Of a DNA stretch of 64,000 nucleotides, positions 1-64,000 are shown in pieces (positions within the stretch are counted from its first letter, which is position 1; the number at the start of each line of letters is the position of its first letter). The DNA comes from Candidatus Omnitrophota bacterium. GTDB taxonomy: Bacteria > Omnitrophota > Gorgyraeia > Gygaellales > UBA12090. The stretch is taken from contig JAUSCZ010000042.1 of the NCBI GenBank assembly GCA_030674475.1, positions 11,139-75,138 on the forward strand, given 5' to 3'. Under the pieces are notes generated by a model. It was given only the letters and a program-made list of their open reading frames with translations. It was not told the origin of the DNA and ran no database searches. The position numbers and the translations under genes were made by a program.

Positions 1-473
1 ATGAAACCAACCAGGATTTGGAGGGGATATTAGAGATTGCCCAAAAGGTCTCTAAATTAAGATTAGAGTCAGCGGGCCGTCCGGCCCAGGTGCGCCTAAG
101 CATATCATTTTTTGTGCCCAAGCCGCATACCTTTTTTGAACGCGAAAAGATGGAGAAGCGTGATAAGTTAAAAGAAAATATTTTATATCTAAGGGATAAG
201 GCCAGGAAGATCTCTAAAAAAATCACCCTGGATTTTCACAATTTAGAAACCAGCGTCATTGAGGCAGTTTTTTCCCGCGGGGATAGGTCTTTGGGAGAGG
301 TTATCTTGCGGGCTTATAATAATGGCTGCCTGTTGGATGGCTGGCCGGAGCATTTCAAGCCTGAACTTTGGCTTAAGGCTTTTAAAGAATCAGGGAAAGA
401 TTTTGATTTTTATCTCAGGGAAAGAAGCGCGGATGAGATTTTGCCCTGGCAGCATATTGATGTCAGCGCTTAA
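1..473 (+). CDS. C-terminal fragment of a radical SAM family protein (TIGR03960-like); 5' end lies outside the window
   Basis: The reading frame is open back to position 1. The tail contains ...ILPWQHIDV..., which matches the conserved C-terminal region of the B12-binding-domain radical SAM group as I remember it. The assignment is by memory only. Confidence 0.45.
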   Translation, partial: ETNQDLEGILEIAQKVSKLRLESAGRPAQVRLSISFFVPKPHTFFEREKMEKRDKLKENILYLRDKARKISKKITLDFHNLETSVIEAVFSRGDRSLGEVILRAYNNGCLLDGWPEHFKPELWLKAFKESGKDFDFYLRERSADEILPWQHIDVSA

Positions 474-591
474 ACCCGCTTCAATTTCATTGTCAGCTTG
501 ACTTTGGGGGGCAAGCGTTATAGTATATATAAGAAAGTAAAAAGGCAAAAGTAAAAAGGCAAAACTCTAGCTCTTAAACAGGGAGGAACTC

Positions 592-1956
592 ATGGCTAAA
601 AGCGCGTCATTATCTTCAAAAGGAATCAGGCATAAATTATTTACCGCTGTCTGCCTTATGTCCGTAATCCCTATTCTTGTCTGCCTTAATTTTGCTTTTC
701 CCAGCTTATTTGTAAGTTTTCTCTCTAAGACGAGCTTTAAGTTTATAATTTTAATAATGATTTCTATCTCTTTGCTTGGCTTTGTCTTAATTAAACAGAT
801 TATAGAGCATATTATCAGGATGGCCCGGGAGGTTAAGTCTATAGCTGAGGGTGATACGGATAAATATATTGAAATCAAAAGTGAAGATGAGATAGGCCAG
901 TTAGGCTCAGCCATAAATCAACTTACCGCCAGGATTAAGGAAAATCTGAATGAACTTGAAGATTATGGTTCAAAGACCGCCCAGATAAATATAGATATCC
1001 AAAAGAGGGTCGTGACTATGTCGGGGTTATTGCAGATTTCAAGCTTAATCACTAAAGGCGCCAAGCTGGATGATATTTTGCATCTTTGCGTGGAAAAACT
1101 CAAAAGCGTGGCGGATTCATCCGCGGCGTTTATTTTATTTTTAGATAGTAACGGTAAGATGGTGATGCGGGCCCAGACAGGCTTAAACGTGGAGTGCGGA
1201 GCGTCACTGGCTGAATCCGATGAATGTGTATCGCGGGTGTTTCAAGGCGGCGCTCTTACCGTTATTGATGCCAAGAACTTTAATGCTTCTTGCCTTAAGT
1301 TATTATCCCTCTTGAATATTAAAAATCTATTGTGTCTGCCTATTTATTTGGCGCATAAACCGGCGGCTATAGCCGGGGTAGGGAATAATATCCCTGATTT
1401 TATCTATAAGCGCGATGACCAGGAGTTGCTGGATATTTTCGTCAAGCAAATGGCTATTGCCATTGAAAGCGATTGGCTGACGGCTAAGGTGGAAGGCCTG
1501 GAGATCAAAGATATGCTTACGGGCTTGTATAATGAGCGTTATGTCCGCCACCATTTAGACGAGGAGATAAAGAGGGCGATAATTTATCAACGCCCGTGCG
1601 GTTTTGTCCTGGCCAGGATACAAAATTTTACTTCTTACCAGAAGCTGTATGGCCAGGTTGCCTCAGAATCTGTTTTTAAGAAAATTGCTTCTTCCTTGAG
1701 CGCTTCGTTCTCAGGCATAGAGAAAGTAGGGAGGTTCGCGGATTATGATTTTGCCGTAATCTTGCCGGAAAAGAACAAGCGTCAAGCCCAAAAAACAGCC
1801 GAAGAACTTCAGAAAAATGTGGAAACTCTTTTTCAAGATGAGCCGGTTAAAGATAAAAGACTGGGCATATCCATAGCGGTAGTTGAGAATCCTTTAGATG
1901 GAGTGGATTCGAATGAGCTCATATCCATTGCCCGGAATCTGCTGAATAATAAATAA
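592..1956 (+). CDS. Membrane-anchored HAMP-GAF-GGDEF-like signalling protein with a degenerate (AD-YDF) GGDEF motif, probably not catalytic
   Basis: Two N-terminal hydrophobic helices are followed by a HAMP-like amphipathic segment (IIEHIIRMAREVKSIAEGDTDKYIEIKSEDEIGQLGSAINQLTARIKENL). A GAF-like middle region comes next, then a C-terminal GGDEF fold (LTGLYNERY...RFADYDFAVILPE). RFADYDF sits where RxGGDEF should be and ARIQNF sits where the metal-binding DxDxF should be. Confidence 0.7.
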   Translation: MAKSASLSSKGIRHKLFTAVCLMSVIPILVCLNFAFPSLFVSFLSKTSFKFIILIMISISLLGFVLIKQIIEHIIRMAREVKSIAEGDTDKYIEIKSEDEIGQLGSAINQLTARIKENLNELEDYGSKTAQINIDIQKRVVTMSGLLQISSLITKGAKLDDILHLCVEKLKSVADSSAAFILFLDSNGKMVMRAQTGLNVECGASLAESDECVSRVFQGGALTVIDAKNFNASCLKLLSLLNIKNLLCLPIYLAHKPAAIAGVGNNIPDFIYKRDDQELLDIFVKQMAIAIESDWLTAKVEGLEIKDMLTGLYNERYVRHHLDEEIKRAIIYQRPCGFVLARIQNFTSYQKLYGQVASESVFKKIASSLSASFSGIEKVGRFADYDFAVILPEKNKRQAQKTAEELQKNVETLFQDEPVKDKRLGISIAVVENPLDGVDSNELISIARNLLNNK

Positions 1957-2044
1957 TTGCTATCAGCTGTCGGCTTTCAGCTTTCTGCTTTTTGCTGAGA
2001 GCTGAAAACTGCCGGCTGATGGCTTAAAAAAAGGATTATTCTTA

Positions 2045-2491
2045 ATGTCTGGCAAGAAGATTGTAAACAAAAAATTAGGTGAACTGTTAGTTGAAAAAGC
2101 GCTGGTTACCCAGGAACAGCTGGATGAGGCCTTGGAATTGCAAAAGGATAAAGGCGGCCTTATCGGGGAGATTTTGGTTGAGCTTAAATATACCACTGAG
2201 GATGATATCGCCAAAATGCTTACCGCCCAGTATGGTTTCGCTTATCTGCCGCTTTCTAATTACGAGATTGATCAGAGCCTGATCAATCTAATTCCTGAGC
2301 GGGTGGCCAGGCAGTATTGTCTTATCCCTATTGACAAAATAGGTACTAATTTAACCATAGCGATGAGTAATCCCTTAAACAGCCAAGCTGTGGAAGATAT
2401 GGAGACGCTTACTTCCTGCAGTGTGCAGACGTTTGTTTCTACTGCCTCCGACATAAAGCAGGCCATTGAGAGGTATTATAAAAACAAATAA
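2045..2491 (+). CDS. Stand-alone T2SSE_N / MshEN-like domain protein with no ATPase domain; candidate c-di-GMP receptor
   Basis: The 148 aa protein aligns with the N-termini of the PilB copies downstream. Two tandem ~24-residue motifs, KLGELLVEKALVTQEQLDEALELQ and LIGEILVELKYTTEDDIAKMLTAQ, resemble the MshEN consensus RLGxxLVxxGxIxxxxLxxALxxQ. Each motif has a glycine substitution. Confidence 0.65.
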   Translation: MSGKKIVNKKLGELLVEKALVTQEQLDEALELQKDKGGLIGEILVELKYTTEDDIAKMLTAQYGFAYLPLSNYEIDQSLINLIPERVARQYCLIPIDKIGTNLTIAMSNPLNSQAVEDMETLTSCSVQTFVSTASDIKQAIERYYKNK

Positions 2492-2561
2492 CTGCTTTCA
2501 GTCTTCTGCTGTCAGCTTTCTGCCGATAGCCGATAGCTGATAGCCGATAGCTGATTTAAAA

Positions 2562-4283
2562 ATGGCTTCTTTAAAAGAACGGATAGTCCAGATACTTATT
2601 CAAGATAAGCTGATTACTCAGGATAATCTTGAATGCGCTTTAAGAGTTCAGAAGGAAAAAGGAGGACAGCTTAGCGGAATTTTAACGGAACTGAAATTTG
2701 TTGATGAAAACAAGCTTCTGGCGGCTATGTCCAAAGTCTTCTCTAAGCCAAGTATTGACATAACTCGTTTCCAGATTGCTCCCGAGGTTTTAAAAATAAT
2801 CCCGCCTAATATCTGCCGGCAGTATCAAGTAATCCCGGTTTCCAAATTCGGCAGCGCCCTCACCCTGGCGATGGCTGACCCTATGAATATCCTCGCCCTT
2901 GATGACGTAAAGAGTCTGACCGGTTATCAGATAAATCCCATTATTGCCGATTCCCGCAAGATAACCCAGGCGATTAATCAATGCTATGGCGAGGTTTCCT
3001 CAAAATCGGTTATCGAAGGATTGATCCAGGGCATTTCAGCCGAAAATATAGAATTGATTGAAGATAGAGAAGAGGAAGCGATTTCTTCGGCTGAATTAGG
3101 CCGCCTTGTTCAGGAGGCCCCGATTGTTACCTTTGTCAACAAGGTATTTGAGCAGGCGGTTAATTTTAAGTCTTCGGATATTATGCTTGAGCCTCAGGAA
3201 AACAAACTGCGCGTTCGTTTTCGTATTGACGGTATGCTTAAAGAGCAGCCTGAATGCCCAAAAGAGATAAGCGCCCTTATTGTTTCGCGGGTTAAGGTTA
3301 TCTCGGGCTTAAATATCGCTGAGCATCGTCTTCCTCAAGACGGAAGATTTAAGATGAAAATCGGCTCCGGCGAGGTGGATTTCCGGGTTTCGGTGCTTCC
3401 TACTGTTTTAGGGGAGAAGGTAGTGCTGAGGATCCTGGATAAATCCCAGTTGAATCTGGATATTGAAAGGCTGGGTTTTCAGGAAAAAGCCCTTTCTGAA
3501 CTAAAAGAATGCGCTCTTAAGCCTTACGGGATGGTCCTGGCGACCGGGCCGACCGGAAGCGGAAAAACCACTACTTTATATTCTCTGATAAAATTAATTG
3601 ACCGCCCCAAGATTAATATCGTTACCGTTGAAGATCCGGTTGAGTTTCAGATTCCGGGGATAAACCAAGTGAATGTCCAGCCGGAGATAGGGCTTACTTT
3701 CGCCTCAGCCTTACGTTCCATCTTAAGGCAGGATCCCAATGTGATTATGATCGGCGAAATCAGAGATTCTCAGACGGTAGATATTGCCATAAAGTCCGCG
3801 TTGACCGGACATTTAGTTTTATCCACTCTGCATACCACGACTGCCTGCGGGGCAGTGGTGCGCTTAATGAATATGGGGATAGAGCCTTTTTTAATTAACT
3901 CGGCAATAAACTGTATCGCGGCCCAAAGATTGGCCCGGGTTCTTTGCTCGGACTGTAAGGAGAAATATGAACTTAAAGAAGATGTTGCCCTTAAGCTTAA
4001 ACTCACCGTCAGAGACAAGAAAGAGCCGTATATTTTTTTCAGGCCCAAAGGCTGTGGTAAATGTTTCCATACCGGGTATCGCGGGAGGGTAGTTTTGGCG
4101 GAGGTCTTGGTTTTGAGCCCTAAGATAAAGGAGCTGATTTTCAGCCGTTCCCAGGAGCACGCGCTAAAACAGGCCGCCAGGGCCGAGGGGATGCAGACCT
4201 TAAGGGAAGACGGCTTGTTTAAAGTCCGCAGCGGAGTAATTTCACTTGAAGAGATGCTTCGGGTGAGCGGGGGAGATGAGTAA
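2562..4283 (+). CDS. pilB: PilB/GspE-family type IV pilus / T2SS assembly ATPase, copy 1
   Basis: N-terminal MshEN-like motifs (RIVQILIQDKLITQDNLECALRVQ and LSGILTELKFVDENKLLAAM). Walker A GPTGSGKTTTLYS. His-box LTGHLVLSTLHT. C-terminal tetracysteine CSDC...CGKC. Confidence 0.9.
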   Translation: MASLKERIVQILIQDKLITQDNLECALRVQKEKGGQLSGILTELKFVDENKLLAAMSKVFSKPSIDITRFQIAPEVLKIIPPNICRQYQVIPVSKFGSALTLAMADPMNILALDDVKSLTGYQINPIIADSRKITQAINQCYGEVSSKSVIEGLIQGISAENIELIEDREEEAISSAELGRLVQEAPIVTFVNKVFEQAVNFKSSDIMLEPQENKLRVRFRIDGMLKEQPECPKEISALIVSRVKVISGLNIAEHRLPQDGRFKMKIGSGEVDFRVSVLPTVLGEKVVLRILDKSQLNLDIERLGFQEKALSELKECALKPYGMVLATGPTGSGKTTTLYSLIKLIDRPKINIVTVEDPVEFQIPGINQVNVQPEIGLTFASALRSILRQDPNVIMIGEIRDSQTVDIAIKSALTGHLVLSTLHTTTACGAVVRLMNMGIEPFLINSAINCIAAQRLARVLCSDCKEKYELKEDVALKLKLTVRDKKEPYIFFRPKGCGKCFHTGYRGRVVLAEVLVLSPKIKELIFSRSQEHALKQAARAEGMQTLREDGLFKVRSGVISLEEMLRVSGGDE

Positions 4284-5971
4284 TGGCTGTTTTTAAAGAA
4301 AGATTGACGGAGTTGTTAGTTACTCAAGGCATCCTTTCTAAGGAGAGGCTCCAGGAGGCCTTTGAAATTCAGAAGAAAAAGGCCGTTTCCTTAAGAGAAG
4401 TCTTGCTAAAAGAGGGCTTTGTTGATGAGGCCAAGCTCATTTCCGTATTGTCCGAGTCGCTTTATATACCTACCTTAAATTTATCCAACTACCGGATTGA
4501 CGCGTCTTTAGCCGAAGTTGTTCCGGAAAGGATGTCCCGCCAATATCACCTGGTGCCGATTTCCCGTATCGGCGATAATCTTACCGTGGCCATGGCTGAT
4601 CCTTTGAATATATTTGCTTTGGATGATTTAAGGCTTTTTACCGGACATAGAATAGAGCCGGTTATCGCTTTAGAGAAAGATATCCTTCTGGCTATAAATA
4701 GCGTCTACCGGCATAAGGAGCATAATGTTTCTTTATTGGAGCAAGAAAAGGAAGCCGGCGGCCGCCTCTCTCAAGATACGGTAGTCAAGGTGGATGATTT
4801 TAGAGATCAGACTAACGCCGCGCCGATTGTCAAGATTATTAATCTAATGATATTGGAGGCGCTCAAGAAGAGGGCTTCGGATATACATGTAGAGCCGCAG
4901 GAATTTGATGTGAGGATTCGTTACCGTATTGACGGTGAGTTGGCTGACGCCTTTAGAATACCCAAAAGCAACCAGAACGCGATAATTGCCAGGCTCAAAA
5001 TTATCTCAGGGCTGGATACCACCGAGACCCGTCTGCCGCAAGACGGCAGGTTTAAAATAAAATCCGCGGATAAGGAGGTTGATTTTAGGGTTTCCTCTCT
5101 TCCCACCAGCTTCGGCCAGAAGATGGTGCTGCGCATTTTAGATAAATCTTCTCTCTCTTTAGGCCTCCAGCGCCTGGGATTCTCGAGTCAGGCTAGGTCT
5201 GCTTTTAATGAGGTAATCCATAAACCCTATGGAATGATTTTGGTAACCGGCCCTACCGGAAGCGGCAAATCCACAACTCTGTATTCTGTCTTGAGCCAGC
5301 TGAACACCCCGGAAAAAAATATAATTACCATTGAAGACCCGGTTGAATATCAGCTTGCCGGGATTAGCCAGATTCAGGTTAATTCTGAAATAAGCCTGGA
5401 TTTTGCCTCGGGGCTGCGTTCTATTTTAAGGCAGAGTCCGGATGTGATTTTAATCGGTGAAATCAGGGACGGAGAAACTGCCGATATCGCGGTCAAGGCC
5501 GCTCTTACCGGGCATCTGGTCATGTCCACTTTGCATACCAATAACGCCAGTCAGGTTATCACCAGGTTGGTAGATATGGGTGTAGAGCCTTTTCTGGTTG
5601 CTTCCAGTTTAATTATGAGTTCGGCCCAGCGTCTGATACGGCTTATCTGCGCTCATTGTAAAGAGCCTGATAATGATGTCTCGCGGCCCATACTGAAGAG
5701 TTTAGGCCTCAGCCCGGATATCGCGCTGTTTCGCGGCCGGGGATGCCGTCTTTGCGGCAATACCGGATTTTACGGCAGAAACGCTTTGCTGGAAATTTTG
5801 ATGATTGATGATATAATAAAAGAAATGGTGGTAAAGGGTTCTTCCTCCCAGCAGATTGAAGATTACGCGGTTTCTAAGCTGGGTATGAAGACCCTGCGTC
5901 AGGAGGCCATAGACAAGGCCAAGGAAGGCTTAACTACCCTGGCGGAGGTGGTAAGGGTTACCGCGGAGTAA
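4283..5971 (+). CDS. pilB: PilB/GspE-family assembly ATPase, copy 2 (tandem paralog)
   Basis: Its start overlaps the stop of copy 1. N-terminal RLTELLVTQGILSKERLQEAFEIQ is a good MshEN match. Walker A GPTGSGKSTTLYS. LTGHLVMSTLHT. CAHC...CRLC zinc motif. Confidence 0.9.
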   Translation: MAVFKERLTELLVTQGILSKERLQEAFEIQKKKAVSLREVLLKEGFVDEAKLISVLSESLYIPTLNLSNYRIDASLAEVVPERMSRQYHLVPISRIGDNLTVAMADPLNIFALDDLRLFTGHRIEPVIALEKDILLAINSVYRHKEHNVSLLEQEKEAGGRLSQDTVVKVDDFRDQTNAAPIVKIINLMILEALKKRASDIHVEPQEFDVRIRYRIDGELADAFRIPKSNQNAIIARLKIISGLDTTETRLPQDGRFKIKSADKEVDFRVSSLPTSFGQKMVLRILDKSSLSLGLQRLGFSSQARSAFNEVIHKPYGMILVTGPTGSGKSTTLYSVLSQLNTPEKNIITIEDPVEYQLAGISQIQVNSEISLDFASGLRSILRQSPDVILIGEIRDGETADIAVKAALTGHLVMSTLHTNNASQVITRLVDMGVEPFLVASSLIMSSAQRLIRLICAHCKEPDNDVSRPILKSLGLSPDIALFRGRGCRLCGNTGFYGRNALLEILMIDDIIKEMVVKGSSSQQIEDYAVSKLGMKTLRQEAIDKAKEGLTTLAEVVRVTAE

Positions 5972-5989
5972 GGGAACGCAGAGAAAAAT

Positions 5990-7054
5990 ATGAGCCAGGG
6001 CAGAATATTATTAATCTCAGACAGTCAATTAATGAATAAGGCCTTGGTAGAAATACTAGCCAATAGGGATTATGAAACGGTTATTTCTGTTGATAGCGGC
6101 TCTGCCTTAAGGTATTTGGATAATGATTTTGATTTGGTTATTTTAAGATGCGGCCTCAGTGCCTGTGATATAAAGAATTTTGTTCAGGATCTCATTGTCA
6201 GGGATTCGTCGCTGGTGATACTGCTTATGGTGGAAGACAGCGATTTTGATTTAACCAGAGAATTTCCCACCAGCGGTATCTTTGAGACAGTAAGGTTCCC
6301 CATACATAATGTCGAAAGTTTTGCTTTTCTGGTAAAGACAGCCTCTCACGCGCATTCCTCAATCGTTTCATATAAAAGGATACTATTGAGCCTGGAGGAG
6401 CGTAACTCTTCTTTACAGAAGCAGAATATGCTTCTGGCTAACCGGGTTGAGGAATCAAGTAAAAACTTAGGGCGTATGTATGAAGATCTGCGTAAAACCT
6501 ACGTGCATACGGTTAAATCTTTAATTGAGGCGATTGACGCCCGGGACCATTATACCCGAAGCCACTCCGAGAAGGTGTCCCGCCGCGCGGTTTTGATTGC
6601 CGAGGAGATGGGGTTATCGGTAAAAGAAATAGAGACGATACGCCAGGCAGGAGAATTGCATGATGTGGGCAAAATCGGCATCGAGGATAGTATTTTAACT
6701 AAACCCGCAGCGCTTAATGATGAGGAATGGGTGAAGATGAGATTACATTCAATTAAAGGCGCCCAAATTCTAGAGCCGCTTACCTTTTTGGGCGATGTAG
6801 CTTCGATTGTCCGCCAGAATCATGAACGTTACGGCGGCGGCGGTTATCCTGACGGCCTCAAAGGCGAAGAGATTGCCCTGGGGGCAAGGATAATCAGCCT
6901 TGCCGACGCCTATGATGTTATGACTTCAATAAGAAGTTACCGCAAGGATGTTTTTAGCAAAGAGCAGGCAATTGAAGAAGTAAAACGTAATTCGGGAAAA
7001 CAATTTGATCCTAAAGTGGTCGAGGCATTCTTAAGGATAGCGGATAAATTCTAA
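5990..7054 (+). CDS. HD-GYP c-di-GMP phosphodiesterase with an N-terminal degenerate (pseudo) receiver domain
   Basis: The C-terminal half carries HYTRSH...LHDVGKIGI...HERYGGGGYPDGL, i.e. HD plus GYP. The N-terminal ~120 aa has a receiver-like fold, but the phospho-acceptor position reads DLVILRCGL, with Arg where Asp is expected. Confidence 0.8.
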   Translation: MSQGRILLISDSQLMNKALVEILANRDYETVISVDSGSALRYLDNDFDLVILRCGLSACDIKNFVQDLIVRDSSLVILLMVEDSDFDLTREFPTSGIFETVRFPIHNVESFAFLVKTASHAHSSIVSYKRILLSLEERNSSLQKQNMLLANRVEESSKNLGRMYEDLRKTYVHTVKSLIEAIDARDHYTRSHSEKVSRRAVLIAEEMGLSVKEIETIRQAGELHDVGKIGIEDSILTKPAALNDEEWVKMRLHSIKGAQILEPLTFLGDVASIVRQNHERYGGGGYPDGLKGEEIALGARIISLADAYDVMTSIRSYRKDVFSKEQAIEEVKRNSGKQFDPKVVEAFLRIADKF

Positions 7055-7055
7055 A

Positions 7056-8258
7056 ATGTCAGTCTATAAATATAGCGCCAAAAATAAAAACTCTGAAAGC
7101 GTAGAGGGAACATTAGAGGCCGGATCTCAGGCTGAAGCGGAGAATATTCTGCACTCTAAAGGCTTGCTGATTGTTTCTTTAAAAAATATCCCGGACAGGC
7201 AGTTAAAGAAAACCCGGGATAGGAAAGTTTCCCTTGATGCCCTGGTGATTTTTTCCCGCCAGCTGGCTACTATGATTGACAGCGGCATAACCCTGGTCGC
7301 GGCCTTAGAGATACTTAAAGACCAGATAGACGACCGCGCGCTCTGCGCTATAATTTCCAAGATATACCGCGATGTGCAGGAGGGAAAAAGTTTTTGCGAT
7401 TCTACGGCAAAATATCCCGCCGCTTTTTCTGATTTTTATATCAATATGATTAAGGCCGGAGAGGCCTCCGGAAGGCTGGATGAGGTCCTGGAAAGGCTGG
7501 CGGTGTTTCTGGAGAAGACCGCCGCCCTAATCAGAAAGGTGCAGTCAAGTTTGGTGTATCCGGCGGTTATAATAACCATGGCTATTTCTATAACCGTATT
7601 TTTGATGATAAAAGTTGTCCCTACCTTTAAGGGTATTTTTGCTACCTTAGGGGGTGAATTACCGGTTCCGACGCAGATATTAATTCTCGCCAGCGATACT
7701 TTAAAAAATTATTTTTTATTCATTCTGATTGCTTTGGGGGTGTTATCATTTTTACTGCGGCGTTACATCAAGACTCCTTCCGGAAGACGAATGTTCGATA
7801 AGCTTACTTTAAAAGTTCCCATATTCGGGCCTCTTTTTCTTAAGGCGGCGGTGGCCAGATTTGCCCGGACTTTTTCTACTTTGGTAAAAAGCGGCGTGCC
7901 TATCTTGAATACCTTAGAGATCGTTTCCAAAACTGCCGGGAATAAAATAATCGAACAGGCGGTGGAAAACGCCCGGCAGGCAATCCGTCAGGGTGAACCT
8001 TTGTATCAGCCTTTAGATAAAGCCAATGTTTTTCCGGCAATGGTAATCAGGATGATCAAGGTTGGCGAGCAGGCCGGAGAGCTGGAGAAGATGCTTTCCA
8101 AGATAGCCGATTTTTATGAAGAGCAGGTGGATGTCGCGGTAAGCAGTATGACCAGCCTGATTGAGCCTTTAGTGATTGCCGTTTTGGGTATACTTATCGG
8201 CGGAATTGTCCTGGCTCTTTTCCTTCCTATATTTAAAATAACCACATTGATAGGTTAA
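7056..8258 (+). CDS. pilC: PilC/GspF inner-membrane platform protein
   Basis: 400 aa with the typical GspF-family duplicated cytoplasmic domains, an N-terminus of the pattern YKYSAKNKNSESVEGTLEA..AEAENIL..GL, and three TM segments. Confidence 0.9.
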   Translation: MSVYKYSAKNKNSESVEGTLEAGSQAEAENILHSKGLLIVSLKNIPDRQLKKTRDRKVSLDALVIFSRQLATMIDSGITLVAALEILKDQIDDRALCAIISKIYRDVQEGKSFCDSTAKYPAAFSDFYINMIKAGEASGRLDEVLERLAVFLEKTAALIRKVQSSLVYPAVIITMAISITVFLMIKVVPTFKGIFATLGGELPVPTQILILASDTLKNYFLFILIALGVLSFLLRRYIKTPSGRRMFDKLTLKVPIFGPLFLKAAVARFARTFSTLVKSGVPILNTLEIVSKTAGNKIIEQAVENARQAIRQGEPLYQPLDKANVFPAMVIRMIKVGEQAGELEKMLSKIADFYEEQVDVAVSSMTSLIEPLVIAVLGILIGGIVLALFLPIFKITTLIG

Positions 8259-8333
8259 TAATTCACGCCGCAAACCACAATCTTTCAGGCTAAAGCGTAA
8301 AGCCTGTAGTATGCGGCGACTTAATTAAACACT

Positions 8334-10367
8334 ATGGCACATAGTATAGATTACCAAAAAGAGCTTAACTCCGCCCAGTTAGAAGCAGTGCGTTCAACTG
8401 AAGGGCCGTATCTGGTAATAGCCGGGGCCGGAAGCGGAAAGACCCGGGTGTTGGTCCATCGCACCGCTTATTTAGTCGAGCGCTCAGTCAGGCCGGAGGA
8501 GATACTTCTCTTAACCTTTACCCGCAAGGCCTCCCAGGAGATGCTTAAGCGGGCGTCCTTGATATTGGATGAGCGCTGTGAGCGGGTATCCGGGGGGACG
8601 TTTCATTCTTTCGCCAATATGGTCTTAAGGAGATACGCGAATGTAGTGGGTATCTCCAGAGACTTTACCATACTGGACCGCTCTGATGCCGAGGACACGG
8701 TTAATCTTATCCGGACCAAGTTAGGGTTTTCTAAAACCAAAAGCCGTTTTCCCAGAAAAGACGCCCTTCTGGATATAATCTCAAAAAGCGTGAATAAATC
8801 GGAGCCTTTGGAGAAAATAATTAACGGCGAATATCCCCAATTCGGTGAATGGCTTAATGAAATAAAAAAGATAGCCCGGGAATACGTTGACTATAAACAT
8901 TCCAAATCTATTCTGGATTATGATGATCTTCTGGTGTATCTTAAAAGGCTTTTGAGCGGCCATGAGGACACACGCCTTAGCTTATCCGCGAGATACCGCT
9001 ATATCATGGTGGATGAGTATCAGGATACCAATAAGCTCCAGTCCGAGATTGTTTATCTTTTAGCGTCGGAAAACAAAAATATAATGGTGGTAGGGGATGA
9101 TTCTCAGAGTATCTATTCTTTTCGGGGAGCCAATTTCAGGAATATCATTGATTTTCCCAAGATATTCAAAGGGACAAAAGTCATTACCCTGGAGGAAAAT
9201 TACCGCTCCACCCAGCCGATATTAAACCTGGCCAACCGGATAATCGAATCCAGCGAAGAGGGCTTTCAGAAAAGATTATACACCAATAAATCTTCCTCCG
9301 CGCTGCCTGTATATATTGAACTTCGCGACGAGCACCGGCAGTCAGAATACATAATTGAGAAGATTCTTGCTTTGAGGGAGGAGGGCGTTGAGTTAGCTGA
9401 TATCGCGGTACTTTTCCGCTCCAGCTGGCATTCTAACGACCTGGAGATAGAATTAGCCAGATGTAATATTCCTTTTGCCAAATACGGCGGGCAGAAATTC
9501 ATCGAGGCCGCCCATATCAAGGATGTCTTGTCTTATGTAAGGGTTATTTATAATATCGCTGATCAGGTAAGCTGGTTTAGACTGCTTTTATTGCTTCCTA
9601 AAATCGGCCCTAAGACGGCCGAGCTGGTAATCGAAGAAATAATTTCCCAGGGAAAGGGATTCGGCATAGATACCTCAAGTAAGCTTTTTACTAAGAATCC
9701 TGTGTTGGTAACCTTACTAGAGCTTTTTAGAAAGATTGATGTCAAAATTCAATTGCCGTATCAAATCCTGGAGTTGTGTATGGAATATTATCAGCCCTGG
9801 TTAAAAGATAAATACGACGACGCGGATAAGCGCCTTAATGATTTGAATTCTCTTTTCAGGATTGCCGAAAGGTATAACTCTTTAGAGCGGTTTCTTTCGG
9901 ATATGGCCCTGGATCCGCCGGAAAAAAATATTATTCAAGCTGGTTCTCTTACTAAGGATGAACCTAAGGTCAGCTTGTCTACCATCCACTCGGCCAAAGG
10001 CTTGGAGTGGCATACGGTTTTTATCATCTATTTGGCCGAAGGGCACTTGCCGAACTATCGGTCTTTAGAAGACCGCTCGGCGATAGAAGAGGAACGCAGG
10101 TTATTTTATGTGGCCGCCACCAGGGCCAGGGAGAATCTATTTCTGCTAAAACCTCATATAGATCGCTCATTTAAAAGCAAATCCTACGGTATGGGAGGGC
10201 CGGCTTTCACTCAGGCCTCGCGATTCTTAGAGGAAAGCGATATTTTAGATAAATACGCGATTACGGAAGGAGATAAAACGGATTCTTTCGGAATGGCAGG
10301 TTCGGGCAGGCGCGGGGATAAAAAATTCTGGAAAGTAATTGAAGATTTCGAGGGGATTGATGAATAA
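8334..10367 (+). CDS. UvrD/Rep/PcrA-family ATP-dependent DNA helicase
   Basis: Walker A AGAGSGKT near the N-terminus. DEYQDTN (motif II). Characteristic UvrD-family C-terminal block (LSTIHSAKGLEW, YVAATRAR). Confidence 0.85.
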   Translation: MAHSIDYQKELNSAQLEAVRSTEGPYLVIAGAGSGKTRVLVHRTAYLVERSVRPEEILLLTFTRKASQEMLKRASLILDERCERVSGGTFHSFANMVLRRYANVVGISRDFTILDRSDAEDTVNLIRTKLGFSKTKSRFPRKDALLDIISKSVNKSEPLEKIINGEYPQFGEWLNEIKKIAREYVDYKHSKSILDYDDLLVYLKRLLSGHEDTRLSLSARYRYIMVDEYQDTNKLQSEIVYLLASENKNIMVVGDDSQSIYSFRGANFRNIIDFPKIFKGTKVITLEENYRSTQPILNLANRIIESSEEGFQKRLYTNKSSSALPVYIELRDEHRQSEYIIEKILALREEGVELADIAVLFRSSWHSNDLEIELARCNIPFAKYGGQKFIEAAHIKDVLSYVRVIYNIADQVSWFRLLLLLPKIGPKTAELVIEEIISQGKGFGIDTSSKLFTKNPVLVTLLELFRKIDVKIQLPYQILELCMEYYQPWLKDKYDDADKRLNDLNSLFRIAERYNSLERFLSDMALDPPEKNIIQAGSLTKDEPKVSLSTIHSAKGLEWHTVFIIYLAEGHLPNYRSLEDRSAIEEERRLFYVAATRARENLFLLKPHIDRSFKSKSYGMGGPAFTQASRFLEESDILDKYAITEGDKTDSFGMAGSGRRGDKKFWKVIEDFEGIDE

Positions 10368-10372
10368 GTTTT

Positions 10373-11386
10373 TTATTTCTTGACCGGGGTTTTCTCTTTT
10401 AGGAAGTAGTTTTTGTCTTTCTTGATATTTTGGATAGCATGCTCCGGGACTTTAAACACCTGATTTTCCGGAGTGATCTTCACGTAATAGGCCTTTTCTT
10501 TTTCTAGATAATTTCCCACCTCAATAGCAAGAGTCTTTTTCTCATCGCTTTCAAGCGCAAGGTTGAAATTATCTTGTCCAAAGCCGTAATCAGTAAGGCT
10601 GGGGTTAAGCGCGTCCTGGGCAAAGATATTTGAGGCATTTTGCAGGAAGCTGTCTATTTTGCCTGAGTCAATTTCAACTTTTTTCACCGCCGGTTCAAAA
10701 TCCCAATTATATTTAGCATCGAATTCCTTCTTTTTGACCAGGGTGAATAGGTTTTTACCCTTTCGCGATGTTTCTATTTTTTCTATTTTTTTAGGGTCAA
10801 AAGAAAGCAGTTTAAAATCAGTGAAATAGTTATTGTCTAATTTTGCCTCTTTATTATAGATATTAAGCCGGCCCGGGATGTCCTTTAGGGTGAGAATAAT
10901 CTTCTCTGAATCTTTAAGCCTGAGGAAGCTGCTGTCCCAGCCAGGTTTATCAGGAGACACAATGATATGGGCTAAAGTTTTCGCGTCCTGGGCCTCTAAG
11001 ATGATATGGATGCCTTGAGTATCTTCCAGGTAAAAATCTCCGAATACCGATTTTGATTCCGCGCGCAGTTCCCCTTTTAAGCCGGATAAATCCTTGAGCA
11101 GGTTTTCCACATTTTCCTTCCTGGCCCTGACATTGAACTTATTTTCTATCCTCCAGTTGTCGGTGTCGTCTTTTAGCAGGATAATTTTATTCTTTTCATC
11201 GTCGCCTCTGTAAATGGTTATTTTCCGGATAAATCCTGCTGCCAAATCTTGCGTCAAAGTAAACGGCCGGGAAGCCGCGATTTCTTCCTGAACAAGCTGT
11301 TTCTTGGTAACGTTGTTTTTGATCAAGGCCAGAGCCGTAAGAAGCGATACTATGGCTACGAGGATAATAAGTTTTTTTAATTTCAT
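10373..11386 (-). CDS. DUF4340-like protein, the usual partner of GldG-type ABC systems; N-terminal signal/anchor
   Basis: N-terminal hydrophobic segment MKLKKLIILVAIVSLLTALAL. The gene sits immediately downstream of the GldF/GldG fusion, which is the position DUF4340 usually occupies. The family assignment is from memory. Confidence 0.5.
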   Translation of the reverse strand: MKLKKLIILVAIVSLLTALALIKNNVTKKQLVQEEIAASRPFTLTQDLAAGFIRKITIYRGDDEKNKIILLKDDTDNWRIENKFNVRARKENVENLLKDLSGLKGELRAESKSVFGDFYLEDTQGIHIILEAQDAKTLAHIIVSPDKPGWDSSFLRLKDSEKIILTLKDIPGRLNIYNKEAKLDNNYFTDFKLLSFDPKKIEKIETSRKGKNLFTLVKKKEFDAKYNWDFEPAVKKVEIDSGKIDSFLQNASNIFAQDALNPSLTDYGFGQDNFNLALESDEKKTLAIEVGNYLEKEKAYYVKITPENQVFKVPEHAIQNIKKDKNYFLKEKTPVKK

Positions 11387-13863
11387 TTCGCGTTCCCCAG
11401 CAGATAAAATTGTTTTTCTTTCCCGCGCAAAAACAGGCGCAGCGATCCATAAAAAACCAATAAAATCGGCACCAGGAATATCGCGATGAATTTATACCAG
11501 GCCTTCTGAGGGTTAGTCAATTTCTTCAGCTCGCGGCTGGTGAGGGTGTTGGAGCGGATTTGGATAATATCGGTCCCCAGGGTAAGGCCGTCAACGATAT
11601 TGGCAAAGAGATTAAGGTTCCCCGCGCCGCTTATAAGCTGGTCGGTAAACATCTTGGAACAGCCGACGATAATTAGCTTGCCGGGTTTAGGAGTAAGCGC
11701 GGGGACTGCCTCCTGATTTTGGGCGGGAGTTTGAGTATCCTGGTTTGGCCACTGGGGAATAGATTGAAAGGTATCGCTGAAATTCCCTTCTAACATTACG
11801 GCTAAGGGAAACGCGCCTTCGGGATTGCTTTTAGGAAAGGTTAAGAGCTCTTTTTTTAGATTGGAGCCGTCGGATGGCGCCTTCCAGCTTCTTTTGCTTG
11901 AGCTAAACATCAGGGTTTCTTTTAGATTCGCGGTTTTTAAGGCGTCTTCAGATATTTCCAGGGCTGAGCCCCACATAAAAAAAAGCGACGGCAGGCGGTT
12001 CATCAGAGGCATATCTGGACGCATCATTTCAGTGGTTACTAATATCTGATTAGGCACCTTGATCGGCATAGATAAGGCGAAGGGGCCGACCCGCTGGCCG
12101 GTGGTAACTTCAATTATCTGACTGCTTTCATCCATCAGCATTTCATCGTTAATCTTGACTCCCCATTTTTGAATCAGCCGGTTGATATCTAAATCCGCCT
12201 TTTTAGGGCTGATCTCTATCCCTTGAGTGCCTCCGCTTTGAAACGCGTATTCAAGGCCCTGGGCAGCGATCAGGGCCGCGCCTCCCTGAGCCAGGAATTT
12301 GTTGATTTCATAAAGCTGTCTGTCGTTGAGCTTCCCGGGGTTAAGGATTAACAGGGTGTTCAGGTCGCCGGTAATCGGGTCGTCTTTAGTCAGGCCGATT
12401 CGTTTCACGTTGTAGCCGTTATTACGCATCAGGGGGATAACGGTTTTATATTCATCCTCGTAGCGGCTTTCGGACTCTGTCATCCCTTGAATGAGGCGGT
12501 TTATTTCCGGGTTTAGTCCCTCGTTTTTAAGAGGAGAGAAAAGGGCGATATTGGGTTTTTTCTCCCGGGTTAATTTAGCGATTCTGGAGAGTATGAGATA
12601 CTCCAGGTCAGGGATGTCCCGGGGAGTGAGCCGGGGGAGGATCTCTTCATTTTTTTCTTTATAGGCGATGGTGATGGCCGAGTAAATCAGCTTGAGGCCA
12701 ACCTCGTCCTTATCAATGCTTTCTACCTGGAAAGGAAGCACACCTTTGTCCTGGAGTTTTTTCTCTAATGAGCCGGTTGTGTCTGAAGATTCTCCCGGGT
12801 TCTGATTTTGCTCTATCAGGTTTGAGGCTTCAATATGAAAGATTTTGTAATTAAGCTTATTATTAGAGATGATTTTCAGTTCCTCGAGCTTCCCGGAAAT
12901 ATCCTGCTCTATGGTTTTAAGCGCGGTGGGCATTTTGTCCTGAGGGCTGATGTAGAGGCTCAGGGAAACCGGCACCTTCAGCTCCCGGAGCATCTTCCGG
13001 GAAACTAAAGAGGTGGTATAGATTTTAGTCTCAGTAATATCAAATCTTCCTAAGCGCAGGTCGTGGATCAGCCAGTTAAAGATGATGAGGCCGATAATAG
13101 ACACAATTACGCTCAAGCTAAATACCGCTTTGGCCTTGGGCCTGAGCCTGCCCTCAAAATAAAAGCCATTGAGGATGAGGAATACGGATATTGCCGCGGT
13201 AAAATAGAGGATGTCCTTAATGCTGATAACGCCCTTGCTGAAGCTGATTGTATGGCTGGCGGTGCCTATATAATTTTTGATAAATGTTCCCAGTCCGCCA
13301 ATCCAGCCGTCAATAAAGGCGGCAAAAAAGTCTGTGCCTAAGAAGAAAAAAAGAAAACAACTTAAGGTGGTCAGCACAAAGGCGACAATCTGCTCTTTGG
13401 TGAGTCCGGAAATGAATATTCCTATAGCAAGGAAAAGCGCTCCGGTAAGAAACGAGCCTAGATAGCCGCCGATAATTGCTCCGCTATCGGGTGAGCCGGC
13501 GGCAGATAAAATTATCGGGATGGTTATGGTGCTTAAAAGGGCCAGAGAATAAAATATCAGGCTGGCTAAGAATTTCCCCAAAACTAACTCCCGCGGCTTC
13601 ATCGGAAAGGTCATCAGGAGCTCAAAGGTATTTTCTTTCTTATCCTCGGCCCACAGCCGCATAGTAACGGCCGGGATAAAAACAAAGAGGATGGTGGGCA
13701 GGCTGTCAAAATAAAGCCGCATATCGGCCCTTCCCAGAAGAAAAAAGCGGGTCATAAATAATCCGTTATTGATGGCCAGGAATACAATCAGGTAGATATA
13801 GGCGATACCAGAGTTAAAATATGAGCTAAGTTCCCTTTTAAGAATAGTCCAGATGTTTCTCAT
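11383..13863 (-). CDS. Fused ABC-2 type permease (GldF-like) and GldG-like auxiliary component
   Basis: 826 aa. The N-terminal ~250 aa are a polytopic ABC-2 permease. The remainder is a large periplasmic Gldg-type domain with a C-terminal TM helix. The gene overlaps the ATPase gene upstream by 4 nt. Confidence 0.7.
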   Translation of the reverse strand: MRNIWTILKRELSSYFNSGIAYIYLIVFLAINNGLFMTRFFLLGRADMRLYFDSLPTILFVFIPAVTMRLWAEDKKENTFELLMTFPMKPRELVLGKFLASLIFYSLALLSTITIPIILSAAGSPDSGAIIGGYLGSFLTGALFLAIGIFISGLTKEQIVAFVLTTLSCFLFFFLGTDFFAAFIDGWIGGLGTFIKNYIGTASHTISFSKGVISIKDILYFTAAISVFLILNGFYFEGRLRPKAKAVFSLSVIVSIIGLIIFNWLIHDLRLGRFDITETKIYTTSLVSRKMLRELKVPVSLSLYISPQDKMPTALKTIEQDISGKLEELKIISNNKLNYKIFHIEASNLIEQNQNPGESSDTTGSLEKKLQDKGVLPFQVESIDKDEVGLKLIYSAITIAYKEKNEEILPRLTPRDIPDLEYLILSRIAKLTREKKPNIALFSPLKNEGLNPEINRLIQGMTESESRYEDEYKTVIPLMRNNGYNVKRIGLTKDDPITGDLNTLLILNPGKLNDRQLYEINKFLAQGGAALIAAQGLEYAFQSGGTQGIEISPKKADLDINRLIQKWGVKINDEMLMDESSQIIEVTTGQRVGPFALSMPIKVPNQILVTTEMMRPDMPLMNRLPSLFFMWGSALEISEDALKTANLKETLMFSSSKRSWKAPSDGSNLKKELLTFPKSNPEGAFPLAVMLEGNFSDTFQSIPQWPNQDTQTPAQNQEAVPALTPKPGKLIIVGCSKMFTDQLISGAGNLNLFANIVDGLTLGTDIIQIRSNTLTSRELKKLTNPQKAWYKFIAIFLVPILLVFYGSLRLFLRGKEKQFYLLGNAK

Positions 13864-14807
13864 GATTGTTTTGGTTCTGTTTTTTTAAAAAGCCCCAGGA
13901 AAACTTCCTCCAGAGAAGGCTCTTGAGGGGAGAGTTCTTTTAGGATCCAGTTTTTTTCTTTAACCACCTGATTAATTGCCCGGAGGAATTCTTCGCCGGA
14001 CTTTGCCCGGCATTGAAATCTTACCGTATGCAAAGCCTCTTCAATAAAACTGAAGCTTTCCAGCGCGGCTATTGTTTTAAACGCGGATTCTATTTCCTGG
14101 CGATTTGCCTGGATGGAGACCAGGAAGTTATTATTTACGCTTTTGCCTTTTTTTAGCTCATTCGTGGTGCCCTGGGCAATAATCTGTCCCTGGTCAATTA
14201 TCAAGAGCCGGTCAGCCACCGCCGATGCCTCTTGCAGGATGTGGGTGGAGAAGATTATGGTCTTTTCCCGGGCTAAGTCCCGGATGAGTTTACGGATGCC
14301 GATAATCTGCATTGGGTCAAGCCCGGAGGTGGGTTCATCCAGGATTACTACCTGGGGGTCATGGATAAGGGCCTGAGCTAAGCCTACTCTTTGCCGGTAG
14401 CCTAAAGATAATTCAAAAATCGTATGCTTATAGACTTTGCGGATTTGGGTGGCTTCGATTACCCATTCTTTCCTTTCTTTAAGTTTTGTTGAGGAAAGGC
14501 CCCGCGCGCGCCCCACGAAATCCAGGTATTCGTCTACCCGCATATCTATGTAGAGAGGAGGGTTTTCCGGAAGATAGCCAAGCATCCTTCTTGCCGCCAG
14601 GGGGTTTTCGGTGATATCGTAGCCGCAGATTGAGGCTGTTCCTTTGCTGGGGTAGATAAAGGTGGTCAGGACGCGCATCAAGGTGGTCTTGCCCGCGCCG
14701 TTAGGGCCAAGCAAACCGATGACTTCTTTTTCGTTGGCCCGGAAAGAAACATTGTCTAGGGCGCGGGTGGCGCCGTAATACATAGTAAGATTTTTGGCTT
14801 CTATCAT
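13860..14807 (-). CDS. ABC transporter ATP-binding protein (GldA-like)
   Basis: Walker A GPNGAGKTT. Signature LSLGYRQRV. Walker B ILDEPTSGLD. C-terminal extension typical of GldA/CcmA-like ATPases. Confidence 0.9.
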   Translation of the reverse strand: MIEAKNLTMYYGATRALDNVSFRANEKEVIGLLGPNGAGKTTLMRVLTTFIYPSKGTASICGYDITENPLAARRMLGYLPENPPLYIDMRVDEYLDFVGRARGLSSTKLKERKEWVIEATQIRKVYKHTIFELSLGYRQRVGLAQALIHDPQVVILDEPTSGLDPMQIIGIRKLIRDLAREKTIIFSTHILQEASAVADRLLIIDQGQIIAQGTTNELKKGKSVNNNFLVSIQANRQEIESAFKTIAALESFSFIEEALHTVRFQCRAKSGEEFLRAINQVVKEKNWILKELSPQEPSLEEVFLGLFKKTEPKQS

Positions 14808-14886
14808 TAGAAAATCAAGAATAGTTTATAGTGTATGGTTTATAGTTTATAGCTAAAAAATAAAACCATAAGTTATCAGCTAATTT

Positions 14887-15744
14887 TTACGCTGTTATTT
14901 TTTGAATATACTCTTTAACTTCTTGAATAGTTTTATCCGGAGTGGAGGCCCCGGCAGTGATTCCCACGGATTCTACACCTTTAAACCAATCTTTCTTAAT
15001 ATCAGCGCTGGATTTTACCCAGTAAGAGTTCCGGTTAATGGATTTAGCGATTTCATAGAGCCTTTTAGTGTTCGCGCTGGTTTTTGAGCCGATAACTACG
15101 ATACAGTCATTTTTCTTAGGCAGGGTTTTTATTTCATCCTGCTTTAGGCGGGTGGGGGAGCAGATGGTGTTGTGAAATTCTAAGTCCGGGACACGCTTTT
15201 TTAGAATGCCCTGCATTTTTAGTACTTTTTCTAAATTTTGAGTAGACTGCACTACTACTGCCAGTTTCTTTAAGTTTGGGGATATTTTTTTCTCAATATC
15301 CGCGATATTCTCTAAGACGATCGCCTTGTGTTGGATTTGGCCGACGATGCCCTGGACCTCGTCGTGATTGTAGTCTCCGATAACCGCGATTCGGTATCCT
15401 TTTTCGTCCATATCCCTGGCCACCTTATGGATTTCTTTGACCATTGGGCAGGTAGCATCTATTACCTCTAATCCTAAGCTGTCCGCCTTTTCTATTGTTT
15501 TCCGGGCGCTGCCGTGGGCGCGGATGAGCAGGGATGAGCCGCTTTGTATTCGGGAGATGTTTTTTATCTTTTTTATCCCGGCGGATTCAATATCCCTGAC
15601 CACATTTTCGTTATGGACTATATCACCCAGCATATACACCGGCTCTTTTTTCTTTGAGCTTACCCTGGCAATATCAATCGCCCGCTTTACCCCAAAACAA
15701 AACCCCGCGTTTTTGGCCACCGTGATTTTCATAACTTTTATCAT
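14887..15744 (-). CDS. ispH: 4-hydroxy-3-methylbut-2-enyl diphosphate reductase IspH/LytB
   Basis: N-terminal AKNAGFCFGVKRAI, HNENVV, and C-terminal GITAGASTPD. The three conserved Cys-containing segments are present. Confidence 0.9.
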   Translation of the reverse strand: MIKVMKITVAKNAGFCFGVKRAIDIARVSSKKKEPVYMLGDIVHNENVVRDIESAGIKKIKNISRIQSGSSLLIRAHGSARKTIEKADSLGLEVIDATCPMVKEIHKVARDMDEKGYRIAVIGDYNHDEVQGIVGQIQHKAIVLENIADIEKKISPNLKKLAVVVQSTQNLEKVLKMQGILKKRVPDLEFHNTICSPTRLKQDEIKTLPKKNDCIVVIGSKTSANTKRLYEIAKSINRNSYWVKSSADIKKDWFKGVESVGITAGASTPDKTIQEVKEYIQKITA

Positions 15745-15761
15745 AGCAAGTAATTATTTCA

Positions 15762-15790
15762 TTGGCAATAGCTAAAATAAATGTTATAAT
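15762..15790 (+). promoter_or_regulatory. Putative sigma70-type promoter (TTGGCA-17-TATAAT) in the ispH/thioesterase divergent region
   Basis: ttggca at 15762-15767, a 17 nt spacer, then tataat at 15785-15790. Confidence 0.3.
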
Positions 15791-15797
15791 TTTACTA

Positions 15798-16274
15798 ATG
15801 GTAAAGAAAACTGTTGCTGATTCCGCGGCGATTTTATCCGAGGTAATGATGCCCCTGCACGCCAATCATTACGGCAGTGTGCACGGCGGGACGATTTTAA
15901 AGCTGGTTGATGAAGCGGCGTTCGTAGCCGCGACTAAACACGCCCGCAAGAATGTAGTTGTGGCCTCCATGGATAATATTGAATTCAAGCATCCGGTGGG
16001 CGTAGGGGATGTGTTGACCCTCAGGGCTTCGGTCTATCATGTGGGCCGGACCTCCATGGATGTGGAAGTGGAGATTGAAACGGAAAAGATTAAACAGGGA
16101 AAGATTCTTAAGGTGGGTTCGGCTTATTTAACTATGGTGGCCATGGACAAGAAAGGAAAGCCCGCGGAAGTTCCCCGCTTGATTCTTAAGACCAAAGAGG
16201 AAGTTGAAAAGAATAAGCAAATAAAGTTAAAAAGGCAAGAGCGGCTCGCGCGTTTTTCGAGAAATTATAAGTAG
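15798..16274 (+). CDS. Acyl-CoA thioesterase, hot-dog fold (YciA-like)
   Basis: ANHYGSVHGGTILKLVDEAAFVAATKHA...VVASMDNIEFKHPVGVGDVL is a thioesterase hot-dog core. Alternative starts are the ATG at 15846/15849, which has a GAGGT RBS. The six-frame ORF begins at 15762. Confidence 0.75.
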   Translation: MVKKTVADSAAILSEVMMPLHANHYGSVHGGTILKLVDEAAFVAATKHARKNVVVASMDNIEFKHPVGVGDVLTLRASVYHVGRTSMDVEVEIETEKIKQGKILKVGSAYLTMVAMDKKGKPAEVPRLILKTKEEVEKNKQIKLKRQERLARFSRNYK

Positions 16275-16299
16275 AGACGCGAAATCTCGCGTCTCTACT

Positions 16300-17805
16300 T
16301 TGTTAAAATTTAACTTCCAGATGGAGCATTGGAAAAAAATAAGCTTTTTGCCGCGGAAGGAATTAAGAGAACTCCAGAATAGATTACTCCGCGATTTTAT
16401 TTCCCGCCAGCTATATCCCTTTAGCCCTTATTACCGCAAGTTATTTGACCAGCATAAGATCAAGCCCCGCTACATCCAGACCGTTGAAGACTTAAAACTC
16501 ATTCCCTTTACCAAAAAAGAGGATTTTTTGCCTTCGGATGACTTTCCTAACCGCTTCCGGGATTTTATTCTTCAGCCGGATGAGGCCTTGATTAAGAAAT
16601 ACTGGCCAAAGAATAAGCTGGTGTATCTGGCCTTACTTAAAATTTTAAAAGGCCAGGAAGAGGTCAAAGAGCGTCTAAGTAAAGAATACCGCCCTATTTT
16701 TCTTACCGCCACCACCGGCACCACCAAACAGCCGGTTTCTTTTTTGTATACCAAGTTCGATATTGATAATTTGTATATTTCAGGATACCGTCTGCTGGAT
16801 GTCTTTGGGGTTCGGCAGGATTCCCGGGCAGTGAATCTTTTTCCTTATGCCCCGCATCTGGCCTTCTGGCAGACGGTCTTCGCGGCTTTTTCCCATAATG
16901 TCTTTATGCTCTCTACCGGAGGGGGCAAGGTGATGGGCACCCAGGGAAATATTGAGGCCATCTTAAAGGTTAAGCCGGATATTGTGATTGGGGTTCCGGG
17001 TTATCTTTATCATCTGGTGCGTTCGGCTAAGCAGATGAATAAAGACTTTAGTTTTATTAAAAAAGTGATCTTGGGGGCCTCCGCGGTTCCTCCGGGATTT
17101 AAGGAAAAGTTAAGCGGTATGCTCGGGGAGATGGGGGCTAATGGCGTCCAGGTATTCGGCACCTACGGTTTTACCGAGGCCAAATGCGCCTGGGGAGAAT
17201 GTCCCACGGATATCGGGGTTTCCAGCGGTTATCATACCTATCCGGATAAAGAGATATTTGAGGTGATTGACCCGGATACCGGCGAGACCAAAGGCGAGGG
17301 TGAAGACGGAGAGTTGGTGTATACCAGCATTGACTGCCGGGGCAGCGCTGTCCTGCGCTATCGCACCGGAGACTTGGTCAAGGGGGGGATAGCGTATTCT
17401 CCCTGTCCTTATTGCCGGCGCAGCGCCCCTCGCGTATCCAGCCATATCTACCGGGCCTCTAATATCAAAAACTTCCAGCTTTCCAAGGTTAAGGGCACCC
17501 TGGTAAACTTGAATACCTTTGGGGCAATCTTAGAGGCCGAGAAGGATATTGAGGAGTGGCAGGTGGAGATCAGAAAGAAGGATAACGACCCCTACGAGGT
17601 TGACGAATTGCTGTTGTATCTAAGCCTGAGCGCCGCTGTCGACCCGCAAAATCTAAAGAAAAGCCTCTGCGATAAAATCCTCTCCTTAACCGAGATAACC
17701 CCCAATGAGATAATCATCCTGCCGCACGATGAGATGCTCAAGCAGGTAGAGATGGAAATCTCCCATAAGGTAAAACGGTTTGTGGACAAAAGACCAGGGA
17801 CCTAA
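16300..17805 (+). CDS. Phenylacetate-CoA ligase-like adenylate-forming enzyme (PaaK / F390 synthetase family)
   Basis: TATTGTTKQP P-loop-like AMP-binding motif. Overall PaaK-like length and N-terminal pattern. Confidence 0.65.
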   Translation: MLKFNFQMEHWKKISFLPRKELRELQNRLLRDFISRQLYPFSPYYRKLFDQHKIKPRYIQTVEDLKLIPFTKKEDFLPSDDFPNRFRDFILQPDEALIKKYWPKNKLVYLALLKILKGQEEVKERLSKEYRPIFLTATTGTTKQPVSFLYTKFDIDNLYISGYRLLDVFGVRQDSRAVNLFPYAPHLAFWQTVFAAFSHNVFMLSTGGGKVMGTQGNIEAILKVKPDIVIGVPGYLYHLVRSAKQMNKDFSFIKKVILGASAVPPGFKEKLSGMLGEMGANGVQVFGTYGFTEAKCAWGECPTDIGVSSGYHTYPDKEIFEVIDPDTGETKGEGEDGELVYTSIDCRGSAVLRYRTGDLVKGGIAYSPCPYCRRSAPRVSSHIYRASNIKNFQLSKVKGTLVNLNTFGAILEAEKDIEEWQVEIRKKDNDPYEVDELLLYLSLSAAVDPQNLKKSLCDKILSLTEITPNEIIILPHDEMLKQVEMEISHKVKRFVDKRPGT

Positions 17806-17876
17806 GAAGAGAAGTAAGGGGTCAGACCCGGACACTAGACATTAATGAGATAACCTATTAGCCGAGGTAGAAAAAT

Positions 17877-19127
17877 ATGTCAAGGATAGCCATAGTTGAG
17901 GGGATAAGGACGCCTTTTGTTAAGGCCTGGACGGATTTTGGGGATATTCCGGCCCAGGAATTGGGGCGGATAGCGGTTAGAGAGTTGTTGGAGAGGACCA
18001 GTTTAGAGCCGAAGTTAGTGGATGAGGTAATCTTCGGTTCAGTAGCCAATCCTCCGGAGGCGGCTAATATCGCTCGGGTGATTTCCCTGCTTGCGGGGAT
18101 ACCGAAAGAAAAACGGGCTTATACCGTTTCCCGTAACTGCGCCTCGGGTTTTGAGGCGGTTACCAGCGCGGTGGAAAAGATTTTGACCGGGATGGATGAG
18201 GTGGTGATTGCCGGCGGGGCGGAGTCAATGTCCAATATCCCGATGTTTTATCCTCCCCAAACCGCCAAGCTATTCTTGAAACTGGCTAAAGCCAGGAATC
18301 CTTTAGAAAGAATTTCTCTATTCTGGGAATTGCTTAAACCCAGTCGTCTGCTAAAGCCGGTGATTGGCCTGCAATTAGGCCTGACTGACCCGGTCTGCGG
18401 CCTGAATATGGGCCAGACTGCCGAGATACTGGCTAAGGAATACGGGATAACCCGCAAAGAGCAGGATGAGTTCGCCTTAGTCAGCCATAATCGGGCGCTG
18501 AGCGCCAGGGAAAGGCTGAAAGAGGAGATTGTCCCGGTTTTTGTCCCTCCGAAATACGAAAAGACAGTTACCGATGATAACGGGGTGAGGGAGAAGATTA
18601 CTTTAGAAGATTTAGCCAAACTTAAACCTTATTTTGACCGCTATTCGGGAACCGTAACCGTAGGCAATGCCTGTCAGGTTACTGACGGGGCCTGCGCTTT
18701 GTTACTGATGAAGGAAGAAAAGGCCAAAGAATTGGGTTTTACGCCTTTAGGATTCATCCGCTCCTATGCCTATTGTGGCGTTGAGCCCAGCAAAATGGGC
18801 ATCGGCCCGGCCTTTGCCGTCCCGGAAGTCTTAAAGAAAGCCAGCCTGAAATTAAGCGATATAGAGTTATTAGAGATCAACGAGGCCTTTGCCGCTCAGG
18901 TAATTGCCTGCGAGAGGCATTTGGAGGCCGCTAATATAGGAAAGCTCAATCGCGAGATACTTAATGTCAACGGGGGAGCCATTGCCCTGGGCCACCCGGT
19001 AGGGGTTACCGGCAGCCGCTTGATTCTGACTCTGCTTAAGGAAATGCAGCGCCGGAACCAGCATTTAGGCCTGGCCTCGCTCTGCGTAGGCGGCGGTCAA
19101 GGCGCGGCAGTGATTGTGGAGCGTTAA
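17877..19127 (+). CDS. Acetyl-CoA C-acyltransferase (thiolase)
   Basis: Active-site NCASGFEAV. C-terminal GLASLCVGGGQGAAVIVE thiolase signature. Confidence 0.9.
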   Translation: MSRIAIVEGIRTPFVKAWTDFGDIPAQELGRIAVRELLERTSLEPKLVDEVIFGSVANPPEAANIARVISLLAGIPKEKRAYTVSRNCASGFEAVTSAVEKILTGMDEVVIAGGAESMSNIPMFYPPQTAKLFLKLAKARNPLERISLFWELLKPSRLLKPVIGLQLGLTDPVCGLNMGQTAEILAKEYGITRKEQDEFALVSHNRALSARERLKEEIVPVFVPPKYEKTVTDDNGVREKITLEDLAKLKPYFDRYSGTVTVGNACQVTDGACALLLMKEEKAKELGFTPLGFIRSYAYCGVEPSKMGIGPAFAVPEVLKKASLKLSDIELLEINEAFAAQVIACERHLEAANIGKLNREILNVNGGAIALGHPVGVTGSRLILTLLKEMQRRNQHLGLASLCVGGGQGAAVIVER

Positions 19128-19160
19128 TGTATATGTTATAATTTAAGCGGAGGTGAGATT

Positions 19161-19379
19161 ATGAAAGTAGCGGATATTCCTAAGATTTCTCGTTTAAGTA
19201 CGGCAGAGAAAATTTTATTCGTTGAGGATGTGTGGGATTCTATCGCTTCTAAAGAGCGTATTCCTATGCCTGAATCGCACAAGGCTGAACTGGACCGGCG
19301 ATCAGCAAAATATCAAAACCATGGCGGACGATTGCTCTCTTTAAAAGAACTGCAAGCGCGGATAGAAAAAAGAAAATAA
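19161..19379 (+). CDS. Putative addiction-module antitoxin (TIGR02574-like), partner of the ParE/RelE gene downstream
   Basis: 72 aa. MKVADIPKISRLSTAEKILFVEDVWDSIA... is typical of the small antitoxins found upstream of ParE/RelE genes. Its stop is 1 nt before the toxin start. Confidence 0.7.
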   Translation: MKVADIPKISRLSTAEKILFVEDVWDSIASKERIPMPESHKAELDRRSAKYQNHGGRLLSLKELQARIEKRK

Positions 19380-19380
19380 T

Positions 19381-19692
19381 ATGCGATATTTGTTGTCATT
19401 TTTGCCCGAAGTTGAAGAAGACACTGTTTCCGCGTATATTTGGTATGAAGAAAAATCCAAAGGTTTGGGCGAGGAATTCTTAAGAGCCTTTTATGCCAGT
19501 GCCGCGGAAATAGCCCGAACCCCCAATCTTTATCCCAAGATCTATAAAAACTTTCATCGTAAGCTACTTAAGCGATTCCCTTATGTTGTCTATTTTCTTA
19601 TTGAGAGTGGATCCGTTATAGTTTACGGCTTGTTCCATTGCGCCCGGAATCCGTATTCAATACAAGGAAAGATTGATGATAGGCCTTCTTAA
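19381..19692 (+). CDS. parE: ParE/RelE-family toxin
   Basis: 103 aa. N-terminal RYLLSF.PEVEEDTVSAYIWY, and overall ParE-like size and pattern. Confidence 0.7.
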   Translation: MRYLLSFLPEVEEDTVSAYIWYEEKSKGLGEEFLRAFYASAAEIARTPNLYPKIYKNFHRKLLKRFPYVVYFLIESGSVIVYGLFHCARNPYSIQGKIDDRPS

Positions 19693-19725
19693 TTACGCAA
19701 AAGAGATAAGGATGAGAGTTGACCT

Positions 19726-19792
19726 ATAGCTAGTCGTGGTGATGATCGTAACTAAGGGGTTAATTTCAAGTTTCAAGGCCTGACCCCTAAAG
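19726..19792. repeat. Approximately 67 bp repeat ending in the hairpin ggggttaatttcaagtttcaaggcctgacccc (copy 1)
   Basis: It recurs almost identically at 20652-20720. The terminal ~30 nt is the reverse complement of the fadJ start region (21879-21907) and of the fragment at 20547-20575. Confidence 0.8.
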
Positions 19793-20135
19793 TTCCCTGC
19801 TTTAATTAACTCTCAAACCCAACAAGCAATTGCACAAGAACAGGCTAATCAAGCAACCTTAAATAGAATACACGATATTTATCAAAGAAGCGCTGAAAGA
19901 CAACAGCAAAATATACAAACCTTTCAACAGAATATTGCTGATTGGAACGCTAACTGGTAAAAGAGCCATAATCAAGTAGGAACAAGATGGAATCCTATGC
20001 ACGTTACTGTCAATGATAAGAAAGAATGATAAGTTTAAAGGTGGAAAAGCAGATGTTTCTTATAAAATATGCATATGAATAAAAATAAACGGTTGTCATG
20101 CCTGTTTTTAAATTTTAGACGAAAGAGGCAAGGAT

Positions 20136-20450
20136 ATGGGAATGTCAGATAAAACACACGAAATTATAAATAAATTATATGTATTTGTAGATACCGGTAA
20201 TAAAAAACTGATAGAAAAGTATACATTAGAAGAAATGATCCAGGTGAAGTGTCACTATAAACCATATAACTCGAAGTTGCCAGACTTAACTCCAATCATA
20301 GATAATAGAATAAACGAACTTAAAGAGATTAATCTCGCAAAAAGGAAGAAAAGAGAAAAATGGTTAGATAGATTATTTGGTTTTATTTCTGGTATGGCAG
20401 TTACTTTAGCGAGCGTTTATTTAAAAGGTTGTTTGAAATTAGAAAAGTAA
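20136..20450 (+). CDS. Hypothetical small protein with a C-terminal TM helix, inside the low-GC insertion
   Basis: 104 aa, lysine-rich, with a C-terminal hydrophobic segment FGFISGMAVTLASVYL. The local sequence is AT-rich. I recognise no domain. A 21-codon hydrophobic mini-ORF (MNKKQLIVVWVVGGVMARRRK) follows at 20452-20517. Confidence 0.35.
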   Translation: MGMSDKTHEIINKLYVFVDTGNKKLIEKYTLEEMIQVKCHYKPYNSKLPDLTPIIDNRINELKEINLAKRKKREKWLDRLFGFISGMAVTLASVYLKGCLKLEK

Positions 20451-20546
20451 AATGAATAAGAAGCAATTAATAGTCGTTTGGGTTGTGGGTGGAGTTATGG
20501 CAAGGAGGCGGAAATGAGAAAAGTATTTGCTTTATTCAGAGAAAAA

Positions 20547-20575
20547 GGGGTCAGGCCTTGAAAGTTGAATTTATC
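20547..20575 (+). repeat. Diverged duplicate of the fadJ 5' end / RBS region
   Basis: ggggtcaggccttgaaagttgaatttatc matches ggggtcaggccttgaaacttgaatttatc at 21879-21907. Confidence 0.75.
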
Positions 20576-20651
20576 TTAACAATTCTGTTGTTTAGGATAC
20601 AATACAGTTATGGTCTGTCCTATAGATTGCATAAGAAGGGTGCTTTTATCA

Positions 20652-20720
20652 TATAACTAGTCGTGGTGATAATCGTAACTGAGGGGTTAATTTCAAGTTT
20701 CAAGGCCTGACCCCTAAAAG
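20652..20720. repeat. Copy 2 of the ~67 bp hairpin repeat
   Basis: Near-identical to 19726-19792. Confidence 0.8.
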
Positions 20721-20986
20721 CGTTTGCCGCAGGCGGATGCGCCTACGGCGCAAGAAAGTAGTTGGTAGTTAAAGTTTTTCGCTGTAATCAAAAAAAGCGC
20801 GAGGGCATAAATGAAAAAGAGGATGTCTCTGCAAGATAAGGCCTATGCGGCATTAAAAAAAGCGGTGCGGCAGGTTGTTCAACAGCATAAAAAAAACAGG
20901 TCGTCCTCTCGCGGTGTGGGAAAATGGCAGGGTAGTCCGCATTTCTCCTTACACGGTTAAATAATAGGGACAGCGGCCATTTTAAG

Positions 20987-21045
20987 AAGATGAAGCGCCG
21001 GAATCTGCACTTAGGCCTGGCCTCGCTGTGCGTAGGCGGCGGACG
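20987..21045 (+). pseudogene. Remnant of a thiolase 3' end, diverged from the resident thiolase
   Basis: It translates to KKMKRRNLHLGLASLCVGGGRN, versus KEMQRRNQHLGLASLCVGGGQG at the true thiolase C-terminus (19044-19098). The two differ at several nucleotides, so this is not an exact tandem copy. Confidence 0.6.
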
Positions 21046-21101
21046 GAACTTGACAAAACAATTATTTTGTGATACACTTTGTAATACAGGAGGCGATAAC
21101 A

Positions 21102-21389
21102 ATGTCCATTACTAAATCACACAACACAAAAGAGAAAATTATTACTGCTAGATGCGATACCCATGTTAAAGAAATTCTGTATCTTCTTAGTCAGTCAGAG
21201 CGCCTTTCTATGTCTGATGTTATAGCTAAAAGCATTCTCGAATATCATAAAAGACACTTTCCTGATCAGTCTTTTTCTGAAGAAGAGCAAGAACTATTTG
21301 GCAGACATAGCAGCTCCAAAGGTGATTTATCTATAAACAGGAAACGGTACTTAAAGGAGATGTTGAGTGGAAAACATGGCCGTAATTGA
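21102..21389 (+). CDS. vapB: Ribbon-helix-helix (CopG-like) antitoxin, VapB-type
   Basis: The ATG at 21102 is preceded by AGGAGG. ARCDTHVKEILYLLSQSERLSMSDVIAKSI is an RHH motif. It overlaps the PIN toxin gene by 23 nt. The six-frame ORF starts earlier, at 21069. Confidence 0.6.
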   Translation: MSITKSHNTKEKIITARCDTHVKEILYLLSQSERLSMSDVIAKSILEYHKRHFPDQSFSEEEQELFGRHSSSKGDLSINRKRYLKEMLSGKHGRN

Positions 21390-21798
21390 TGCCGGGCCTT
21401 TAATTGCCTTATTTGATAAATCCGATACGTATCACCAGAAGGTCAAGCATAGGCTTGAGGAATATCGTAAAGATGTCCAGGGAAGACTTATTACCACTTG
21501 GCCTATAATAACAGAAGTTACTTACATTTTGGAAGCACACGTTCATCTCGAAGCCCAGTTAGACTTCTTAAAATGGATTATTCTGGGTGGATTAGAAATG
21601 TTTGATCTAACCAGGGAGCATCTATCCAGGATAATCGAATTACAAAAGAAATATTCTAACCTTCCTATGGACTTTGCCGATGCTACTTTGCTTATTGGAG
21701 CTGAGGCCTTAGATACAACTAAAGTCTTTTCTCTTGATAAAGACTTCTCAATTTATCGCATGCTGGGCAAAAGACACATGGAGAATTTAATGAAATGA
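21367..21798 (+). CDS. vapC: PIN-domain toxin, VapC family
   Basis: AVIDAGPLIALFD, DFADATLL and FSLDKDF carry the conserved acidic residues of a PIN nuclease. Confidence 0.85.
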   Translation: MENMAVIDAGPLIALFDKSDTYHQKVKHRLEEYRKDVQGRLITTWPIITEVTYILEAHVHLEAQLDFLKWIILGGLEMFDLTREHLSRIIELQKKYSNLPMDFADATLLIGAEALDTTKVFSLDKDFSIYRMLGKRHMENLMK

Positions 21799-21890
21799 GA
21801 AAAAGATTTATAAATTGGTCATCAGTCATCCCTATCTACCCTGCCTACCGGCAGGCAGGCTGTTAAGGTTAATAAGAAAGGGGTCAGGCC

Positions 21891-24014
21891 TTGAAACTTG
21901 AATTTATCCTAAGCCTAAAAATAGAAAACGGATTTGCCGTCATAGAATTTGACCAGCCGGAGGCTAAGGTGAATGTCTTGTCTTCGGCGGTGATGAAGGA
22001 ATTGGAGGGGATAATCGCACAGTTAGCCTCCAAGCCGGATTTAAAAGGACTGCTCGTAGTAAGCAAGAAACCGGATATTTTTATTGCCGGGGCGGATATT
22101 AAGGAGATTGAGAATATTGCTTCCAGTTCCGAGGCCGAGGTTAAGGCTCAAGAGGGGCAGAAGATATTTAATGCTTTAGAGAAACTGTCTATTCCATCTA
22201 TTGCCTTAATTAACGGGGCCTGTCTGGGCGGAGGATTAGAGCTGGCTTTGGCTTGCGACTACCGTTTAGCCTGTTTCGGGGATAAGGTTAAGATTGGCCT
22301 GCCGGAGGTAAAGCTGGGGATAGTCCCGGGTTTTGGCGGCACCAAGCGCCTGCCGCGTTTGGTGGGACTGCAAAAAGGTTTACAGTTAATCCTGGCTGGA
22401 GAGGTGGTTTCTGCCGGTGAAGCTTTAAAGATTGGATTGGTTGACGGCTTGGCCAGTCAAAACCGCTTGCTTGAGGAAGGTATTGAGTTTCTTAAAAGCC
22501 ATCCCCATAAACGCCGGGGATATAAGCCCAGGCTTAAAGGCTGGCTGAATAAATTTCTGGACCGGAATTCTCTGGGACGGTCTATCTTGAAAGATCAAAC
22601 CCGGAAGTTGGTCTTGAAAACTACTAAAGGCCAATATCCCGCGCCGTTAAAGGCCCTGGAGGCAGTTGTTGAAAATTATAGCTCTTCTTTAGAAAGGGCC
22701 CTAGAGAGAGAGGCCCAGGTATTTGGGGAATTGGTAGTCGGGGAAATCTCCAAGAATCTGATTTCGCTATTTTATTTAACTGAGAAATATAAGAAAACCA
22801 AATGGAGTCAGGCCCAGCCTAGTAAGATTGGTAAGTGCGCGGTTTTGGGGGCGGGAGCAATGGGCGGAGGCATTGCCCAGTTATTTAGCGCTTATGGATT
22901 GCCGGTGCGGATGAAAGATTTAAACTATCCGTCATTGGGCCGCGGCCTAAGACAGGCCAGAGAGGTCTATGATTACGCGGTTAAGAAGAAAAAGCTCAAA
23001 AAAAATCAGGCGGTATTTGGAATGGGACTGATTTCTTCGACTTTGGATTACAGCGGATTTGCCAATGCGGATTTAGTGGTGGAGGCGGTGGTTGAGGATA
23101 TGAAGATAAAGCAGGCGGTCTTTGGTCAGCTTGATTCGGTGGTCAGTCCGCGGACGATCATAGCCTCAAACACCTCTTGTTTATCGGTTGAGCGGATGTC
23201 GGAGGGAGCGCGAAATAAAGAGCGGGTAATCGGGATGCACTTTTTTAACCCGGTGCACCGGATGCCTTTGATTGAGCTGATCCGCACCCCCCATACCAGC
23301 GAGGAGACAATCAGCACGATGGTTGAGTTCTCCCGGAAATTAGGCAAGACCCCGATTGTAGTCAGGGATTCCTGCGGCTTCTTGGTAAATAGAATCCTTC
23401 TGCCCTATCTTAACGAGGCCGGATTTATCCTGGAGGAAGGCATAAGTTTTGAGCGAATAGACAAAATTATGTTGGATTTTGGTATGCCAATGGGGCCGTT
23501 TACCTTAATGGATGAAATCGGATTAGATGTAGGCTATAAGGTGGCTTGTTTGTTAGAGGAAAATTTAGGGGCCAGGTTAAAGGTGCCCCAGATTTTCAAG
23601 AAAGTCTACGAGAAGAAATGGTTTGGCAAGAAAACCGGCCAGGGGTTCTACATTCATAGGACAAAAGAAAAAGAGCCGAATAAAGAGGTGAATGGTTTAT
23701 TACCGAATTCGCGAAAAGCTGTTATGAGTGACGAAGATATTTTAAGCCGGATGCTTTATCGGATGATTAATGAGGCGGCCTTTTGTTTAGAGGAAAAGGT
23801 CTGTAATGAGCCTGCGGATGTGGATATCGGGATGATTATGGGCACCGGTTTTCCGCCGTTTCGCGGCGGGCTTCTGCGCTACGCGGATAAACTTGGCGCC
23901 CAAAGAATCGCGCGAGAATCGCGTGAATTCGTGGATAAATTTAAAGCCGAGCGTTTTAGTCCTTGCGGTTTCTTGGTTGAATTGGCCAAGATAAACGGAA
24001 AATTCTATAGATAA
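21891..24014 (+). CDS. fadJ: Fatty-acid oxidation complex alpha subunit (enoyl-CoA hydratase plus 3-hydroxyacyl-CoA dehydrogenase), FadJ/FadB-like
   Basis: N-terminal crotonase fold. Central Rossmann GAGAMGGGIAQ. C-terminal 3HCDH domains. 707 aa. The TTG start lies inside the hairpin repeat. Confidence 0.9.
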   Translation: MKLEFILSLKIENGFAVIEFDQPEAKVNVLSSAVMKELEGIIAQLASKPDLKGLLVVSKKPDIFIAGADIKEIENIASSSEAEVKAQEGQKIFNALEKLSIPSIALINGACLGGGLELALACDYRLACFGDKVKIGLPEVKLGIVPGFGGTKRLPRLVGLQKGLQLILAGEVVSAGEALKIGLVDGLASQNRLLEEGIEFLKSHPHKRRGYKPRLKGWLNKFLDRNSLGRSILKDQTRKLVLKTTKGQYPAPLKALEAVVENYSSSLERALEREAQVFGELVVGEISKNLISLFYLTEKYKKTKWSQAQPSKIGKCAVLGAGAMGGGIAQLFSAYGLPVRMKDLNYPSLGRGLRQAREVYDYAVKKKKLKKNQAVFGMGLISSTLDYSGFANADLVVEAVVEDMKIKQAVFGQLDSVVSPRTIIASNTSCLSVERMSEGARNKERVIGMHFFNPVHRMPLIELIRTPHTSEETISTMVEFSRKLGKTPIVVRDSCGFLVNRILLPYLNEAGFILEEGISFERIDKIMLDFGMPMGPFTLMDEIGLDVGYKVACLLEENLGARLKVPQIFKKVYEKKWFGKKTGQGFYIHRTKEKEPNKEVNGLLPNSRKAVMSDEDILSRMLYRMINEAAFCLEEKVCNEPADVDIGMIMGTGFPPFRGGLLRYADKLGAQRIARESREFVDKFKAERFSPCGFLVELAKINGKFYR

Positions 24015-24067
24015 TTTAATAGTTGACGGTTACTTTAATCATTTCTAAATACGTTCATACAGTAATT

Positions 24068-24172
24068 CGTAGCGGTTGCCGCCCGCCTGCTCGCCTCGCG
24101 GCGAAGCCGAGGGCCGGCAGGCAGGTAAGGCAACGATATTACCGGGTCAGCGGACGCTGACCCCTACACGCT
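24068..24172. repeat. Intergenic palindrome-containing repeat (gtagcggttgcc...ccggcaggcagg...gggtcagcggacgctgacccc)
   Basis: Its reverse complement recurs at 52539-52615. The core cctgcctgccggcaggcagg is also found at 21829-21850 and 37249-37270. Confidence 0.8.
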
Positions 24173-24198
24173 AACTGCTACTATTAGGAGAGAAAAAT

Positions 24199-26052
24199 AT
24201 GGATATCTATGATAAAGGCATAAGTTCGGAAAAGAGAGAATCTTTGGAGCTGGCTGAGGCCTCGCGGGAGAAGGAATGGAACTATCCCAGCTTTGTCCGG
24301 GAGCTTTTTCACGGGGAGCTACCCTGGGATTTGGTGCATCCTTTCCCTCAACAATCTGAGGCAGAAAAGAAAATCGGCAGTGATTATTTAGAGAAGATAG
24401 AGAAATTTCTGCGGGCCAATCTTAATCCGGATGAAGTGGATAAAACCGGCGAGATGCCCCAGGAAGTGATTAAAGGCTTGGCGGATTTAGGGGCTTTCGC
24501 GATGAAAATCAAACCGGAATACGATGGTTTGGGATTAAGCCAGGTAAATTATAACCGGGTAATCCATTTGATCGCCAGCTACTGCGGCTCAACCACGGTG
24601 TTATTGTCCGCGCATCAGAGTATCGGCGTGCCCACGCCTTTGAGCCTTTTCGGGACACCGGAGCAGAAGAAAAAATATCTGCCCCGTTTTCGTCAGGGAG
24701 CGATTTCCGGTTTTGCCTTGACCGAGCCCTCCGCGGGTTCAGACCCCCGGACAATGAAGACTACCGCGGTGCCCACCGAGGACGGTCAGCATTATTTAAT
24801 CAACGGGGAAAAGCTCTGGATTTCTAACGGTAATATAGCCGACATCCTGATTGTGATGGCCAATACCCCGCCTAAGATAGAAAGAGGCAAAGAGAAAAAA
24901 CAGATTACCGCGTTTATTGTGGAGACTAATACCCCGGGTTTTGAGGCGGCTTACCGCTGTAGTTTTATGGGCTTGAAGGGAGTCCAACTGGGGCTTTTAA
25001 AATTTAATAATGTCAAGGTGCCTAAAGAGAATATTGTTTTAGGTGAAGGCCAGGGCTTGAAGCTGGCCTTCCTTACTCTAAATACCGGCCGGCTGACTAT
25101 TCCGGCGGCCTCCAGCGGAATGAGTAAATGGTGTTTAGCGGTTGCCCGCGAGTGGTCTAAGGAAAGAAAGCAATGGGGACATCCCATTGGTGAACATGAG
25201 GCGGTGGCTACTAAGCTTTCTCTGATTGCCGCCAATACCCTGGCTATAGACGCGGTTACCTGGCTTACTTCACAGATGGCTGATGCCAAGAAATTGGATA
25301 TCCGCTTAGAGGCGGCTATGGCCAAGCTTTTTTCTTCGGAGGCCGCCTGGAAGGTGATTGATGATACCTTTCAGATCCGGGGAGGAAGAGGTTTTGAAAC
25401 CGCCCTGTCTTTAAAGGGCAGGCACGAGCCGGGCTATGCCGTGGAGAGGGTGTTTCGGGATGCCCGGATAAACCTGATTATTGAAGGCACCAGCCAGATA
25501 ATGCGGCTTTTCATTGCCCGGGAGGCTTTGGACCCGCATTTAAAGAGGATGCTTTCGGTTATGGGCCCCAGGGTTTCTATAGTAGGAAGGATAAAGGCGG
25601 CGCTATCCACCGGATTGTATTATTTAGCCTGGTATCCTAAATTATGGCTTCCTTCTAAGCGGGATTTTTCGGACTTGCCTGATGAACTTCGGGGGCATCT
25701 GCGTTTTGCCAGTTATGCTACTAAACGTTTAGCCAGGACCATATTTTTGAATATGCTTATTCATCAACAACGTTTGGAATCCAAGCAGAATCTTTTAAAC
25801 CGTTTTGTGGATATCGGAATGGATCTTTTTGTAATTTCAGCAATTTGCTCTTACGCCGTATCGTTGAATAAAGCTCAGCAGAAGTCCGGCTCTCCTGTTG
25901 AGCTGGCAGATTTATTTTGCCGCCAGGCCCGGGAGCGGATTGCCGGAAATTTTAAGGATATTTCTAATAATTATGATCAGCCCGCGCTCAAAATAGCCAA
26001 AAAGATCCTTAGCGGCGACTTTGAGTGGCTGGAGAACGAAATCATTAAATAA
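24199..26052 (+). CDS. Acyl-CoA dehydrogenase (long form with C-terminal extension)
   Basis: ACAD N-terminal, middle and C-terminal domains (GFALTEPSAGSDP, FQIRGGRGFE). 617 aa. Confidence 0.85.
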   Translation: MDIYDKGISSEKRESLELAEASREKEWNYPSFVRELFHGELPWDLVHPFPQQSEAEKKIGSDYLEKIEKFLRANLNPDEVDKTGEMPQEVIKGLADLGAFAMKIKPEYDGLGLSQVNYNRVIHLIASYCGSTTVLLSAHQSIGVPTPLSLFGTPEQKKKYLPRFRQGAISGFALTEPSAGSDPRTMKTTAVPTEDGQHYLINGEKLWISNGNIADILIVMANTPPKIERGKEKKQITAFIVETNTPGFEAAYRCSFMGLKGVQLGLLKFNNVKVPKENIVLGEGQGLKLAFLTLNTGRLTIPAASSGMSKWCLAVAREWSKERKQWGHPIGEHEAVATKLSLIAANTLAIDAVTWLTSQMADAKKLDIRLEAAMAKLFSSEAAWKVIDDTFQIRGGRGFETALSLKGRHEPGYAVERVFRDARINLIIEGTSQIMRLFIAREALDPHLKRMLSVMGPRVSIVGRIKAALSTGLYYLAWYPKLWLPSKRDFSDLPDELRGHLRFASYATKRLARTIFLNMLIHQQRLESKQNLLNRFVDIGMDLFVISAICSYAVSLNKAQQKSGSPVELADLFCRQARERIAGNFKDISNNYDQPALKIAKKILSGDFEWLENEIIK

Positions 26053-26103
26053 CCTTTTCGCGTAATCTGTTCTCTGTTCTCTTCCGAGCAAAGCGAGGAA
26101 AAT

Positions 26104-28200
26104 ATGGATTTCTTTAATCTTTCCAGCATTATCAAAAAAGACCCGGATAAGGTCTTTATCGTTAATTATGCCCCGGTTTTTGCCCGGCTTAGCGAGTCCG
26201 AGAAAAATTTGATAATGCAAAAAAGCAAAGTCGTAGAATATGCCAAAGGGGATATTATCTATAGACAAGGAGATATTCCTACCGCTTTCTATTGCGTTAT
26301 CAGCGGCAGAATCAGGGTTTTCATTAAGCCTCCAGACCGGACTGAGGAGACCCTGGAGTATCTTAACTGCGGACGTTACTTTGGGATGATTTCTTCGCTT
26401 TTAGGAGAGAATCATTCGGTAAGCGCCCAGGCGGCTAACGACTCTAAGATTTTAGAGATCACCCCGGAGGATTTTCGCGGCATCTTAAATAACGCCCCGC
26501 GCTTAGCCATTGACATCAGTCACACCTTGTCCCGCCGGCTTAAGAAAAAAGATCAGGCTGAGAAGAAGATTTTTGAAAGCAACATCATCTCGGTTTTCGG
26601 CATATCCGCTAATACCGGATGCGCGGCCTACGCGGCGAATCTGGCCTTAAGCCTGAAGAAGGAAACCAAGAAAGATGTCCTGCTGATAAATGTGGCCTCA
26701 GCTAAAGACCAGCTTTACCGTGATTTTGACTCTGTTGATGGCGCCTCCAGCGGCCCCGGCGGCTTATGGATGGTTAAACTGGATTCTCCGCTTCCCCCGG
26801 AGGAATCTTTAAATAGCGCGATATCGGAAGATGCCTTTTCCGGGGTGAAATTGGTCAACGTTATCTACGACAGTTCAAGCGCTTCTTATGTCAGCAGATT
26901 TAACGCCTTTCTGACCTATTTTACCGGAAGCTATCACTACATAATCGTTCAACTGCCGCCTCTGGTTGAAGACGCGGTTTTTAACGCCCTCAACCAGTCC
27001 GACTCTGTTCATTTGCTGAGTAACTGCGATGCTAACAGTTTAGGGAAGACAAAATCCCTTTTGTTTGATTTATCTCAGAAGGTAAGCTCGGCCCAGGAAA
27101 AAGTAAGCTTGATTCTGGCCCGGCATCAGCAGGGCGGAGAGCCTTCTTGCGAGGAGATCGCCTCTTCTTTAAAGCATAGTATTTATGCATCCTTGCCGGC
27201 CCTGGATGAGGTTTACCGGAAAATAGGCAAGCCAACCAAAAGGATTGTAACCGAGTATATTGAATTAGAGTATTCCCGCTCAGTTCGGAGAATTGCCCGG
27301 GAAATAGGAGGTATTCGGGTGGGCCTGGCCCTGGGCAGCGGGGCGGCCTACGGCCTGGCTCATATCGGGGTAATCAAGGTTTTAGAGAAGGAAAATATCC
27401 AAATAGATATGATTGCCGGCTCTAGTATGGGGGCGCTGGTCGGGGCATTGTGGGCCTCAGGCTTAAACAGCTCGGAAATTCAGAATATGCTGATGGAGTA
27501 TAACAATAACCGCCTTAAGGCCTATGGCCTTTTGATTGACCTCTGCTTTCATAAAATGTCCCTGGCCAAGGGCAATAAAATCCGCAGGTTTTTAGAGAAG
27601 CACATCGGAAATAAAACCTTTCAGGATGTTAAGCTTCCTTTGCGGGTGGTTGCTTGTAATATCACTAAACGCCAGGAGGTTATTTTTAACAGCGGCAGAA
27701 TTGTGGACGCGGTGATGGCTAGTATCGCGATCCCGGCTGTCTTTGCCCCACAGGTTATTGGCGGTGATTTGATTATTGACGGAGGAATAATTGAGCCGGT
27801 GGCAGTGGGAACGCTGGTAAAGATGGGTATAAATAAGATAATCGCGGTGAATGTCCTGCCCAGTCCCGAGAGTATGGCGCGCAGCCATGAGTTCAAACAA
27901 CTGCTGAAACAGAAAGAAAGAGAAAAGGCGGGGAAAGGGAGTTTTCTGGACAAACTTTCTTATCAATTTCAATCCGGTCTTAACCGGATGTTTTTTCCGA
28001 ATATCTTTGATATTATCGTAAATAGTATGCAGACAATGGAATACGCCATTGCCGAGGCCGACTGTCAGAGGGCCGATGTCCTGATCAGTCCGGTAGCCTT
28101 GGGCGTGGAATGGTTTGATTTCTTCAGGATAGAGGAGCTGATCAAGATAGGGGAATATGAGGCAATTAAGTCTCTGGCTAATATCAAGAGTATTTTTTAA
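26104..28200 (+). CDS. Cyclic-nucleotide-binding domain protein fused to a degenerate ParA/MinD-like middle domain and a C-terminal patatin-like phospholipase
   Basis: The N-terminal CAP-type cNMP-binding fold is at ~30-150 aa. The middle region (ISVFGISANTGCAAYAANLALSL) resembles a ParA/CpaE P-loop but lacks the GKT. The C-terminus is patatin: GLALGSGAAYGLAHIGV (GxGxxG), AGSSMGA (GxSxG), IIDGGI (DGG). Confidence 0.8.
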   Translation: MDFFNLSSIIKKDPDKVFIVNYAPVFARLSESEKNLIMQKSKVVEYAKGDIIYRQGDIPTAFYCVISGRIRVFIKPPDRTEETLEYLNCGRYFGMISSLLGENHSVSAQAANDSKILEITPEDFRGILNNAPRLAIDISHTLSRRLKKKDQAEKKIFESNIISVFGISANTGCAAYAANLALSLKKETKKDVLLINVASAKDQLYRDFDSVDGASSGPGGLWMVKLDSPLPPEESLNSAISEDAFSGVKLVNVIYDSSSASYVSRFNAFLTYFTGSYHYIIVQLPPLVEDAVFNALNQSDSVHLLSNCDANSLGKTKSLLFDLSQKVSSAQEKVSLILARHQQGGEPSCEEIASSLKHSIYASLPALDEVYRKIGKPTKRIVTEYIELEYSRSVRRIAREIGGIRVGLALGSGAAYGLAHIGVIKVLEKENIQIDMIAGSSMGALVGALWASGLNSSEIQNMLMEYNNNRLKAYGLLIDLCFHKMSLAKGNKIRRFLEKHIGNKTFQDVKLPLRVVACNITKRQEVIFNSGRIVDAVMASIAIPAVFAPQVIGGDLIIDGGIIEPVAVGTLVKMGINKIIAVNVLPSPESMARSHEFKQLLKQKEREKAGKGSFLDKLSYQFQSGLNRMFFPNIFDIIVNSMQTMEYAIAEADCQRADVLISPVALGVEWFDFFRIEELIKIGEYEAIKSLANIKSIF

Positions 28201-28212
28201 GCTGATAAATGA

Positions 28213-28992
28213 ATGAGAAAGATTGGCGTGGTAATTCTTATCGCGGGCGCTTTTCTTTCATTCCAAACGGTTCTTGGGTTGACAGAATTAAAGCGGTTTT
28301 CTTTTAACCGGGAAAACGCGCTTAAGGAATGGAAGGAAAAGATTTTTCATGGCCGGGTACTTTACGCGGTAACCCCGCGCGATCCAGCGGGGTATCTTAC
28401 GGGAAAAAGCCAGAAAACATCTTCAGGATTATTCTATCTAATTAAATTCAGCCCCAAAAAGTATCCTTACCTGAGCTGGCGCTGGAAGGTGGATAAATTT
28501 CCCTCTAAGAGCCGCGAAAATGACCGGTCCAGGAAATCCTGGATAGAGCGCGACGATTACGCGGTAAGGTTTTATGTGATTTTTCCGGCAATGATTTTTA
28601 CTAATACCCGTTGCCTGGAATATATCTGGTCTGAAGACTTGCCTCAAGGCACTATTTTAACCAGTCCTTTTTTTAAAAATATCAAGCTGATTGTGCTTGA
28701 ATCCGGCAAGGAAAGAATAGGAGAGTGGATACAGGAGGAAAGGAATATCTTTGAGGATTATAAAGCCGCCTTTGGGAGGTTTCCTTCAGGCATTGTCGGG
28801 GCAATTGCCTTAATGACCGATTCGGATAATACCCAGAGTGATGCCGAAGGCGGTTATTCCGATATAAAAGTGGGATATGAAAAAGCCGCTATAGAGCCTA
28901 TTTCGGGAAAAGAAATCGTTAAGGTGAAACCCGGGAAGGCCCCGGAGTTTTTAGACTATTTGAAGAGATTACTGAAAAAAATCCAAAAATAG
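28213..28992 (+). CDS. Secreted DUF3047-like protein
   Basis: Signal peptide MRKIGVVILIAGAFLSFQ. The family assignment is from memory of the ...SWRW... pattern. Confidence 0.5.
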   Translation: MRKIGVVILIAGAFLSFQTVLGLTELKRFSFNRENALKEWKEKIFHGRVLYAVTPRDPAGYLTGKSQKTSSGLFYLIKFSPKKYPYLSWRWKVDKFPSKSRENDRSRKSWIERDDYAVRFYVIFPAMIFTNTRCLEYIWSEDLPQGTILTSPFFKNIKLIVLESGKERIGEWIQEERNIFEDYKAAFGRFPSGIVGAIALMTDSDNTQSDAEGGYSDIKVGYEKAAIEPISGKEIVKVKPGKAPEFLDYLKRLLKKIQK

Positions 28993-29045
28993 GCAGCAAT
29001 CTCTTATAATCCTTAGGATTTATACCTGATGATTATACCAGCGAG

Positions 29046-29471
29046 GTGCAGATGAAAAGAAAAGAGAAGTGCCGCAGGCGTCCGGTTATCGCTAACCGTT
29101 TCCAGCGTAAGATTTTAAACTTAGTATTTTTTTCAACCGTGGTGCCGATGAGCATAGGGGTGATCTGCCTTTATTATTTAATCTTTAGTGTGGTGGCCGG
29201 TGAAATGGGCATACCTGAATCCATCGGTTATACCTTAATCCCTGCCGCGCAAAAGGCCGCGGGTATCGCGATACTAGGGTTTTTGTTTTCGGTATTTATC
29301 CTTTGGGTGTGGGCGCTCAAGGTATCGCATAGGCTGGCCGGACCTTTAGAAAGATTATGCCAGGAGTTGGACGATCGTATTTGCGGAAAGAAAAAAGGAT
29401 ATATATATTTTCGCAAAGGCGATTATCTGGCTATCTTAGCCGGAAGAATCAATGGCCTGCTGGGGAAGTAA
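29046..29471 (+). CDS. Hypothetical small membrane protein (2 TM plus a short HAMP-like helix)
   Basis: Two hydrophobic segments followed by SHRLAGPLERLCQELDDRI. No clear family. Confidence 0.3.
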   Translation: MQMKRKEKCRRRPVIANRFQRKILNLVFFSTVVPMSIGVICLYYLIFSVVAGEMGIPESIGYTLIPAAQKAAGIAILGFLFSVFILWVWALKVSHRLAGPLERLCQELDDRICGKKKGYIYFRKGDYLAILAGRINGLLGK

Positions 29472-29510
29472 ATTTGGGGTAAATTTTTCTTTACCGTATA
29501 GGAAATTCTA

Positions 29511-29580
29511 TCGGATAAGATTCTTCGCAGAGCTCAGAATCAAGTAAAATCTAAGCGCCAGAGGCAGATTTTACTTGACA
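29511..29580. repeat. Approximately 60-70 bp hairpin repeat (aagtaaaatct-N13-agattttactt core)
   Basis: A 60/60 identical reverse-complement copy lies at 37150-37209, followed by a degenerate half-copy at 37210-37250. Confidence 0.85.
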
Positions 29581-29816
29581 AGAGAACACTTCGTGGTATT
29601 ATGTTTTAAGTTAAGCAGTAAGGTGTGGTTGCGCGATAGTAAAATAAAGCAAGGAAGAGAAAGATTGAAGTTTATAGCCGTAAGGAAAAATAAGACAGCA
29701 AAACCAATCCTTACGGTTTTTTCTTTCTATCCCGCATAACCCGCCAGGGATAGATCCTCCCGGTTTATTGAAGGAAGGATCAAAATGTTAAAGGAAAGCG
29801 AGGTGTGTACAAGTAA

Positions 29817-30020
29817 ATGCCAAAAGGTAAAGTAAAATGGTTCAGCAATCAAAAGGGTTTCGGCTTCATTACTCCTGATGATAACGGTAAAGATGTGTTC
29901 GTGCATCATACCGCGATTAAGGGAGACGGCTATAAGTCTTTAGATGAAGGCCAAGCAGTCGAGTTTGAAATCACTCAGGGTCCTAAGGGCGAACAGGCGA
30001 TTAATGTGGCAAAGCTTTAG
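29817..30020 (+). CDS. cspA: Cold-shock protein (CspA family)
   Basis: [32 protein letters not shown] contains the RNP1 and RNP2 motifs. 67 aa. Confidence 0.95.
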
Positions 30021-30209
30021 TTCAGCTTTAAGATTCTGTTGGTAATCTACTAGAGGAATACACTCTTTTTCTTGGCCTGTCTGATTTTGTTAATGGTGGA
30101 TTAGGCAGGCCAAGAAAAAGAATAGTAAGGGTGGTTCTTGTGAATAATAAGAGGCACCCTTGCTTATTAAGGGTTATATTTTTTAAAAAAGAAGGGAGGT
30201 GAATAAGAA

Positions 30210-30578
30210 ATGAAGAAGGCATTTTTGGTATTGGCGGCATTATGTTTTGTTTCTTCCTTAGCCTTTGCTCAAGGGTCTAGCGGTAGTGAAACCGTGATGA
30301 TCAAGGGAGACATTATTGACAATATGTGTTTAGACGCTCATAAGACTGAGGATTTAGCTGCTTTTATAAAGACTCATTCTAAACAGTGCGCTATCACTCC
30401 TGCCTGCGAGGCCAGCGGATACGCGATCGTTGCTGAGGGAATAGTGAATAAATTTGATCAAGACAGTAACGCGAAGATTGCTGAATTCCTGAAAAAAGAA
30501 GACAGTAAACTTCAGGTAGCGGTAACCGCTCAAAAGAGCGGCGAAGTATTAAGTTTAGTTTCGGTAGAGAATCAATAG
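30210..30578 (+). CDS. Secreted hypothetical protein
   Basis: Signal peptide MKKAFLVLAALCFVSSLAFAQG. Good RBS gggaggtg. Followed by a clean terminator. Confidence 0.45.
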   Translation: MKKAFLVLAALCFVSSLAFAQGSSGSETVMIKGDIIDNMCLDAHKTEDLAAFIKTHSKQCAITPACEASGYAIVAEGIVNKFDQDSNAKIAEFLKKEDSKLQVAVTAQKSGEVLSLVSVENQ

Positions 30579-30593
30579 TAGCTATTGTTAAAA

Positions 30594-30632
30594 TAAAACG
30601 GAGGGCGGCTTTCGCGAGCCGCCCTCTTAATT
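30594..30632 (+). terminator. Rho-independent terminator
   Basis: gagggcggctttcgcgagccgccctc stem-loop followed by ttaattc. Confidence 0.6.
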
Positions 30633-30701
30633 CAGCCGTGGACGACGGATTTTCGGTAAATTTTATAATTAAATATTTTCACAAAAAATTTTATTAAAAT
30701 A

Positions 30702-30729
30702 CTTGACAAATAATTTATCTATTGTATAA
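30702..30729 (+). promoter_or_regulatory. Near-consensus sigma70 promoter upstream of the rRNA operon
   Basis: TTGACA at 30702-30707, a 16 nt spacer, then TATAAT at 30724-30729, with an AT-rich UP-like tract upstream. Confidence 0.45.
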
Positions 30730-30999
30730 TAAAAAATTACCAAAAGGAGACAGGAAAACCTGGAGCCAAATAATTTGGTAAAAATAGTGGAAGAAAAAAC
30801 CACAGCAGTTGACAATACCGGATAGATATTGAAGGACGAATAAGCGCCTTTTTAAAGATAGATAAAAGCGCTCATAGATTTGTCTGAGCGCTTTTTTTGT
30901 TTCTTTAGAGAGCTAAAAAGATAAATTTCAATCGTTCTTTGAGAATTAAATAGCCAAGCCCACTCGTCCCGGCATTATGCCGGGCAAAGAGCTTTATTT

Positions 31000-32578
<1,579 letters not shown>

Positions 32579-32799
32579 AAAATTTTTTGGCTGTGCCAAA
32601 GATATTTTAGAATAATGTTTTAGGTTGATAGTCTAAAGCTATTAACTATTTTTAATCAGACTCGCGATAATAGGCTTTATCGTTTGGAGCTTGGCTATTT
32701 TTTATTTAACGCGAATAGACGCGGAAACTACGGGTTCGTGATTCGTGATTAGTGATTCGTGATTCAAGAACGAACCACGATACACGAACAACGAAATGC

Positions 32800-32876
32800 G
32801 GGCCCATAGCTCAGTTGGTTAGAGCACAGCCCTGATAAGACTGGGGTCAGTGGTTCGAATCCACTTGGGCCCACCA
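32800..32876 (+). tRNA. tRNA-Ile (anticodon GAT)
   Basis: gggcccatagctcagttggttagagcacagccctgataagactggggtcagtggttcgaatccacttgggcccacca. Cloverleaf is intact and CCA is encoded. Confidence 0.9.
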
Positions 32877-32989
32877 AATTTTTGCTGTGCGAAAATTTGG
32901 TAGAGCAATTGAAAATTGAACAATAGAACAAATAGAACATAATAGCTTCAGCTGCGTTCTATTTTCTATTGCTCTATTGCTCAAGACTC

Positions 32990-33062
32990 GGGGCAGTAGC
33001 TCAGCTGGGAGAGCGTCTGATTTGCATTCAGAAGGTCGGGAGTTCGAGCCTCCTCTGCTCCA
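32990..33062 (+). tRNA. tRNA-Ala (anticodon TGC)
   Basis: ggggcagtagctcagctgggagagcgtctgatttgcattcagaaggtcgggagttcgagcctcctctgctcca. The G3:U70 identity pair is present. CCA is not encoded. Confidence 0.9.
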
Positions 33063-33303
33063 CTTAAATTTTCCTTGTCGGAAAATTTAAGTGGATACTG
33101 AGCAAGCGTAAGCGGCACGACAGAGTGCCTGAGCTGAGTCGAAGTATCTTCCCCTATAAAATATAATACTAATAGTAAAACATACATTTTCTTCGCGGCC
33201 AGTCCCGCGATTGGATGTTCTTTGACAACTTAATATAATCAAGTAACAAGGAGTCTTTTCGAAAGAGAAGATTCGGGTAACAATTTGCCAAATAGAATTA
33301 AAA

Positions 33304-36288
<2,985 letters not shown>

Positions 36289-36439
36289 TATAACGTATAG
36301 CGTGTAGCGCGCAGCGTATAGGAAACTATCCGCTCAGCGCTGCACGCTAAACGCTAAAACATGATATAGGTTTAGTCTGTTTTATAAATGTTGTAAGTGT
36401 TATTCTGCTTGATTATACAAAGTTGTCTTATGAAAATTC

Positions 36440-36556
36440 GGAGCATTCTTACCGGAGGGGCCACACCCGTTCCCATTCCGAACACGGTAGTTAAGACCTC
36501 CAGGGCCGATGGTACTTTAGTAGTAATGCTATGGGAGAGTAGGACGATGCTCCGGC
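36440..36556 (+). rRNA. rrf: 5S ribosomal RNA
   Basis: ggagcat...ccgaacacggtagttaag...atgctcc terminal helix. About 117 nt. Confidence 0.85.
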
Positions 36557-36562
36557 TTGAAT

Positions 36563-36600
36563 AAAAAAACCCCCCGATATGTTTTCGGGGGGTTTTTTTA
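36563..36600 (+). terminator. Rho-independent terminator of the rRNA operon
   Basis: aaaaaaccccccgatatgttttcggggggttttttta. Confidence 0.8.
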
Positions 36601-36647
36601 TAGATAACAGATAAAACAAGTAACTGCTAAATACTTTAGCTCTTTTT

Positions 36648-37070
36648 ATGTCACCCAAGACCAAATTTATCCGGCTTAAGAAAATATTTGAAATTCTCCA
36701 TGGGCCTAAAGGCTGTCTTTGGGACAAAAAGCAGACCCATAAGACGCTTATCTCTTATCTAAAAGAAGAGACTAAGGAATTGGCGCACGCTTTAAGAAGC
36801 GGGAATTGCTGTCATATAAAAGAAGAACTGGGGGATGTGCTTTTACAGGTGATGCTTCACGCTCAGATTGCTTCTAAGGGGGGAAGCTTTGACATAGAGG
36901 ATGTGCTTGACGGATTAATCAAGAAGATAAAACGGCGTCATCCGCATGTATTTGGAAAAATAAAGGTTAAATCGGTGCGGGAAATTAAGGCTAATTGGGA
37001 AAAAATAAAGATGCGGGAGAAAAAGGACCAAACAAAAAACCCCGACTTCCTCGGGGCTTTTCGCAGGTGA
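36648..37070 (+). CDS. mazG: MazG-family nucleoside triphosphate pyrophosphohydrolase
   Basis: EELGDVLLQVMLHA and RRHPHVFG motifs. The stop lies within the terminator hairpin ccccgacttcctcggggctttt. Confidence 0.85.
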   Translation: MSPKTKFIRLKKIFEILHGPKGCLWDKKQTHKTLISYLKEETKELAHALRSGNCCHIKEELGDVLLQVMLHAQIASKGGSFDIEDVLDGLIKKIKRRHPHVFGKIKVKSVREIKANWEKIKMREKKDQTKNPDFLGAFRR

Positions 37071-37149
37071 TAGGCCTAATTGCTTTCGCTATTATCCGCC
37101 TCCTGTTTATCACTTATCTCTAATTTAAGTTTACCACATTTTTACAAAA

Positions 37150-37270
37150 TGTCAAGTAAAATCTGCCTCTGGCGCTTAGATTTTACTTGATTCTGAGCTC
37201 TGCGAAGAATCTTAAAAGAGAATCTGCCTCTTGAGCGCTAAAGATTTTACTTGCCTGCCTGCCGGCAGGC
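37150..37270. repeat. Composite repeat block: inverted copy of the 60 bp hairpin repeat, a half-copy, and the cctgcctgccggcaggcagg palindrome
   Basis: See 29511-29580 and 24068-24172. Confidence 0.85.
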
Positions 37271-37421
37271 AGGATTCTAAAGCTATGTGAAGAGATCCTT
37301 CGCAACCAGAAGAAATAGAGGATTGCTCAGGATTAATTCGCTTAGTAGAACTTCCGCAAGATTAGAGAATGAGGGCGAATTAAATCTTATCAAATATAAT
37401 TTTCTATGCTATCAAGGGTAG

Positions 37422-37910
37422 ATGATAAAAATAAATAATAAGCTCATTAAACAGGTGGCGCGCAAGGCTAAAATAGCTCCCCGTAAAAGGATTAATTATA
37501 ATTTTCATCAAGATTATAATGAGGGCATCCAGCGTATTTTAAACGCGGCAGATACTCAAACCTATGTCCGTCCTCATAAGCACGAGGCTCCGGATAAGAC
37601 CGAAATATTCATTATTCTCAAGGGAAGAGTTTTGTGCGTGGAGTTTGATGATGCCGGAAAGATTACAGACCACCTTTTTTTAGACGCCGTAAAGGGTAAT
37701 TTCGGAGTTGAGATTAAGCCCGGCACCTGGCATTCTTTTATCAGCTTAAAAAATGGTTCCTGCGTGTATGAGATAAAGGAAGGGCCGTATGATTCTAAAG
37801 TGGATAAGCAATTCGCCCCCTGGTCGCCCAGCGAAGATGACCTAGAGGCCGGCCGGCGTTTTAACCGGAAGATTGTTACTCAGTTAAAGAGCAAAACTGC
37901 TTCGCGGTAA
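37422..37910 (+). CDS. WbuC-family cupin-fold metalloprotein
   Basis: YVRPHKHEAPDKTEIFIILKGR...GTWHSF...FAPWSPSE matches the WbuC cupin pattern. Confidence 0.75.
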   Translation: MIKINNKLIKQVARKAKIAPRKRINYNFHQDYNEGIQRILNAADTQTYVRPHKHEAPDKTEIFIILKGRVLCVEFDDAGKITDHLFLDAVKGNFGVEIKPGTWHSFISLKNGSCVYEIKEGPYDSKVDKQFAPWSPSEDDLEAGRRFNRKIVTQLKSKTASR

Positions 37911-38028
37911 AAATATTGTTTACAACTTATTGAAAACGGTATATAATTTATTTTAATAATCGGGAAAAACACAAAATAAATGTTTTGTCATTTGGGTTTT
38001 GTCATTTGAATTTAACATAGGAGGATTG

Positions 38029-38508
38029 ATGAAAAGAAATTTTTTTCGCGGAACTTTCATTGTCGTAGGCATATTTTTAATTTCCGGATGCAGCCAACAG
38101 GCCCAGAAGCCGGCTGATACCGTTATTCCGTCTCAAGAAGGAGCGCTTTCCAATACTACAACCGGTTCTCTTTCAGCTCAGCCGAAGGATTTGGTAATTG
38201 AAACTCAGCCGATTCAGGTTCCGGCGGCACCCTTGGGCGGACTTGAGGTTAAGCCGCAGGTTGAATACGCGGGCGCTGAGGAGTTGGGTGACCTGTTTGT
38301 TAAGCCGACTGAAAAAGAAATTCAACAGGCCCTGAAGAACGCCGGCCTTTATGATGGGGAAGTAGATGGTAAAATCGGCCCCAGAAGTAAAAGGGCCATT
38401 GAGGAATTTCAGGCCCAGAATAATTTAAAGGCTGACGGTAAAGTCGGTTCTAAAACCTGGCAGAAGCTGAAAGAGCATCTTAACGCGGAGCCCATGGCCG
38501 CGGAGTAA
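38029..38508 (+). CDS. Lipoprotein with a C-terminal peptidoglycan-binding (PG_binding_1) domain
   Basis: Lipobox FLISGC. C-terminal LYDGEVDGKIGPRSKRAIEEFQAQNNLKADGKVGSKTWQKL. AGGAGG RBS. A tandem ttttgtcatttg direct repeat lies upstream at 37982-38010. The six-frame ORF starts at 37999. Confidence 0.7.
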   Translation: MKRNFFRGTFIVVGIFLISGCSQQAQKPADTVIPSQEGALSNTTTGSLSAQPKDLVIETQPIQVPAAPLGGLEVKPQVEYAGAEELGDLFVKPTEKEIQQALKNAGLYDGEVDGKIGPRSKRAIEEFQAQNNLKADGKVGSKTWQKLKEHLNAEPMAAE

Positions 38509-38631
38509 GTCAAATTTTTCAGGTAAGGTAATTTAAGAAGGCCGTGTTTAAAAGGAGAAAGTATCCTTTAAGGCGCGGCCTTTGTTTTGCGCTGGACAGC
38601 CTGAGCTGGCTAATGTATAATCCATTACAGA

Positions 38632-40773
38632 ATGCGTAAAGACATTTTAGGGGATATTCGTTATTTAAAAGGCGTGGGTCTTAAGCGGGCGGCGCTTTTT
38701 AATAAGTTGGAAATCAGCTTAATTGAAGATCTGCTCTATTATTTCCCTCGCCGTTATGAAGATAGGACTGTAATTACCGATATCGGCAGTCTCGCCCCGG
38801 GAGAATATCAGACAGTGAGGGCAAGAATTATTAGAGTCAAAGAGCGCCCTGTTTTTAGGCAGAGAGGTTTTAGGATTTTTGAGGCTGTGGCGGAGGATTC
38901 AACCGGGAGGCTGTCCTGTGTCTGGTTTAATCAGCCGTATTTAAAAAACTATATTATGATTGATAGGGAGGTTATGCTTTTTGGCAAGGTCGGCCTTTAC
39001 GGGAACAGCCCGCAAATGCAGAATCCGGAATATGAAGTTATGAGTTCGCGCTCATCAGACGGGGCAGAACCAAATGGTCAATCGAACGACAGTCTTAATT
39101 CCGCCAGGATAATTCCGGTTTATTCCCTGATCGAGGGTTTAAGCCAAAGGATGTTTAGGCGCCTTATAAAAACCTGCCTGGATGAGTATCTGCCCGGAAT
39201 TATAGATATCCTGCCTTATGACATCAGACAACGTAATCATTTGCTCAACATAGCTTCGGCAGTCCTGAATATGCATTTTCCTCAGGATGCCCTTCGCCAG
39301 GAAGAGGCCTATAAGAGGATTATCTTTGAAGAGTGTTTCTTGATGCAGTTGATTTTTGGCCTTAAACGTTATAAGGCGGATAAAATAATAGGAACCGCCC
39401 ACAGGCTGAATGAGGATTTTTTAAAGAGCTTTGAGGAGGGTCTGTCTTTTAAATTAACTGATTCTCAAGATAAGTCAATAGCCCAGATAAAGAAAGATAT
39501 GTCTTCCCCTAATCCGATGTACCGGCTTCTGGAGGGAGATGTCGGCTGTGGTAAAACCATAGTGGCTTTATATGGCTGTATGATTTCAGTATCCAACGGC
39601 GCGCAGGCGGCCTTTATGGCTCCCACTGAAATTCTGGCCCAACAGCACTTTCGGGTTATCAGCCATCAGCTTTCGGCTCTCTCCGCCGCAGGCGGATGCG
39701 CCTACGGCGCAAGCCATCGGCTAAAGGCAGGGCTCCTGACCAGCAGTGTGCCATTAAAGGAAAAACAAAAAATATATAATGAAATAAAAAATGGGACGAT
39801 AGATATACTTGTGGGAACCCACGCCTTGCTTCAGGAGGAGGTGGAATTTAAAGATTTAAGTTTGGTGGTGATAGATGAACAGCATAAGTTCGGAGTGTAT
39901 CAGAGAATGGGCCTGCTGACCAAGGGTCTTAATCCGGATTGTTTGATTATGACCGCGACCCCGATACCGCGCACCCTGGCTTTGACTATTTATTCTGATT
40001 TAGACATTTCCACTATTGATGAGCTTCCTTCCGGGAGAATCCCGGTTAAAACTTATCTGGCCGGCGAAGATAGGCGGGGGTGGGTGTATGATTTTATCCG
40101 CCAGAGCCTTCAATCCGGCCGTCAGGCTTATATCGTATACCCAATAATTGATGAGTCAGAAAGATTGGAGCTGAAATCAGCCAAGGCGATGCATAAAGAC
40201 CTGAAGAAAAATATTTTTAGCGATTTTAAGGTAGGGCTTATCCACGGGAAGATGAAACAGAAAGAGCGGGATAAGGTTATGGCCTCTTTTAGAAAGGGCG
40301 AGATTGATCTTTTGGTTTCTACCGTGGTGATTGAGGTGGGCATAGACGTGGCTAACGCCTCGGTGATGGTCATCGAGCATGCCGAGAGATTCGGCTTATC
40401 CCAATTGCATCAACTGCGCGGCAGGATAGGAAGGGGAACACACCAGTCGCATTGTATTTTGATTAGTGATGCCGCCGGCGATGAATCCGGACAAAGGTTA
40501 AAGGTAATGGTTGAAGAGTCTGACGGTTTTAAGATTGCCGAACGGGATTTGGAAATCCGGGGGCCGGGTGAGTTTTTTGGGGCGCGCCAGCACGGCATAC
40601 CGGAACTCAGGGTTAATCCTCTGGAGAATATGGAGTTGCTGCAGGCGGCTAAAAAAGAAGCCGATGCCTTAATCAAAAAGGATCCTCGGCTTGGCCTTAG
40701 GCAGAATACGGGATTAGCTGATATCTTACAGAGAAGATTCCCGGATTATGAAAAAATAGCCGAAGCCGGATAG
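38632..40773 (+). CDS. recG: ATP-dependent DNA helicase RecG, with a short in-frame repeat-derived insertion
   Basis: Wedge/OB N-terminus, helicase motifs GDVGCGKT and DEQHKFGV, and a TRG region. Between motifs I and II, the 29-mer gccgcaggcggatgcgcctacggcgcaag (39685-39713) encodes AAGGCAYGAS and recurs intergenically at 20726-20754. Confidence 0.9.
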   Translation: MRKDILGDIRYLKGVGLKRAALFNKLEISLIEDLLYYFPRRYEDRTVITDIGSLAPGEYQTVRARIIRVKERPVFRQRGFRIFEAVAEDSTGRLSCVWFNQPYLKNYIMIDREVMLFGKVGLYGNSPQMQNPEYEVMSSRSSDGAEPNGQSNDSLNSARIIPVYSLIEGLSQRMFRRLIKTCLDEYLPGIIDILPYDIRQRNHLLNIASAVLNMHFPQDALRQEEAYKRIIFEECFLMQLIFGLKRYKADKIIGTAHRLNEDFLKSFEEGLSFKLTDSQDKSIAQIKKDMSSPNPMYRLLEGDVGCGKTIVALYGCMISVSNGAQAAFMAPTEILAQQHFRVISHQLSALSAAGGCAYGASHRLKAGLLTSSVPLKEKQKIYNEIKNGTIDILVGTHALLQEEVEFKDLSLVVIDEQHKFGVYQRMGLLTKGLNPDCLIMTATPIPRTLALTIYSDLDISTIDELPSGRIPVKTYLAGEDRRGWVYDFIRQSLQSGRQAYIVYPIIDESERLELKSAKAMHKDLKKNIFSDFKVGLIHGKMKQKERDKVMASFRKGEIDLLVSTVVIEVGIDVANASVMVIEHAERFGLSQLHQLRGRIGRGTHQSHCILISDAAGDESGQRLKVMVEESDGFKIAERDLEIRGPGEFFGARQHGIPELRVNPLENMELLQAAKKEADALIKKDPRLGLRQNTGLADILQRRFPDYEKIAEAG

Positions 40774-40779
40774 GTGGAT

Positions 40780-41496
40780 ATGAATATCTTAGCCATAGAC
40801 ACATCTTCAAAATACTTTTATTTGGCCATAGCCGAAGACGATAAAATAAAGGTCAATATTTGTCCGCCCTCAGGAAGGGAATTGAGCCGGATGATAATTC
40901 CCCTCATTGAGCGAGCCTTGAAAAAAGCAAGATTATCTTTAAAAGATATTGATTGTTTTGCCTGTGGTTTAGGGCCGGGGTCTTTTACCGGCCTGAGGGT
41001 AGGGTTGGCCGTGATTAAAGGGTTTGCTTTTTCTTTAAATAAGCCGGTGGTGGGGATAATCAGCTTAGATTGTTTAGCCGGCTCTCAGTCGGATTTTCCG
41101 GGTTATGTCTGTCCGATTGTGGATGCCCGGCGTTCTTTGGTATATTCGGCAATTTACCGCGCGAAAAATGGAATCCTGAAGCGCGAGGGCCGGTATTTGT
41201 TGGTGCCCTTAAAAGAGTTATTTGCTAAGCTTAAAGGCCGGGCTAATATTATCTTTCTGGGTGACGGACTTTCTCTCTACCGCGACGACATTAAGAAGGA
41301 ATTTGGCTTAAGGGCTCATTTTGCCGATGAGGGTTTTTGGTATCCCAGGCCGGAAAATCTTTTAAAACTGGCCAGGGAAAAGATAAGGAATAGAGAGATC
41401 GCTGATTTAGATAAGCTCGTCCCATTTTATATGTATCCCAAGGAATGTCAAATAAAGGAAAAAGTGAAAAGTGAAAAGGGAGAAGTTAGAGGTTAG
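40780..41496 (+). CDS. tsaB: tRNA threonylcarbamoyladenosine biosynthesis protein TsaB (YeaZ)
   Basis: MNILAIDTSS... is an inactive Kae1/YgjD paralog pattern. The GTG at 40774 is an alternative start. Confidence 0.8.
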   Translation: MNILAIDTSSKYFYLAIAEDDKIKVNICPPSGRELSRMIIPLIERALKKARLSLKDIDCFACGLGPGSFTGLRVGLAVIKGFAFSLNKPVVGIISLDCLAGSQSDFPGYVCPIVDARRSLVYSAIYRAKNGILKREGRYLLVPLKELFAKLKGRANIIFLGDGLSLYRDDIKKEFGLRAHFADEGFWYPRPENLLKLAREKIRNREIADLDKLVPFYMYPKECQIKEKVKSEKGEVRG

Positions 41497-41504
41497 GGAA
41501 AGAT

Positions 41505-42617
41505 ATGAAACATTATCGTCCGACCTGGGCGGAAATAAATTTAAGAAATCTGGATTATAATTTCAGATTAGTTAAGAAGCTGGTGGGTCCGAAGGTAAAG
41601 ATCTTGGTTCCGGTTAAGGCGGATGCCTACGGCCACGGGATAATCGCTATTTCTAAAAGATTGGAAAAATTAGGCGCGGATTATCTGGGGGTGGCCAGTA
41701 TTGATGAGGGGATAATCCTGCGCCGTAACGGAATTAAAAGGCCTATTCTTATACTTAGCCCGATTTTCCCTGACGGGGTCCAGGCGTTATTAAAGCATAA
41801 TTTAATCCCCTCTGTGTGCACTTGGGAGCTGGCCTTAAAGCTGAACCGGCAGGCCGCCAGAAGAAATCAGAAGGTAGTTATTCATATCAAAGTAGATACC
41901 GGGATGCAGCGCATCGGCATAGCCCATCACAGCGCCCGCAAGTTTATCCACCAGGTCTCGGGGCTTAAGAATATTCTCATTGAAGGGATATTTACCCATT
42001 TTCCCTGCGCGGACAATAAACCGGTCTTTACCCGTGAGCAGATAAGGATGTTTGAGGCCTTGATTCGGCAAGTAGAGAAAGAAGGAATTCATATTCCCTT
42101 AAAGCACGCCTCTAACAGTTTAGGAGTGCTGGATTATCCTGCTGGGCATTTTAATATGGTCAGGCCCGGCTTGATGATTTACGGCTTGTATCCTAAGGAG
42201 CGGTTAAAGAGTAAACTAAAGCCGGTTTTAAGCCTCAAGACCAGGGTTTCTTATCTTAAGGCGGTGGCTAAGGGTTCAGGTATAAGCTATGGCCACACCT
42301 ATATCGCCAAAAGAAAAATGAAAATCGCCACCCTGCCCATAGGTTATGGTGATGGCTATCCCCGCAGCCTTTCTAATCAGGCGCATTGTCTTATCGGCGG
42401 GGAAAAAGCAAAGATTGTAGGAAGAATCTGTATGGATCAGCTTATGGTGGATGTAACCAGGATAAAAAAAGTAAGGACAGGAGATCCAGCGGTGCTGGTG
42501 GGATTTCAAAAGACTAAGAGTGTTAGTGTGGAGGATTTAGCAAAACTTGCCGGAACCATTTCTTATGAGATTGTCTGTGGTCTGGGAAATCGCCTGCCCC
42601 GGATATATATCGGTTAA
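41505..42617 (+). CDS. alr: Alanine racemase
   Basis: PLP-lysine motif VKADAYGHG. Overall Alr length. C-terminal beta domain present. Confidence 0.9.
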   Translation: MKHYRPTWAEINLRNLDYNFRLVKKLVGPKVKILVPVKADAYGHGIIAISKRLEKLGADYLGVASIDEGIILRRNGIKRPILILSPIFPDGVQALLKHNLIPSVCTWELALKLNRQAARRNQKVVIHIKVDTGMQRIGIAHHSARKFIHQVSGLKNILIEGIFTHFPCADNKPVFTREQIRMFEALIRQVEKEGIHIPLKHASNSLGVLDYPAGHFNMVRPGLMIYGLYPKERLKSKLKPVLSLKTRVSYLKAVAKGSGISYGHTYIAKRKMKIATLPIGYGDGYPRSLSNQAHCLIGGEKAKIVGRICMDQLMVDVTRIKKVRTGDPAVLVGFQKTKSVSVEDLAKLAGTISYEIVCGLGNRLPRIYIG

Positions 42618-43705
42618 GCGGCCTCTTGAATCATTTTTAACGCGGCGATAGAAAATCCTATCGGCGCGATCCAGGCGGATAGAAAGGGAAAGAGCATCCC
42701 GGATTTGCCCAGGGCCAGGCTTATTCCGGTAAGCACGTAGTATAAGAAGCTGATTCCGACGCAGATGCCGAAGGAGCTGAAGATGTTGGCGCGTTTACGA
42801 ATTGTAAAAGAAAACGGAATCCCGATTAATATCAGTATCAGGCTGGAGAATGACGAGGCGTATCTTTGGTGGAGCTCAACCAGCAGATTTCTCACCGCGG
42901 GCATTGCCCCGCTTTTCCTGAGCTTCCAGATATAATCTTCAAGCTGGGCTATAGTCATCAACTCCTGATGTTTTTTCTGCTGAAGAAAATCCTGGGGGGT
43001 TTCGGTGATATCCGTAATCTCTTCCTGGCGGTATATGGCGTCATCTGATACTTGGCCCTGGGCGTCAAAATTGAGCCGGTTAAATTCATAGAAAAACCAG
43101 AGTTTGTCTTTATAATCGCCTCGCCTGGCGGTTATCTTAGCAATAAGATTCTGCTGATTATCATGCTCAAGTATGGTTATGCCCTCCATGGTGTTGGTTT
43201 TACTGTCAAAAGAGTTTATGAAGAACAGCCGGTTTTCCAGTCCGTAAAAAGTAAGGTTATGAATCACTTCTTTAGGGCCGCTATTTTTTTCTCCATCCAG
43301 GGTCTTCTTCATTCTATCGGCGTTTAAACGCGCCGCGGGAATTATTTTTTCATTCGTCGAAAATATCAGGATACTCAAGGATAATCCGATGGCTATGCTG
43401 GGGGCGCATATCTGCCAGAGGCTTAAGCCTGATGAGCGCATAGCAACGAGTTCGTTGTCGCGGTTTAGTTTGCCAAAGACGTATATGGTTGAAAGTAAAA
43501 GAGCTATTGGCGCGGTCTGAGTAGCAATGATGGGTAGGCTGGCCAGGTAATAGTGATACATAAAAGTGAGCCCCACATGGTGTTTCAGGATGTCATCCAG
43601 CCGGCTTAAGGCGTCGGAGATTATATACAGGAAGATAAATATAAAGAGGCATCCCAGAAACGCGCTCACCAGGGGTTTTATGATATAACGGTCTAAGATA
43701 CGCAT
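42614..43705 (-). CDS. lptG: LPS export ABC permease LptG (YjgP/YjgQ family)
   Basis: Six-TM permease with a periplasmic beta-jellyroll insert. Second gene of an lptF-lptG pair. Confidence 0.75.
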   Translation of the reverse strand: MRILDRYIIKPLVSAFLGCLFIFIFLYIISDALSRLDDILKHHVGLTFMYHYYLASLPIIATQTAPIALLLSTIYVFGKLNRDNELVAMRSSGLSLWQICAPSIAIGLSLSILIFSTNEKIIPAARLNADRMKKTLDGEKNSGPKEVIHNLTFYGLENRLFFINSFDSKTNTMEGITILEHDNQQNLIAKITARRGDYKDKLWFFYEFNRLNFDAQGQVSDDAIYRQEEITDITETPQDFLQQKKHQELMTIAQLEDYIWKLRKSGAMPAVRNLLVELHQRYASSFSSLILILIGIPFSFTIRKRANIFSSFGICVGISFLYYVLTGISLALGKSGMLFPFLSAWIAPIGFSIAALKMIQEAA

Positions 43706-44811
43706 AATTTAAGCATAAGAAAACTGCCGATAGTTCCAAATATGATATTAGGCATCCACATACTGATAACCGGGGATAGGTATCCTTGCAGGCTTAAGGA
43801 TTCAAAGGCGATTAAGAGAAGGTAATAGGCTATCACAATGAGAAAGGCCAGGCCGAAATTCATGGTTTTCTCCCGGCGGTGGGTGATTACCGCCAGCGGC
43901 GCGGCAACGAGCATGAAGATAAAGCTGGAGAAAGCCAGGGCAAGTTTCTGGTGCAGATGGGTGACCAATGGCGCCGTATCAATAGATTGGGCGGAGTACT
44001 CGTGTATTTGTTTTTTTAACTCTTTGATAGTCATATCTTTAGGTTTCTTCTCCACTTCTCTTTTATCGTCAGGGTTGTCCAGGGTGAGGGTTATGTAGTA
44101 GGTCTTGAAATTAAGCTTAAAAAACTCACCCGGATTATTCGGGTCAGGTTCATCCGAGGTTCCGTTGGTAAGCTTAAGTTTGACGGTCTTTTTCTCAGGG
44201 ATGGAAACGAACTCGCCTCTTTTGGCTACGATGGTCCGGGTGGGCTTATCTTTTCCCTGCGGTTCGTAGATGCGCACATTATTGAGGATGTTGCGTTCTT
44301 TGGTCTGTTTGTTGCGCTCAATAGAATAGACAAACAAGACATAATTTTGAAAAGAATCAATAAATGTCCCCGGCTCCAGGGCCGCGGTAGGGTTTTTCAG
44401 GCCGATTTCCACCAGGGTTTTACGGCTGGCATAGTGGGCTTTGGGAATAATCTTGTCGTTCATGATTATCAGGAATAGGCTTAAAACCAGCCCTGAGACC
44501 AAGAGTGGAAAAATAACCTTGAAGATATTTATCCCGCTTGAGCGGATAGCCAGGATTTCATTATCCGAGGAAAGCCGTCCCAGGGAAAGCAGGGTGGCGC
44601 TGAGGACCGCGATAGGAATGGTGTAGGTTAATAAATAGGGTATCAGAAAAAGAAAGAGTTTGGCTACGCTGAAGAAATTTACCCCTTTGGTGATAATCAG
44701 TTCAATGAGCTGGATTAGATTTCCCAACAGCATAACAAAGATCAGCACCGCCAAAGAAAATATAAACGGCAGGCTGAATTCTTTTAAAAGATAATCGCGA
44801 AGTATTTTCAT
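43693..44811 (-). CDS. lptF: LPS export ABC permease LptF (YjgP/YjgQ family)
   Basis: Same family. First of the pair. It overlaps comF upstream and lptG downstream. Confidence 0.75.
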   Translation of the reverse strand: MKILRDYLLKEFSLPFIFSLAVLIFVMLLGNLIQLIELIITKGVNFFSVAKLFLFLIPYLLTYTIPIAVLSATLLSLGRLSSDNEILAIRSSGINIFKVIFPLLVSGLVLSLFLIIMNDKIIPKAHYASRKTLVEIGLKNPTAALEPGTFIDSFQNYVLFVYSIERNKQTKERNILNNVRIYEPQGKDKPTRTIVAKRGEFVSIPEKKTVKLKLTNGTSDEPDPNNPGEFFKLNFKTYYITLTLDNPDDKREVEKKPKDMTIKELKKQIHEYSAQSIDTAPLVTHLHQKLALAFSSFIFMLVAAPLAVITHRREKTMNFGLAFLIVIAYYLLLIAFESLSLQGYLSPVISMWMPNIIFGTIGSFLMLKLCVS

Positions 44812-45572
44812 TAGCTTGCCAGCGTAAACACATACACCGCGCTTGCGCGCGCGTTTTTGAGGATCCTTGAGGCCTCGGAAGCGGTGGCCCCGGTGGTTAA
44901 GACATCGTCCAGCAGCAATATGGTTTTTCCTTTTATGGTATCGGGATTTGTTATTCTAAAAGCGCCGGAAATATTCTTCCAGCGGCTCTCTTTATCCAGG
45001 TCAGCCTGGGCCGGAGTATTACGGACGCGTTTTAGATTATTGCTGAGCAATTGGATTCCGAAATATCCGGCTATCTCTTTGGCTAAAACTTCCGCCTGGT
45101 TAAATTCCCTTTCCCTGAGCTTGGCCGGGGAAAGGGGTATGGGTATCAGGTAATCGCAGTGATTCAGGGGAAGATGGTAGTGCCGGATGAAATCTATCAT
45201 TAGTTCGGACAACGGTTTCGCGAGAAAAATTTTATTTTTGTATTTAAATTGATGGATAAGTTCTCTAGCGTTTTCCTGGTAAGGACAGACTGTCCAGGCC
45301 CGCTCAAAATAAAATCGGGCATTTAGACATTCTCCGCAGGTATGCTTAGCGGTATCTTCTTGCGCGAGGCCCCTTCCGCATTTCCGGCAAAAAGGAGGGA
45401 GGTGAGGCGAAATCTCCTTAAGGCATTTTAGACAGACCAAATCCTTTTGGTCATTAAGAGGTATTTTCTCCCGGCACAACAGGCAGTGCCGGGGATAGAG
45501 TATCTCTTTTAACGACTTGATCAAGGTGCTGACCATAGAAAATTTGGAAGCTTTCCCTGGTAAATTTAGCAT
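44811..45572 (-). CDS. comF: ComF-family protein (zinc ribbon plus phosphoribosyltransferase domain)
   Basis: N-terminal CxxC...CxxC. C-terminal PRTase motif ILLLDDVLTTGAT. Confidence 0.8.
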   Translation of the reverse strand: MLNLPGKASKFSMVSTLIKSLKEILYPRHCLLCREKIPLNDQKDLVCLKCLKEISPHLPPFCRKCGRGLAQEDTAKHTCGECLNARFYFERAWTVCPYQENARELIHQFKYKNKIFLAKPLSELMIDFIRHYHLPLNHCDYLIPIPLSPAKLREREFNQAEVLAKEIAGYFGIQLLSNNLKRVRNTPAQADLDKESRWKNISGAFRITNPDTIKGKTILLLDDVLTTGATASEASRILKNARASAVYVFTLAS

Positions 45573-45700
45573 AGTGCGCGAAATTTTGCCTTAACTTAAT
45601 AATTTTAACATATTATAGAAAAGGCTTGCTACAAAGTCGGGAAAGCTTCAAAATTTAGTATAGCAACAAAGGATAACGATGTCAAATATGGAAAAAAATA

Positions 45701-45790
45701 GTTTATAGTTTATAGTTGATAGTGTATAGTCTATGGTTTTGTTTTAGCTATAAACTATACACCGTACACCATAAACTGTTATTTTTGCTA
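45701..45790. repeat. atagtttatag-type AT-rich repeat block in a divergent intergenic region
   Basis: Related blocks occur at 14821-14852 and 58738-58765. Confidence 0.7.
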
Positions 45791-45825
45791 TTGCAAAATC
45801 CGGGGTTATGCGGTAAAATAATTTT

Positions 45826-46392
45826 ATGAATAAAACAACGGTTAATCTTAAGCTCAGAGCCCAGTTATTAAAATTGCTTAAAAAAGAGGCCTTCAGGCGC
45901 AAAGAGGTAGTTTTGTCCTCCGGTAAAACCAGTTCCTTTTACATAGACGGCAGATGCGTTACTTTGAGCGCGGAGGGGGCGTATTTGACTGCCTGTCTTA
46001 TTTTTGATTTGTTGAAGACGCGTAAATTTGAAGCCGTAGGCGGGCCAACCTTAGGCGCTGACCCGATAGTCGGAGCCTTAGCCGCTATAAGTTATACCAA
46101 GAAGAAATCTTTTAAGACCTTTATTATCCGCAAAACCCCCAAGGCTCACGGAGCCAGGCGGCAGATTGAAGGGCCGCGTTTAAGGCCGGGCGCGAAGCTT
46201 ATTTTGGTTGATGATGTGGCGACTTCAGGGAAATCTTTTTTAGAGTCCATAGATGTGCTGCGCGCTGAAGGCTTCAAGGTGGATACGGCTATCTGTATTG
46301 TTGACCGCCAGGAAGGTGCCTCAGCCGCCCTGGCCCAAAAGAATTGTCAGCTTATTCCTCTATTTATCCCCAAAGATTTCGGAATCAAATAA
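45826..46392 (+). CDS. pyrE: Orotate phosphoribosyltransferase
   Basis: PRPP-binding motif LILVDDVATSG. PyrE-like length. Confidence 0.85.
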   Translation: MNKTTVNLKLRAQLLKLLKKEAFRRKEVVLSSGKTSSFYIDGRCVTLSAEGAYLTACLIFDLLKTRKFEAVGGPTLGADPIVGALAAISYTKKKSFKTFIIRKTPKAHGARRQIEGPRLRPGAKLILVDDVATSGKSFLESIDVLRAEGFKVDTAICIVDRQEGASAALAQKNCQLIPLFIPKDFGIK

Positions 46393-46605
46393 ATAGCAAT
46401 CCTGTAGAGGCTGGGTCAAATAAACATTTTTGGCGAATAGGCGGGACATTCTTGTCCCGCTCTCGATGAGGCGGGGTTAGAAAACCCCGCCTATCCGACC
46501 AGAAAAAGCAATTATGACCCAACCTCTGTAAGGGCGGTCCGCGCATCTTACCCGCGAAAAATGAGAAATACCATATATTTTATTAGTCTTCGCCAAAGAT
46601 AACCG

Positions 46606-47850
46606 ATGGATACCTGCGATGTTGCCGTTATCGGAGGCGGGCCGGCAGGAATGATGGCGGCTATCCGCGCCGCCGGGCTTAAAAAAGATGTGTGGTTATT
46701 AGAAAGAGGTGATTCTTTAGGCCGGAAACTTTTACTCAGTGGTAAAGAACGATGCAATGTTACTAATATGGCCCAACTGGATGATTTTATGGCTAAGTTT
46801 GGTCGGCAGGGGGATTTCCTGCGAACAGCTTTTTCGCGATTTTTCAATCAGGATTTAATAGATTTTTTTCAGGTCAAAGGTTTGGAATTGAAGGTGGAGC
46901 GGCAGGGCCGGGTTTTTCCGGTAACGGATCGGGCCTCTTCGGTTTTGGACGCGCTTAAAGATTATCTACGGGAAAATAAGGTCAAAATATTGTATAATAT
47001 CCGGGTAGCGACGATTAAAAAGGAAGGAGACATTTTTTCCTTAAACTCATCCGATGCCGGCACCCGGAAACTGTCGGCCAGGAAAGTAATTTTAGCCGCG
47101 GGAGGAGCCTCTTTTAGCTTTACTGGTTCAAGCGGTGATGGCTTTGCTTTAGCCGGAAAGTTAGGGCATACAATTACTCCTTTAAGAGCAGGTCTGGTGC
47201 CATTAAAGACCAAAGAGTCCTGGGTTAAAGAGTTGCGGGGGCTCAGCTTAAAAAATATCCGTCTCAGCTTTAAAAGTAAGGATAAGAAAATAGTTTCAAA
47301 TATCGGAGAATTGCTGTTTACCCATTTTGGGGTTTCCGGGCCATTGGTCCTGGATTTAAGCGGCTCAGTACTGCGATTACGGGATCAGAACAAGGAATTA
47401 TTTCTCTATATTGACCTTAAGCCTGGTTTGAGCCCTGAGCAGATTGAGGAAAGATTGTTGAGAGAATTTAGGCTGCAGGGGAGCAAGGGCATTAAAAACA
47501 TCCTCAAAGAGCTCTTACCGTTAAAGCTTATTGAAGTTTTTTTGAATCTATGCGGGTTAGACCCGGGTAAAAAAGGCAGTCAGATAAGCAAAGAAGAAAA
47601 AAACGCTATCGCGCGTCTTTTAAAGTCGCTGCCTTTAGAAATTAGCGGTCCCTTGCCGATAGAAGAAGCAATGGTTACCTGCGCGGGGGTACCGATTAAA
47701 GAAATTAACCCCAGAACCATGGAGTCAAGGCTGGTATCTGGATTATATTTTGCCGGAGAAATAATTGATGTTTCGGCCTCAAGCGGCGGATATAACTTAC
47801 AGCAGGCGTTTTCTACCGGATATCTGGCCGGGGAGTCGGCGGCTAAATGA
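46606..47850 (+). CDS. BaiN/HI0933-family NAD(P)/FAD-dependent oxidoreductase
   Basis: VAVIGGGPAGMMAA Rossmann motif. Overall HI0933-like pattern. Confidence 0.8.
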   Translation: MDTCDVAVIGGGPAGMMAAIRAAGLKKDVWLLERGDSLGRKLLLSGKERCNVTNMAQLDDFMAKFGRQGDFLRTAFSRFFNQDLIDFFQVKGLELKVERQGRVFPVTDRASSVLDALKDYLRENKVKILYNIRVATIKKEGDIFSLNSSDAGTRKLSARKVILAAGGASFSFTGSSGDGFALAGKLGHTITPLRAGLVPLKTKESWVKELRGLSLKNIRLSFKSKDKKIVSNIGELLFTHFGVSGPLVLDLSGSVLRLRDQNKELFLYIDLKPGLSPEQIEERLLREFRLQGSKGIKNILKELLPLKLIEVFLNLCGLDPGKKGSQISKEEKNAIARLLKSLPLEISGPLPIEEAMVTCAGVPIKEINPRTMESRLVSGLYFAGEIIDVSASSGGYNLQQAFSTGYLAGESAAK

Positions 47851-47919
47851 AACTGACGGTTTTCTCGCTCAGGCCGATTTTTCGCCGCGAAAATCGTTAG
47901 TTTCATTTTAGAGAGTGTT

Positions 47920-48495
47920 ATGAGAAAAATAATTTTGGCTTCGCGATCAAAGGCCAGACAGAAGTTATTAAGGCAGATTGGGCTTAAATTCCAGACGGTT
48001 AGCTCGGACCTGAAAGAAAGCCGGAGCCTGAATAAAGGCTGCGCGAATTTAGTTATTAGCAATGCCTTAGTTAAGGCCAAAGATGCCGCCGCAAGATTCA
48101 ATTCCGGCGTGGTAATCGGGGCGGATACGGTAGTTTTAGCGGGAAAGAGAATTATCGGAAAGCCGAAAAACATTAAGGATGCCTTTAAAACCTTAAAATT
48201 GCTTTCCCGGGTTCCCCAATGGGTTTATACCGGAATCGTGGTGGTGGATATTGACCATAAAAATATTTTTTCGGATTTTGAAAAAACCAGAATTTATATG
48301 TGTCATTTAAGTGATGAGCAGATTAGGAATTATTTTAAGCGGGTTTCCCCTTTGGATAAGGCGGGAAGTTTTGATATTCAGGGTTTGGGGAGTATATTTA
48401 TTGACCGCATTGAAGGCTGTTTTTATAATGTAGTTGGGCTTCCTCTGGCAAAATTAGCCCGATTGCTTAAGAAAGCAGGAATCGATGTCTTTTAA
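47920..48495 (+). CDS. maf: Maf-like nucleoside triphosphate pyrophosphatase
   Basis: ILASRSKARQKLL...GADTVV...DKAGSFDIQG conserved Maf blocks. Confidence 0.85.
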   Translation: MRKIILASRSKARQKLLRQIGLKFQTVSSDLKESRSLNKGCANLVISNALVKAKDAAARFNSGVVIGADTVVLAGKRIIGKPKNIKDAFKTLKLLSRVPQWVYTGIVVVDIDHKNIFSDFEKTRIYMCHLSDEQIRNYFKRVSPLDKAGSFDIQGLGSIFIDRIEGCFYNVVGLPLAKLARLLKKAGIDVF

Positions 48496-49315
48496 TCTTA
48501 TTCTTAGCTCTTTACTCTTAGCTCTTAGTTCTGTATTATTTGGCTGTGCCACCGAATACAACGTAGCTACCCAAAGCGAAGAGTGGATTTATCACGATAC
48601 TGATAAAGAGATAAAGATAGGCAAGTCTGTGGCCCGGGAAATCGAGAAGGCCTACAAGATTAGTGAAAATCCTTTATTCCAGAATAGGGTTAAACAGATC
48701 GGAGCAAAGATTGCCGCTGTCTGCGACCGCAAAGAACTGATGTATTATTTTAATGTGATTGAGGCCCGGGAGGAAAAAGACCAGGAAGATATTGATGAAG
48801 AGGTAAACGCGATGGCCTTGCCCGGAGGCTATGTGTATTGTTTTAAGGGCCTGTTTATCGCGGCCAATCCTACTGATGATGAACTGGCCTGCGTCCTGGC
48901 CCATGAGGTCGGCCATATTGTGGCCAAGCACTCCCTTAAGAAACTGCAGGGCGCGATGGGCTATACCTTGTTGAGGATCGCGGCCATGGCTTCCGGAGCC
49001 CCGGAAGCCGGTTACGGCCTGGATGCGGCATTTTACCAATTGATGATGGGTTATTCCCAGGAGGATGAATTGCTCGCGGACAGGCTGGGGGTCCGTTATG
49101 CCAGGTTAGCCGGATACGACGGGCGCGGGATGATTACTTTCCTAGAGAAGCTTCAGCGGATAAACCGCAAAAAACCCCTGCGGCCTTTTTCTTACGGCAG
49201 GACCCATCCTTACGGGCCGGATAGAATCCGGGTGGTTAAAGAAGAAATGGGTGAGGGAATGAGTTTTAAAGATTATATTAACATTGAGAAAGCGGAGCAC
49301 GGGAGACATTATTGA
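48485..49315 (+). CDS. M48-family zinc metallopeptidase lipoprotein
   Basis: Lipobox LFGC. HEVGH zinc motif (LAHEVGHIVAKH). Confidence 0.8.
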   Translation: MSFNLILSSLLLALSSVLFGCATEYNVATQSEEWIYHDTDKEIKIGKSVAREIEKAYKISENPLFQNRVKQIGAKIAAVCDRKELMYYFNVIEAREEKDQEDIDEEVNAMALPGGYVYCFKGLFIAANPTDDELACVLAHEVGHIVAKHSLKKLQGAMGYTLLRIAAMASGAPEAGYGLDAAFYQLMMGYSQEDELLADRLGVRYARLAGYDGRGMITFLEKLQRINRKKPLRPFSYGRTHPYGPDRIRVVKEEMGEGMSFKDYINIEKAEHGRHY

Positions 49316-49360
49316 TTTGAATACAGGGCTTAGAAGCGGCAAATCGCGGAGATAAGTAAA

Positions 49361-49747
49361 ATGGAAAAGAAAAGAATCTTAGTGCTTGACGATGAAGTAA
49401 ACATCACCAGCATGATTAAGACTCGCTTGGAATATACCGGTGAATATGAGGTAAGGACTTTATCTGATGCCAAGAATATAGTCTCAGAGGTGCGTACTTT
49501 TAAGCCGGATTGTATACTTTTGGATTTGCTTATGCCGGAAATAGGGGGGATAGAGGTTTGTCAGATGCTTAATAACGACCCCCTGGGAATAACTATTCCC
49601 ATAATTGTGATTTCAGCCCTGGATAAGAATGTGGATAAGATTAAGGCTTACAAATTAGGGGTGGTTGATTACCTGACCAAACCTTTTGAGGCTAAGGCCC
49701 TGCTCTATGCTGTTGAGAAAGCGGTAAAATCCCGCCAGCCCAAATGA
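49361..49747 (+). CDS. Single-domain response regulator (receiver only)
   Basis: ILVLDDE, phospho-acceptor in ILLDLLMP, and KPF near the C-terminus. Confidence 0.85.
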   Translation: MEKKRILVLDDEVNITSMIKTRLEYTGEYEVRTLSDAKNIVSEVRTFKPDCILLDLLMPEIGGIEVCQMLNNDPLGITIPIIVISALDKNVDKIKAYKLGVVDYLTKPFEAKALLYAVEKAVKSRQPK

Positions 49748-49761
49748 GAGAGAAAGCGCTG

Positions 49762-50124
49762 TTAAGCGTTGTTATTTCCTTCCTTAATTAAAGAATTAAT
49801 ATAGCGGACTATTTGTCTGCGGTTGTGTAAACCTACCCTGATAAATTTTATTCCGGTTTCAAAATAATTCTTTCCATTTTTTCCTTTTACGGCAGTTGGG
49901 CTTTGCCAGACTACTTTGGCTAAACCATAAAAGGGCGCTTCCTGCGAGGGAAGGGAGATGTTCAATTCCACCAGCGTTTCCGGTTTTACCTTTTCTTTTA
50001 TAGGTAGGCGGATTCCTCCTCCGCTGACATCCATAGCGCGGATTTCGCCTTCCTCGTTTGAGCCCATTATCTTATAAGCAACACTAATCTCGCCTTTAAT
50101 CCTGGGAAAACTTCTCTTTTCCAT
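49762..50124 (-). CDS. PilZ-domain c-di-GMP-binding protein
   Basis: RSFPR (RxxxR) and DVSGGG (DxSxxG) motifs. Confidence 0.75.
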   Translation of the reverse strand: MEKRSFPRIKGEISVAYKIMGSNEEGEIRAMDVSGGGIRLPIKEKVKPETLVELNISLPSQEAPFYGLAKVVWQSPTAVKGKNGKNYFETGIKFIRVGLHNRRQIVRYINSLIKEGNNNA

Positions 50125-50163
50125 AGTTTTTGTCCTTTGGTTCAGCTTCTGATATTAAGTTAG

Positions 50164-50245
50164 TGCGGAAGGAGAGAGTTGAACTCTCAAGGGTTGCCCC
50201 ATACGCTTCTGAGACGTACGCGTATGCCAGTTCCGCCACTTCCGC
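50164..50245 (-). tRNA. tRNA-Leu (anticodon CAG)
   Basis: The minus-strand sequence gcggaagtggcggaactggcatacgcgtacgtctcagaagcgtatggggcaacccttgagagttcaactctctccttccgc has a long variable arm and T-loop ttcaact. CCA is not encoded. Confidence 0.8.
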
Positions 50246-50422
50246 AAAAACATATTGCTATATAATACCTTAGAGAAACTTTTCTGTCAATAAAGAAGGT
50301 GTTGTGATATAATGCGAATAAATTCAAATTACCAATGAGCATGAAAATAGAGCTTGGGTTATCCGCGTTCCGTAGCGGCGCGATTTATCGCGCCTGAGAG
50401 GAGATTTTCAGGCGAAAGACTT

Positions 50423-51400
50423 ATGAAACTTCTGTTTTATTTTAACTCGGTCTCCCAGATAATGCTTCAGATATTCCTTCTGGGGCTGGTGGGTTTTGTT
50501 TTGACCCGCCGGAAACTGCTTTCCCCGGAAGGGCTTACGGGGTTAACTACCTTTTTGATTGGAGTAAGTTTTCCGGCCCTGATTTTTTGGCAGGTTATTA
50601 CCAAATTCAGCTTTAGCCTGTATCCTCAGTGGTGGATATTTCCTTTAATCAGTTTAGCGATTACGCTTTTAGGCCTGGCCCTGGGGTATTTTTTCAGTTT
50701 TTCCCGGCGGGATATTAAATATAGGCGGGAATTTATCAGTCTGGTGGGTTTTCAGAACGCCGGATATATGCCTCTGATATTGCTTAACCGGATAGTTTCT
50801 AATAATGAGGCAGACACCGCGCTCATCTATCTATTTTTATTTTTACTGGGTTTTAACCTGGTGATTTGGTCCTGGGGGGTATATTTTCTATCCGGCCAGA
50901 AAAGAAAAGATTTTTCTTTGGGCAGTTTATTCAGCCCGCCGGTTATTGCCGTGCTTTTAGGTTTTTTGTTGGTGGCCTTAAAAATAAATCCATTTATTCC
51001 CGGCTTTGTCTTAGGGCCGCTGGAGATGCTGGGGAATTGTTCTTTTCCTTTGGCGGTGGTAGTAGTGGGGGCCAGCCTGGCGGAGTTGCGCCTATCCGAC
51101 AGACAGGACATCGCGGATAGGCTGGGGGAGAAAAAAATTATCTTTAAGCTGATTTTGGCTAAGTTGGTTGTCTTGCCTTTATTGGGATTATTGTTAATCC
51201 GCGGCCTGCGTCCGCCTTATTTAGTGGGCCTTTTGGTTATTCTGGAATTAGCGGTTCCTTCAGCCAACAGCCTGGCAGTTATATCCCGGCGTTATTGCCA
51301 GGAGGAGAAAATTATCAGCCAGGGAATATTCTTCAGCCATATCGCCAGCTTGATTACCATTCCTTTATTTTTGGCGATTTTTAACCTGATTGCTTTGTAG
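50423..51400 (+). CDS. AEC-family (auxin efflux carrier-type) membrane transporter
   Basis: About 10 TM helices. Starts at MKLLFYFNSV. The upstream in-frame extension to 50354 is probably not translated. Confidence 0.65.
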   Translation: MKLLFYFNSVSQIMLQIFLLGLVGFVLTRRKLLSPEGLTGLTTFLIGVSFPALIFWQVITKFSFSLYPQWWIFPLISLAITLLGLALGYFFSFSRRDIKYRREFISLVGFQNAGYMPLILLNRIVSNNEADTALIYLFLFLLGFNLVIWSWGVYFLSGQKRKDFSLGSLFSPPVIAVLLGFLLVALKINPFIPGFVLGPLEMLGNCSFPLAVVVVGASLAELRLSDRQDIADRLGEKKIIFKLILAKLVVLPLLGLLLIRGLRPPYLVGLLVILELAVPSANSLAVISRRYCQEEKIISQGIFFSHIASLITIPLFLAIFNLIAL

Positions 51401-51409
51401 CAGATTAAG

Positions 51410-51868
51410 ATGGAGAGAGTGGATATCGCGGTTAACCGCAAGGCCTTCAGGGATTACGAAATCTTAGAGCGCCTGGAGGCCGGGATAGTCCTGACCGGAG
51501 GTGAGGTAAAATCCCTCAGGGCCGCCAAGGCTGATCTTTCGGATAGTTTCGCCCGTATTGAAGAAAATGAGATTTCGTTGTATAATATGAACATAGCCAA
51601 TTATGCCCAGGCCAGCTATATGAATCTTGAGCCCAAGCGGATTCGCCGGCTTTTACTGCATCGTCCACAAATTCAAAGGCTTAAGGATAAAATCAGCCAG
51701 CGCGGCCTGACCCTTATTCCGCTGAAGGCCTATTTTAATGAGCGTGGGATAGCCAAGCTGGAGATAGCCTTGGCCAAGGGAAAAAAGTTCTATGACCACC
51801 GTGAGGATATCAAGCGCCGGGAATCCGATAGGTATCTGCGCCGGGCTTTAAAAAGCAGAGGCAAATGA
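51410..51868 (+). CDS. smpB: SsrA-binding protein SmpB
   Basis: NRKAFRDYEILE...GIVLTGGEVKS...LLLH conserved SmpB blocks. Confidence 0.9.
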   Translation: MERVDIAVNRKAFRDYEILERLEAGIVLTGGEVKSLRAAKADLSDSFARIEENEISLYNMNIANYAQASYMNLEPKRIRRLLLHRPQIQRLKDKISQRGLTLIPLKAYFNERGIAKLEIALAKGKKFYDHREDIKRRESDRYLRRALKSRGK

Positions 51869-52023
51869 TGAGAGAAACACTAAGTTCTAAACTCGAAACA
51901 CTAAATAAATCCAAAAGCTTAAACCCTAAATTCAAAATACATGTTTTGAGTTTTGTATTTATGGTTTTGAGTTTGCTTAGAGTTTAGTATTTCGGGTTTC
52001 GAATTTTTTAAAATAGAAGCGAG

Positions 52024-52457
52024 GGGGGTGAAAGGTTTCGACTTAGACGAGTTGGGTATCAGTGGCATGCCGCGGACGCAGGGAAGGCCGCGATAACAAA
52101 CCTTGCAAAAGTCAAACGCTAAAAACGAGAATGATCGTTTATTAAAAACAGTTGAGGGTTATGTTGCTCCATTTTTTGTTGCAACACCCCGCCCTGTTTT
52201 TACAGCGCCAGTCTTCGCTCACTAATCTGAGCGAAGCCCCTTACCGTTTAGCCTAAGAAACGGCGTAGGGCAAATTAGATAGGCTGGTTTCCTGCCCTGC
52301 CCTGGGACAGGGAATGAGAGCTATAAAAGGGATGACCCTTAGGGAATCACGGTTATCGGAGGCCCTGAGGATGACGGTTAAAAAGGTAACCTACGCATTG
52401 TAGAGGCTGGTATTTGACTGTTTGAGGACGCGAGTTCGATTCTCGCCACCTCCACCA
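52024..52457 (+). ncRNA. ssrA: tmRNA (SsrA)
   Basis: Lies directly downstream of smpB. The 5' end gggggtgaaaggtttcgac pairs with the 3' end ...ggacgcgagttcgattctcgccacctccacca. This is a tRNA-Ala-like acceptor with a G3:U pair and encoded CCA, plus a ggcatgccg pseudoknot region. Palindromic hairpins follow at 52458-52530. Confidence 0.8.
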
Positions 52458-52538
52458 ATTTTTTCATTAATGAAAAAATTGGTGGAGTCCGTTTTAATGT
52501 AAAACGGACTCTTCTATGCAGCATTAATGAAATGGGTA

Positions 52539-52615
52539 GTGTAGGGGTCAGCGTCCGCTGACCCTGTAATATCGTTGCCTTACCTGCCTGCCGGCAGGCA
52601 GGCGGCAACCGCTAC
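52539..52615. repeat. Inverted copy of the palindrome-containing intergenic repeat
   Basis: Reverse complement of 24068-24172, with a ~30 nt indel. Confidence 0.8.
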
Positions 52616-52664
52616 TTATAAATAAGGATTAGATTTAAAATGTATTTCAGCGCCACAAATTTTT

Positions 52665-54734
52665 ATGCCAAAAACTGATAATCTGAAAAAGATAGACATT
52701 CCGCCGGTGGCCAAATTTTTTCTGGTTATGCTTTTGGCTATATTCGCGACCGAGGCGGCAATTATGTCGGGTCTTTATTTTTTTCTAAGCTATCTGCGTC
52801 TTCCGCCGCTGTGGGAAGGATTTCTTGACAGCCTCACCTTGGCTGTTTTATTAACTCCGGTATTGTATTTCTTATTCTATCGCCCCTTATCTTTGCAAAT
52901 CGCCCGATATAAACAGGCTTTAGAGACAATCCAGGGATTAAAAACCGGATACGGCGTCATCGTCCGCACGGCAATGGATGGTTTCTGGCTTATCGATATC
53001 CAGGGGCGCATTTTGGAGGTTAACGATTCTTACTGCCGTTTAATCGGTTACAGCCGCGAAGAATTATTAACCATGTCAGTATTTGATTTAAGAGCTAATG
53101 AAAAACCCGAAGATACCAAAAGACATCTCCAGCGGATAATAGCATCCGGCAGTGATCGCTTTGAAAGTCATCATCGTGGTAAAGACGGCAGAATTGTGGA
53201 TCTGGAGGTCAGCGTTAATTATTTAGATGCTGAGGGCGGCCGGCTCTTTGCCTTTCTGCACGATATTACCGAGCGCAAAAAGAGGCAAAGAGAATTAGAA
53301 GAAGCAAACGTGTTTAATAGTTCCTTGGTCCAGACCATCCCTTTTGGAATGGATATTGTGGATAAGGAGGGAAATATTTTGTGGTTAAATCCCAGGCTGG
53401 AATCCGTCTTTGGCAAGGAAGCTATCGGCAAGAAATGCTGGGAACTTTACCGGGACGATAAACTGCCATGCGATAATTGCCCTTTGATAGGCGATATTGC
53501 TTTAGGTGAAACCGCGACTATTGAGATTTCCGGAGTACTCGGAGGGAGGAGTTTTCAGATTTCTCATATCGGGATGGTTTATCAGGGCAAAATGGCAATT
53601 TTGGAGATATTCCAGGATATTACTGAGCGTAAACAGAATCAGGCGATGTTAGAAAAGCTGGCCGTGGCAGTCAGGCAGACCGCGGATATGGTTGTTATTA
53701 CCGATAAGGACGGGAAGATTGAATACGTGAATCCGGCCTTTGAATTAGAGACCGGTTATAAAGCCGAAGAAGCTATTGGTCAGACCCCGCGCATACTCAA
53801 GTCCGGCCAACATGACCAGGGTTTCTATGAGCGGCTTTGGCAAACGATTCTCGCCGATGAAGTTTTTCGCGACATCTTAGTTAATAAAAAAAAGGACGGC
53901 CAGTTATATTACTCCGAGAAAACCATTACCCCGATAAAAGACGAACACGGAGTTATTACCAATTTCGTTTCCAATGATAAAGATATTACCACGCGAAAAC
54001 TCGCGGAAGAGGAGCTTCTAAAGCTGAATCGGGAACTGATTAAACTTGACCAGTTAAAGTCGGGATTTATCAATATGTCTTCCCACGAATTGCGCACGCC
54101 GATAGCGATTATCCGCGAAGGCATCTCCCAGATAGTGGAAGGACTGCACGGAGAGCTTAAGCCGGAACAAAAATATTTCTTAGATAAGTCTTTTAAGAAT
54201 GTTAACCGCCTGATCAAAATTGTAGATAATATCTTTGAGATTTCCGGACTTGATTCAGAAAAGGCCTTTCTGGAAAAAGAGTCCTTTGACATGGTGGAAT
54301 TAGCCCGAAGCGCGATAGCCGGCCTTGACCCGGAGATAAAGGGATCGGGGTTAGAGATAAGAGAAAATTTCCCCCGGAATAAAGTTGAGCTGAACGTTGA
54401 CCGGAAGAAAATAAACCGGGTTTTGACCGAGCTGATAAGAAACGCTCTCAAATTTACCGAGAAAGGTTATATTGAGATTAAAATTGAAGATAGGGAAGAT
54501 AGGGTTGAGTGCGCTGTTAAGGATACCGGAATAGGCATTGCCGAGGAAAATTTACCCGCGGTGTTTGATAAATTCCAGCAATTTGACCGGGATTTTGGGC
54601 CCGGAGAAAGAGGCACCGGATTAGGCTTGGCCATTGCCAAAGGACTTATAGAATTGCATAAAGGTAAAATCTGGGTAGAAAGCAGGATGGGCGAAGGCTC
54701 GAAATTTACCCTTAGTCTGCCGAAAGGAAAATAA
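52665..54734 (+). CDS. Membrane-anchored multi-PAS sensor histidine kinase
   Basis: N-terminal TM helices, three PAS/PAC-like blocks, HisKA H-box SHELRTPIA, and HATPase_c GTGLGLAIAKGLIELHKGKIWVES. Confidence 0.85.
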   Translation: MPKTDNLKKIDIPPVAKFFLVMLLAIFATEAAIMSGLYFFLSYLRLPPLWEGFLDSLTLAVLLTPVLYFLFYRPLSLQIARYKQALETIQGLKTGYGVIVRTAMDGFWLIDIQGRILEVNDSYCRLIGYSREELLTMSVFDLRANEKPEDTKRHLQRIIASGSDRFESHHRGKDGRIVDLEVSVNYLDAEGGRLFAFLHDITERKKRQRELEEANVFNSSLVQTIPFGMDIVDKEGNILWLNPRLESVFGKEAIGKKCWELYRDDKLPCDNCPLIGDIALGETATIEISGVLGGRSFQISHIGMVYQGKMAILEIFQDITERKQNQAMLEKLAVAVRQTADMVVITDKDGKIEYVNPAFELETGYKAEEAIGQTPRILKSGQHDQGFYERLWQTILADEVFRDILVNKKKDGQLYYSEKTITPIKDEHGVITNFVSNDKDITTRKLAEEELLKLNRELIKLDQLKSGFINMSSHELRTPIAIIREGISQIVEGLHGELKPEQKYFLDKSFKNVNRLIKIVDNIFEISGLDSEKAFLEKESFDMVELARSAIAGLDPEIKGSGLEIRENFPRNKVELNVDRKKINRVLTELIRNALKFTEKGYIEIKIEDREDRVECAVKDTGIGIAEENLPAVFDKFQQFDRDFGPGERGTGLGLAIAKGLIELHKGKIWVESRMGEGSKFTLSLPKGK

Positions 54735-54739
54735 CCTCC

Positions 54740-54835
54740 CCTATCCCCTCCTTGGTAAGGAGGGGATTAGCAAAGGTGAGCCGGGAAGGGTAAGAAATCC
54801 TCCCCTTGGCAAGGGGAGGCGGGGAGGGGTTAAGA
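54740..54835. repeat. Hairpin repeat family cctcccctt-NNN-aaggggagg followed by a G-rich tail (2 copies)
   Basis: atcccctccttggtaaggaggggat and cctccccttggcaaggggaggcggggaggggt. Related copies lie at 55316-55358 and 57431-57508. Confidence 0.8.
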
Positions 54836-54915
54836 AAGTAGCTTTGTAGTCAATGAATGAATTTACTCACTCCAAACTTCAAAGAACCAAACTAAATAAT
54901 CGGAGGGATATAAAG

Positions 54916-55365
54916 ATGGATAAGCGCAAAAAAAGAATATTGTTGGTGGATGATGAGCCGGATTTTGTGGAGTTGATAAAAAGCAGATTAGAGGCCAATG
55001 AATACCAGGTGGTAACCGCCAAAAACGGCAAAGAGGCCCTGGATTTGCTTAAATGCCTGACCTGCGATAAGTTTGACGCGATATTGCTGGATATCCTGAT
55101 GCCGGAGATAGATGGGATAGAAACCTTGAAAAGAATACGCCAGCAGGATAAGGAGCTTCCGGTGTTTATGCTGACGGCTTATTCGGACAAAGGGATGTTT
55201 GAGCAGGCCAATAAAGCCGGGGCCTCGGGATATATTGTTAAAACCAGCGACCTTCAGCAGGAAATCAATAATATTAATAATATCCTCAGGCTGGCCCCGA
55301 AGTATCACCCGGCGGAGAAATCCTCCCCTTACCAAGGGGAGGTAGGGAGGGGTAAGGAAAAATAA
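54916..55365 (+). CDS. Response regulator (receiver) with a short repeat-encoded C-terminal tail
   Basis: ATG at 54916 with a GGAGGG RBS. ILLVDDEPD. Phospho-acceptor in ILLDILMPEIDG. The last ~14 codons (SSPYQGEVGRGKEK) are encoded by a copy of the hairpin repeat. The six-frame ORF starts at 54853. Confidence 0.8.
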   Translation: MDKRKKRILLVDDEPDFVELIKSRLEANEYQVVTAKNGKEALDLLKCLTCDKFDAILLDILMPEIDGIETLKRIRQQDKELPVFMLTAYSDKGMFEQANKAGASGYIVKTSDLQQEINNINNILRLAPKYHPAEKSSPYQGEVGRGKEK

Positions 55366-55736
55366 TGGCTAAAAAGCGCTTGTTGTTGGTTGATGATGAA
55401 GTAGAATTGGTGGAGATGATAAAATTTCGTTTAGAGGCATCCGGCTATGAAGTGCTCACCGCTAATGACGGCCAGCAGGCCTTAGAGATTGCCCGCAGGG
55501 AAAAGCCGGACCTGATTATCCTGGATGTAATGCTTCCTAAAATGGATGGATATAAAGTGTGCGGTTTGCTTAAAAAGGATTCCCGGTATGCCCATATCCC
55601 GGTAATGATGTTTACGGCCAAGGCCATGGATGCCGATCTGAAATTAGGCCAGGAAGTTTCTGCCGATGCCTATCTGACCAAGCCCTTTGAGCCCAAAGTG
55701 CTTTTGGAGAAGATAAAAGAATTAGTCAAAGAATGA
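55365..55736 (+). CDS. Single-domain response regulator (PilH/CheY-like)
   Basis: LLLVDDEVE, phospho-acceptor in IILDVMLPKMDG, and LTKPF. Confidence 0.85.
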   Translation: MAKKRLLLVDDEVELVEMIKFRLEASGYEVLTANDGQQALEIARREKPDLIILDVMLPKMDGYKVCGLLKKDSRYAHIPVMMFTAKAMDADLKLGQEVSADAYLTKPFEPKVLLEKIKELVKE

Positions 55737-57430
55737 CCCGACAGAAGAAAACTTTAAGCGAGATGCTGGTAGAGCTTGGACTTTTGAGCCCGGAGCAGGC
55801 CAGAGAGGCTAAGAAGGAAGAAGAGCTGAATAGACAGCCCTTTAGGAAAATAATTGTCCAGAAGGGTTTTATCAGCGAGGAAGACCTGATTTCCTTTATG
55901 GCCAGCAATATGAACCTGCCCCAGATTGAACTGGAGAACTACATAATTGACCCCAAGATAATTGAACTTATCCCGGAGGGCTTGGCCCGAAAGCATCAGA
56001 TTGTTCCCCTTTTTAAAATCGCCAACACCTTGACTTGCGCTATGTTTGACCCCTTGAATATTTTTGCCATTGATGAACTGCGCAATAAAACCGGCTTTGA
56101 TATTGAAGCGGCAGTGGCCACCGAGAAGGAAATCAAAAGGGCCCTGAACGAATATTACAGCGCCAAAGGCGGGGTTGAAGAGATTGTTAAGGCCATTGAT
56201 AAAGAAAGGCTGGGGCTTAAAGAAGGAGAGGAGTTAGAGCTTAAAAAACTCCAGCAGATTTCCGGTGAGCCGCCGATTATCCGGCTGGTTAATCTTACCA
56301 TTATGCAGGCGGTCCACGATGGCTCAAGCGATATCCACATTGAGCCGGAGGAGGAAGTTTTAAAGGTGAGATACCGGATTGACGGCATACTCCATGACCA
56401 GTCTTCTTTACCTAAATACCTGGAATCAGCGGTGGTCTCGCGGATAAAAATACTCTCCAGCCTGAATATTGCCGAGCGCCGCGCCCCCCAGGACGGCCGT
56501 TTCCAGATGAAGGTGGAAAACCGCCAGATAGATATCCGGGTTTCAGTAATGGCCACAGTCTACGGGGAAAATGTGGTGATGCGCCTGCTGGATAGAAGCA
56601 ATACGGTTATGGGTTTACCCGATTTAGGCTTACCTAAAGAGGCCGTTAAAACTTATGAAAAGCTGATTCAGAGTCCGCATGGGATAATCTTAGTAACCGG
56701 GCCTACCGGAAGCGGGAAGACCACTACCCTTTATACTTCGCTGAATGTTATTAATTCTCCGCAAAAGAATATCGTTACTATCGAGGATCCGGTAGAGTAT
56801 CATCTTAACGGAATTCGTCAGATTCAGGTGGAATCCCGGTCCGGGGTGAGTTTTGCCACTGGTTTAAGGTCAATCTTGCGGCAGGATCCGGATGTAATAA
56901 TGGTAGGTGAAATCCGGGATAAGGAGACCGCGGAGATTGCTATTCAGGCGGCCCTTACCGGCCATCTGGTCTTTTCCACCCTGCATACTAATGATGCCTC
57001 CGGGGCAATAACCCGGTTGATGGATATGGGGATTGAGCCGTTTTTGATCACTTCTTCATTGAGCGCGGTTCTGGCGCAACGTTTGGTCAGGGTGGTCTGT
57101 AAGGATTGCAAGGAAGAATATGCTCCCTCCGAAGAGGTATTAAAAGAAATAGGGTTAGAGAGCAATCAGGATTCGCGGGTCAAATTCTACCGGGGAAAAG
57201 GCTGTCTAAAATGTAAGGACACCGGCTACAAGGGCCGGATAGGAATTTATGAGCTTATGGTTATGGATGAGAAACTGCATAATCTGATTGTGGCCAAGGT
57301 TTCCAGCGAGGAAATAAAAAGATATTGCCGGTCTTCCGGCGGCATAAGCTTAAGGCAGGATGGCTTAGAAAAAGTCAAGGCCGGAATAACCACCATTGAA
57401 GAAGTTTTGCGCCTAACTCCAAAGGAATAG
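55733..57430 (+). CDS. pilB: PilB/GspE-family type IV pilus assembly ATPase, copy 3
   Basis: N-terminal MshEN-like motifs (TLSEMLVELGLLSPEQAREAKKEE, FRKIIVQKGFISEEDLISFMASNM). Walker A GPTGSGKTTTLYTS. LTGHLVFSTLHT. CKDC...CLKC. Confidence 0.9.
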   Translation: MTRQKKTLSEMLVELGLLSPEQAREAKKEEELNRQPFRKIIVQKGFISEEDLISFMASNMNLPQIELENYIIDPKIIELIPEGLARKHQIVPLFKIANTLTCAMFDPLNIFAIDELRNKTGFDIEAAVATEKEIKRALNEYYSAKGGVEEIVKAIDKERLGLKEGEELELKKLQQISGEPPIIRLVNLTIMQAVHDGSSDIHIEPEEEVLKVRYRIDGILHDQSSLPKYLESAVVSRIKILSSLNIAERRAPQDGRFQMKVENRQIDIRVSVMATVYGENVVMRLLDRSNTVMGLPDLGLPKEAVKTYEKLIQSPHGIILVTGPTGSGKTTTLYTSLNVINSPQKNIVTIEDPVEYHLNGIRQIQVESRSGVSFATGLRSILRQDPDVIMVGEIRDKETAEIAIQAALTGHLVFSTLHTNDASGAITRLMDMGIEPFLITSSLSAVLAQRLVRVVCKDCKEEYAPSEEVLKEIGLESNQDSRVKFYRGKGCLKCKDTGYKGRIGIYELMVMDEKLHNLIVAKVSSEEIKRYCRSSGGISLRQDGLEKVKAGITTIEEVLRLTPKE

Positions 57431-57508
57431 GTAATCCTCCCCTTACCAAGGGGAGGCGGGGTGGGGTAAGAAATCCTCCCCTTACCAAGGGGAGGCGGGG
57501 TGGGGTTA
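57431..57508. repeat. Two tandem copies of the cctccccttaccaaggggaggcggggtggggt hairpin repeat
   Basis: Two ~38 bp copies with near-identity, with the downstream pilC RBS AGGAGG immediately after the second copy. Confidence 0.85.
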
Positions 57509-57523
57509 AGAAGGAGGTTTTGT

Positions 57524-58738
57524 TTGCCCGATTATCTGTATAAGGCCAGAGACGAAAGCGGTAAATTAGTTAAGGGCGCTCTCGATGCGGACTCTGCCGA
57601 TGAGGTGAGCGCCAAATTGCGCAAGATGGGGTATATGGCTGTTTCCCTAAGCCTGGCTAAAAAAGAAATTGACCTGGAGGGTATGTTGCGGCAATTGCGC
57701 CGGATAAATCCTCAGGATTTGATAGTTTTTAATTTTCAGCTGGCTAATCTGCTGGAATCCGGAATTTCCCTTTTAATCGCCCTGCGCACCATTGAGGCCC
57801 AGACGGCAAATAAAAGGCTGAAAGATGTCTTAGGTGAGCTTTGGAGGGCGGTTGAATCCGGGAGCTCTTTCTCGGAAAGTCTCAGCCGCCATCCCAAGGT
57901 GTTCAGTAAATTATTCGTGAATATGGTCAAGGCCGGTGAGGAATCCGGAAAGCTCGATGCGGTGCTCAAGAAATACGCCTCATTCTCCGAGGCCAAAGAG
58001 GAATTATCCCAGAAGATTAAGGGAGCGCTTTTTTATCCGCTTATTCTATTTATCGCCTCTATCTTGGTTATAGTATTTATCGTAACCTTTATTATGCCGA
58101 AGTTTGCCGATTTATTCTTAAGTGCTGGGCTAAAACTGCCTTTGGTTACCCAGATTCTATTTTCATTTGGGGTAATTATTAAGAGATACTGGTATCTGAT
58201 TATCTTAGGCTTCTGTATATTGTCTTGGCTGATAGTCCAATACGCGCGAACTAAAACCGGAAAATTTCAATTTGACCGCTTAGTGCTTAAAATCCCGGCA
58301 GTAGGAGATTTGGCGCGTAAAATCTATGTCTCCAGGTTTAGCCGCACTTTGGCGGTTCTTTTGTCCAGCGGAGTATCGGTTTTGCGCTCCTTAGATATAA
58401 CTAAGGAGGTGATCGGTAATGAGGTGATGGCCGGGGTAATGGCAAACTTAAAGGCTTCAGTTGAGCAGGGAGAGCGGCTCTCCGAACCTTTAAGAGTAAG
58501 CGGAGAATTTCCCTTAGACGCGGTGCAGATGATTTCCGCGGGAGAAGAATCCGGTAATTTAGACGGGATGCTGGATAAGATAGCCGATTTTTATGATACC
58601 GCGGTCGGTTATTCACTTAAGAAACTGACCGCGTTGATTGAGCCTTTATTGCTGGCCATAATGGGCGCGGTAGTGGCTGTGATTATGGCTTCGGTATTGA
58701 TCCCGATTTTTGATATGGTTAAGATTATAAGACATTAA
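57524..58738 (+). CDS. pilC: PilC/GspF platform protein, copy 2
   Basis: TTG start 8 nt after an AGGAGG RBS. PDYLYKARDESGKLVKGALDADSADEVSAKLRKMGY is the classic PilC N-terminus. The six-frame ORF extends to 57500, inside the repeat. Confidence 0.8.
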   Translation: MPDYLYKARDESGKLVKGALDADSADEVSAKLRKMGYMAVSLSLAKKEIDLEGMLRQLRRINPQDLIVFNFQLANLLESGISLLIALRTIEAQTANKRLKDVLGELWRAVESGSSFSESLSRHPKVFSKLFVNMVKAGEESGKLDAVLKKYASFSEAKEELSQKIKGALFYPLILFIASILVIVFIVTFIMPKFADLFLSAGLKLPLVTQILFSFGVIIKRYWYLIILGFCILSWLIVQYARTKTGKFQFDRLVLKIPAVGDLARKIYVSRFSRTLAVLLSSGVSVLRSLDITKEVIGNEVMAGVMANLKASVEQGERLSEPLRVSGEFPLDAVQMISAGEESGNLDGMLDKIADFYDTAVGYSLKKLTALIEPLLLAIMGAVVAVIMASVLIPIFDMVKIIRH

Positions 58739-58775
58739 ATATAGTTGATAGTTTATAGCTATAGGAGGAGGAAGA

Positions 58776-59225
58776 ATGAAAAAAGGTTTTACCTTGATTG
58801 AGCTTTTGATAGTCATCGCGGTAATTTCAATTTTGATCGGAATTTCCCTGCCCCGTTTTAAGGGTATGCAGGATGAGGGAAATATCGCCAAGGCTAAAGG
58901 CGAGTTGCGGACACTGCAAACCGCGATAGAGAGTTATTTTATCCACAATAATAACACTTACCCGGCTACCACTGCCGCCGCTCTGCAGACTGCCTTAGCC
59001 GCGGCCGTCCCCAGCATTATAACTTTTGTGCCTACCGACCCCTTTAGCGCCACCAGCGCTGATTATGTATATGTGATGGGCGGGACTAACAGCAAATTTT
59101 ATATTATTTATTCGGTTGGCCCGGGTGGAAACGGAAGCGCGGTTATTACCAGCGACGCCGTGGTTGAAACCAACGGATCAAGCTGTATTTATGCCTCTAA
59201 CATCAGCCAGGATTTACAGCCATAA
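58776..59225 (+). CDS. pilA: Type IV pilin (major pilin candidate) with a class III prepilin signal
   Basis: MKKGFTLIELLIVIAVISILIGI: G-1/F+1 cleavage site and E+5. 149 aa. A terminator-like repeat hairpin follows. Confidence 0.85.
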   Translation: MKKGFTLIELLIVIAVISILIGISLPRFKGMQDEGNIAKAKGELRTLQTAIESYFIHNNNTYPATTAAALQTALAAAVPSIITFVPTDPFSATSADYVYVMGGTNSKFYIIYSVGPGGNGSAVITSDAVVETNGSSCIYASNISQDLQP

Positions 59226-59316
59226 TTAGCAGCTGTCAGCTGTCAGCTTTCAGCTTTTTACTGATAGCTGAAGGCTTAAAAAAGGAAGTTGTAATGAGGT
59301 CAAGAAGGCAAAAATT

Positions 59317-59703
59317 TTGATGTTATCAAACGTTACACATCAAACAGCGAGAGTTCGGGATGGCTTTAGTCTATTAGAGATCATGATAGCCTTGCTTATT
59401 TTTACCGTGGGGGTTATCGCGATAATCTGGGCCTTCAGCGCGGGTATGTCCGCTACTGGCGATATTGAAAATGTTGATTTAGCCTTAAACATTGCCCAGG
59501 CGAAAATGGAGGAAATAAAAAATACTCCCTTCGCCAGCCTCACCGATAGCGGCCCCGTGGCGGATTCTAACTTTTCCAATTTTAATACAGCGGTTAATGT
59601 AGGTGAAGGCCAAAACCCTATGCTGGTAGACGTAACCGTAGCTTGGAATGTTAAGGGAGGCTCAACCAATATTACCTTGACCACGCTGGTAGCGAATTAT
59701 TAA
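59317..59703 (+). CDS. Minor pilin / pseudopilin (PilV- or GspI-like)
   Basis: GFSLLEIMIALLIFTVGV prepilin N-terminus after a 15-16 aa leader. 128 aa. Confidence 0.6.
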   Translation: MMLSNVTHQTARVRDGFSLLEIMIALLIFTVGVIAIIWAFSAGMSATGDIENVDLALNIAQAKMEEIKNTPFASLTDSGPVADSNFSNFNTAVNVGEGQNPMLVDVTVAWNVKGGSTNITLTTLVANY

Positions 59704-59745
59704 AGGCTATCAGCAGTTGAAGGCCGAGGGAAGGAAAGTAGAGAG

Positions 59746-60264
59746 TTGAAAAAAGTGCGTAAAGGATTCACGCTCATAGAACTTATTATTACGATTTTAA
59801 TGCTGGTGGTTTTAGTGGGGGTGAGCGCCTTTGTTTTTCGCGCGGTGCTTTTAAGCTGGTCCAGCCAAGAAACCAGGTCAGGCATTGATATAGTTTTAGA
59901 TCGGGGGATTGAGGAGATGGTCCGGGATTTAAGAAAGGCCAGACAGGTTCAGTCTATAAATAATGACGAGCTAAGATTTACCCAGGACCAAAGCGCCTAT
60001 TATATTTATTATTTTTATAATGCCAATGACTCCTATCCTCCAAGTTTTAACCAAAGTTCGTATCAGTTAAGAAAAGCCGCCCTTTCCGGAGGCATAAGTG
60101 GAACCTTCACCTATGGCTCAGGCCCAATTATAATTACTGAAGCATTGCCTCCGGCGATCTCAGATTTATCAATAAGCGCTAATTTAATTACTCTGGATTT
60201 GAGTATAAAAAGAGGCGATGAGACCATAAGGTCAAGGACGCAAGTTAGGCCGAGAAACCTATGA
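59746..60264 (+). CDS. Minor pilin with a prepilin-type N-terminal methylation domain (PilW/GspJ-like)
   Basis: MKKVRKGFTLIELIITILMLVVL. Confidence 0.65.
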   Translation: MKKVRKGFTLIELIITILMLVVLVGVSAFVFRAVLLSWSSQETRSGIDIVLDRGIEEMVRDLRKARQVQSINNDELRFTQDQSAYYIYYFYNANDSYPPSFNQSSYQLRKAALSGGISGTFTYGSGPIIITEALPPAISDLSISANLITLDLSIKRGDETIRSRTQVRPRNL

Positions 60265-61349
60265 TCAAGCTATCCGCTATCCCCTCTCGCTCGTCCGCGA
60301 AGAAAGGAACAGCATTATTACTTACCTTCATAATAATGACCACCTTAACTACGGTGGTGATGGCATTCTTATATATGAGTTCCCTGCGGCTGAAAGGTTC
60401 AGGATACGATATGTCCGATAGTCAGGCCCTCTGGCTGGCTGAGGCGGGATTACAAAAGGCTTTATATACCTTAAAAAATGACACTAATTATCAAAGCAGT
60501 CCCACTACTATTACCGGTTCTCTGGGCAACGGCGCGTATTCCGTAAGCGCCGTTAAAAGCGGAAGTATTTATACTTTTACCTCTCTGGGCACGGTTAACG
60601 CGATGAGCCGGCAGATCAGGGCCAGCGCGGCCTTTACCTCTTCGGTTTTAGTGCGCAGTATTCATGCTGACGGCAGCACGGTTGATTTTAACGGCTCAAC
60701 CGGAGTAATAAATGGTAATATAAGTTGTCATGTGCATATAACAAATTACGCGGGTATGACTATCAACGGAACTCTTTCCGAAAATTTTCCCATGATTAAT
60801 CCCACCTTAGATTTTGATTACTATAAGAATCTGGCTGCTGCTTCCGGCCAGCTTATCACCGGCAGTTATACCTTTCAAAACGGCACCTACAGCGGAGTAT
60901 GGTATGTGACTACAGGGGTTACTATAGGAAATAATGCCATAATAAATGGCTCTATCTTTTCGGATAGCAGTATTCAATTTGTCGATAAGGCGGATAATGT
61001 TCAGATAACCCCCAGTCTGCTTACTAATTATCCGGCGCTGGCCGCCAAGAATAATATGAGCACCAGTGGCACCGGTGCCCCCGGCCAAAGGATTGGCTTA
61101 CAGAATAGCACCATAAATGGATTGATTCTGGCGCAAAATAATATCACCTTTGACGATGTGAAAAATTCTACTATTAACGGCACAATATTGGCGGGAGGTA
61201 ATTTTTCGATGGGCAATGGAAGCGGCATTACCATTAATTATAATGATAATATTTTCGCGCCTATGCCGCCGGCCTTTACCTATTCTCCCGGAGCCGACCT
61301 GGTAGTGGTATTTCAAAAAGACTGGAATGAGATAGTCCCCGCTACTTAA
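60261..61349 (+). CDS. PilX-like minor pilin / pilus tip-associated protein
   Basis: The N-terminal hydrophobic segment KKGTALLLTFIIMTTLTTVVMAFL resembles the PilX_N pattern. Ser/Thr/Asn-rich beta-rich remainder. Position within the minor-pilin block. Confidence 0.5.
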   Translation: MIKLSAIPSRSSAKKGTALLLTFIIMTTLTTVVMAFLYMSSLRLKGSGYDMSDSQALWLAEAGLQKALYTLKNDTNYQSSPTTITGSLGNGAYSVSAVKSGSIYTFTSLGTVNAMSRQIRASAAFTSSVLVRSIHADGSTVDFNGSTGVINGNISCHVHITNYAGMTINGTLSENFPMINPTLDFDYYKNLAAASGQLITGSYTFQNGTYSGVWYVTTGVTIGNNAIINGSIFSDSSIQFVDKADNVQITPSLLTNYPALAAKNNMSTSGTGAPGQRIGLQNSTINGLILAQNNITFDDVKNSTINGTILAGGNFSMGNGSGITINYNDNIFAPMPPAFTYSPGADLVVVFQKDWNEIVPAT

Positions 61350-61363
61350 ACGACCTAACCAAG

Positions 61364-62941
61364 ATGAATATAGAAAGCCTGATACCAAACGGATTTTTTT
61401 CTAAGGAAAAATATAGTATCGGCTTGGATATCGGCGCCAGTTCTATAAAATTAGCCCAGTTTAAGCAAGAAGAAGGCGTTTTCTCTTTAATTAAAGTCAA
61501 AAGTATTGACATAGAAAAGAATAAAGAGCCGGCGCGTATCCTTAAAGAACTGTTTTCGGGCCCAGAGGCGAAAAACTCCAAAGTAGTTGCTTTGCTGGAT
61601 TCGCCTTATTCCATGCTTAAAAGGGCGATTGTGCCGATGATGCCGGATAATGAACTAAAAGAGGCGGTATCTTTGGAAGCTAAGAATTATTTCCCTTTTC
61701 CTATCGAGGATTCGCTGGTTGATTTTGAAGTCATCGGGGATCTTGTTGAGAATGGGGTTAAGAAAAAAGAAATACTGGTGGGGGTGTGTCCTCATAAAGC
61801 CATAGCGGAACGTGTGCGTCTGTTTAATGAGCTGAACCTAAAACCGCGGGTAATTATCAACTCGGCTTTAGCAATGTTCAATCTGCTTAAGTTTAAAAAA
61901 TTTAAAGAAAACTTAAGTGTCGCGGCAATAGATATAGGAAAGAGCTTATCTAATTTGATAATCATTCGGGCTCACAAACTTTATTTTAACCGCGAGATTC
62001 CCATATCCGGCGATGACTTTACCCGGGCCTTGACCAGCGCTCTCTCTACGGCTTCAGGCAAAATAGAGCTTTCTTATTTAGAGGCGGAAAGGATAAAAAA
62101 GGAATACGGAATCCCCCGGGAAATCAATTCCGAGCTGGTTGAGAATAAGATTTCTCACGCCCAGCTTCATTCTTTATTGATGGCCTCTTTAGAGAAGCTG
62201 GCCACGGAAATCGGCCGCTCCTTTGATTTTTACCGTGAAGAAACCGGAGGGATTAAAGTAGACAGGCTGATACTTTTTGGCGGAAGCGCGATGTTGAAGG
62301 GTTTGGATAAATTCCTGGCTAAGGAGTTAGCCATAGAGGTTGAGGTCTATAATTCCTGGGAAGGAATCAAGGCAAGTAAAGAATTAAACGATCATCCTGA
62401 AATCAGCCGTATGGCTATGGCTGTAGGCGCGGGAATAAATAAAGCCGAGGGAATAAATTTTCTTCCCTTTGAGATAAGGGAGGATCTGAAGCGCCTTATG
62501 GAGAGGGCGGCTTTAAAGGCCGGGTTAAGCGCGGCGATAACTATTTTGGTTCTTACTTTTGTGGGACTGCGCCTAAGCGTGGCTAATTTAGACAAAAAAA
62601 TAAACGCGGTGAAATCAGAGTTGTCTTTTTTAAATACCCGTTTTGGCGAGGCCAAAGAGCGGAATTTAATAAATGATGTTTTGTCGGTTGAGCCTTACTG
62701 GGAAGATGTTTTTAAGGAAATCGGCAATGGTATCCCGGATGAAATATACCTCACCCAGATGAGCGCGCAAGGCGGCAGTGTAACCCTCAAGGGAGTGATT
62801 GCCTCAGGCAGAGACCAGCAGGATGCCTTTTCCGGTTTTATCCGTAAGCTGGAAGCGGGCATATTCAGGAATATTAAGTTTTCCGCGGCGGCGCGGGCCG
62901 CGGGCCAAAAAGAATTTGAAGTTCAAATGCAGTTTGAGTAA
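61364..62941 (+). CDS. pilMN: PilM-PilN fusion protein
   Basis: N-terminal actin-like PilM (IGLDIGASSIKLAQF). The C-terminal ~150 aa carry a TM helix (LSAAITILVLTFVGL) followed by a PilN-type coiled-coil/periplasmic domain. Confidence 0.8.
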   Translation: MNIESLIPNGFFSKEKYSIGLDIGASSIKLAQFKQEEGVFSLIKVKSIDIEKNKEPARILKELFSGPEAKNSKVVALLDSPYSMLKRAIVPMMPDNELKEAVSLEAKNYFPFPIEDSLVDFEVIGDLVENGVKKKEILVGVCPHKAIAERVRLFNELNLKPRVIINSALAMFNLLKFKKFKENLSVAAIDIGKSLSNLIIIRAHKLYFNREIPISGDDFTRALTSALSTASGKIELSYLEAERIKKEYGIPREINSELVENKISHAQLHSLLMASLEKLATEIGRSFDFYREETGGIKVDRLILFGGSAMLKGLDKFLAKELAIEVEVYNSWEGIKASKELNDHPEISRMAMAVGAGINKAEGINFLPFEIREDLKRLMERAALKAGLSAAITILVLTFVGLRLSVANLDKKINAVKSELSFLNTRFGEAKERNLINDVLSVEPYWEDVFKEIGNGIPDEIYLTQMSAQGGSVTLKGVIASGRDQQDAFSGFIRKLEAGIFRNIKFSAAARAAGQKEFEVQMQFE

Positions 62942-62944
62942 CTA

Positions 62945-63454
62945 ATGACAGAGCTGATAAAAATATTTCGGGAGAGGAAAAAGATAATTTTTGTTCTGCC
63001 TGGAATCCTCTTTTTATTTATTTTCTCTTTTTATTTTTCTTTAGCCGCAAAGATAAGCAGAAAGGCGAAAGAGCTGGATGGGTTAAAAATTCAGCTTAAA
63101 TCGGTCAATGAGAATCTGCGGATAATTAAGGAGCTGAAAGTAAATAAAAGGCTGATTAAGGAAGAGGATGCTTCTTTAGTTGTTGATACTATAACCAAAC
63201 AGTGCCAGTCTCACTCTTTGGAGTTAAAATCCATAACCCGCAAAGAAAAGAATATAAAAGACGGCTATTCGCTTTTGCCGGTGTATCTGGAGGTGGAGGG
63301 TGAGTTTAAACAGATAGGTTTATTTTTAAGTTTTCTAAGGGAATTTGAGGGCGCGCTTATTACGGTAGATAACTTTCAAATAAGGAGCACTGATATGCCC
63401 TTGCCCAAAATAGCCGGTTTGGTTACCCTTACCATTTATCTTAGCAATGAATAA
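62945..63454 (+). CDS. pilO: PilO-like pilus assembly protein
   Basis: N-terminal TM, coiled coil (LDGLKIQLKSVNENLRIIKEL), and a C-terminal PilO-type domain. Confidence 0.7.
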   Translation: MTELIKIFRERKKIIFVLPGILFLFIFSFYFSLAAKISRKAKELDGLKIQLKSVNENLRIIKELKVNKRLIKEEDASLVVDTITKQCQSHSLELKSITRKEKNIKDGYSLLPVYLEVEGEFKQIGLFLSFLREFEGALITVDNFQIRSTDMPLPKIAGLVTLTIYLSNE

Positions 63455-63863
63455 ATCAATGCCGAAATTTGATCAGAAAAAAGCCATATTAGCGGTTTTG
63501 GCGCTGATAGCGGTTTTTGTCTGGTATAACGGCTTGAAGTCTTTTTCTAAGAAGAAAGACAGCGCGCCTTCCGGAGATATTGAAGCCTCTTCTTCGGGAC
63601 AAAAGATAAAGCAAAAAAAACGCGCCGGTTATAAAGATTGGGGCAGGGATCCCTTTGTGATTACCCAGGCGCCCGCTGTTAATTCTTCCGCGTTAGCGCT
63701 GGGCGGGATTGTCTACGATGAGAAAGACAGCTACGCCCTCATTAATAACCAGCTTCTGCATATCGGAGACGAGGTGAACGGAAACAGAGTGGTTGACATA
63801 CAACAGGATAGGGTTATTTTAAATGACGGAAATAAAGACATCGAGCTGAGGCTTGAGCAATGA
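63447..63863 (+). CDS. pilP: PilP-like pilus assembly protein
   Basis: N-terminal anchor, an RDPF motif, and a C-terminal beta-domain pattern GIVYDEKDSYALINNQLLHIGDEVNGNRVVDIQQDRVIL. Confidence 0.6.
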   Translation: MNKSMPKFDQKKAILAVLALIAVFVWYNGLKSFSKKKDSAPSGDIEASSSGQKIKQKKRAGYKDWGRDPFVITQAPAVNSSALALGGIVYDEKDSYALINNQLLHIGDEVNGNRVVDIQQDRVILNDGNKDIELRLEQ

Positions 63864-64000
63864 TGATTTCATTCAGGAAAAATAATCTTTTTCAGCTTTC
63901 TGCTTTCAGCTTTCTGCTTTCAGCTATGTTAATTGGCTGTGCCACCACCGGCCGTATTCAAAAAACAGGGCTTCCGGTAGAAAGCTTTTCCGTCAATAAT
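63860..64000 (+). CDS. Start of a lipoprotein, probably the PilQ secretin N-terminus (partial; continues beyond the window)
   Basis: MMISFRKNNLFQLSAFSFLLSAMLIGCATTG has a lipobox LIGC. There is no stop before the window end. The PilQ assignment rests on position alone, after pilMNOP. Confidence 0.4.
   Translation, partial: MMISFRKNNLFQLSAFSFLLSAMLIGCATTGRIQKTGLPVESFSVNN

Follow-up and report, generated by a model that had tools for sequence, protein, structure and literature searches.

A 30-nt hairpin module within an in-frame heptanucleotide array of recG in Omnitrophota

How does a piece of DNA that also lies between genes come to be translated in the middle of a conserved helicase? The question is raised by recG in a 64,000-nt stretch of Omnitrophota DNA (the window), for which an earlier note had proposed the in-frame insertion of a small repeat shared with an intergenic site. 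The identity on which that proposal was built was confirmed by a search of the window: the 29-mer GCCGCAGGCGGATGCGCCTACGGCGCAAG occurs exactly twice, at 20726-20754 and 39685-39713, both times on the + strand, as direct copies separated by 18,959 bp. No third copy was found in the window at up to 3 mismatches, and two matches arose in 0 of 100 dinucleotide-preserving shuffles. Identity between the two copies ends at 29 nt.

The repeat and its two sites in the window

The 29-mer forms the core of a GC-rich module of 30 nt, whose setting in recG is as follows.

38632..40773, + strand: recG, an intact ORF of 713 aa with all helicase motifs (ORF list, phmmer, NCBI identity)
39658..39681, + strand: left part of an in-frame heptanucleotide array, ATCAGCC ATCAGCT TTCGGCT CTC, encoding ISHQLSAL
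39682..39711, + strand: 30-nt module, encoding SAAGGCAYGA
39685..39713, + strand: 29-mer as first noticed (exact match search)
39712..39722, + strand: right part of the heptamer array, AGCC ATCGGCT

The gene product matches T. maritima RecG (1GM5) with E=8e-164 in phmmer and is identical to NCBI MDO8749481.1, named RecG. The 29-mer copy begins at a codon boundary within this ORF and encodes AAGGCAYGAS, as first read, past helicase motif Ia (PTEILAQQH) and ahead of the GLLTSS strand and DEQH (motif II). Opposite the segment, a 12-residue gap opens in T. maritima 1GM5 RecG, while the net gain relative to the closest RecG orthologs is 7 residues. In an AF2 model, a helix (333-352) gives way to coil (353-365) and then to a strand (366-369); pLDDT is 61 for residues 351-360, the insert. 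The recG ORF remains intact because the module is 30 nt long and stop-free in 5 of the 6 reading frames.

The module at 39682-39711 can be drawn as 2 tandem 15-nt mini-hairpins (TCCGCC-GCA-GGCGGA and TGCGCC-TAC-GGCGCA), of the general form T-S-CGCC / 3-nt loop / GGCG-S-A, or alternatively as a single 10-bp hairpin. The hairpin of the 29-mer has a folding energy of -17.4 kcal/mol (+ strand) or -19.2 kcal/mol (- strand), with z between -3 and -4. The module is part of a loose 'TCC...GGA' hairpin class that occurs in low copy across Omnitrophota and neighbouring groundwater bacteria.

The second copy lies in a variable island with the following contents.

19100..21890, strand not assigned: variable island from the thiolase gene to fadB, with the intergenic copy
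19381-19692: ParE-like ORF
20652..20718, + strand: 67-nt repeat of family D6, 96% identity, second copy at 19725-19791
20723..20752, + strand: intergenic module copy, TTTGCC-GCA-GGCGGA and TGCGCC-TAC-GGCGCA, with its 29-mer part at 20726-20754
21367-21798: PIN toxin
21840..21859, + strand: hairpin CCTGCCTACCGGCAGGCAGG of family D7, also at 37254-37273 and 52583-52602
19036-19096 = 20982-21042 and 20544-20579 = 21877-21912: duplicated fragments of the flanking genes

This copy is indeed intergenic and adjoins the 67-nt repeat, the 29-mer starting 8 nt past it, and its TTT variant preserves G.U pairing in mini-hairpin 1. A clean empty site for it is not definable, as the nearest available relative, L029, has different cargo in the thiolase-fadB gap (a Zeta toxin and NYN). 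Other Omnitrophota also have the D7 hairpin of this island in frame within their recG linker, as CCTGCCTGCCGGCAGGCAGGG in L025 and CCTGTCCGGCAGGCAGG in L020.

Two direct copies of a dyad-symmetric ~30-nt sequence resemble recombinase core sites in architecture, and each other genome examined likewise has two copies, which would suit site-specific recombination sites around a 19-kb excisable segment. We find this reading scarcely credible, however: excision would take out the rRNA operon and housekeeping genes as well as half of recG, the window ORFs show no recombinase gene in the vicinity, and synteny over 29372-44984 is kept in L001, which is without the recG copy.

The RecG linker across Omnitrophota

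Ortholog alignment, the check named beforehand, places an indel exactly at the AAGGCAYGAS segment. The module is without counterpart in ~117 of the 120 best RecG orthologs, the exceptions being P0065, with a diverged version, and P0002 (with P0376). It is present in the 90%-identical lineage P0002 and its cluster mate P0376, and absent from 14 alleles of the same 90% protein cluster as the window RecG (13 full-length, 1 partial), which read ALSCQGRACKAGLL. A 52%-identical RecG ortholog carries, at the same protein position, a version identical at 26 of 30 positions. The module state in recG is thereby shown to be derived, polymorphic and in frame.

The surrounding sequence is a mosaic. The flanks of the window recG are nearest to those of module-less L001 (1/100 and 4/100 mismatches, versus 8/100 and 7/100 with L003), while the 42-nt tract 39682-39723, comprising the module and its right flank, resembles L003 with 2 substitutions. 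In a three-way DNA alignment this tract stands for 21 nt of the module-less allele, a net gain of 21 nt: ~12 nt of flank accompanied the module and 21 native nt were replaced. The in-frame insertion first proposed is thus supported by the ortholog indel and by the array restored on removal of the module (below), with the correction that the unit is 30 nt and came with flanking sequence. Similar repeat elements have also been gained or lost between 95%-identical genomes, for instance at the recG-tsaB junction and at window 37156-37412.

One might argue the converse, that the segment is an ancestral or selected RecG decapeptide of which the intergenic match is a secondary copy, as it is in frame and stop-free in two lineages, and a distant ortholog carries a related version at the corresponding place in the alignment. 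The ortholog comparison largely refutes this, and we hold it to be very improbable. Besides its absence from the alleles and orthologs listed above, the module is 87% identical between recG genes that are only ~66% identical overall, the same DNA yields another peptide in ValRS, and the model confidence of the segment is low.

What the module entered is itself a repeat: the segment of Omnitrophota RecG from motif Ia to the next beta-strand is shown to be encoded by an in-frame heptanucleotide microsatellite, in which 7 codons correspond to 3 units of 7 nt. The module is lodged where two units meet (CTC^AGCC), and once 39682-39711 is removed TRF calls a 4.4-copy 7-nt array. The window array is degenerate and split by the module, whereas perfect or near-perfect arrays are found in the recG genes of L023, with perfect units (AGCTATC)4.4, and L024, with about 5 units (4.7) of (GTCAGGT). 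At the protein level, amino-acid self-identity within the linker is 14.8% at offset 7, against ~5% at most other offsets and 9.7% at offset 3; at least 3 offset-7 matches occur in 31 of 114 RecG orthologs, and linker lengths cluster at 38, 45 and 52 aa, that is, in 7-aa steps. An ORF with repeat units of 7 nt, a length not divisible by 3, is built like a phase-variable gene. Among the assembled orthologs neither unit-number polymorphism nor a frameshifted allele of recG was seen, only the in-frame 7-aa length classes. A rule by which every heptamer unit contains 'TC' was tried and fails for some arrays.

At least 5 different hairpins occupy the RecG linker across lineages, each as a clean in-frame insertion. 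These include insertions of 21 nt in L025 (between (GTTCATG)n units), 30 nt in L026 and 42 nt in L027, with the flanking heptamer units intact in all three, and L020, L021, L022 and L028 have further hairpins at the same linker site. Short DNA repeats have settled in essential genes without breakage across all Omnitrophota loci examined, and the suggestion that repeats of this genome occasionally come to lie within coding regions is borne out.

Such recurrence could mean that the recG hairpin is a selected nucleic-acid element, either a translation-pacing RNA structure or an RNase or protein binding site, and that the linker is a conserved 'structure slot'. A hairpin or self-pairing array at the recG site in many lineages fits this proposal, as do the fold of the recG module with its flanks (-32.7 kcal/mol, z -2.2) and the heptamer hairpins found within transcribed rRNA spacers. 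Module variants also show 2 compensatory stem changes with G.U pairs kept, in a set of only 5 variants and with 21/500 shuffles doing equally well. Most orthologs are nevertheless hairpin-free, including the 14 near-identical alleles, the hairpins that do occupy the site resemble each other neither in sequence nor in size, and the module has no U-tract, no other recognisable signal and no Rfam match; we therefore judge selection of this kind improbable. In the window and 8 loci, no Rfam 15 family was found at or near the module at gathering threshold or E<=10, and only rRNA, tRNA and tmRNA were matched.

Copies in other genes and genomes, and possible routes of spread

A collection search returned 16 matches. 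Two of them, L012 and L013, were set aside as probable chance matches (the flanking TCC/GCA is missing, and L013 lies in GC-rich DNA). The identical 29-mer is found in frame in valS of L006, a related Omnitrophica genome, where it is translated in a different reading frame as HPPVPQADAPTAQA; this insert is 36 nt long and stop-free, and some ValRS orthologs have no insert at that position. It is also identical, and non-coding, in Omnitrophica GWF2_43_52, and follows tRNA genes in two further organisms, of which one bears the name of a different candidate phylum. Near-identical modules occur in organisms that carry the names of different phyla (Omnitrophica, WOR-1). Behind tRNA-Ser and tRNA-Val the module is embedded in T-loop fragments of the form GGTTC^module^RAWTC, and the L007 locus is laid out as AGCTATCAGTTATC-module-AGCTATCAGCC. 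The block shared by the recG copies and the intergenic copies of GWF2_43_52 reaches into the heptamer flank (TC + 30 nt + AGCYWTC). Where they can be counted, copies number ~2 per genome, with 2 exact-pattern copies each in WOR-1 (complete genome, 1.67 Mb), GWF2_43_52 and this window. The genome repeat family that had been envisaged is accordingly a repeat with both non-coding and in-frame copies, but a low-copy module rather than a high-copy element. Heptamer arrays also lie inside fabD, valS and aconitase, and in-frame heptamer-array hairpins occur in Omnitrophota ValRS (STVHSPQSTEK..MDYRLWTMD).

Given its absence from 14 recG alleles, the recurrence at the site and the valS copy in another frame, we conclude that recG carries the module as a passenger at the DNA level, translated into a loop of low model confidence, and not as a selected peptide. 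It is the DNA that is conserved and not the peptide, the module being non-coding at 20726 and in GWF2_43_52 and read in the other frame in valS.

As to how it arrived, we lean, without great assurance, towards short-patch templated copying into recG, where the module would be a tolerated passenger without a role of its own; the copying mechanism, the donor and the neutrality for RecG are what we infer. Such copying might take the form of gene conversion or template switching, from another heptamer array of the genome in which the module was already present, with an L007-type locus as a candidate. Later spread between closely related recG alleles could have occurred by homologous recombination, and the extra decapeptide would form a flexible surface loop that leaves RecG function intact. 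Templated copying from a module-bearing array would account for both the ~12 nt of donor flank and the passage between recG alleles. No donor locus came to light in the source genome; the sole other window copy, 20723-20752, is not the flank donor because the heptamer flank is missing on its left. Several observations speak against the proposal. The homology available for recombination is short (~15-25 nt) and imperfect, and array homology cannot account for every move because the valS, tRNA-side and 20726 copies lie outside matching arrays. The favoured junction of most copies, ...TC^module^AG..., would also fit a target-specific enzyme. The compensatory and G.U-preserving changes, for their part, hint at selection on structure and so argue against a pure passenger.

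The junctions lead to the alternative of a non-autonomous mobile element moved in trans by some enzyme, such as a single-strand Y1/HUH transposase (RAYT or IS200/IS605 kind), which would insert it without target-site duplication after TC and before AG, heptamer arrays and tRNA T-loops merely supplying the target. In 11 independent contexts TC stands directly 5' in 8 and AG directly 3' in 7, and no duplicated bases were found beside the module in any context examined. Clean insertions that leave units intact in L025, L026 and L027, the copies without matching arrays (valS of L006, window 20726, the tRNA-Ser and tRNA-Val T-loop fragments) and the near-identical sequences in Omnitrophica and WOR-1 all favour such an element. 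We nevertheless regard it as rather unlikely. Copy number is very low in the WOR-1 genome, GWF2_43_52 and the window alike, no transposase was linked to the module among the 12 window ORFs scanned against Pfam, flank sequence co-travels with it in recG, and we know of no transposable unit as short as 30 nt.

A broader proposal, which we put forward tentatively and with limited confidence, is a DNA-level system with two parts: ~30-nt arrays of lineage-specific 7/8-nt units, and 15-42 nt 'TCC...GGA' cassettes. Both would be written without target duplication into the same loop positions of essential genes (recG, valS, fabD, aconitase and an rsmD-like gene), as well as into tRNA T-loop copies and the spacers between genes and within rRNA operons, being generated and moved by a dedicated enzyme or by templated repair synthesis, in Omnitrophota and some neighbouring groundwater phyla. 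If this is true, the loops would be fast-evolving, possibly phase-variable sites.

Several other identities were considered and rejected. A CRISPR array was suggested by 3 L017 copies at 81-nt spacing, but the 'spacers' do not differ from one another, and every unit closes with a copy of the tRNA-Val 3' end. ARAGORN and Rfam place intact tRNAs beside the module, never including it, which speaks against a tRNA gene or variable arm. No U-run follows the hairpin, as would be expected of an intrinsic terminator within recG. A ribosomal bypass element does not agree with inserts that contain no stops and whose lengths are all divisible by 3 (recG: 21, 30 and 42 nt; valS: 36 nt), in a sample biased by the fact that broken ORFs are not retrievable. 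Phage origin was dismissed on 0 matches in viral contigs.

We suggest that a protein loop can be set by genome-wide repeat dynamics and not by peptide selection. This would be a second, independent bacterial case, after Rickettsia, of selfish or neutral palindromic DNA inside essential proteins, with units far smaller than those of Rickettsia and a clear landing pad in the in-frame microsatellite. The heptamer arrays in recG, fabD, valS and aconitase raise the possibility of frameshift-based switching of housekeeping genes, and the clean insertions without target duplication, together with the T-loop copies, point to a not-yet-identified copying mechanism. The findings are relevant to annotation, to marker-gene alignment and phylogeny, and to strain typing in an uncultured phylum.

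Comparison with known systems

A literature search for heptamer arrays or in-frame hairpins in Omnitrophota found nothing, and the closest parallels come from other groups. Rickettsia palindromic elements (RPEs) are ~150 bp long (~100-150 bp), fall into ten families with dozens of in-frame copies per genome, and lie both between genes and in frame in unrelated housekeeping genes, where they are translated and tolerated (PMC10969869). The module is likewise in frame in unrelated conserved genes, namely recG (window, L003, L026) and valS (L006), and is modelled by AF2 as a surface coil. It is set apart from RPEs by size and copy number (30 nt, ~2 copies per genome), belongs to another phylum and lands in 7-nt arrays. 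Correia/NEMIS MITEs are characterised by terminal inverted repeats together with a target-site duplication (TA for Correia), and the module has no such duplication in any context examined. The parallel with RPEs and Correia elements drawn in the earlier note consequently holds as a likeness in outcome and not as membership, given the 30-nt length, the lack of target-site duplication and the low copy number.

REPs are short imperfect palindromes, rich in GC, that mostly lie directly downstream of genes and insert without target duplication (PMC3116915 and PMC3337134). The module resembles them in these respects and in forming a stable hairpin (-17 to -19 kcal/mol, z -3 to -4). REPs, however, are extragenic, occur in tens to hundreds of copies, are typically arranged as inverted pairs and go with a RAYT gene, whereas the module is low in copy, partly intragenic and built of tandem mini-hairpins, and no RAYT was identified in the same Pfam scan of 12 window ORFs.

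Yeast mitochondrial GC clusters and the 'byp' elements of Magnusiomyces are GC-rich hairpins of ~30-50 nt in GC-poorer genomes, strain-polymorphic and in some cases within coding sequence. The module shares with them its short GC-rich hairpins, polymorphism and partial occurrence in coding sequence. Both of these kinds of element are organellar, and the ribosome skips byps, which may also lie out of frame; the insertions seen here, by contrast, are all stop-free multiples of 3, which fits translation.

The heptanucleotide STRR repeats of cyanobacteria are located between genes. The arrays described here share with STRRs and contingency loci their tandem 7-nt units, but lie within the recG ORF and, in the window, are degenerate and split by the module. 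Coding palindromes are also found in mitochondrial genes of Nematomorpha, which have long, perfect inverted repeats with both arms translated (PMC6649704). The heptamer-array hairpins of Omnitrophota ValRS resemble these coding palindromes, but differ in that their arms are short and made of tandem 7-nt units.

The 29-mer and its alleles in recG

As the earlier note had stated, the 29-mer GCCGCAGGCGGATGCGCCTACGGCGCAAG is identical at two sites of the window, which belongs to a Candidatus Omnitrophota MAG. There are exactly two copies, each on the forward strand; searching the whole window at up to three mismatches gave no third one, and none of 100 shuffled sequences held two matches. Likeness between the two sites is confined to the 29 nt, which form a hairpin with a stem of 10 bp and a 4-nt loop. 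The placement of one copy in frame inside recG and of the other in an intergenic site by a 67-nt repeat also holds:

38632..40773, +, recG, intact, 713 aa (RecG, NCBI MDO8749481.1)
39685-39713, +, 29-mer in recG, starting at a codon boundary, translated as AAGGCAYGAS
20726-20754, +, intergenic 29-mer, 8 nt past the end of the 67-nt repeat

The recG copy is the sole window repeat deep within a gene. Tandem arrays and hairpins lie mostly in short spacers of co-directional genes, rRNA operon spacers included, and a few encode the C-terminal ends of ORFs (tsaB, a response regulator).

Among 120 listed RecG homologs, the 60 best were aligned, and for all 120 the linker was extracted, taken as the stretch from the PTEILAxQH motif to the GT motif. 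The closest listed protein, P0001 (95% identity, 706 aa), reads ALS-CQGRAC-KAGLL against ALS-AAGGCAYGASHRL-KAGLL in the window. The segment is present with two substitutions in P0002 (90% identity) and in a second member of its cluster, P0376, and is missing in almost all others of the 120. The 90% cluster to which the window allele belongs has 14 other alleles, 13 full-length and one partial, all of them module-less, which leaves the window allele as its only carrier. These 14 alleles, with nearly all of the 120 listed homologs, bear out the proposal of an insertion visible as an exact indel in the RecG alignment. We conclude that the recG segment is a DNA-level repeat, derived and polymorphic. 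In the DNA, 42 nt of the window (39682-39723; TCC, the 29-mer core and CCATCGGCTA) stand in place of 21 nt of L001, the module-less locus of a close relative, with identical flanks. Over 100 nt on each side, the window recG has 1 and 4 mismatches to L001, compared with 8 and 7 to L003, a module-carrying recG locus, while the 42-nt tract resembles that of L003, with 2 substitutions. Such a mosaic agrees better with short-patch transfer from allele to allele than with vertical inheritance.

Comparison of all copies retrieved from public collections defines a 30-nt unit (the module) in which two mini-hairpins of 15 nt, TCCGCC-GCA-GGCGGA and TGCGCC-TAC-GGCGCA, stand in tandem. The 12 proposed pairs are always paired (12/12) across five distinct variants: the module of the L026 recG locus has two pairs changed on both sides (T:A to C:G and G:C to C:G), the intergenic window copy (TTTGCC...) keeps G.U pairs, and the remaining variation falls exclusively in loops. 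The alternative 10-bp hairpin is invariant among the variants and hence uninformative on pairing. With so few variants, and with 21 of 500 shuffles equally good, this covariation is only suggestive of the two mini-hairpins. The module is stop-free in five of six reading frames, so that any in-frame copy survives. In the protein, a 12-residue gap opposes the segment in T. maritima RecG (1GM5), and all helicase motifs are intact. An AlphaFold model (43 sequences, mean pLDDT 79) places residues 333-352 in a helix, 353-365 in coil and 366-369 in a strand, with pLDDT dropping to 61 at residues 351-360.

The repeat-built landing site

The module interrupts one heptamer unit of recG (CTC^AGCC); with 39682-39711 removed, Tandem Repeats Finder calls a 4.4-copy 7-nt array, ATCAGCC ATCAGCT TTCGGCT CTCAGCC ATC. 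DNA was retrieved for 11 further orthologous recG loci, selected partly by long linker, and in these the linker after helicase motif Ia consists of in-frame heptanucleotide repeats whose unit varies by lineage. Several also carry a GC hairpin within the array.

Linker arrays and hairpin inserts in recG loci (L handles) of other genomes
L023: array (AGCTATC)4.4, translated ISYQLSAISYQ
L024: array (GTCAGGT)5
L025: array (GTTCATG)n; 21-nt insert CCTGCCTGCCGGCAGGCAGGG
L026: array (AGCTGTC)n; 30-nt module relative, 26/30 identical, protein position as in the window
L027: array (CAGTTCA)n; two 21-nt hairpins, TCCGCCAC-N5-GTGGCGGA
L020: variant of the L025 hairpin
L021, L022, L028: further, different hairpins

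In the linker protein sequences, self-identity is 14.8% at an offset of 7 residues, compared with ~5% for most other offsets (offset 3 gives 9.7%), and 31 of 114 orthologs have at least three offset-7 matches. Some lineages have an 8-residue period (octamer units), and linker lengths among the 120 listed homologs group at 38, 45 and 52 residues. The module sits in a repeat-built loop of RecG.

The inserts of L025, L026 and L027 are clean multiples of 3 nt and leave adjoining units intact. The L025 hairpin has three intergenic copies in the window (21840, 37254 and 52583), and the window and L026 recG genes are only ~66% identical overall. Given the recurrence of hairpins there in several orthologs, the linker is a hot spot, the window insertion being one instance. 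A structure under selection here, in RNA or DNA, is possible though unlikely, since most alleles are without any hairpin.

The same repeats in other genes and genomes

The 29-mer is also found, unchanged, in valS of Omnitrophica GWA2_41_15 (L006), where it is in frame as a 36-nt version and is translated in another reading frame (HPPVPQADAPTAQA). It occupies one of three ValRS sites that are hypervariable among 120 orthologs, empty in some and filled by in-frame heptamer-array hairpins in others; two such hairpins in L006 encode STVHSPKSTEK..MDYGPSTVDY and STVHSPQSTEK..MDYRLWTMD. In-frame 7/8-nt arrays of ~30 nt share one protein position in FabD of four genomes, with a different unit in each, and one in aconitase of two genomes, again with differing units; the aconitase position is empty in two relatives, L027 and L028. 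An rsmD-like gene has one octamer array at a matching position in two genomes.

Repeats within genes of other genomes (fabD, aconitase and rsmD-like arrays perfect or near-perfect)
L006 3-2057, -, ValRS with two full in-frame heptamer-array hairpins and the module
L023 8239-8273; L024 16140-16169; L025 8540-8570; L028 16696-16722, fabD arrays
L024 20078-20113; L025 14015-14045, aconitase arrays
L025 4568-4594; L026 2744-2778, rsmD-like arrays, common unit GTTCTCGC

Parallels to the recG insertion exist across many lineages and genes, and the view that these repeats land in coding sequence without destroying the gene is upheld by recG, valS, ORF tails, fabD and aconitase.

Outside genes, Omnitrophica GWF2_43_52 has two intergenic modules with heptamers on their flanks, one 31 nt past tRNA-Glu and the other with recG-like flanks, the common block being TC, the 30 nt and AGCYWTC. 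In a complete WOR-1 genome and one metagenome contig, the module follows tRNA-Ser or tRNA-Val within a partial copy of the tRNA 3' end, with T-loop position C56 directly before it and R57 directly after, and the upstream tRNA is intact:

L008 6460-6620, T-loop module site
L005 1190-1310, T-loop module site
L017 7163-7680, T-loop module site, three tandem 81-nt tRNA-fragment/module units folding like acceptor/T-arm minihelices

Other TCC..GGA hairpins also split another tRNA-Val fragment at C56^R57. Modules are few in every genome counted, two in each, and none was found in viral contigs.

Flank co-transfer and mosaic alleles favour templated short-patch copying, from one heptamer array to another, as the way in which the module arrived, after which it would have spread by homologous recombination. 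Target-specific transposition, leaving no target-site duplication, could instead account for the TC^...^AG junctions and the module copies outside arrays; copying and recombination are the favoured reading on the flanks and mosaics.

Several further loci bear repeats or differ among relatives. The window holds a complete rRNA operon (30998-36555; 16S, tRNA-Ile, tRNA-Ala, 23S, 5S) whose internal spacers contain inverted heptamer/octamer arrays (32735-32795, 32901-32982 and 36289-36358); these would make long hairpins in precursor RNA, possibly processing stems. In L001 (95% identical) the 23S rRNA gene is interrupted by 710 nt (6891-7601; window 35966/35967) that hold an ORF of the LAGLIDADG type (173 aa) and match a group I intron weakly (E=0.003); the window 23S lacks this insertion. 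Conversely, ~256 nt of the window (37156-37412), including a CCTGCCTGCCGGCAGGCAGG hairpin, are missing in L001. At the recG-tsaB junction, empty in the window (40773/40774, stop abutting start), L001 has a 211-nt element with heptamer arrays (12121-12331) and L003 a different heptamer-hairpin element (3445-3573), which reads as a repeat presence/absence polymorphism among close relatives.

The last residues of TsaB (41460-41486) are encoded by (AAAAGTG)3.9. The repeat-encoded response-regulator tail previously placed at 55316-55358 is confirmed, the last 16 codons of ORF 54853..55365 (receiver domain at 29-136) coming from a CCTCCCC-TTACCAA-GGGGAGG copy (55316-55360). The window hairpin CCTCCCC-TTGGCAA-GGGGAGG (54793-54837 and others) and the WOR-1 hairpin TCCCCC-TTGGCAA-GGGGGA (L008 858-878, 1788-1806) have the loop TTGGCAA in common and differ in their stems; this seems a second hairpin type common across phyla. 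The thiolase-fadB gap (19036-21912) is a variable island with toxin-antitoxin-like genes (ParE-like, PIN) and duplicated end fragments of both bordering genes; in the relative L029 (4700-10000) the cargo is a Zeta toxin and NYN, and the gap looks like a recombination hot spot. A tmRNA gene (52024-52457, Rfam 160.9 bits) has an unusual tag peptide predicted by ARAGORN, EGYVAPFFVATPRPVFTAPVFAH. L028 (1-3516) has a called gene of >2,400 residues joining GAPDH, PGK and enolase domains, recalling the 'multi-enzyme giant proteins' reportedly described in a 2026 Omnitrophota preprint; such ORFs could be joined through stop-free intergenic repeats.

Comparison with known systems

Our literature search found no description of heptamer arrays or hairpin cassettes in Omnitrophota, and a wider, possibly new repeat system may lie behind the recG finding. 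Organellar GC clusters and byps are functional analogues of the module. Unlike MITEs, which have TIR and TSD, the module is without either. The likeness to Rickettsia palindromic elements (PMC10969869) drawn in the earlier note stands for the outcome, which matches, but not for size and copy number, where the module falls outside that class. The module also departs from REP/REPIN elements (PMC3116915) in extragenic position and abundance. Coding palindromes (PMC6649704) are a functional analogue.

Follow-up and report, generated by a model that had tools for sequence, protein, structure and literature searches.

A pilus-assembly operon with a single-chain PilM-PilN protein in uncultivated Omnitrophota

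Layout of the operon and its distribution

The 3' end of the window (here the whole stretch of 64,000 nucleotides that was analysed) carries a genuine pilus-assembly operon that is widespread in uncultivated Omnitrophota. The open reading frame listing, combined with Pfam and NCBIfam matches, verified a gene order, all on the forward strand, of a histidine kinase, two receivers, an assembly ATPase, PilC, a major pilin, three minor pilins, PilM-PilN, PilO and a small periplasmic protein. This content and order bear out the compact type IV filament cluster proposed in a preliminary description of the same DNA, with the sequence of genes as given there standing from the kinase through PilO. LptF and LptG are also encoded in the window, which implies an outer membrane.

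A histidine kinase anchored in the membrane, whose domains are three PAS, HisKA and HATPase_c (52665..54734; Pfam), is the presumed sensor for the module, and a PAS kinase likewise precedes the receivers in related loci L002, L072, L082/83, L084 and L086, with a dCache-type kinase in its place in L088. The first of two stand-alone CheY-like receivers (54916..55365; Response_reg, E 1.8e-29) has the acidic pocket DD, a phospho-acceptor Asp in LLDILMP and the conserved Thr and Lys. An alternative start lies at 54853, but the L002 ortholog favors 54916; that ortholog has 138 aa and lacks the C-terminal tail, which is encoded here by an inserted copy of a palindromic repeat. The second receiver (55365..55736; Response_reg, E 5.9e-28) overlaps the stop of the first with its start and the start of the ATPase gene with its stop, and an ortholog of this receiver (45–93% identity) immediately precedes the ATPase in L002, L004, L005, L082, L084 and L086. 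The related loci confirm the kinase and the two receiver-only regulators as a conserved part of the module, though assignment to a Pil-Chp-like or PilS/PilR-like system did not hold, as the window has no CheA, CheW, MCP or NtrC-type PilR. Judging from conserved synteny, the PAS kinase and the two receivers, having no DNA-binding output, would exert post-translational control.

The palindromic repeat, with the core CCTCCCCTT-NNN-AAGGGGAGG, occurs in four copies (54799-54819, 55322-55342, 57436-57456 and 57475-57495) within the 5' genes of the operon or in the gaps between them (54799..57495). The pattern search found these four where none was expected, and the repeat is strain-specific, with no copy in 86 related loci.

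At the 3' side, PilO (62945..63454) matches its Pfam model above the cut-off (1e-10) and is followed by a 138-aa protein in the PilP/GspC position (63447..63863) that has a TM anchor and an HR-like C-terminal domain. The earlier PilP label is only loosely right: the position fits, but there is no match to Pfam PilP, the matches to T2SSC, T2SSB and GspC (including GspC_delta) are weak and under their cut-offs, and the protein has a TM anchor rather than a lipobox cysteine. It is 27–30% identical to small proteins whose genes immediately precede those of secretins in L085, with a C-terminal motif in common. The next reading frame (63860..64000; MMISFRK...LIGCATTGRIQKTGLPVESFSVNN) overlaps the stop of this gene and had been taken for a probable PilQ start. 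This candidate was rejected, as the frame carries a lipoprotein signal (LIGC) and matches the N-terminus of a 371-aa lipoprotein with Amidase_3 (E 5e-62) and Cu_amine_oxidN1 domains in the syntenic L002, with an ortholog also in L082/83. In L002 this N-acetylmuramoyl-L-alanine amidase is followed by murI, queDCEF and fumarase, and the gene is absent after the module in L003, L084, L086 and L088; it is probably a housekeeping neighbor.

The whole module was found again in nine loci (L002, L003, L004, L005, L072, L082/83, L084, L086 and L088), where it always ends after the small protein, and those bearing a source title all belong to Omnitrophota. Neither PilT, PilD nor a secretin was found in any window ORF of at least 110 aa or in the flanks of the nine related loci, and six-frame tblastn of the window with PilT and secretin probes was also negative, in agreement with the earlier remark that no PilT or PilD is in view. 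The gene immediately upstream of the window encodes a radical-SAM enzyme, and in the syntenic L002 the 9.5 kb downstream of the module consists of housekeeping genes. Omnitrophota possess a highly conserved short PilQ family, and other loci of the phylum carry unfused PilM-PilN-PilO-x-secretin operons.

The single-chain PilM-PilN protein

The central gene of the operon (61364..62941) encodes PilM and PilN as one chain of 525 aa (Pfam PilM_2 1.6e-35 and PilN 2e-5), which exceeds the NCBIfam pilM cut-off of 133 with a score of 144.8. An actin-like PilM domain (aa ~15–357) that keeps its nucleotide-binding motifs is followed by a 6-residue linker, the PilN motif I364-N-F-L-P368 (DNA 62453-62467), a TM/coiled-coil helix (aa 369–442) and a ferredoxin-like PilN domain (aa 446–524). 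In a family alignment, D22, G24, K29, G192, G306 and N365–P368 are invariant or nearly so. The predicted model (AF2 pLDDT 85) includes a junction of high confidence, and its top Foldseek matches are the PilM:PilN1-12 structure 5EOU, 3JC8 and 2YCH (TM-scores of 0.76–0.82 on the target), with no GspL among the top 50. Both its sequence and its predicted fold make the fusion PilM-type and not GspL. The pLDDT and the fold match suggest that the INFLP peptide would dock in the groove of PilM.

As assembly or sequencing errors can merge neighboring pilM and pilN genes through a lost stop or a frameshift, an artefact had to be considered, and one unrelated locus (L051, Acidobacteriota) does contain a read-through in which an out-of-frame-looking linker precedes PilN's own Met. 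For the Omnitrophota protein this explanation is effectively refuted and its residual probability is negligible: a separate Logan assembly matches the DNA over 4335 bp at 100% identity, the short and conserved linker contains no relic start codon, the junction is confidently modeled, and 104 homolog clusters, which derive from many samples and assemblers, have the single ORF too. The best match (P0001), labeled as PilM of a Candidatus Omnitrophota MAG, is 100% identical, and one ORF of ~520–560 aa with the INLLP motif at the junction is retained in approximately 100 homolog clusters, with identities as low as 35%. Among the best 120 homologs, 104 are at least 480 aa long, and in 98 of these an INLLP-like motif occurs beyond residue 300. 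Among 1.84 billion representatives, only 149 are relatives of the PilN half, and the 145 that were retrieved include 84 full-length fusions, 25 fragments retaining the PilM tail and only 4 apparently stand-alone proteins. The fusion was thus rightly read as genuine and free of a frameshift. To call it uncommon is apt among model organisms only; in this Omnitrophota family it is the rule, and it is present in the L089 cluster and in Akkermansia-type Amuc_1101 clusters as well.

Assembly ATPase, pilins and predicted role

The extension-type hexameric ATPase of the PilB/GspE class (55733..57430; Pfam T2SSE 5e-142 and MshEN) has an MshEN N-domain, Walker A and B motifs, Asp and His boxes and a tetracysteine motif, and its c-di-GMP motif is degenerate (score 31.6, under 38). 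It passes the NCBIfam cut-off for GspE (647.4 vs 630.25) and fails that for PilB (650.7 vs 675.65), while its matches in the PDB amount to 530 bits for PilB, 449 for GspE and about 115–129 for PilT. Six of seven orthologs (L002, L004, L082, L084, L086 and L088) behave identically, the partially matched L005 ortholog falls under both cut-offs, and the ATPase of L006, a genuine T4aP PilB used as a control, shows the reverse pattern. Three PilB-like paralogs do occur in the window, as previously described (2562-4283, 4283-5971 and 55733-57430), and the suggested divergence among them is partly upheld: the upstream pair keeps the MshEN c-di-GMP motif and leans toward PilB, the copy in the cluster, where the motif is lost, leans toward GspE, but all three are extension-type and none is PilT-like. 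The polytopic platform protein PilC/GspF (57500..58738; T2SSF in two stretches, 9.6e-61) scores best with GspF (375.5, below the cut-off of 424; 352 for the Thermus PilC model).

A class III signal peptide is present on all four pilin-like proteins, so a PilD-type peptidase encoded elsewhere would have to cut them. The 149-aa major pilin (58776..59225; N_methyl and T2SSG) has the signal MKKG|FTLIEL, a GspG-like globular part and a single Cys, thus no disulfide loop. Its best NCBIfam match is GspG (57.7, below 88.85), and its PDB matches are mainly to the common N-terminal helix. The GspI/PilV-like minor pilin 1 (59317..59703; N_methyl) stays under the cut-offs of both GspI (35.6) and PilV (34.8), with a likely true start at the ATG at 59320 and a 127-aa ortholog in L002. 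Minor pilin 2 (59746..60264; MKKVRKG|FTLIEL; N_methyl and IV_pilin_GFxxxE) is conserved in L002–L005 and L082.

The third, a large modular minor pilin of 362 aa in the PilX/GspK position (60261..61349), has homologs with PF14341 (PilX_N), has no Glu5 and matches the GspK N-terminus weakly. Its model (AF2 pLDDT 89) predicts a long alpha1 helix, a four-stranded pilin sheet and a right-handed beta-helix as C-terminal module; distant homologs have only the N-terminal 25–30% in common and carry discoidin domains. Foldseek placed Thermus ComZ (6QVI, E 4.6e-6) first, followed by ice-binding-type beta-helices. With ComZ as its best solved structural match, this pilin could be a tip DNA receptor, as proposed for ComZ, and the filament a competence pilus for DNA uptake; the major pilin also resembles small ComGC/PilA4-type pilins, and the K-position pilin of L084 has weak HHH_3 and faint T2SSK matches. 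Such a role is quite improbable, as relatives swap the C-terminal module for lectin domains, the window revealed no ComEA, ComEC or DprA and no retraction motor is in view. Since TM-scores to ComZ are low (0.25–0.32), the match reflects a pilin-plus-solenoid architecture and not close homology. The large minor pilin is probably a ligand-binding adhesin and a candidate tip pilin.

Alternatively, the operon may encode a T2SS-like secretion machine, a tentative and rather unlikely reading in which a short periplasmic pseudopilus of the GspG-like pilin with I/J/K-like caps would drive folded exoproteins out via a secretin encoded elsewhere, with the fusion as functional GspL, PilO as GspM, the small TM protein as GspC and no need for a retraction ATPase. 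The GspE-passing ATPase, PilC and pilins whose best NCBIfam models are GspF, GspG, GspI and GspK, and the GspC-like topology of the small protein are equally compatible with such a pseudopilus, PilT is absent from the window and the nine related loci, PulL/GspL is itself a PilM+PilN fusion (PMC10191384), and Omnitrophota giant-protein loci are reportedly flanked by T2SS/T4P genes and secreted hydrolases. However, none of the GspL, GspM, GspC and GspD families gives a match over its threshold, sequence and fold both identify the cytoplasmic domain as PilM, conserved nucleotide-binding motifs included, and the operon has no secretin, whereas gspD usually clusters with the other gsp genes. The GspE cut-off is exceeded by only 4–17 bits, with the PilB control just 1.5 bits under it, and a variable beta-helix/discoidin module on the K-position pilin is better suited to an exposed tip than to a periplasmic piston.

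These observations favor, at a probability of roughly 0.55, a conserved and self-contained type IV filament assembly operon of T4aP ancestry with several T2SS-like traits. Its most likely role, at odds slightly better than even, is that of an adhesive surface pilus that would mediate attachment to hosts or surfaces, with peptidase and secretin encoded elsewhere. By homology, the ATPase and the PilC platform would polymerize the GspG-like major pilin, the three minor pilins would prime assembly, and the largest of them would bind a ligand at the filament tip through its swappable C-terminal module. As one polypeptide with, after a 6-residue linker, the INLLP peptide that binds PilM where the two proteins are separate, the fusion would lock the contact of PilM with PilN into a 1:1 ratio, like GspL in the T2SS, and its PilN part would pair with PilO. 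The HR-like TM protein, homologous to the secretin-adjacent proteins of L085, may face a secretin encoded outside the operon. The lack of a secretin, PilT or PilD among the genes found for this genome counts against a surface-exposed, dynamic pilus. An attachment pilus would suit the epibiotic or predatory lifestyle proposed for Omnitrophota.

Comparison with known systems

The best sequence and structure matches are PilM, PilN and PilO of T4aP (Thermus 2YCH, Pseudomonas 5EOU/5EOX and Myxococcus 3JC8), and the T4aP alignment subcomplex has the same actin-like PilM fold, nucleotide-binding motifs, INLLP peptide, ferredoxin-like PilN domain and PilO partner. In 5EOU the PilM chain was joined to PilN residues 1–12 as an engineered crystallization construct, whereas here M and N form one chain naturally. 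The operon also differs from T4aP in having no PilQ, PilT or lipoprotein PilP and an ATPase under the PilB equivalog cut-off. The "type IV-a" label of the preliminary description was too confident as regards the ATPase, PilC, the pilins and the GspL-like fused architecture, though it suits the M, N and O domains themselves.

The T2SS protein GspL likewise combines a cytoplasmic actin-like domain, a TM segment and a periplasmic ferredoxin-like domain, and the GspE-level ATPase, GspG/I/K-like pilins, TM-anchored HR-domain protein and lack of PilT are T2SS-like. In contrast to the T2SS, no sequence or structural match to the GspL, GspM, GspC and GspD families is detectable, the fusion preserves the PilM nucleotide site and INLLP tether, the cluster is without a secretin, and a beta-helix takes the place of the GspK alpha-domain in the K-position pilin.

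The Amuc_1101 family (NCBIfam NF045709; Akkermansia-type Amuc_1098–1102), from a PVC-type lineage, also joins a PilM-like domain to a TM segment and a periplasmic extension (about 560–608 aa), beside pilin-like genes. Only the PilM part of the Omnitrophota fusion matches this model (110.8 bits vs a cut-off of 650), and in the Akkermansia-type cluster Amuc_1100 occupies the PilO position and, unlike here, a 1006-aa secretin is included. Thermus thermophilus ComZ, like the large pilin, has a large beta-solenoid behind a pilin N-terminal module and a gene among minor pilin genes, but the TM-score is low and its length is about 500 aa rather than 362 aa.

The "type-4a pilus" clusters of Omnitrophota (TXSScan; Seymour et al. 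2023, PMC10066038) belong to the same phylum and are probably the same loci. That study, whose text and supplements make no mention of the M-N fusion, secretin absence or PilT status, found T4aP clusters in nearly all Omnitrophota, with expression in V. archaeovorus, and read them as attachment organelles of epibionts or predators. With a PilM-type fusion and an ATPase, PilC and pilins that lean toward GspE/F/G/I/K, the module sits at the border of T4aP and T2SS and represents a known machine in an interesting variant form, not a new kind of machine.

Composition and limits of the pilus cluster

The genes of the cluster all lie on the plus strand and are tightly packed, with frequent overlaps of start and stop codons (ORF listing with Pfam and NCBIfam searches). 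A histidine kinase that is anchored in the membrane and carries three PAS domains (52665–54734) is followed by two stand-alone receivers (54916–55365 and 55365–55736), an ATPase with MshEN and T2SSE domains (55733–57430), a two-domain T2SSF platform protein (57500–58738), a 149-aa prepilin carrying MKKG/FTLIEL (58776–59225), three pilin-like proteins (59317–59703, 59746–60264 and 60261–61349), a 525-aa ORF that unites PilM_2 (aa 20–352) and PilN (aa 449–523) in one chain (61364–62941), PilO (62945–63454) and a 138-aa transmembrane protein (63447–63863). The gene order given in the preliminary description was largely correct, save for a PilQ call at the 3' end and a loose use of the label PilP. 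The 138-aa protein occupies the PilP/GspC position, has a transmembrane anchor, and lacks both a lipobox cysteine and a match to PF04351.

What had been taken for the probable start of PilQ is an amidase. The N-terminus of the last ORF in the window (...GCATTGRIQKTGLPVESFSVNN) matches a lipoprotein of 371 aa that combines Cu_amine_oxidN1 with Amidase_3 (E 5e-62) in L002, a close relative whose fusion is 82% identical to that of the window and which remains syntenic with it from smpB across the whole cluster. The amidase also lies 3' of the module in the WOR_2 relative (L082/L083), and the cluster thus ends without a secretin, which corrects an annotation-level error. The amidase ATG overlaps the stop of the PilP-position gene (ATGA) in the window (63860–64000) and in L002 (12500–13615), and in the window's sub-clade the gene may share a transcript with the pilus operon. 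A role as a machine component is unlikely: the amidase is missing 3' of the module in four other loci (L003, L084, L086 and L088) and has murI next to it, in L002 followed by queD/C/E/F, fumarase, RNase PH and Ham1. Its presence 3' of the module is confined to the sub-clade of the window, which makes it a probable neighbour.

The regulatory genes fit neither of the inputs suggested for them. CheA, CheW and MCP domains, as would be expected (ChpA, PilI and PilJ alongside PilG/PilH) of a Pil-Chp-like system, are absent from the window ORFs, which offer only the two receivers and a kinase of the classical HisKA type, and an NtrC-type PilR with AAA+ and HTH domains, as in a PilS/PilR-like system, is absent as well. 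Both receivers consist of the REC domain alone (~123–150 aa; Pfam), and inspection of the sequences found the set of phospho-acceptor residues complete in each. A further stand-alone receiver (49361–49747, plus strand) and a PilZ-domain protein (49762–50124, minus strand) lie a few kb 5' of the cluster, and in the related locus L088 the cluster ATPase is directly preceded by three receivers and a pair of PilZ genes.

The window has further sequence features. A palindromic repeat unit of ~40 bp, whose core CCTCCCCTT-NNN-AAGGGGAGG precedes CGGGGWGGGGTTAAGAA, has four copies, all of them in the 5' portion of the operon (54799–54819, 55322–55342, 57436–57456 and 57475–57495), with a variant near 54746–54766; chance alone would give no copy, and 86 related loci contain none. 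One of the four falls within the 3' end of the receiver 1 ORF, where it codes for an extra tail (SPYQGEVGRG). Candidate readings of the repeat are a REP/MITE-like element and an RNA hairpin within the operon. A tmRNA (52024–52457) adjoins smpB (51410–51868), and its ARAGORN-predicted tag peptide, EGYVAPFFVATPRPVFTAPVFAH, is unusual in that its end is not of the ...LAA type; the resume codon may have been mis-called. Directly 5' of a PIN-domain gene (21367–21798), ORFs of 110 aa or more are absent from the interval 19127–21367, and 20001–22000 has the lowest G+C of the window (0.38).

The single-chain PilM-PilN protein

The fusion is genuine, as the preliminary description had supposed. Its sequence is 100% identical to that of an NCBI entry from a Candidatus Omnitrophota MAG, encoded on an 88-kb contig. 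A separate Logan assembly of SRR13727527 is identical to the window (100%) over 59006–63340, junction included, and homolog clusters keep the single ORF: 104 of the 120 best reach at least 480 aa, 98 of these 104 carry an INLLP-like motif past residue 300, and the first 87 all span 501–562 aa. In unfused systems INLLP is the N-terminal PilN peptide that binds PilM. The junction reads ...A-V-G-A-G / I-N-K-A-E-G / I364-N-F-L-P368 in the alignments, with N365, L366, L367 and P368 near-invariant, and the actin-fold phosphate/adenosine motifs (D22, G24, K29, G192 and G306) are conserved. An exhaustive search of 1.84 billion representatives with the PilN half (aa 360–525) found 149 relatives, 145 of which were retrieved; these comprised 84 full-length fusions, 25 fragments with a PilM tail before the motif and 32 motif-less fragments, leaving only four stand-alone-looking PilN proteins, all of them weak matches.

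Structural prediction places the protein with PilM. The AlphaFold2 model (34-sequence alignment; mean pLDDT 85) has a PilM-like domain, a confident junction (~86–90), a single long helix (369–442) and a ferredoxin-like C-terminal domain. The best Foldseek matches in the PDB were Pseudomonas aeruginosa PilM:PilN1-12 (5EOU), Myxococcus PilM (3JC8, TM 0.80 on the target) and Thermus PilM-PilN (2YCH, TM 0.82), followed by FtsA and MreB, with no GspL in the top 50. A PDB sequence search with the fusion returned PilM only, and neither the cytoplasmic domain of the GspL family nor GspL_C was matched in Pfam or NCBIfam.

Relatives of the fusion were also sought in a genome scan that used a 15-sequence alignment. 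Apparent fusions outside the Omnitrophota (tblastn; L006, L012, L014, L015, L018, L028, L046 and L076) proved to be ordinary unfused PilM of 350–415 aa, and a 564-aa ORF in L051 resembles a frameshift read-through. A distant cluster (L089) combines an M-N fusion with a secretin, PilB and PilC, and a further M-N fusion occurs in an Akkermansia-type Amuc_1102/1101/1100 cluster (L090). The M-N fusion is therefore recurrent, in at least two PVC-type lineages, and fusion per se is not tied to the loss of the secretin. In L090 (9380–16824) the genes encode Amuc_1102, a fused PilM-like protein of 560 aa (Amuc_1101 family), Amuc_1100 at the PilO position, a 358-aa protein and a 1006-aa TPR secretin, which suggests that the slot held by Amuc_1100 in a machine of the type IV filament class is PilO-like. 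The fusion of the window is not a member of the Amuc_1101 family (NF045709), scoring 110.8 bits against a cut-off of 650 bits and aligning with profile positions 4–363 of 608 only.

Motors, pilins and the components absent in cis

The extension motor of the cluster leans towards the GspE side of the contrast between PilB (TIGR02538, cut-off 675.65) and GspE (TIGR02533, cut-off 630.25), which was drawn from NCBIfam scores across orthologs and controls. The cluster ATPase scored 650.7 for PilB, below the cut-off, and 647.4 for GspE, above the equivalog cut-off by a small margin; six orthologs from other fused clusters behaved alike (637–661, failing, and 634–647, passing), whereas a genuine T4aP PilB encoded beside PilT-PilC in L006 passed for PilB (697) and failed for GspE (628.8). 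The best solved relatives of the cluster ATPase are the PilB proteins of Geobacter and Myxococcus.

The two further PilB paralogs of the preliminary description are indeed present, as tandem copies within a second set at 0.6–8.3 kb. This second type IV filament set (592–8258) encodes a HAMP-GAF-GGDEF protein, an MshEN-only protein (148 aa, with a near-canonical c-di-GMP motif), the two tandem PilB-like ATPases, a REC-HD_5 protein that is presumably of HD-GYP type, and a PilC; no pilins or PilMNOPQ genes were found near it. Upstream ATPase 1 (2562–4283) scored 646 for PilB and 572 for GspE, and upstream ATPase 2 (4283–5971), which sits at the place of PilT in pilB-pilT-pilC operons, scored 627 and 577. 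The PilC of the cluster scored 352 for PilC-Thermus and 375.5 for GspF, and the upstream PilC 414 and 390, respectively. With the MshE-type c-di-GMP motif model (cut-off 38), the upstream ATPases pass (41.5 and 40.2) and the cluster ATPase fails (31.6). The three ATPases are mutually 42–45% identical, all contain MshEN and the tetracysteine motif, and all match solved PilB best (530–545 bits) and PilT at only 106–131 bits. All are extension-type ATPases and ancient paralogs of one another, and the idea that one of them is a disguised PilT was rejected on these matches.

The type IVa prepilin signature is present, with a short leader and Gly-1/Phe+1/Glu+5 at the cleavage site, and three pilins match N_methyl; the best models for the pilins were GspG, GspI/PilV and the GspK N-terminus, each below its cut-off (NCBIfam). 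T2SS family thresholds were missed for GspF (375.5 against 424), GspG (57.7 against 88.85), GspI (35.6 against 44.35), GspK (22.4 against 130) and T2SSC (24 against 27), and GspM gave no match. None of the T2SS-specific families GspL, GspM, GspC and GspD was matched, which counts against reading the cluster as a T2SS, as does the narrow margin by which the ATPase exceeds the GspE cut-off. The alignment proteins of a T4aP are all present (Pfam PilM_2, PilN and PilO, with the pilM subfamily cut-off passed and a PilM fold), M and N being fused. The type IV-a label has to be softened to a T4aP-lineage module with T2SS-like traits.

The 362-aa pilin (60261–61349) bears on where the filament is displayed. 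It lacks Glu5, its homologs carry PilX_N (PF14341), and distant relatives have only the first 25–30% in common, with discoidin (F5_F8_type_C) domains in place of the rest. In its AlphaFold2 model (pLDDT 89) a right-handed beta-helix comes after a pilin helix and sheet, and the best solved match was the minor pilin ComZ of Thermus, which has a large beta-solenoid, followed by ice-binding-type beta-helices. PDB sequence searches with the major pilin, the 138-aa protein and the 362-aa pilin gave no discriminating match. A swappable module of a binding type on the pilin at the K/X position argues for an exposed, ligand-binding filament tip, and on this ground a surface pilus is favoured over a periplasmic pseudopilus, if not strongly.

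The reported lack of PilT and PilD holds for the window: neither PilT, a prepilin peptidase nor a secretin was found among its ORFs of at least 110 aa, with Peptidase_A24 and DiS_P_DiS matches absent, and a six-frame search, in which PilT and two Omnitrophota secretins served as probes, matched only the three PilB-like cores. The ~500 bp 5' of the window, extra sequence reached via upstream ATPase 2, code for a radical-SAM enzyme; an exact match to the 138-aa protein was sought as well and gave no record, and the fusion led to a Logan contig of 4.3 kb. Because the pilins carry class III signals, a prepilin peptidase must presumably be encoded elsewhere in the genome. A PilQ/GspD secretin is lacking in the window and 3' of the module in nine related loci; LptF and LptG in the window indicate an outer membrane, and we infer that the module uses a secretin encoded elsewhere. 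Short PilQ secretins form a large, highly conserved family in the Omnitrophota, with 2081 matches at E ≤ 1e-10, the best 120 of which are ~60–78% identical to a query from L085. This locus (1–14114), from one Omnitrophota genome (1.2-Mb contig), comprises two tandem unfused PilM-PilN-PilO-small protein-secretin operons with secretins of 496–526 aa. Homology links the small protein in the fused module to the L085 proteins directly 5' of these secretins (27–30% identity, with a C-terminal motif in common), so the fused module keeps an apparent secretin-facing HR-type domain.

A conserved module and its relation to secretion systems

The order of kinase, receivers, ATPase, PilC, GspG-like pilin, three minor pilins, PilMN, PilO and small protein is kept in nine related loci (L002, L003, L004, L005, L072, L082/83, L084, L086 and L088) with fusion identities of 29–82%, and secretin, PilT and PilD are absent within their flanks of up to 10 kb. 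In the vicinity of the L088 cluster, an ATPase of 453 aa with T2SSE as its only domain was considered as a PilT and rejected as Tad/FlaI-type. L088, an Omnitrophota cluster, also encodes (8466–9326) a 286-aa pilin-like protein (weak N_methyl) with the Hint/intein-like domains PT-HINT and Hom_end_hint. In L082, a 23S_rRNA_IVP-family gene (5903–6274) separates PilC from the ATPase. Upstream, amid duplicated kinase and receiver genes, lies a gene with a faint Y1_Tnp-like match (375–935).

To our knowledge, the Omnitrophota have no cultured representatives, and an epibiotic or predatory life has been proposed for them. Using TXSScan, Seymour et al. 2023 (PMC10066038) identified type-4a pilus clusters in nearly all Omnitrophota, found them expressed by V. 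archaeovorus and read them as attachment organelles of epibionts or predators; the text and the supplements searched do not mention the fusion, secretins or PilT and give no gene-by-gene data on pilT, pilQ, pilD or pilM. The module is well conserved and its fusion protein already carries the annotation PilM in databases, but the fused, secretin-less and PilT-less architecture is undescribed in the papers searched. Calls of "T4aP present" in the Omnitrophota may mix two different architectures. The swappable tip module (beta-helix or lectin), together with a dedicated kinase and two receivers, points to regulated attachment to hosts or surfaces.

In the T4aP machine, PilM-PilN coupling is taken to control the choice of motor (PilB or PilT) or of platform partner, and GspL is the permanently fused counterpart in secretion systems. 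It is conceivable, at a probability of about 15%, that the module is either a surviving intermediate in the transition from T4aP to T2SS or a convergent re-run of it that arose independently, with a PilM-type protein that is fused to PilN in the manner of GspL and keeps its nucleotide site and INLLP tether, a GspE-class ATPase, GspG/I/K-like pilins, no dedicated PilT and a borrowed secretin. Should this be true, the module would show how GspL arose, and it would suggest that the hard-wiring of PilM to PilN goes along with the loss of motor exchange between extension and retraction. A large natural family of fusions that keeps the PilM/PilN hallmarks, with GspE-leaning motors and neither retraction ATPase nor secretin in cis, offers a natural test of the role of the fusion and of T2SS evolution. 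The T2SS has been described as a derivative of the T4aP after the loss of PilT, and PulL/GspL as equivalent to PilM+PilN in fused form (PMC10191384). The Omnitrophota fusion therefore has the architecture of GspL, but the sequence, fold and motifs of PilM and PilN.
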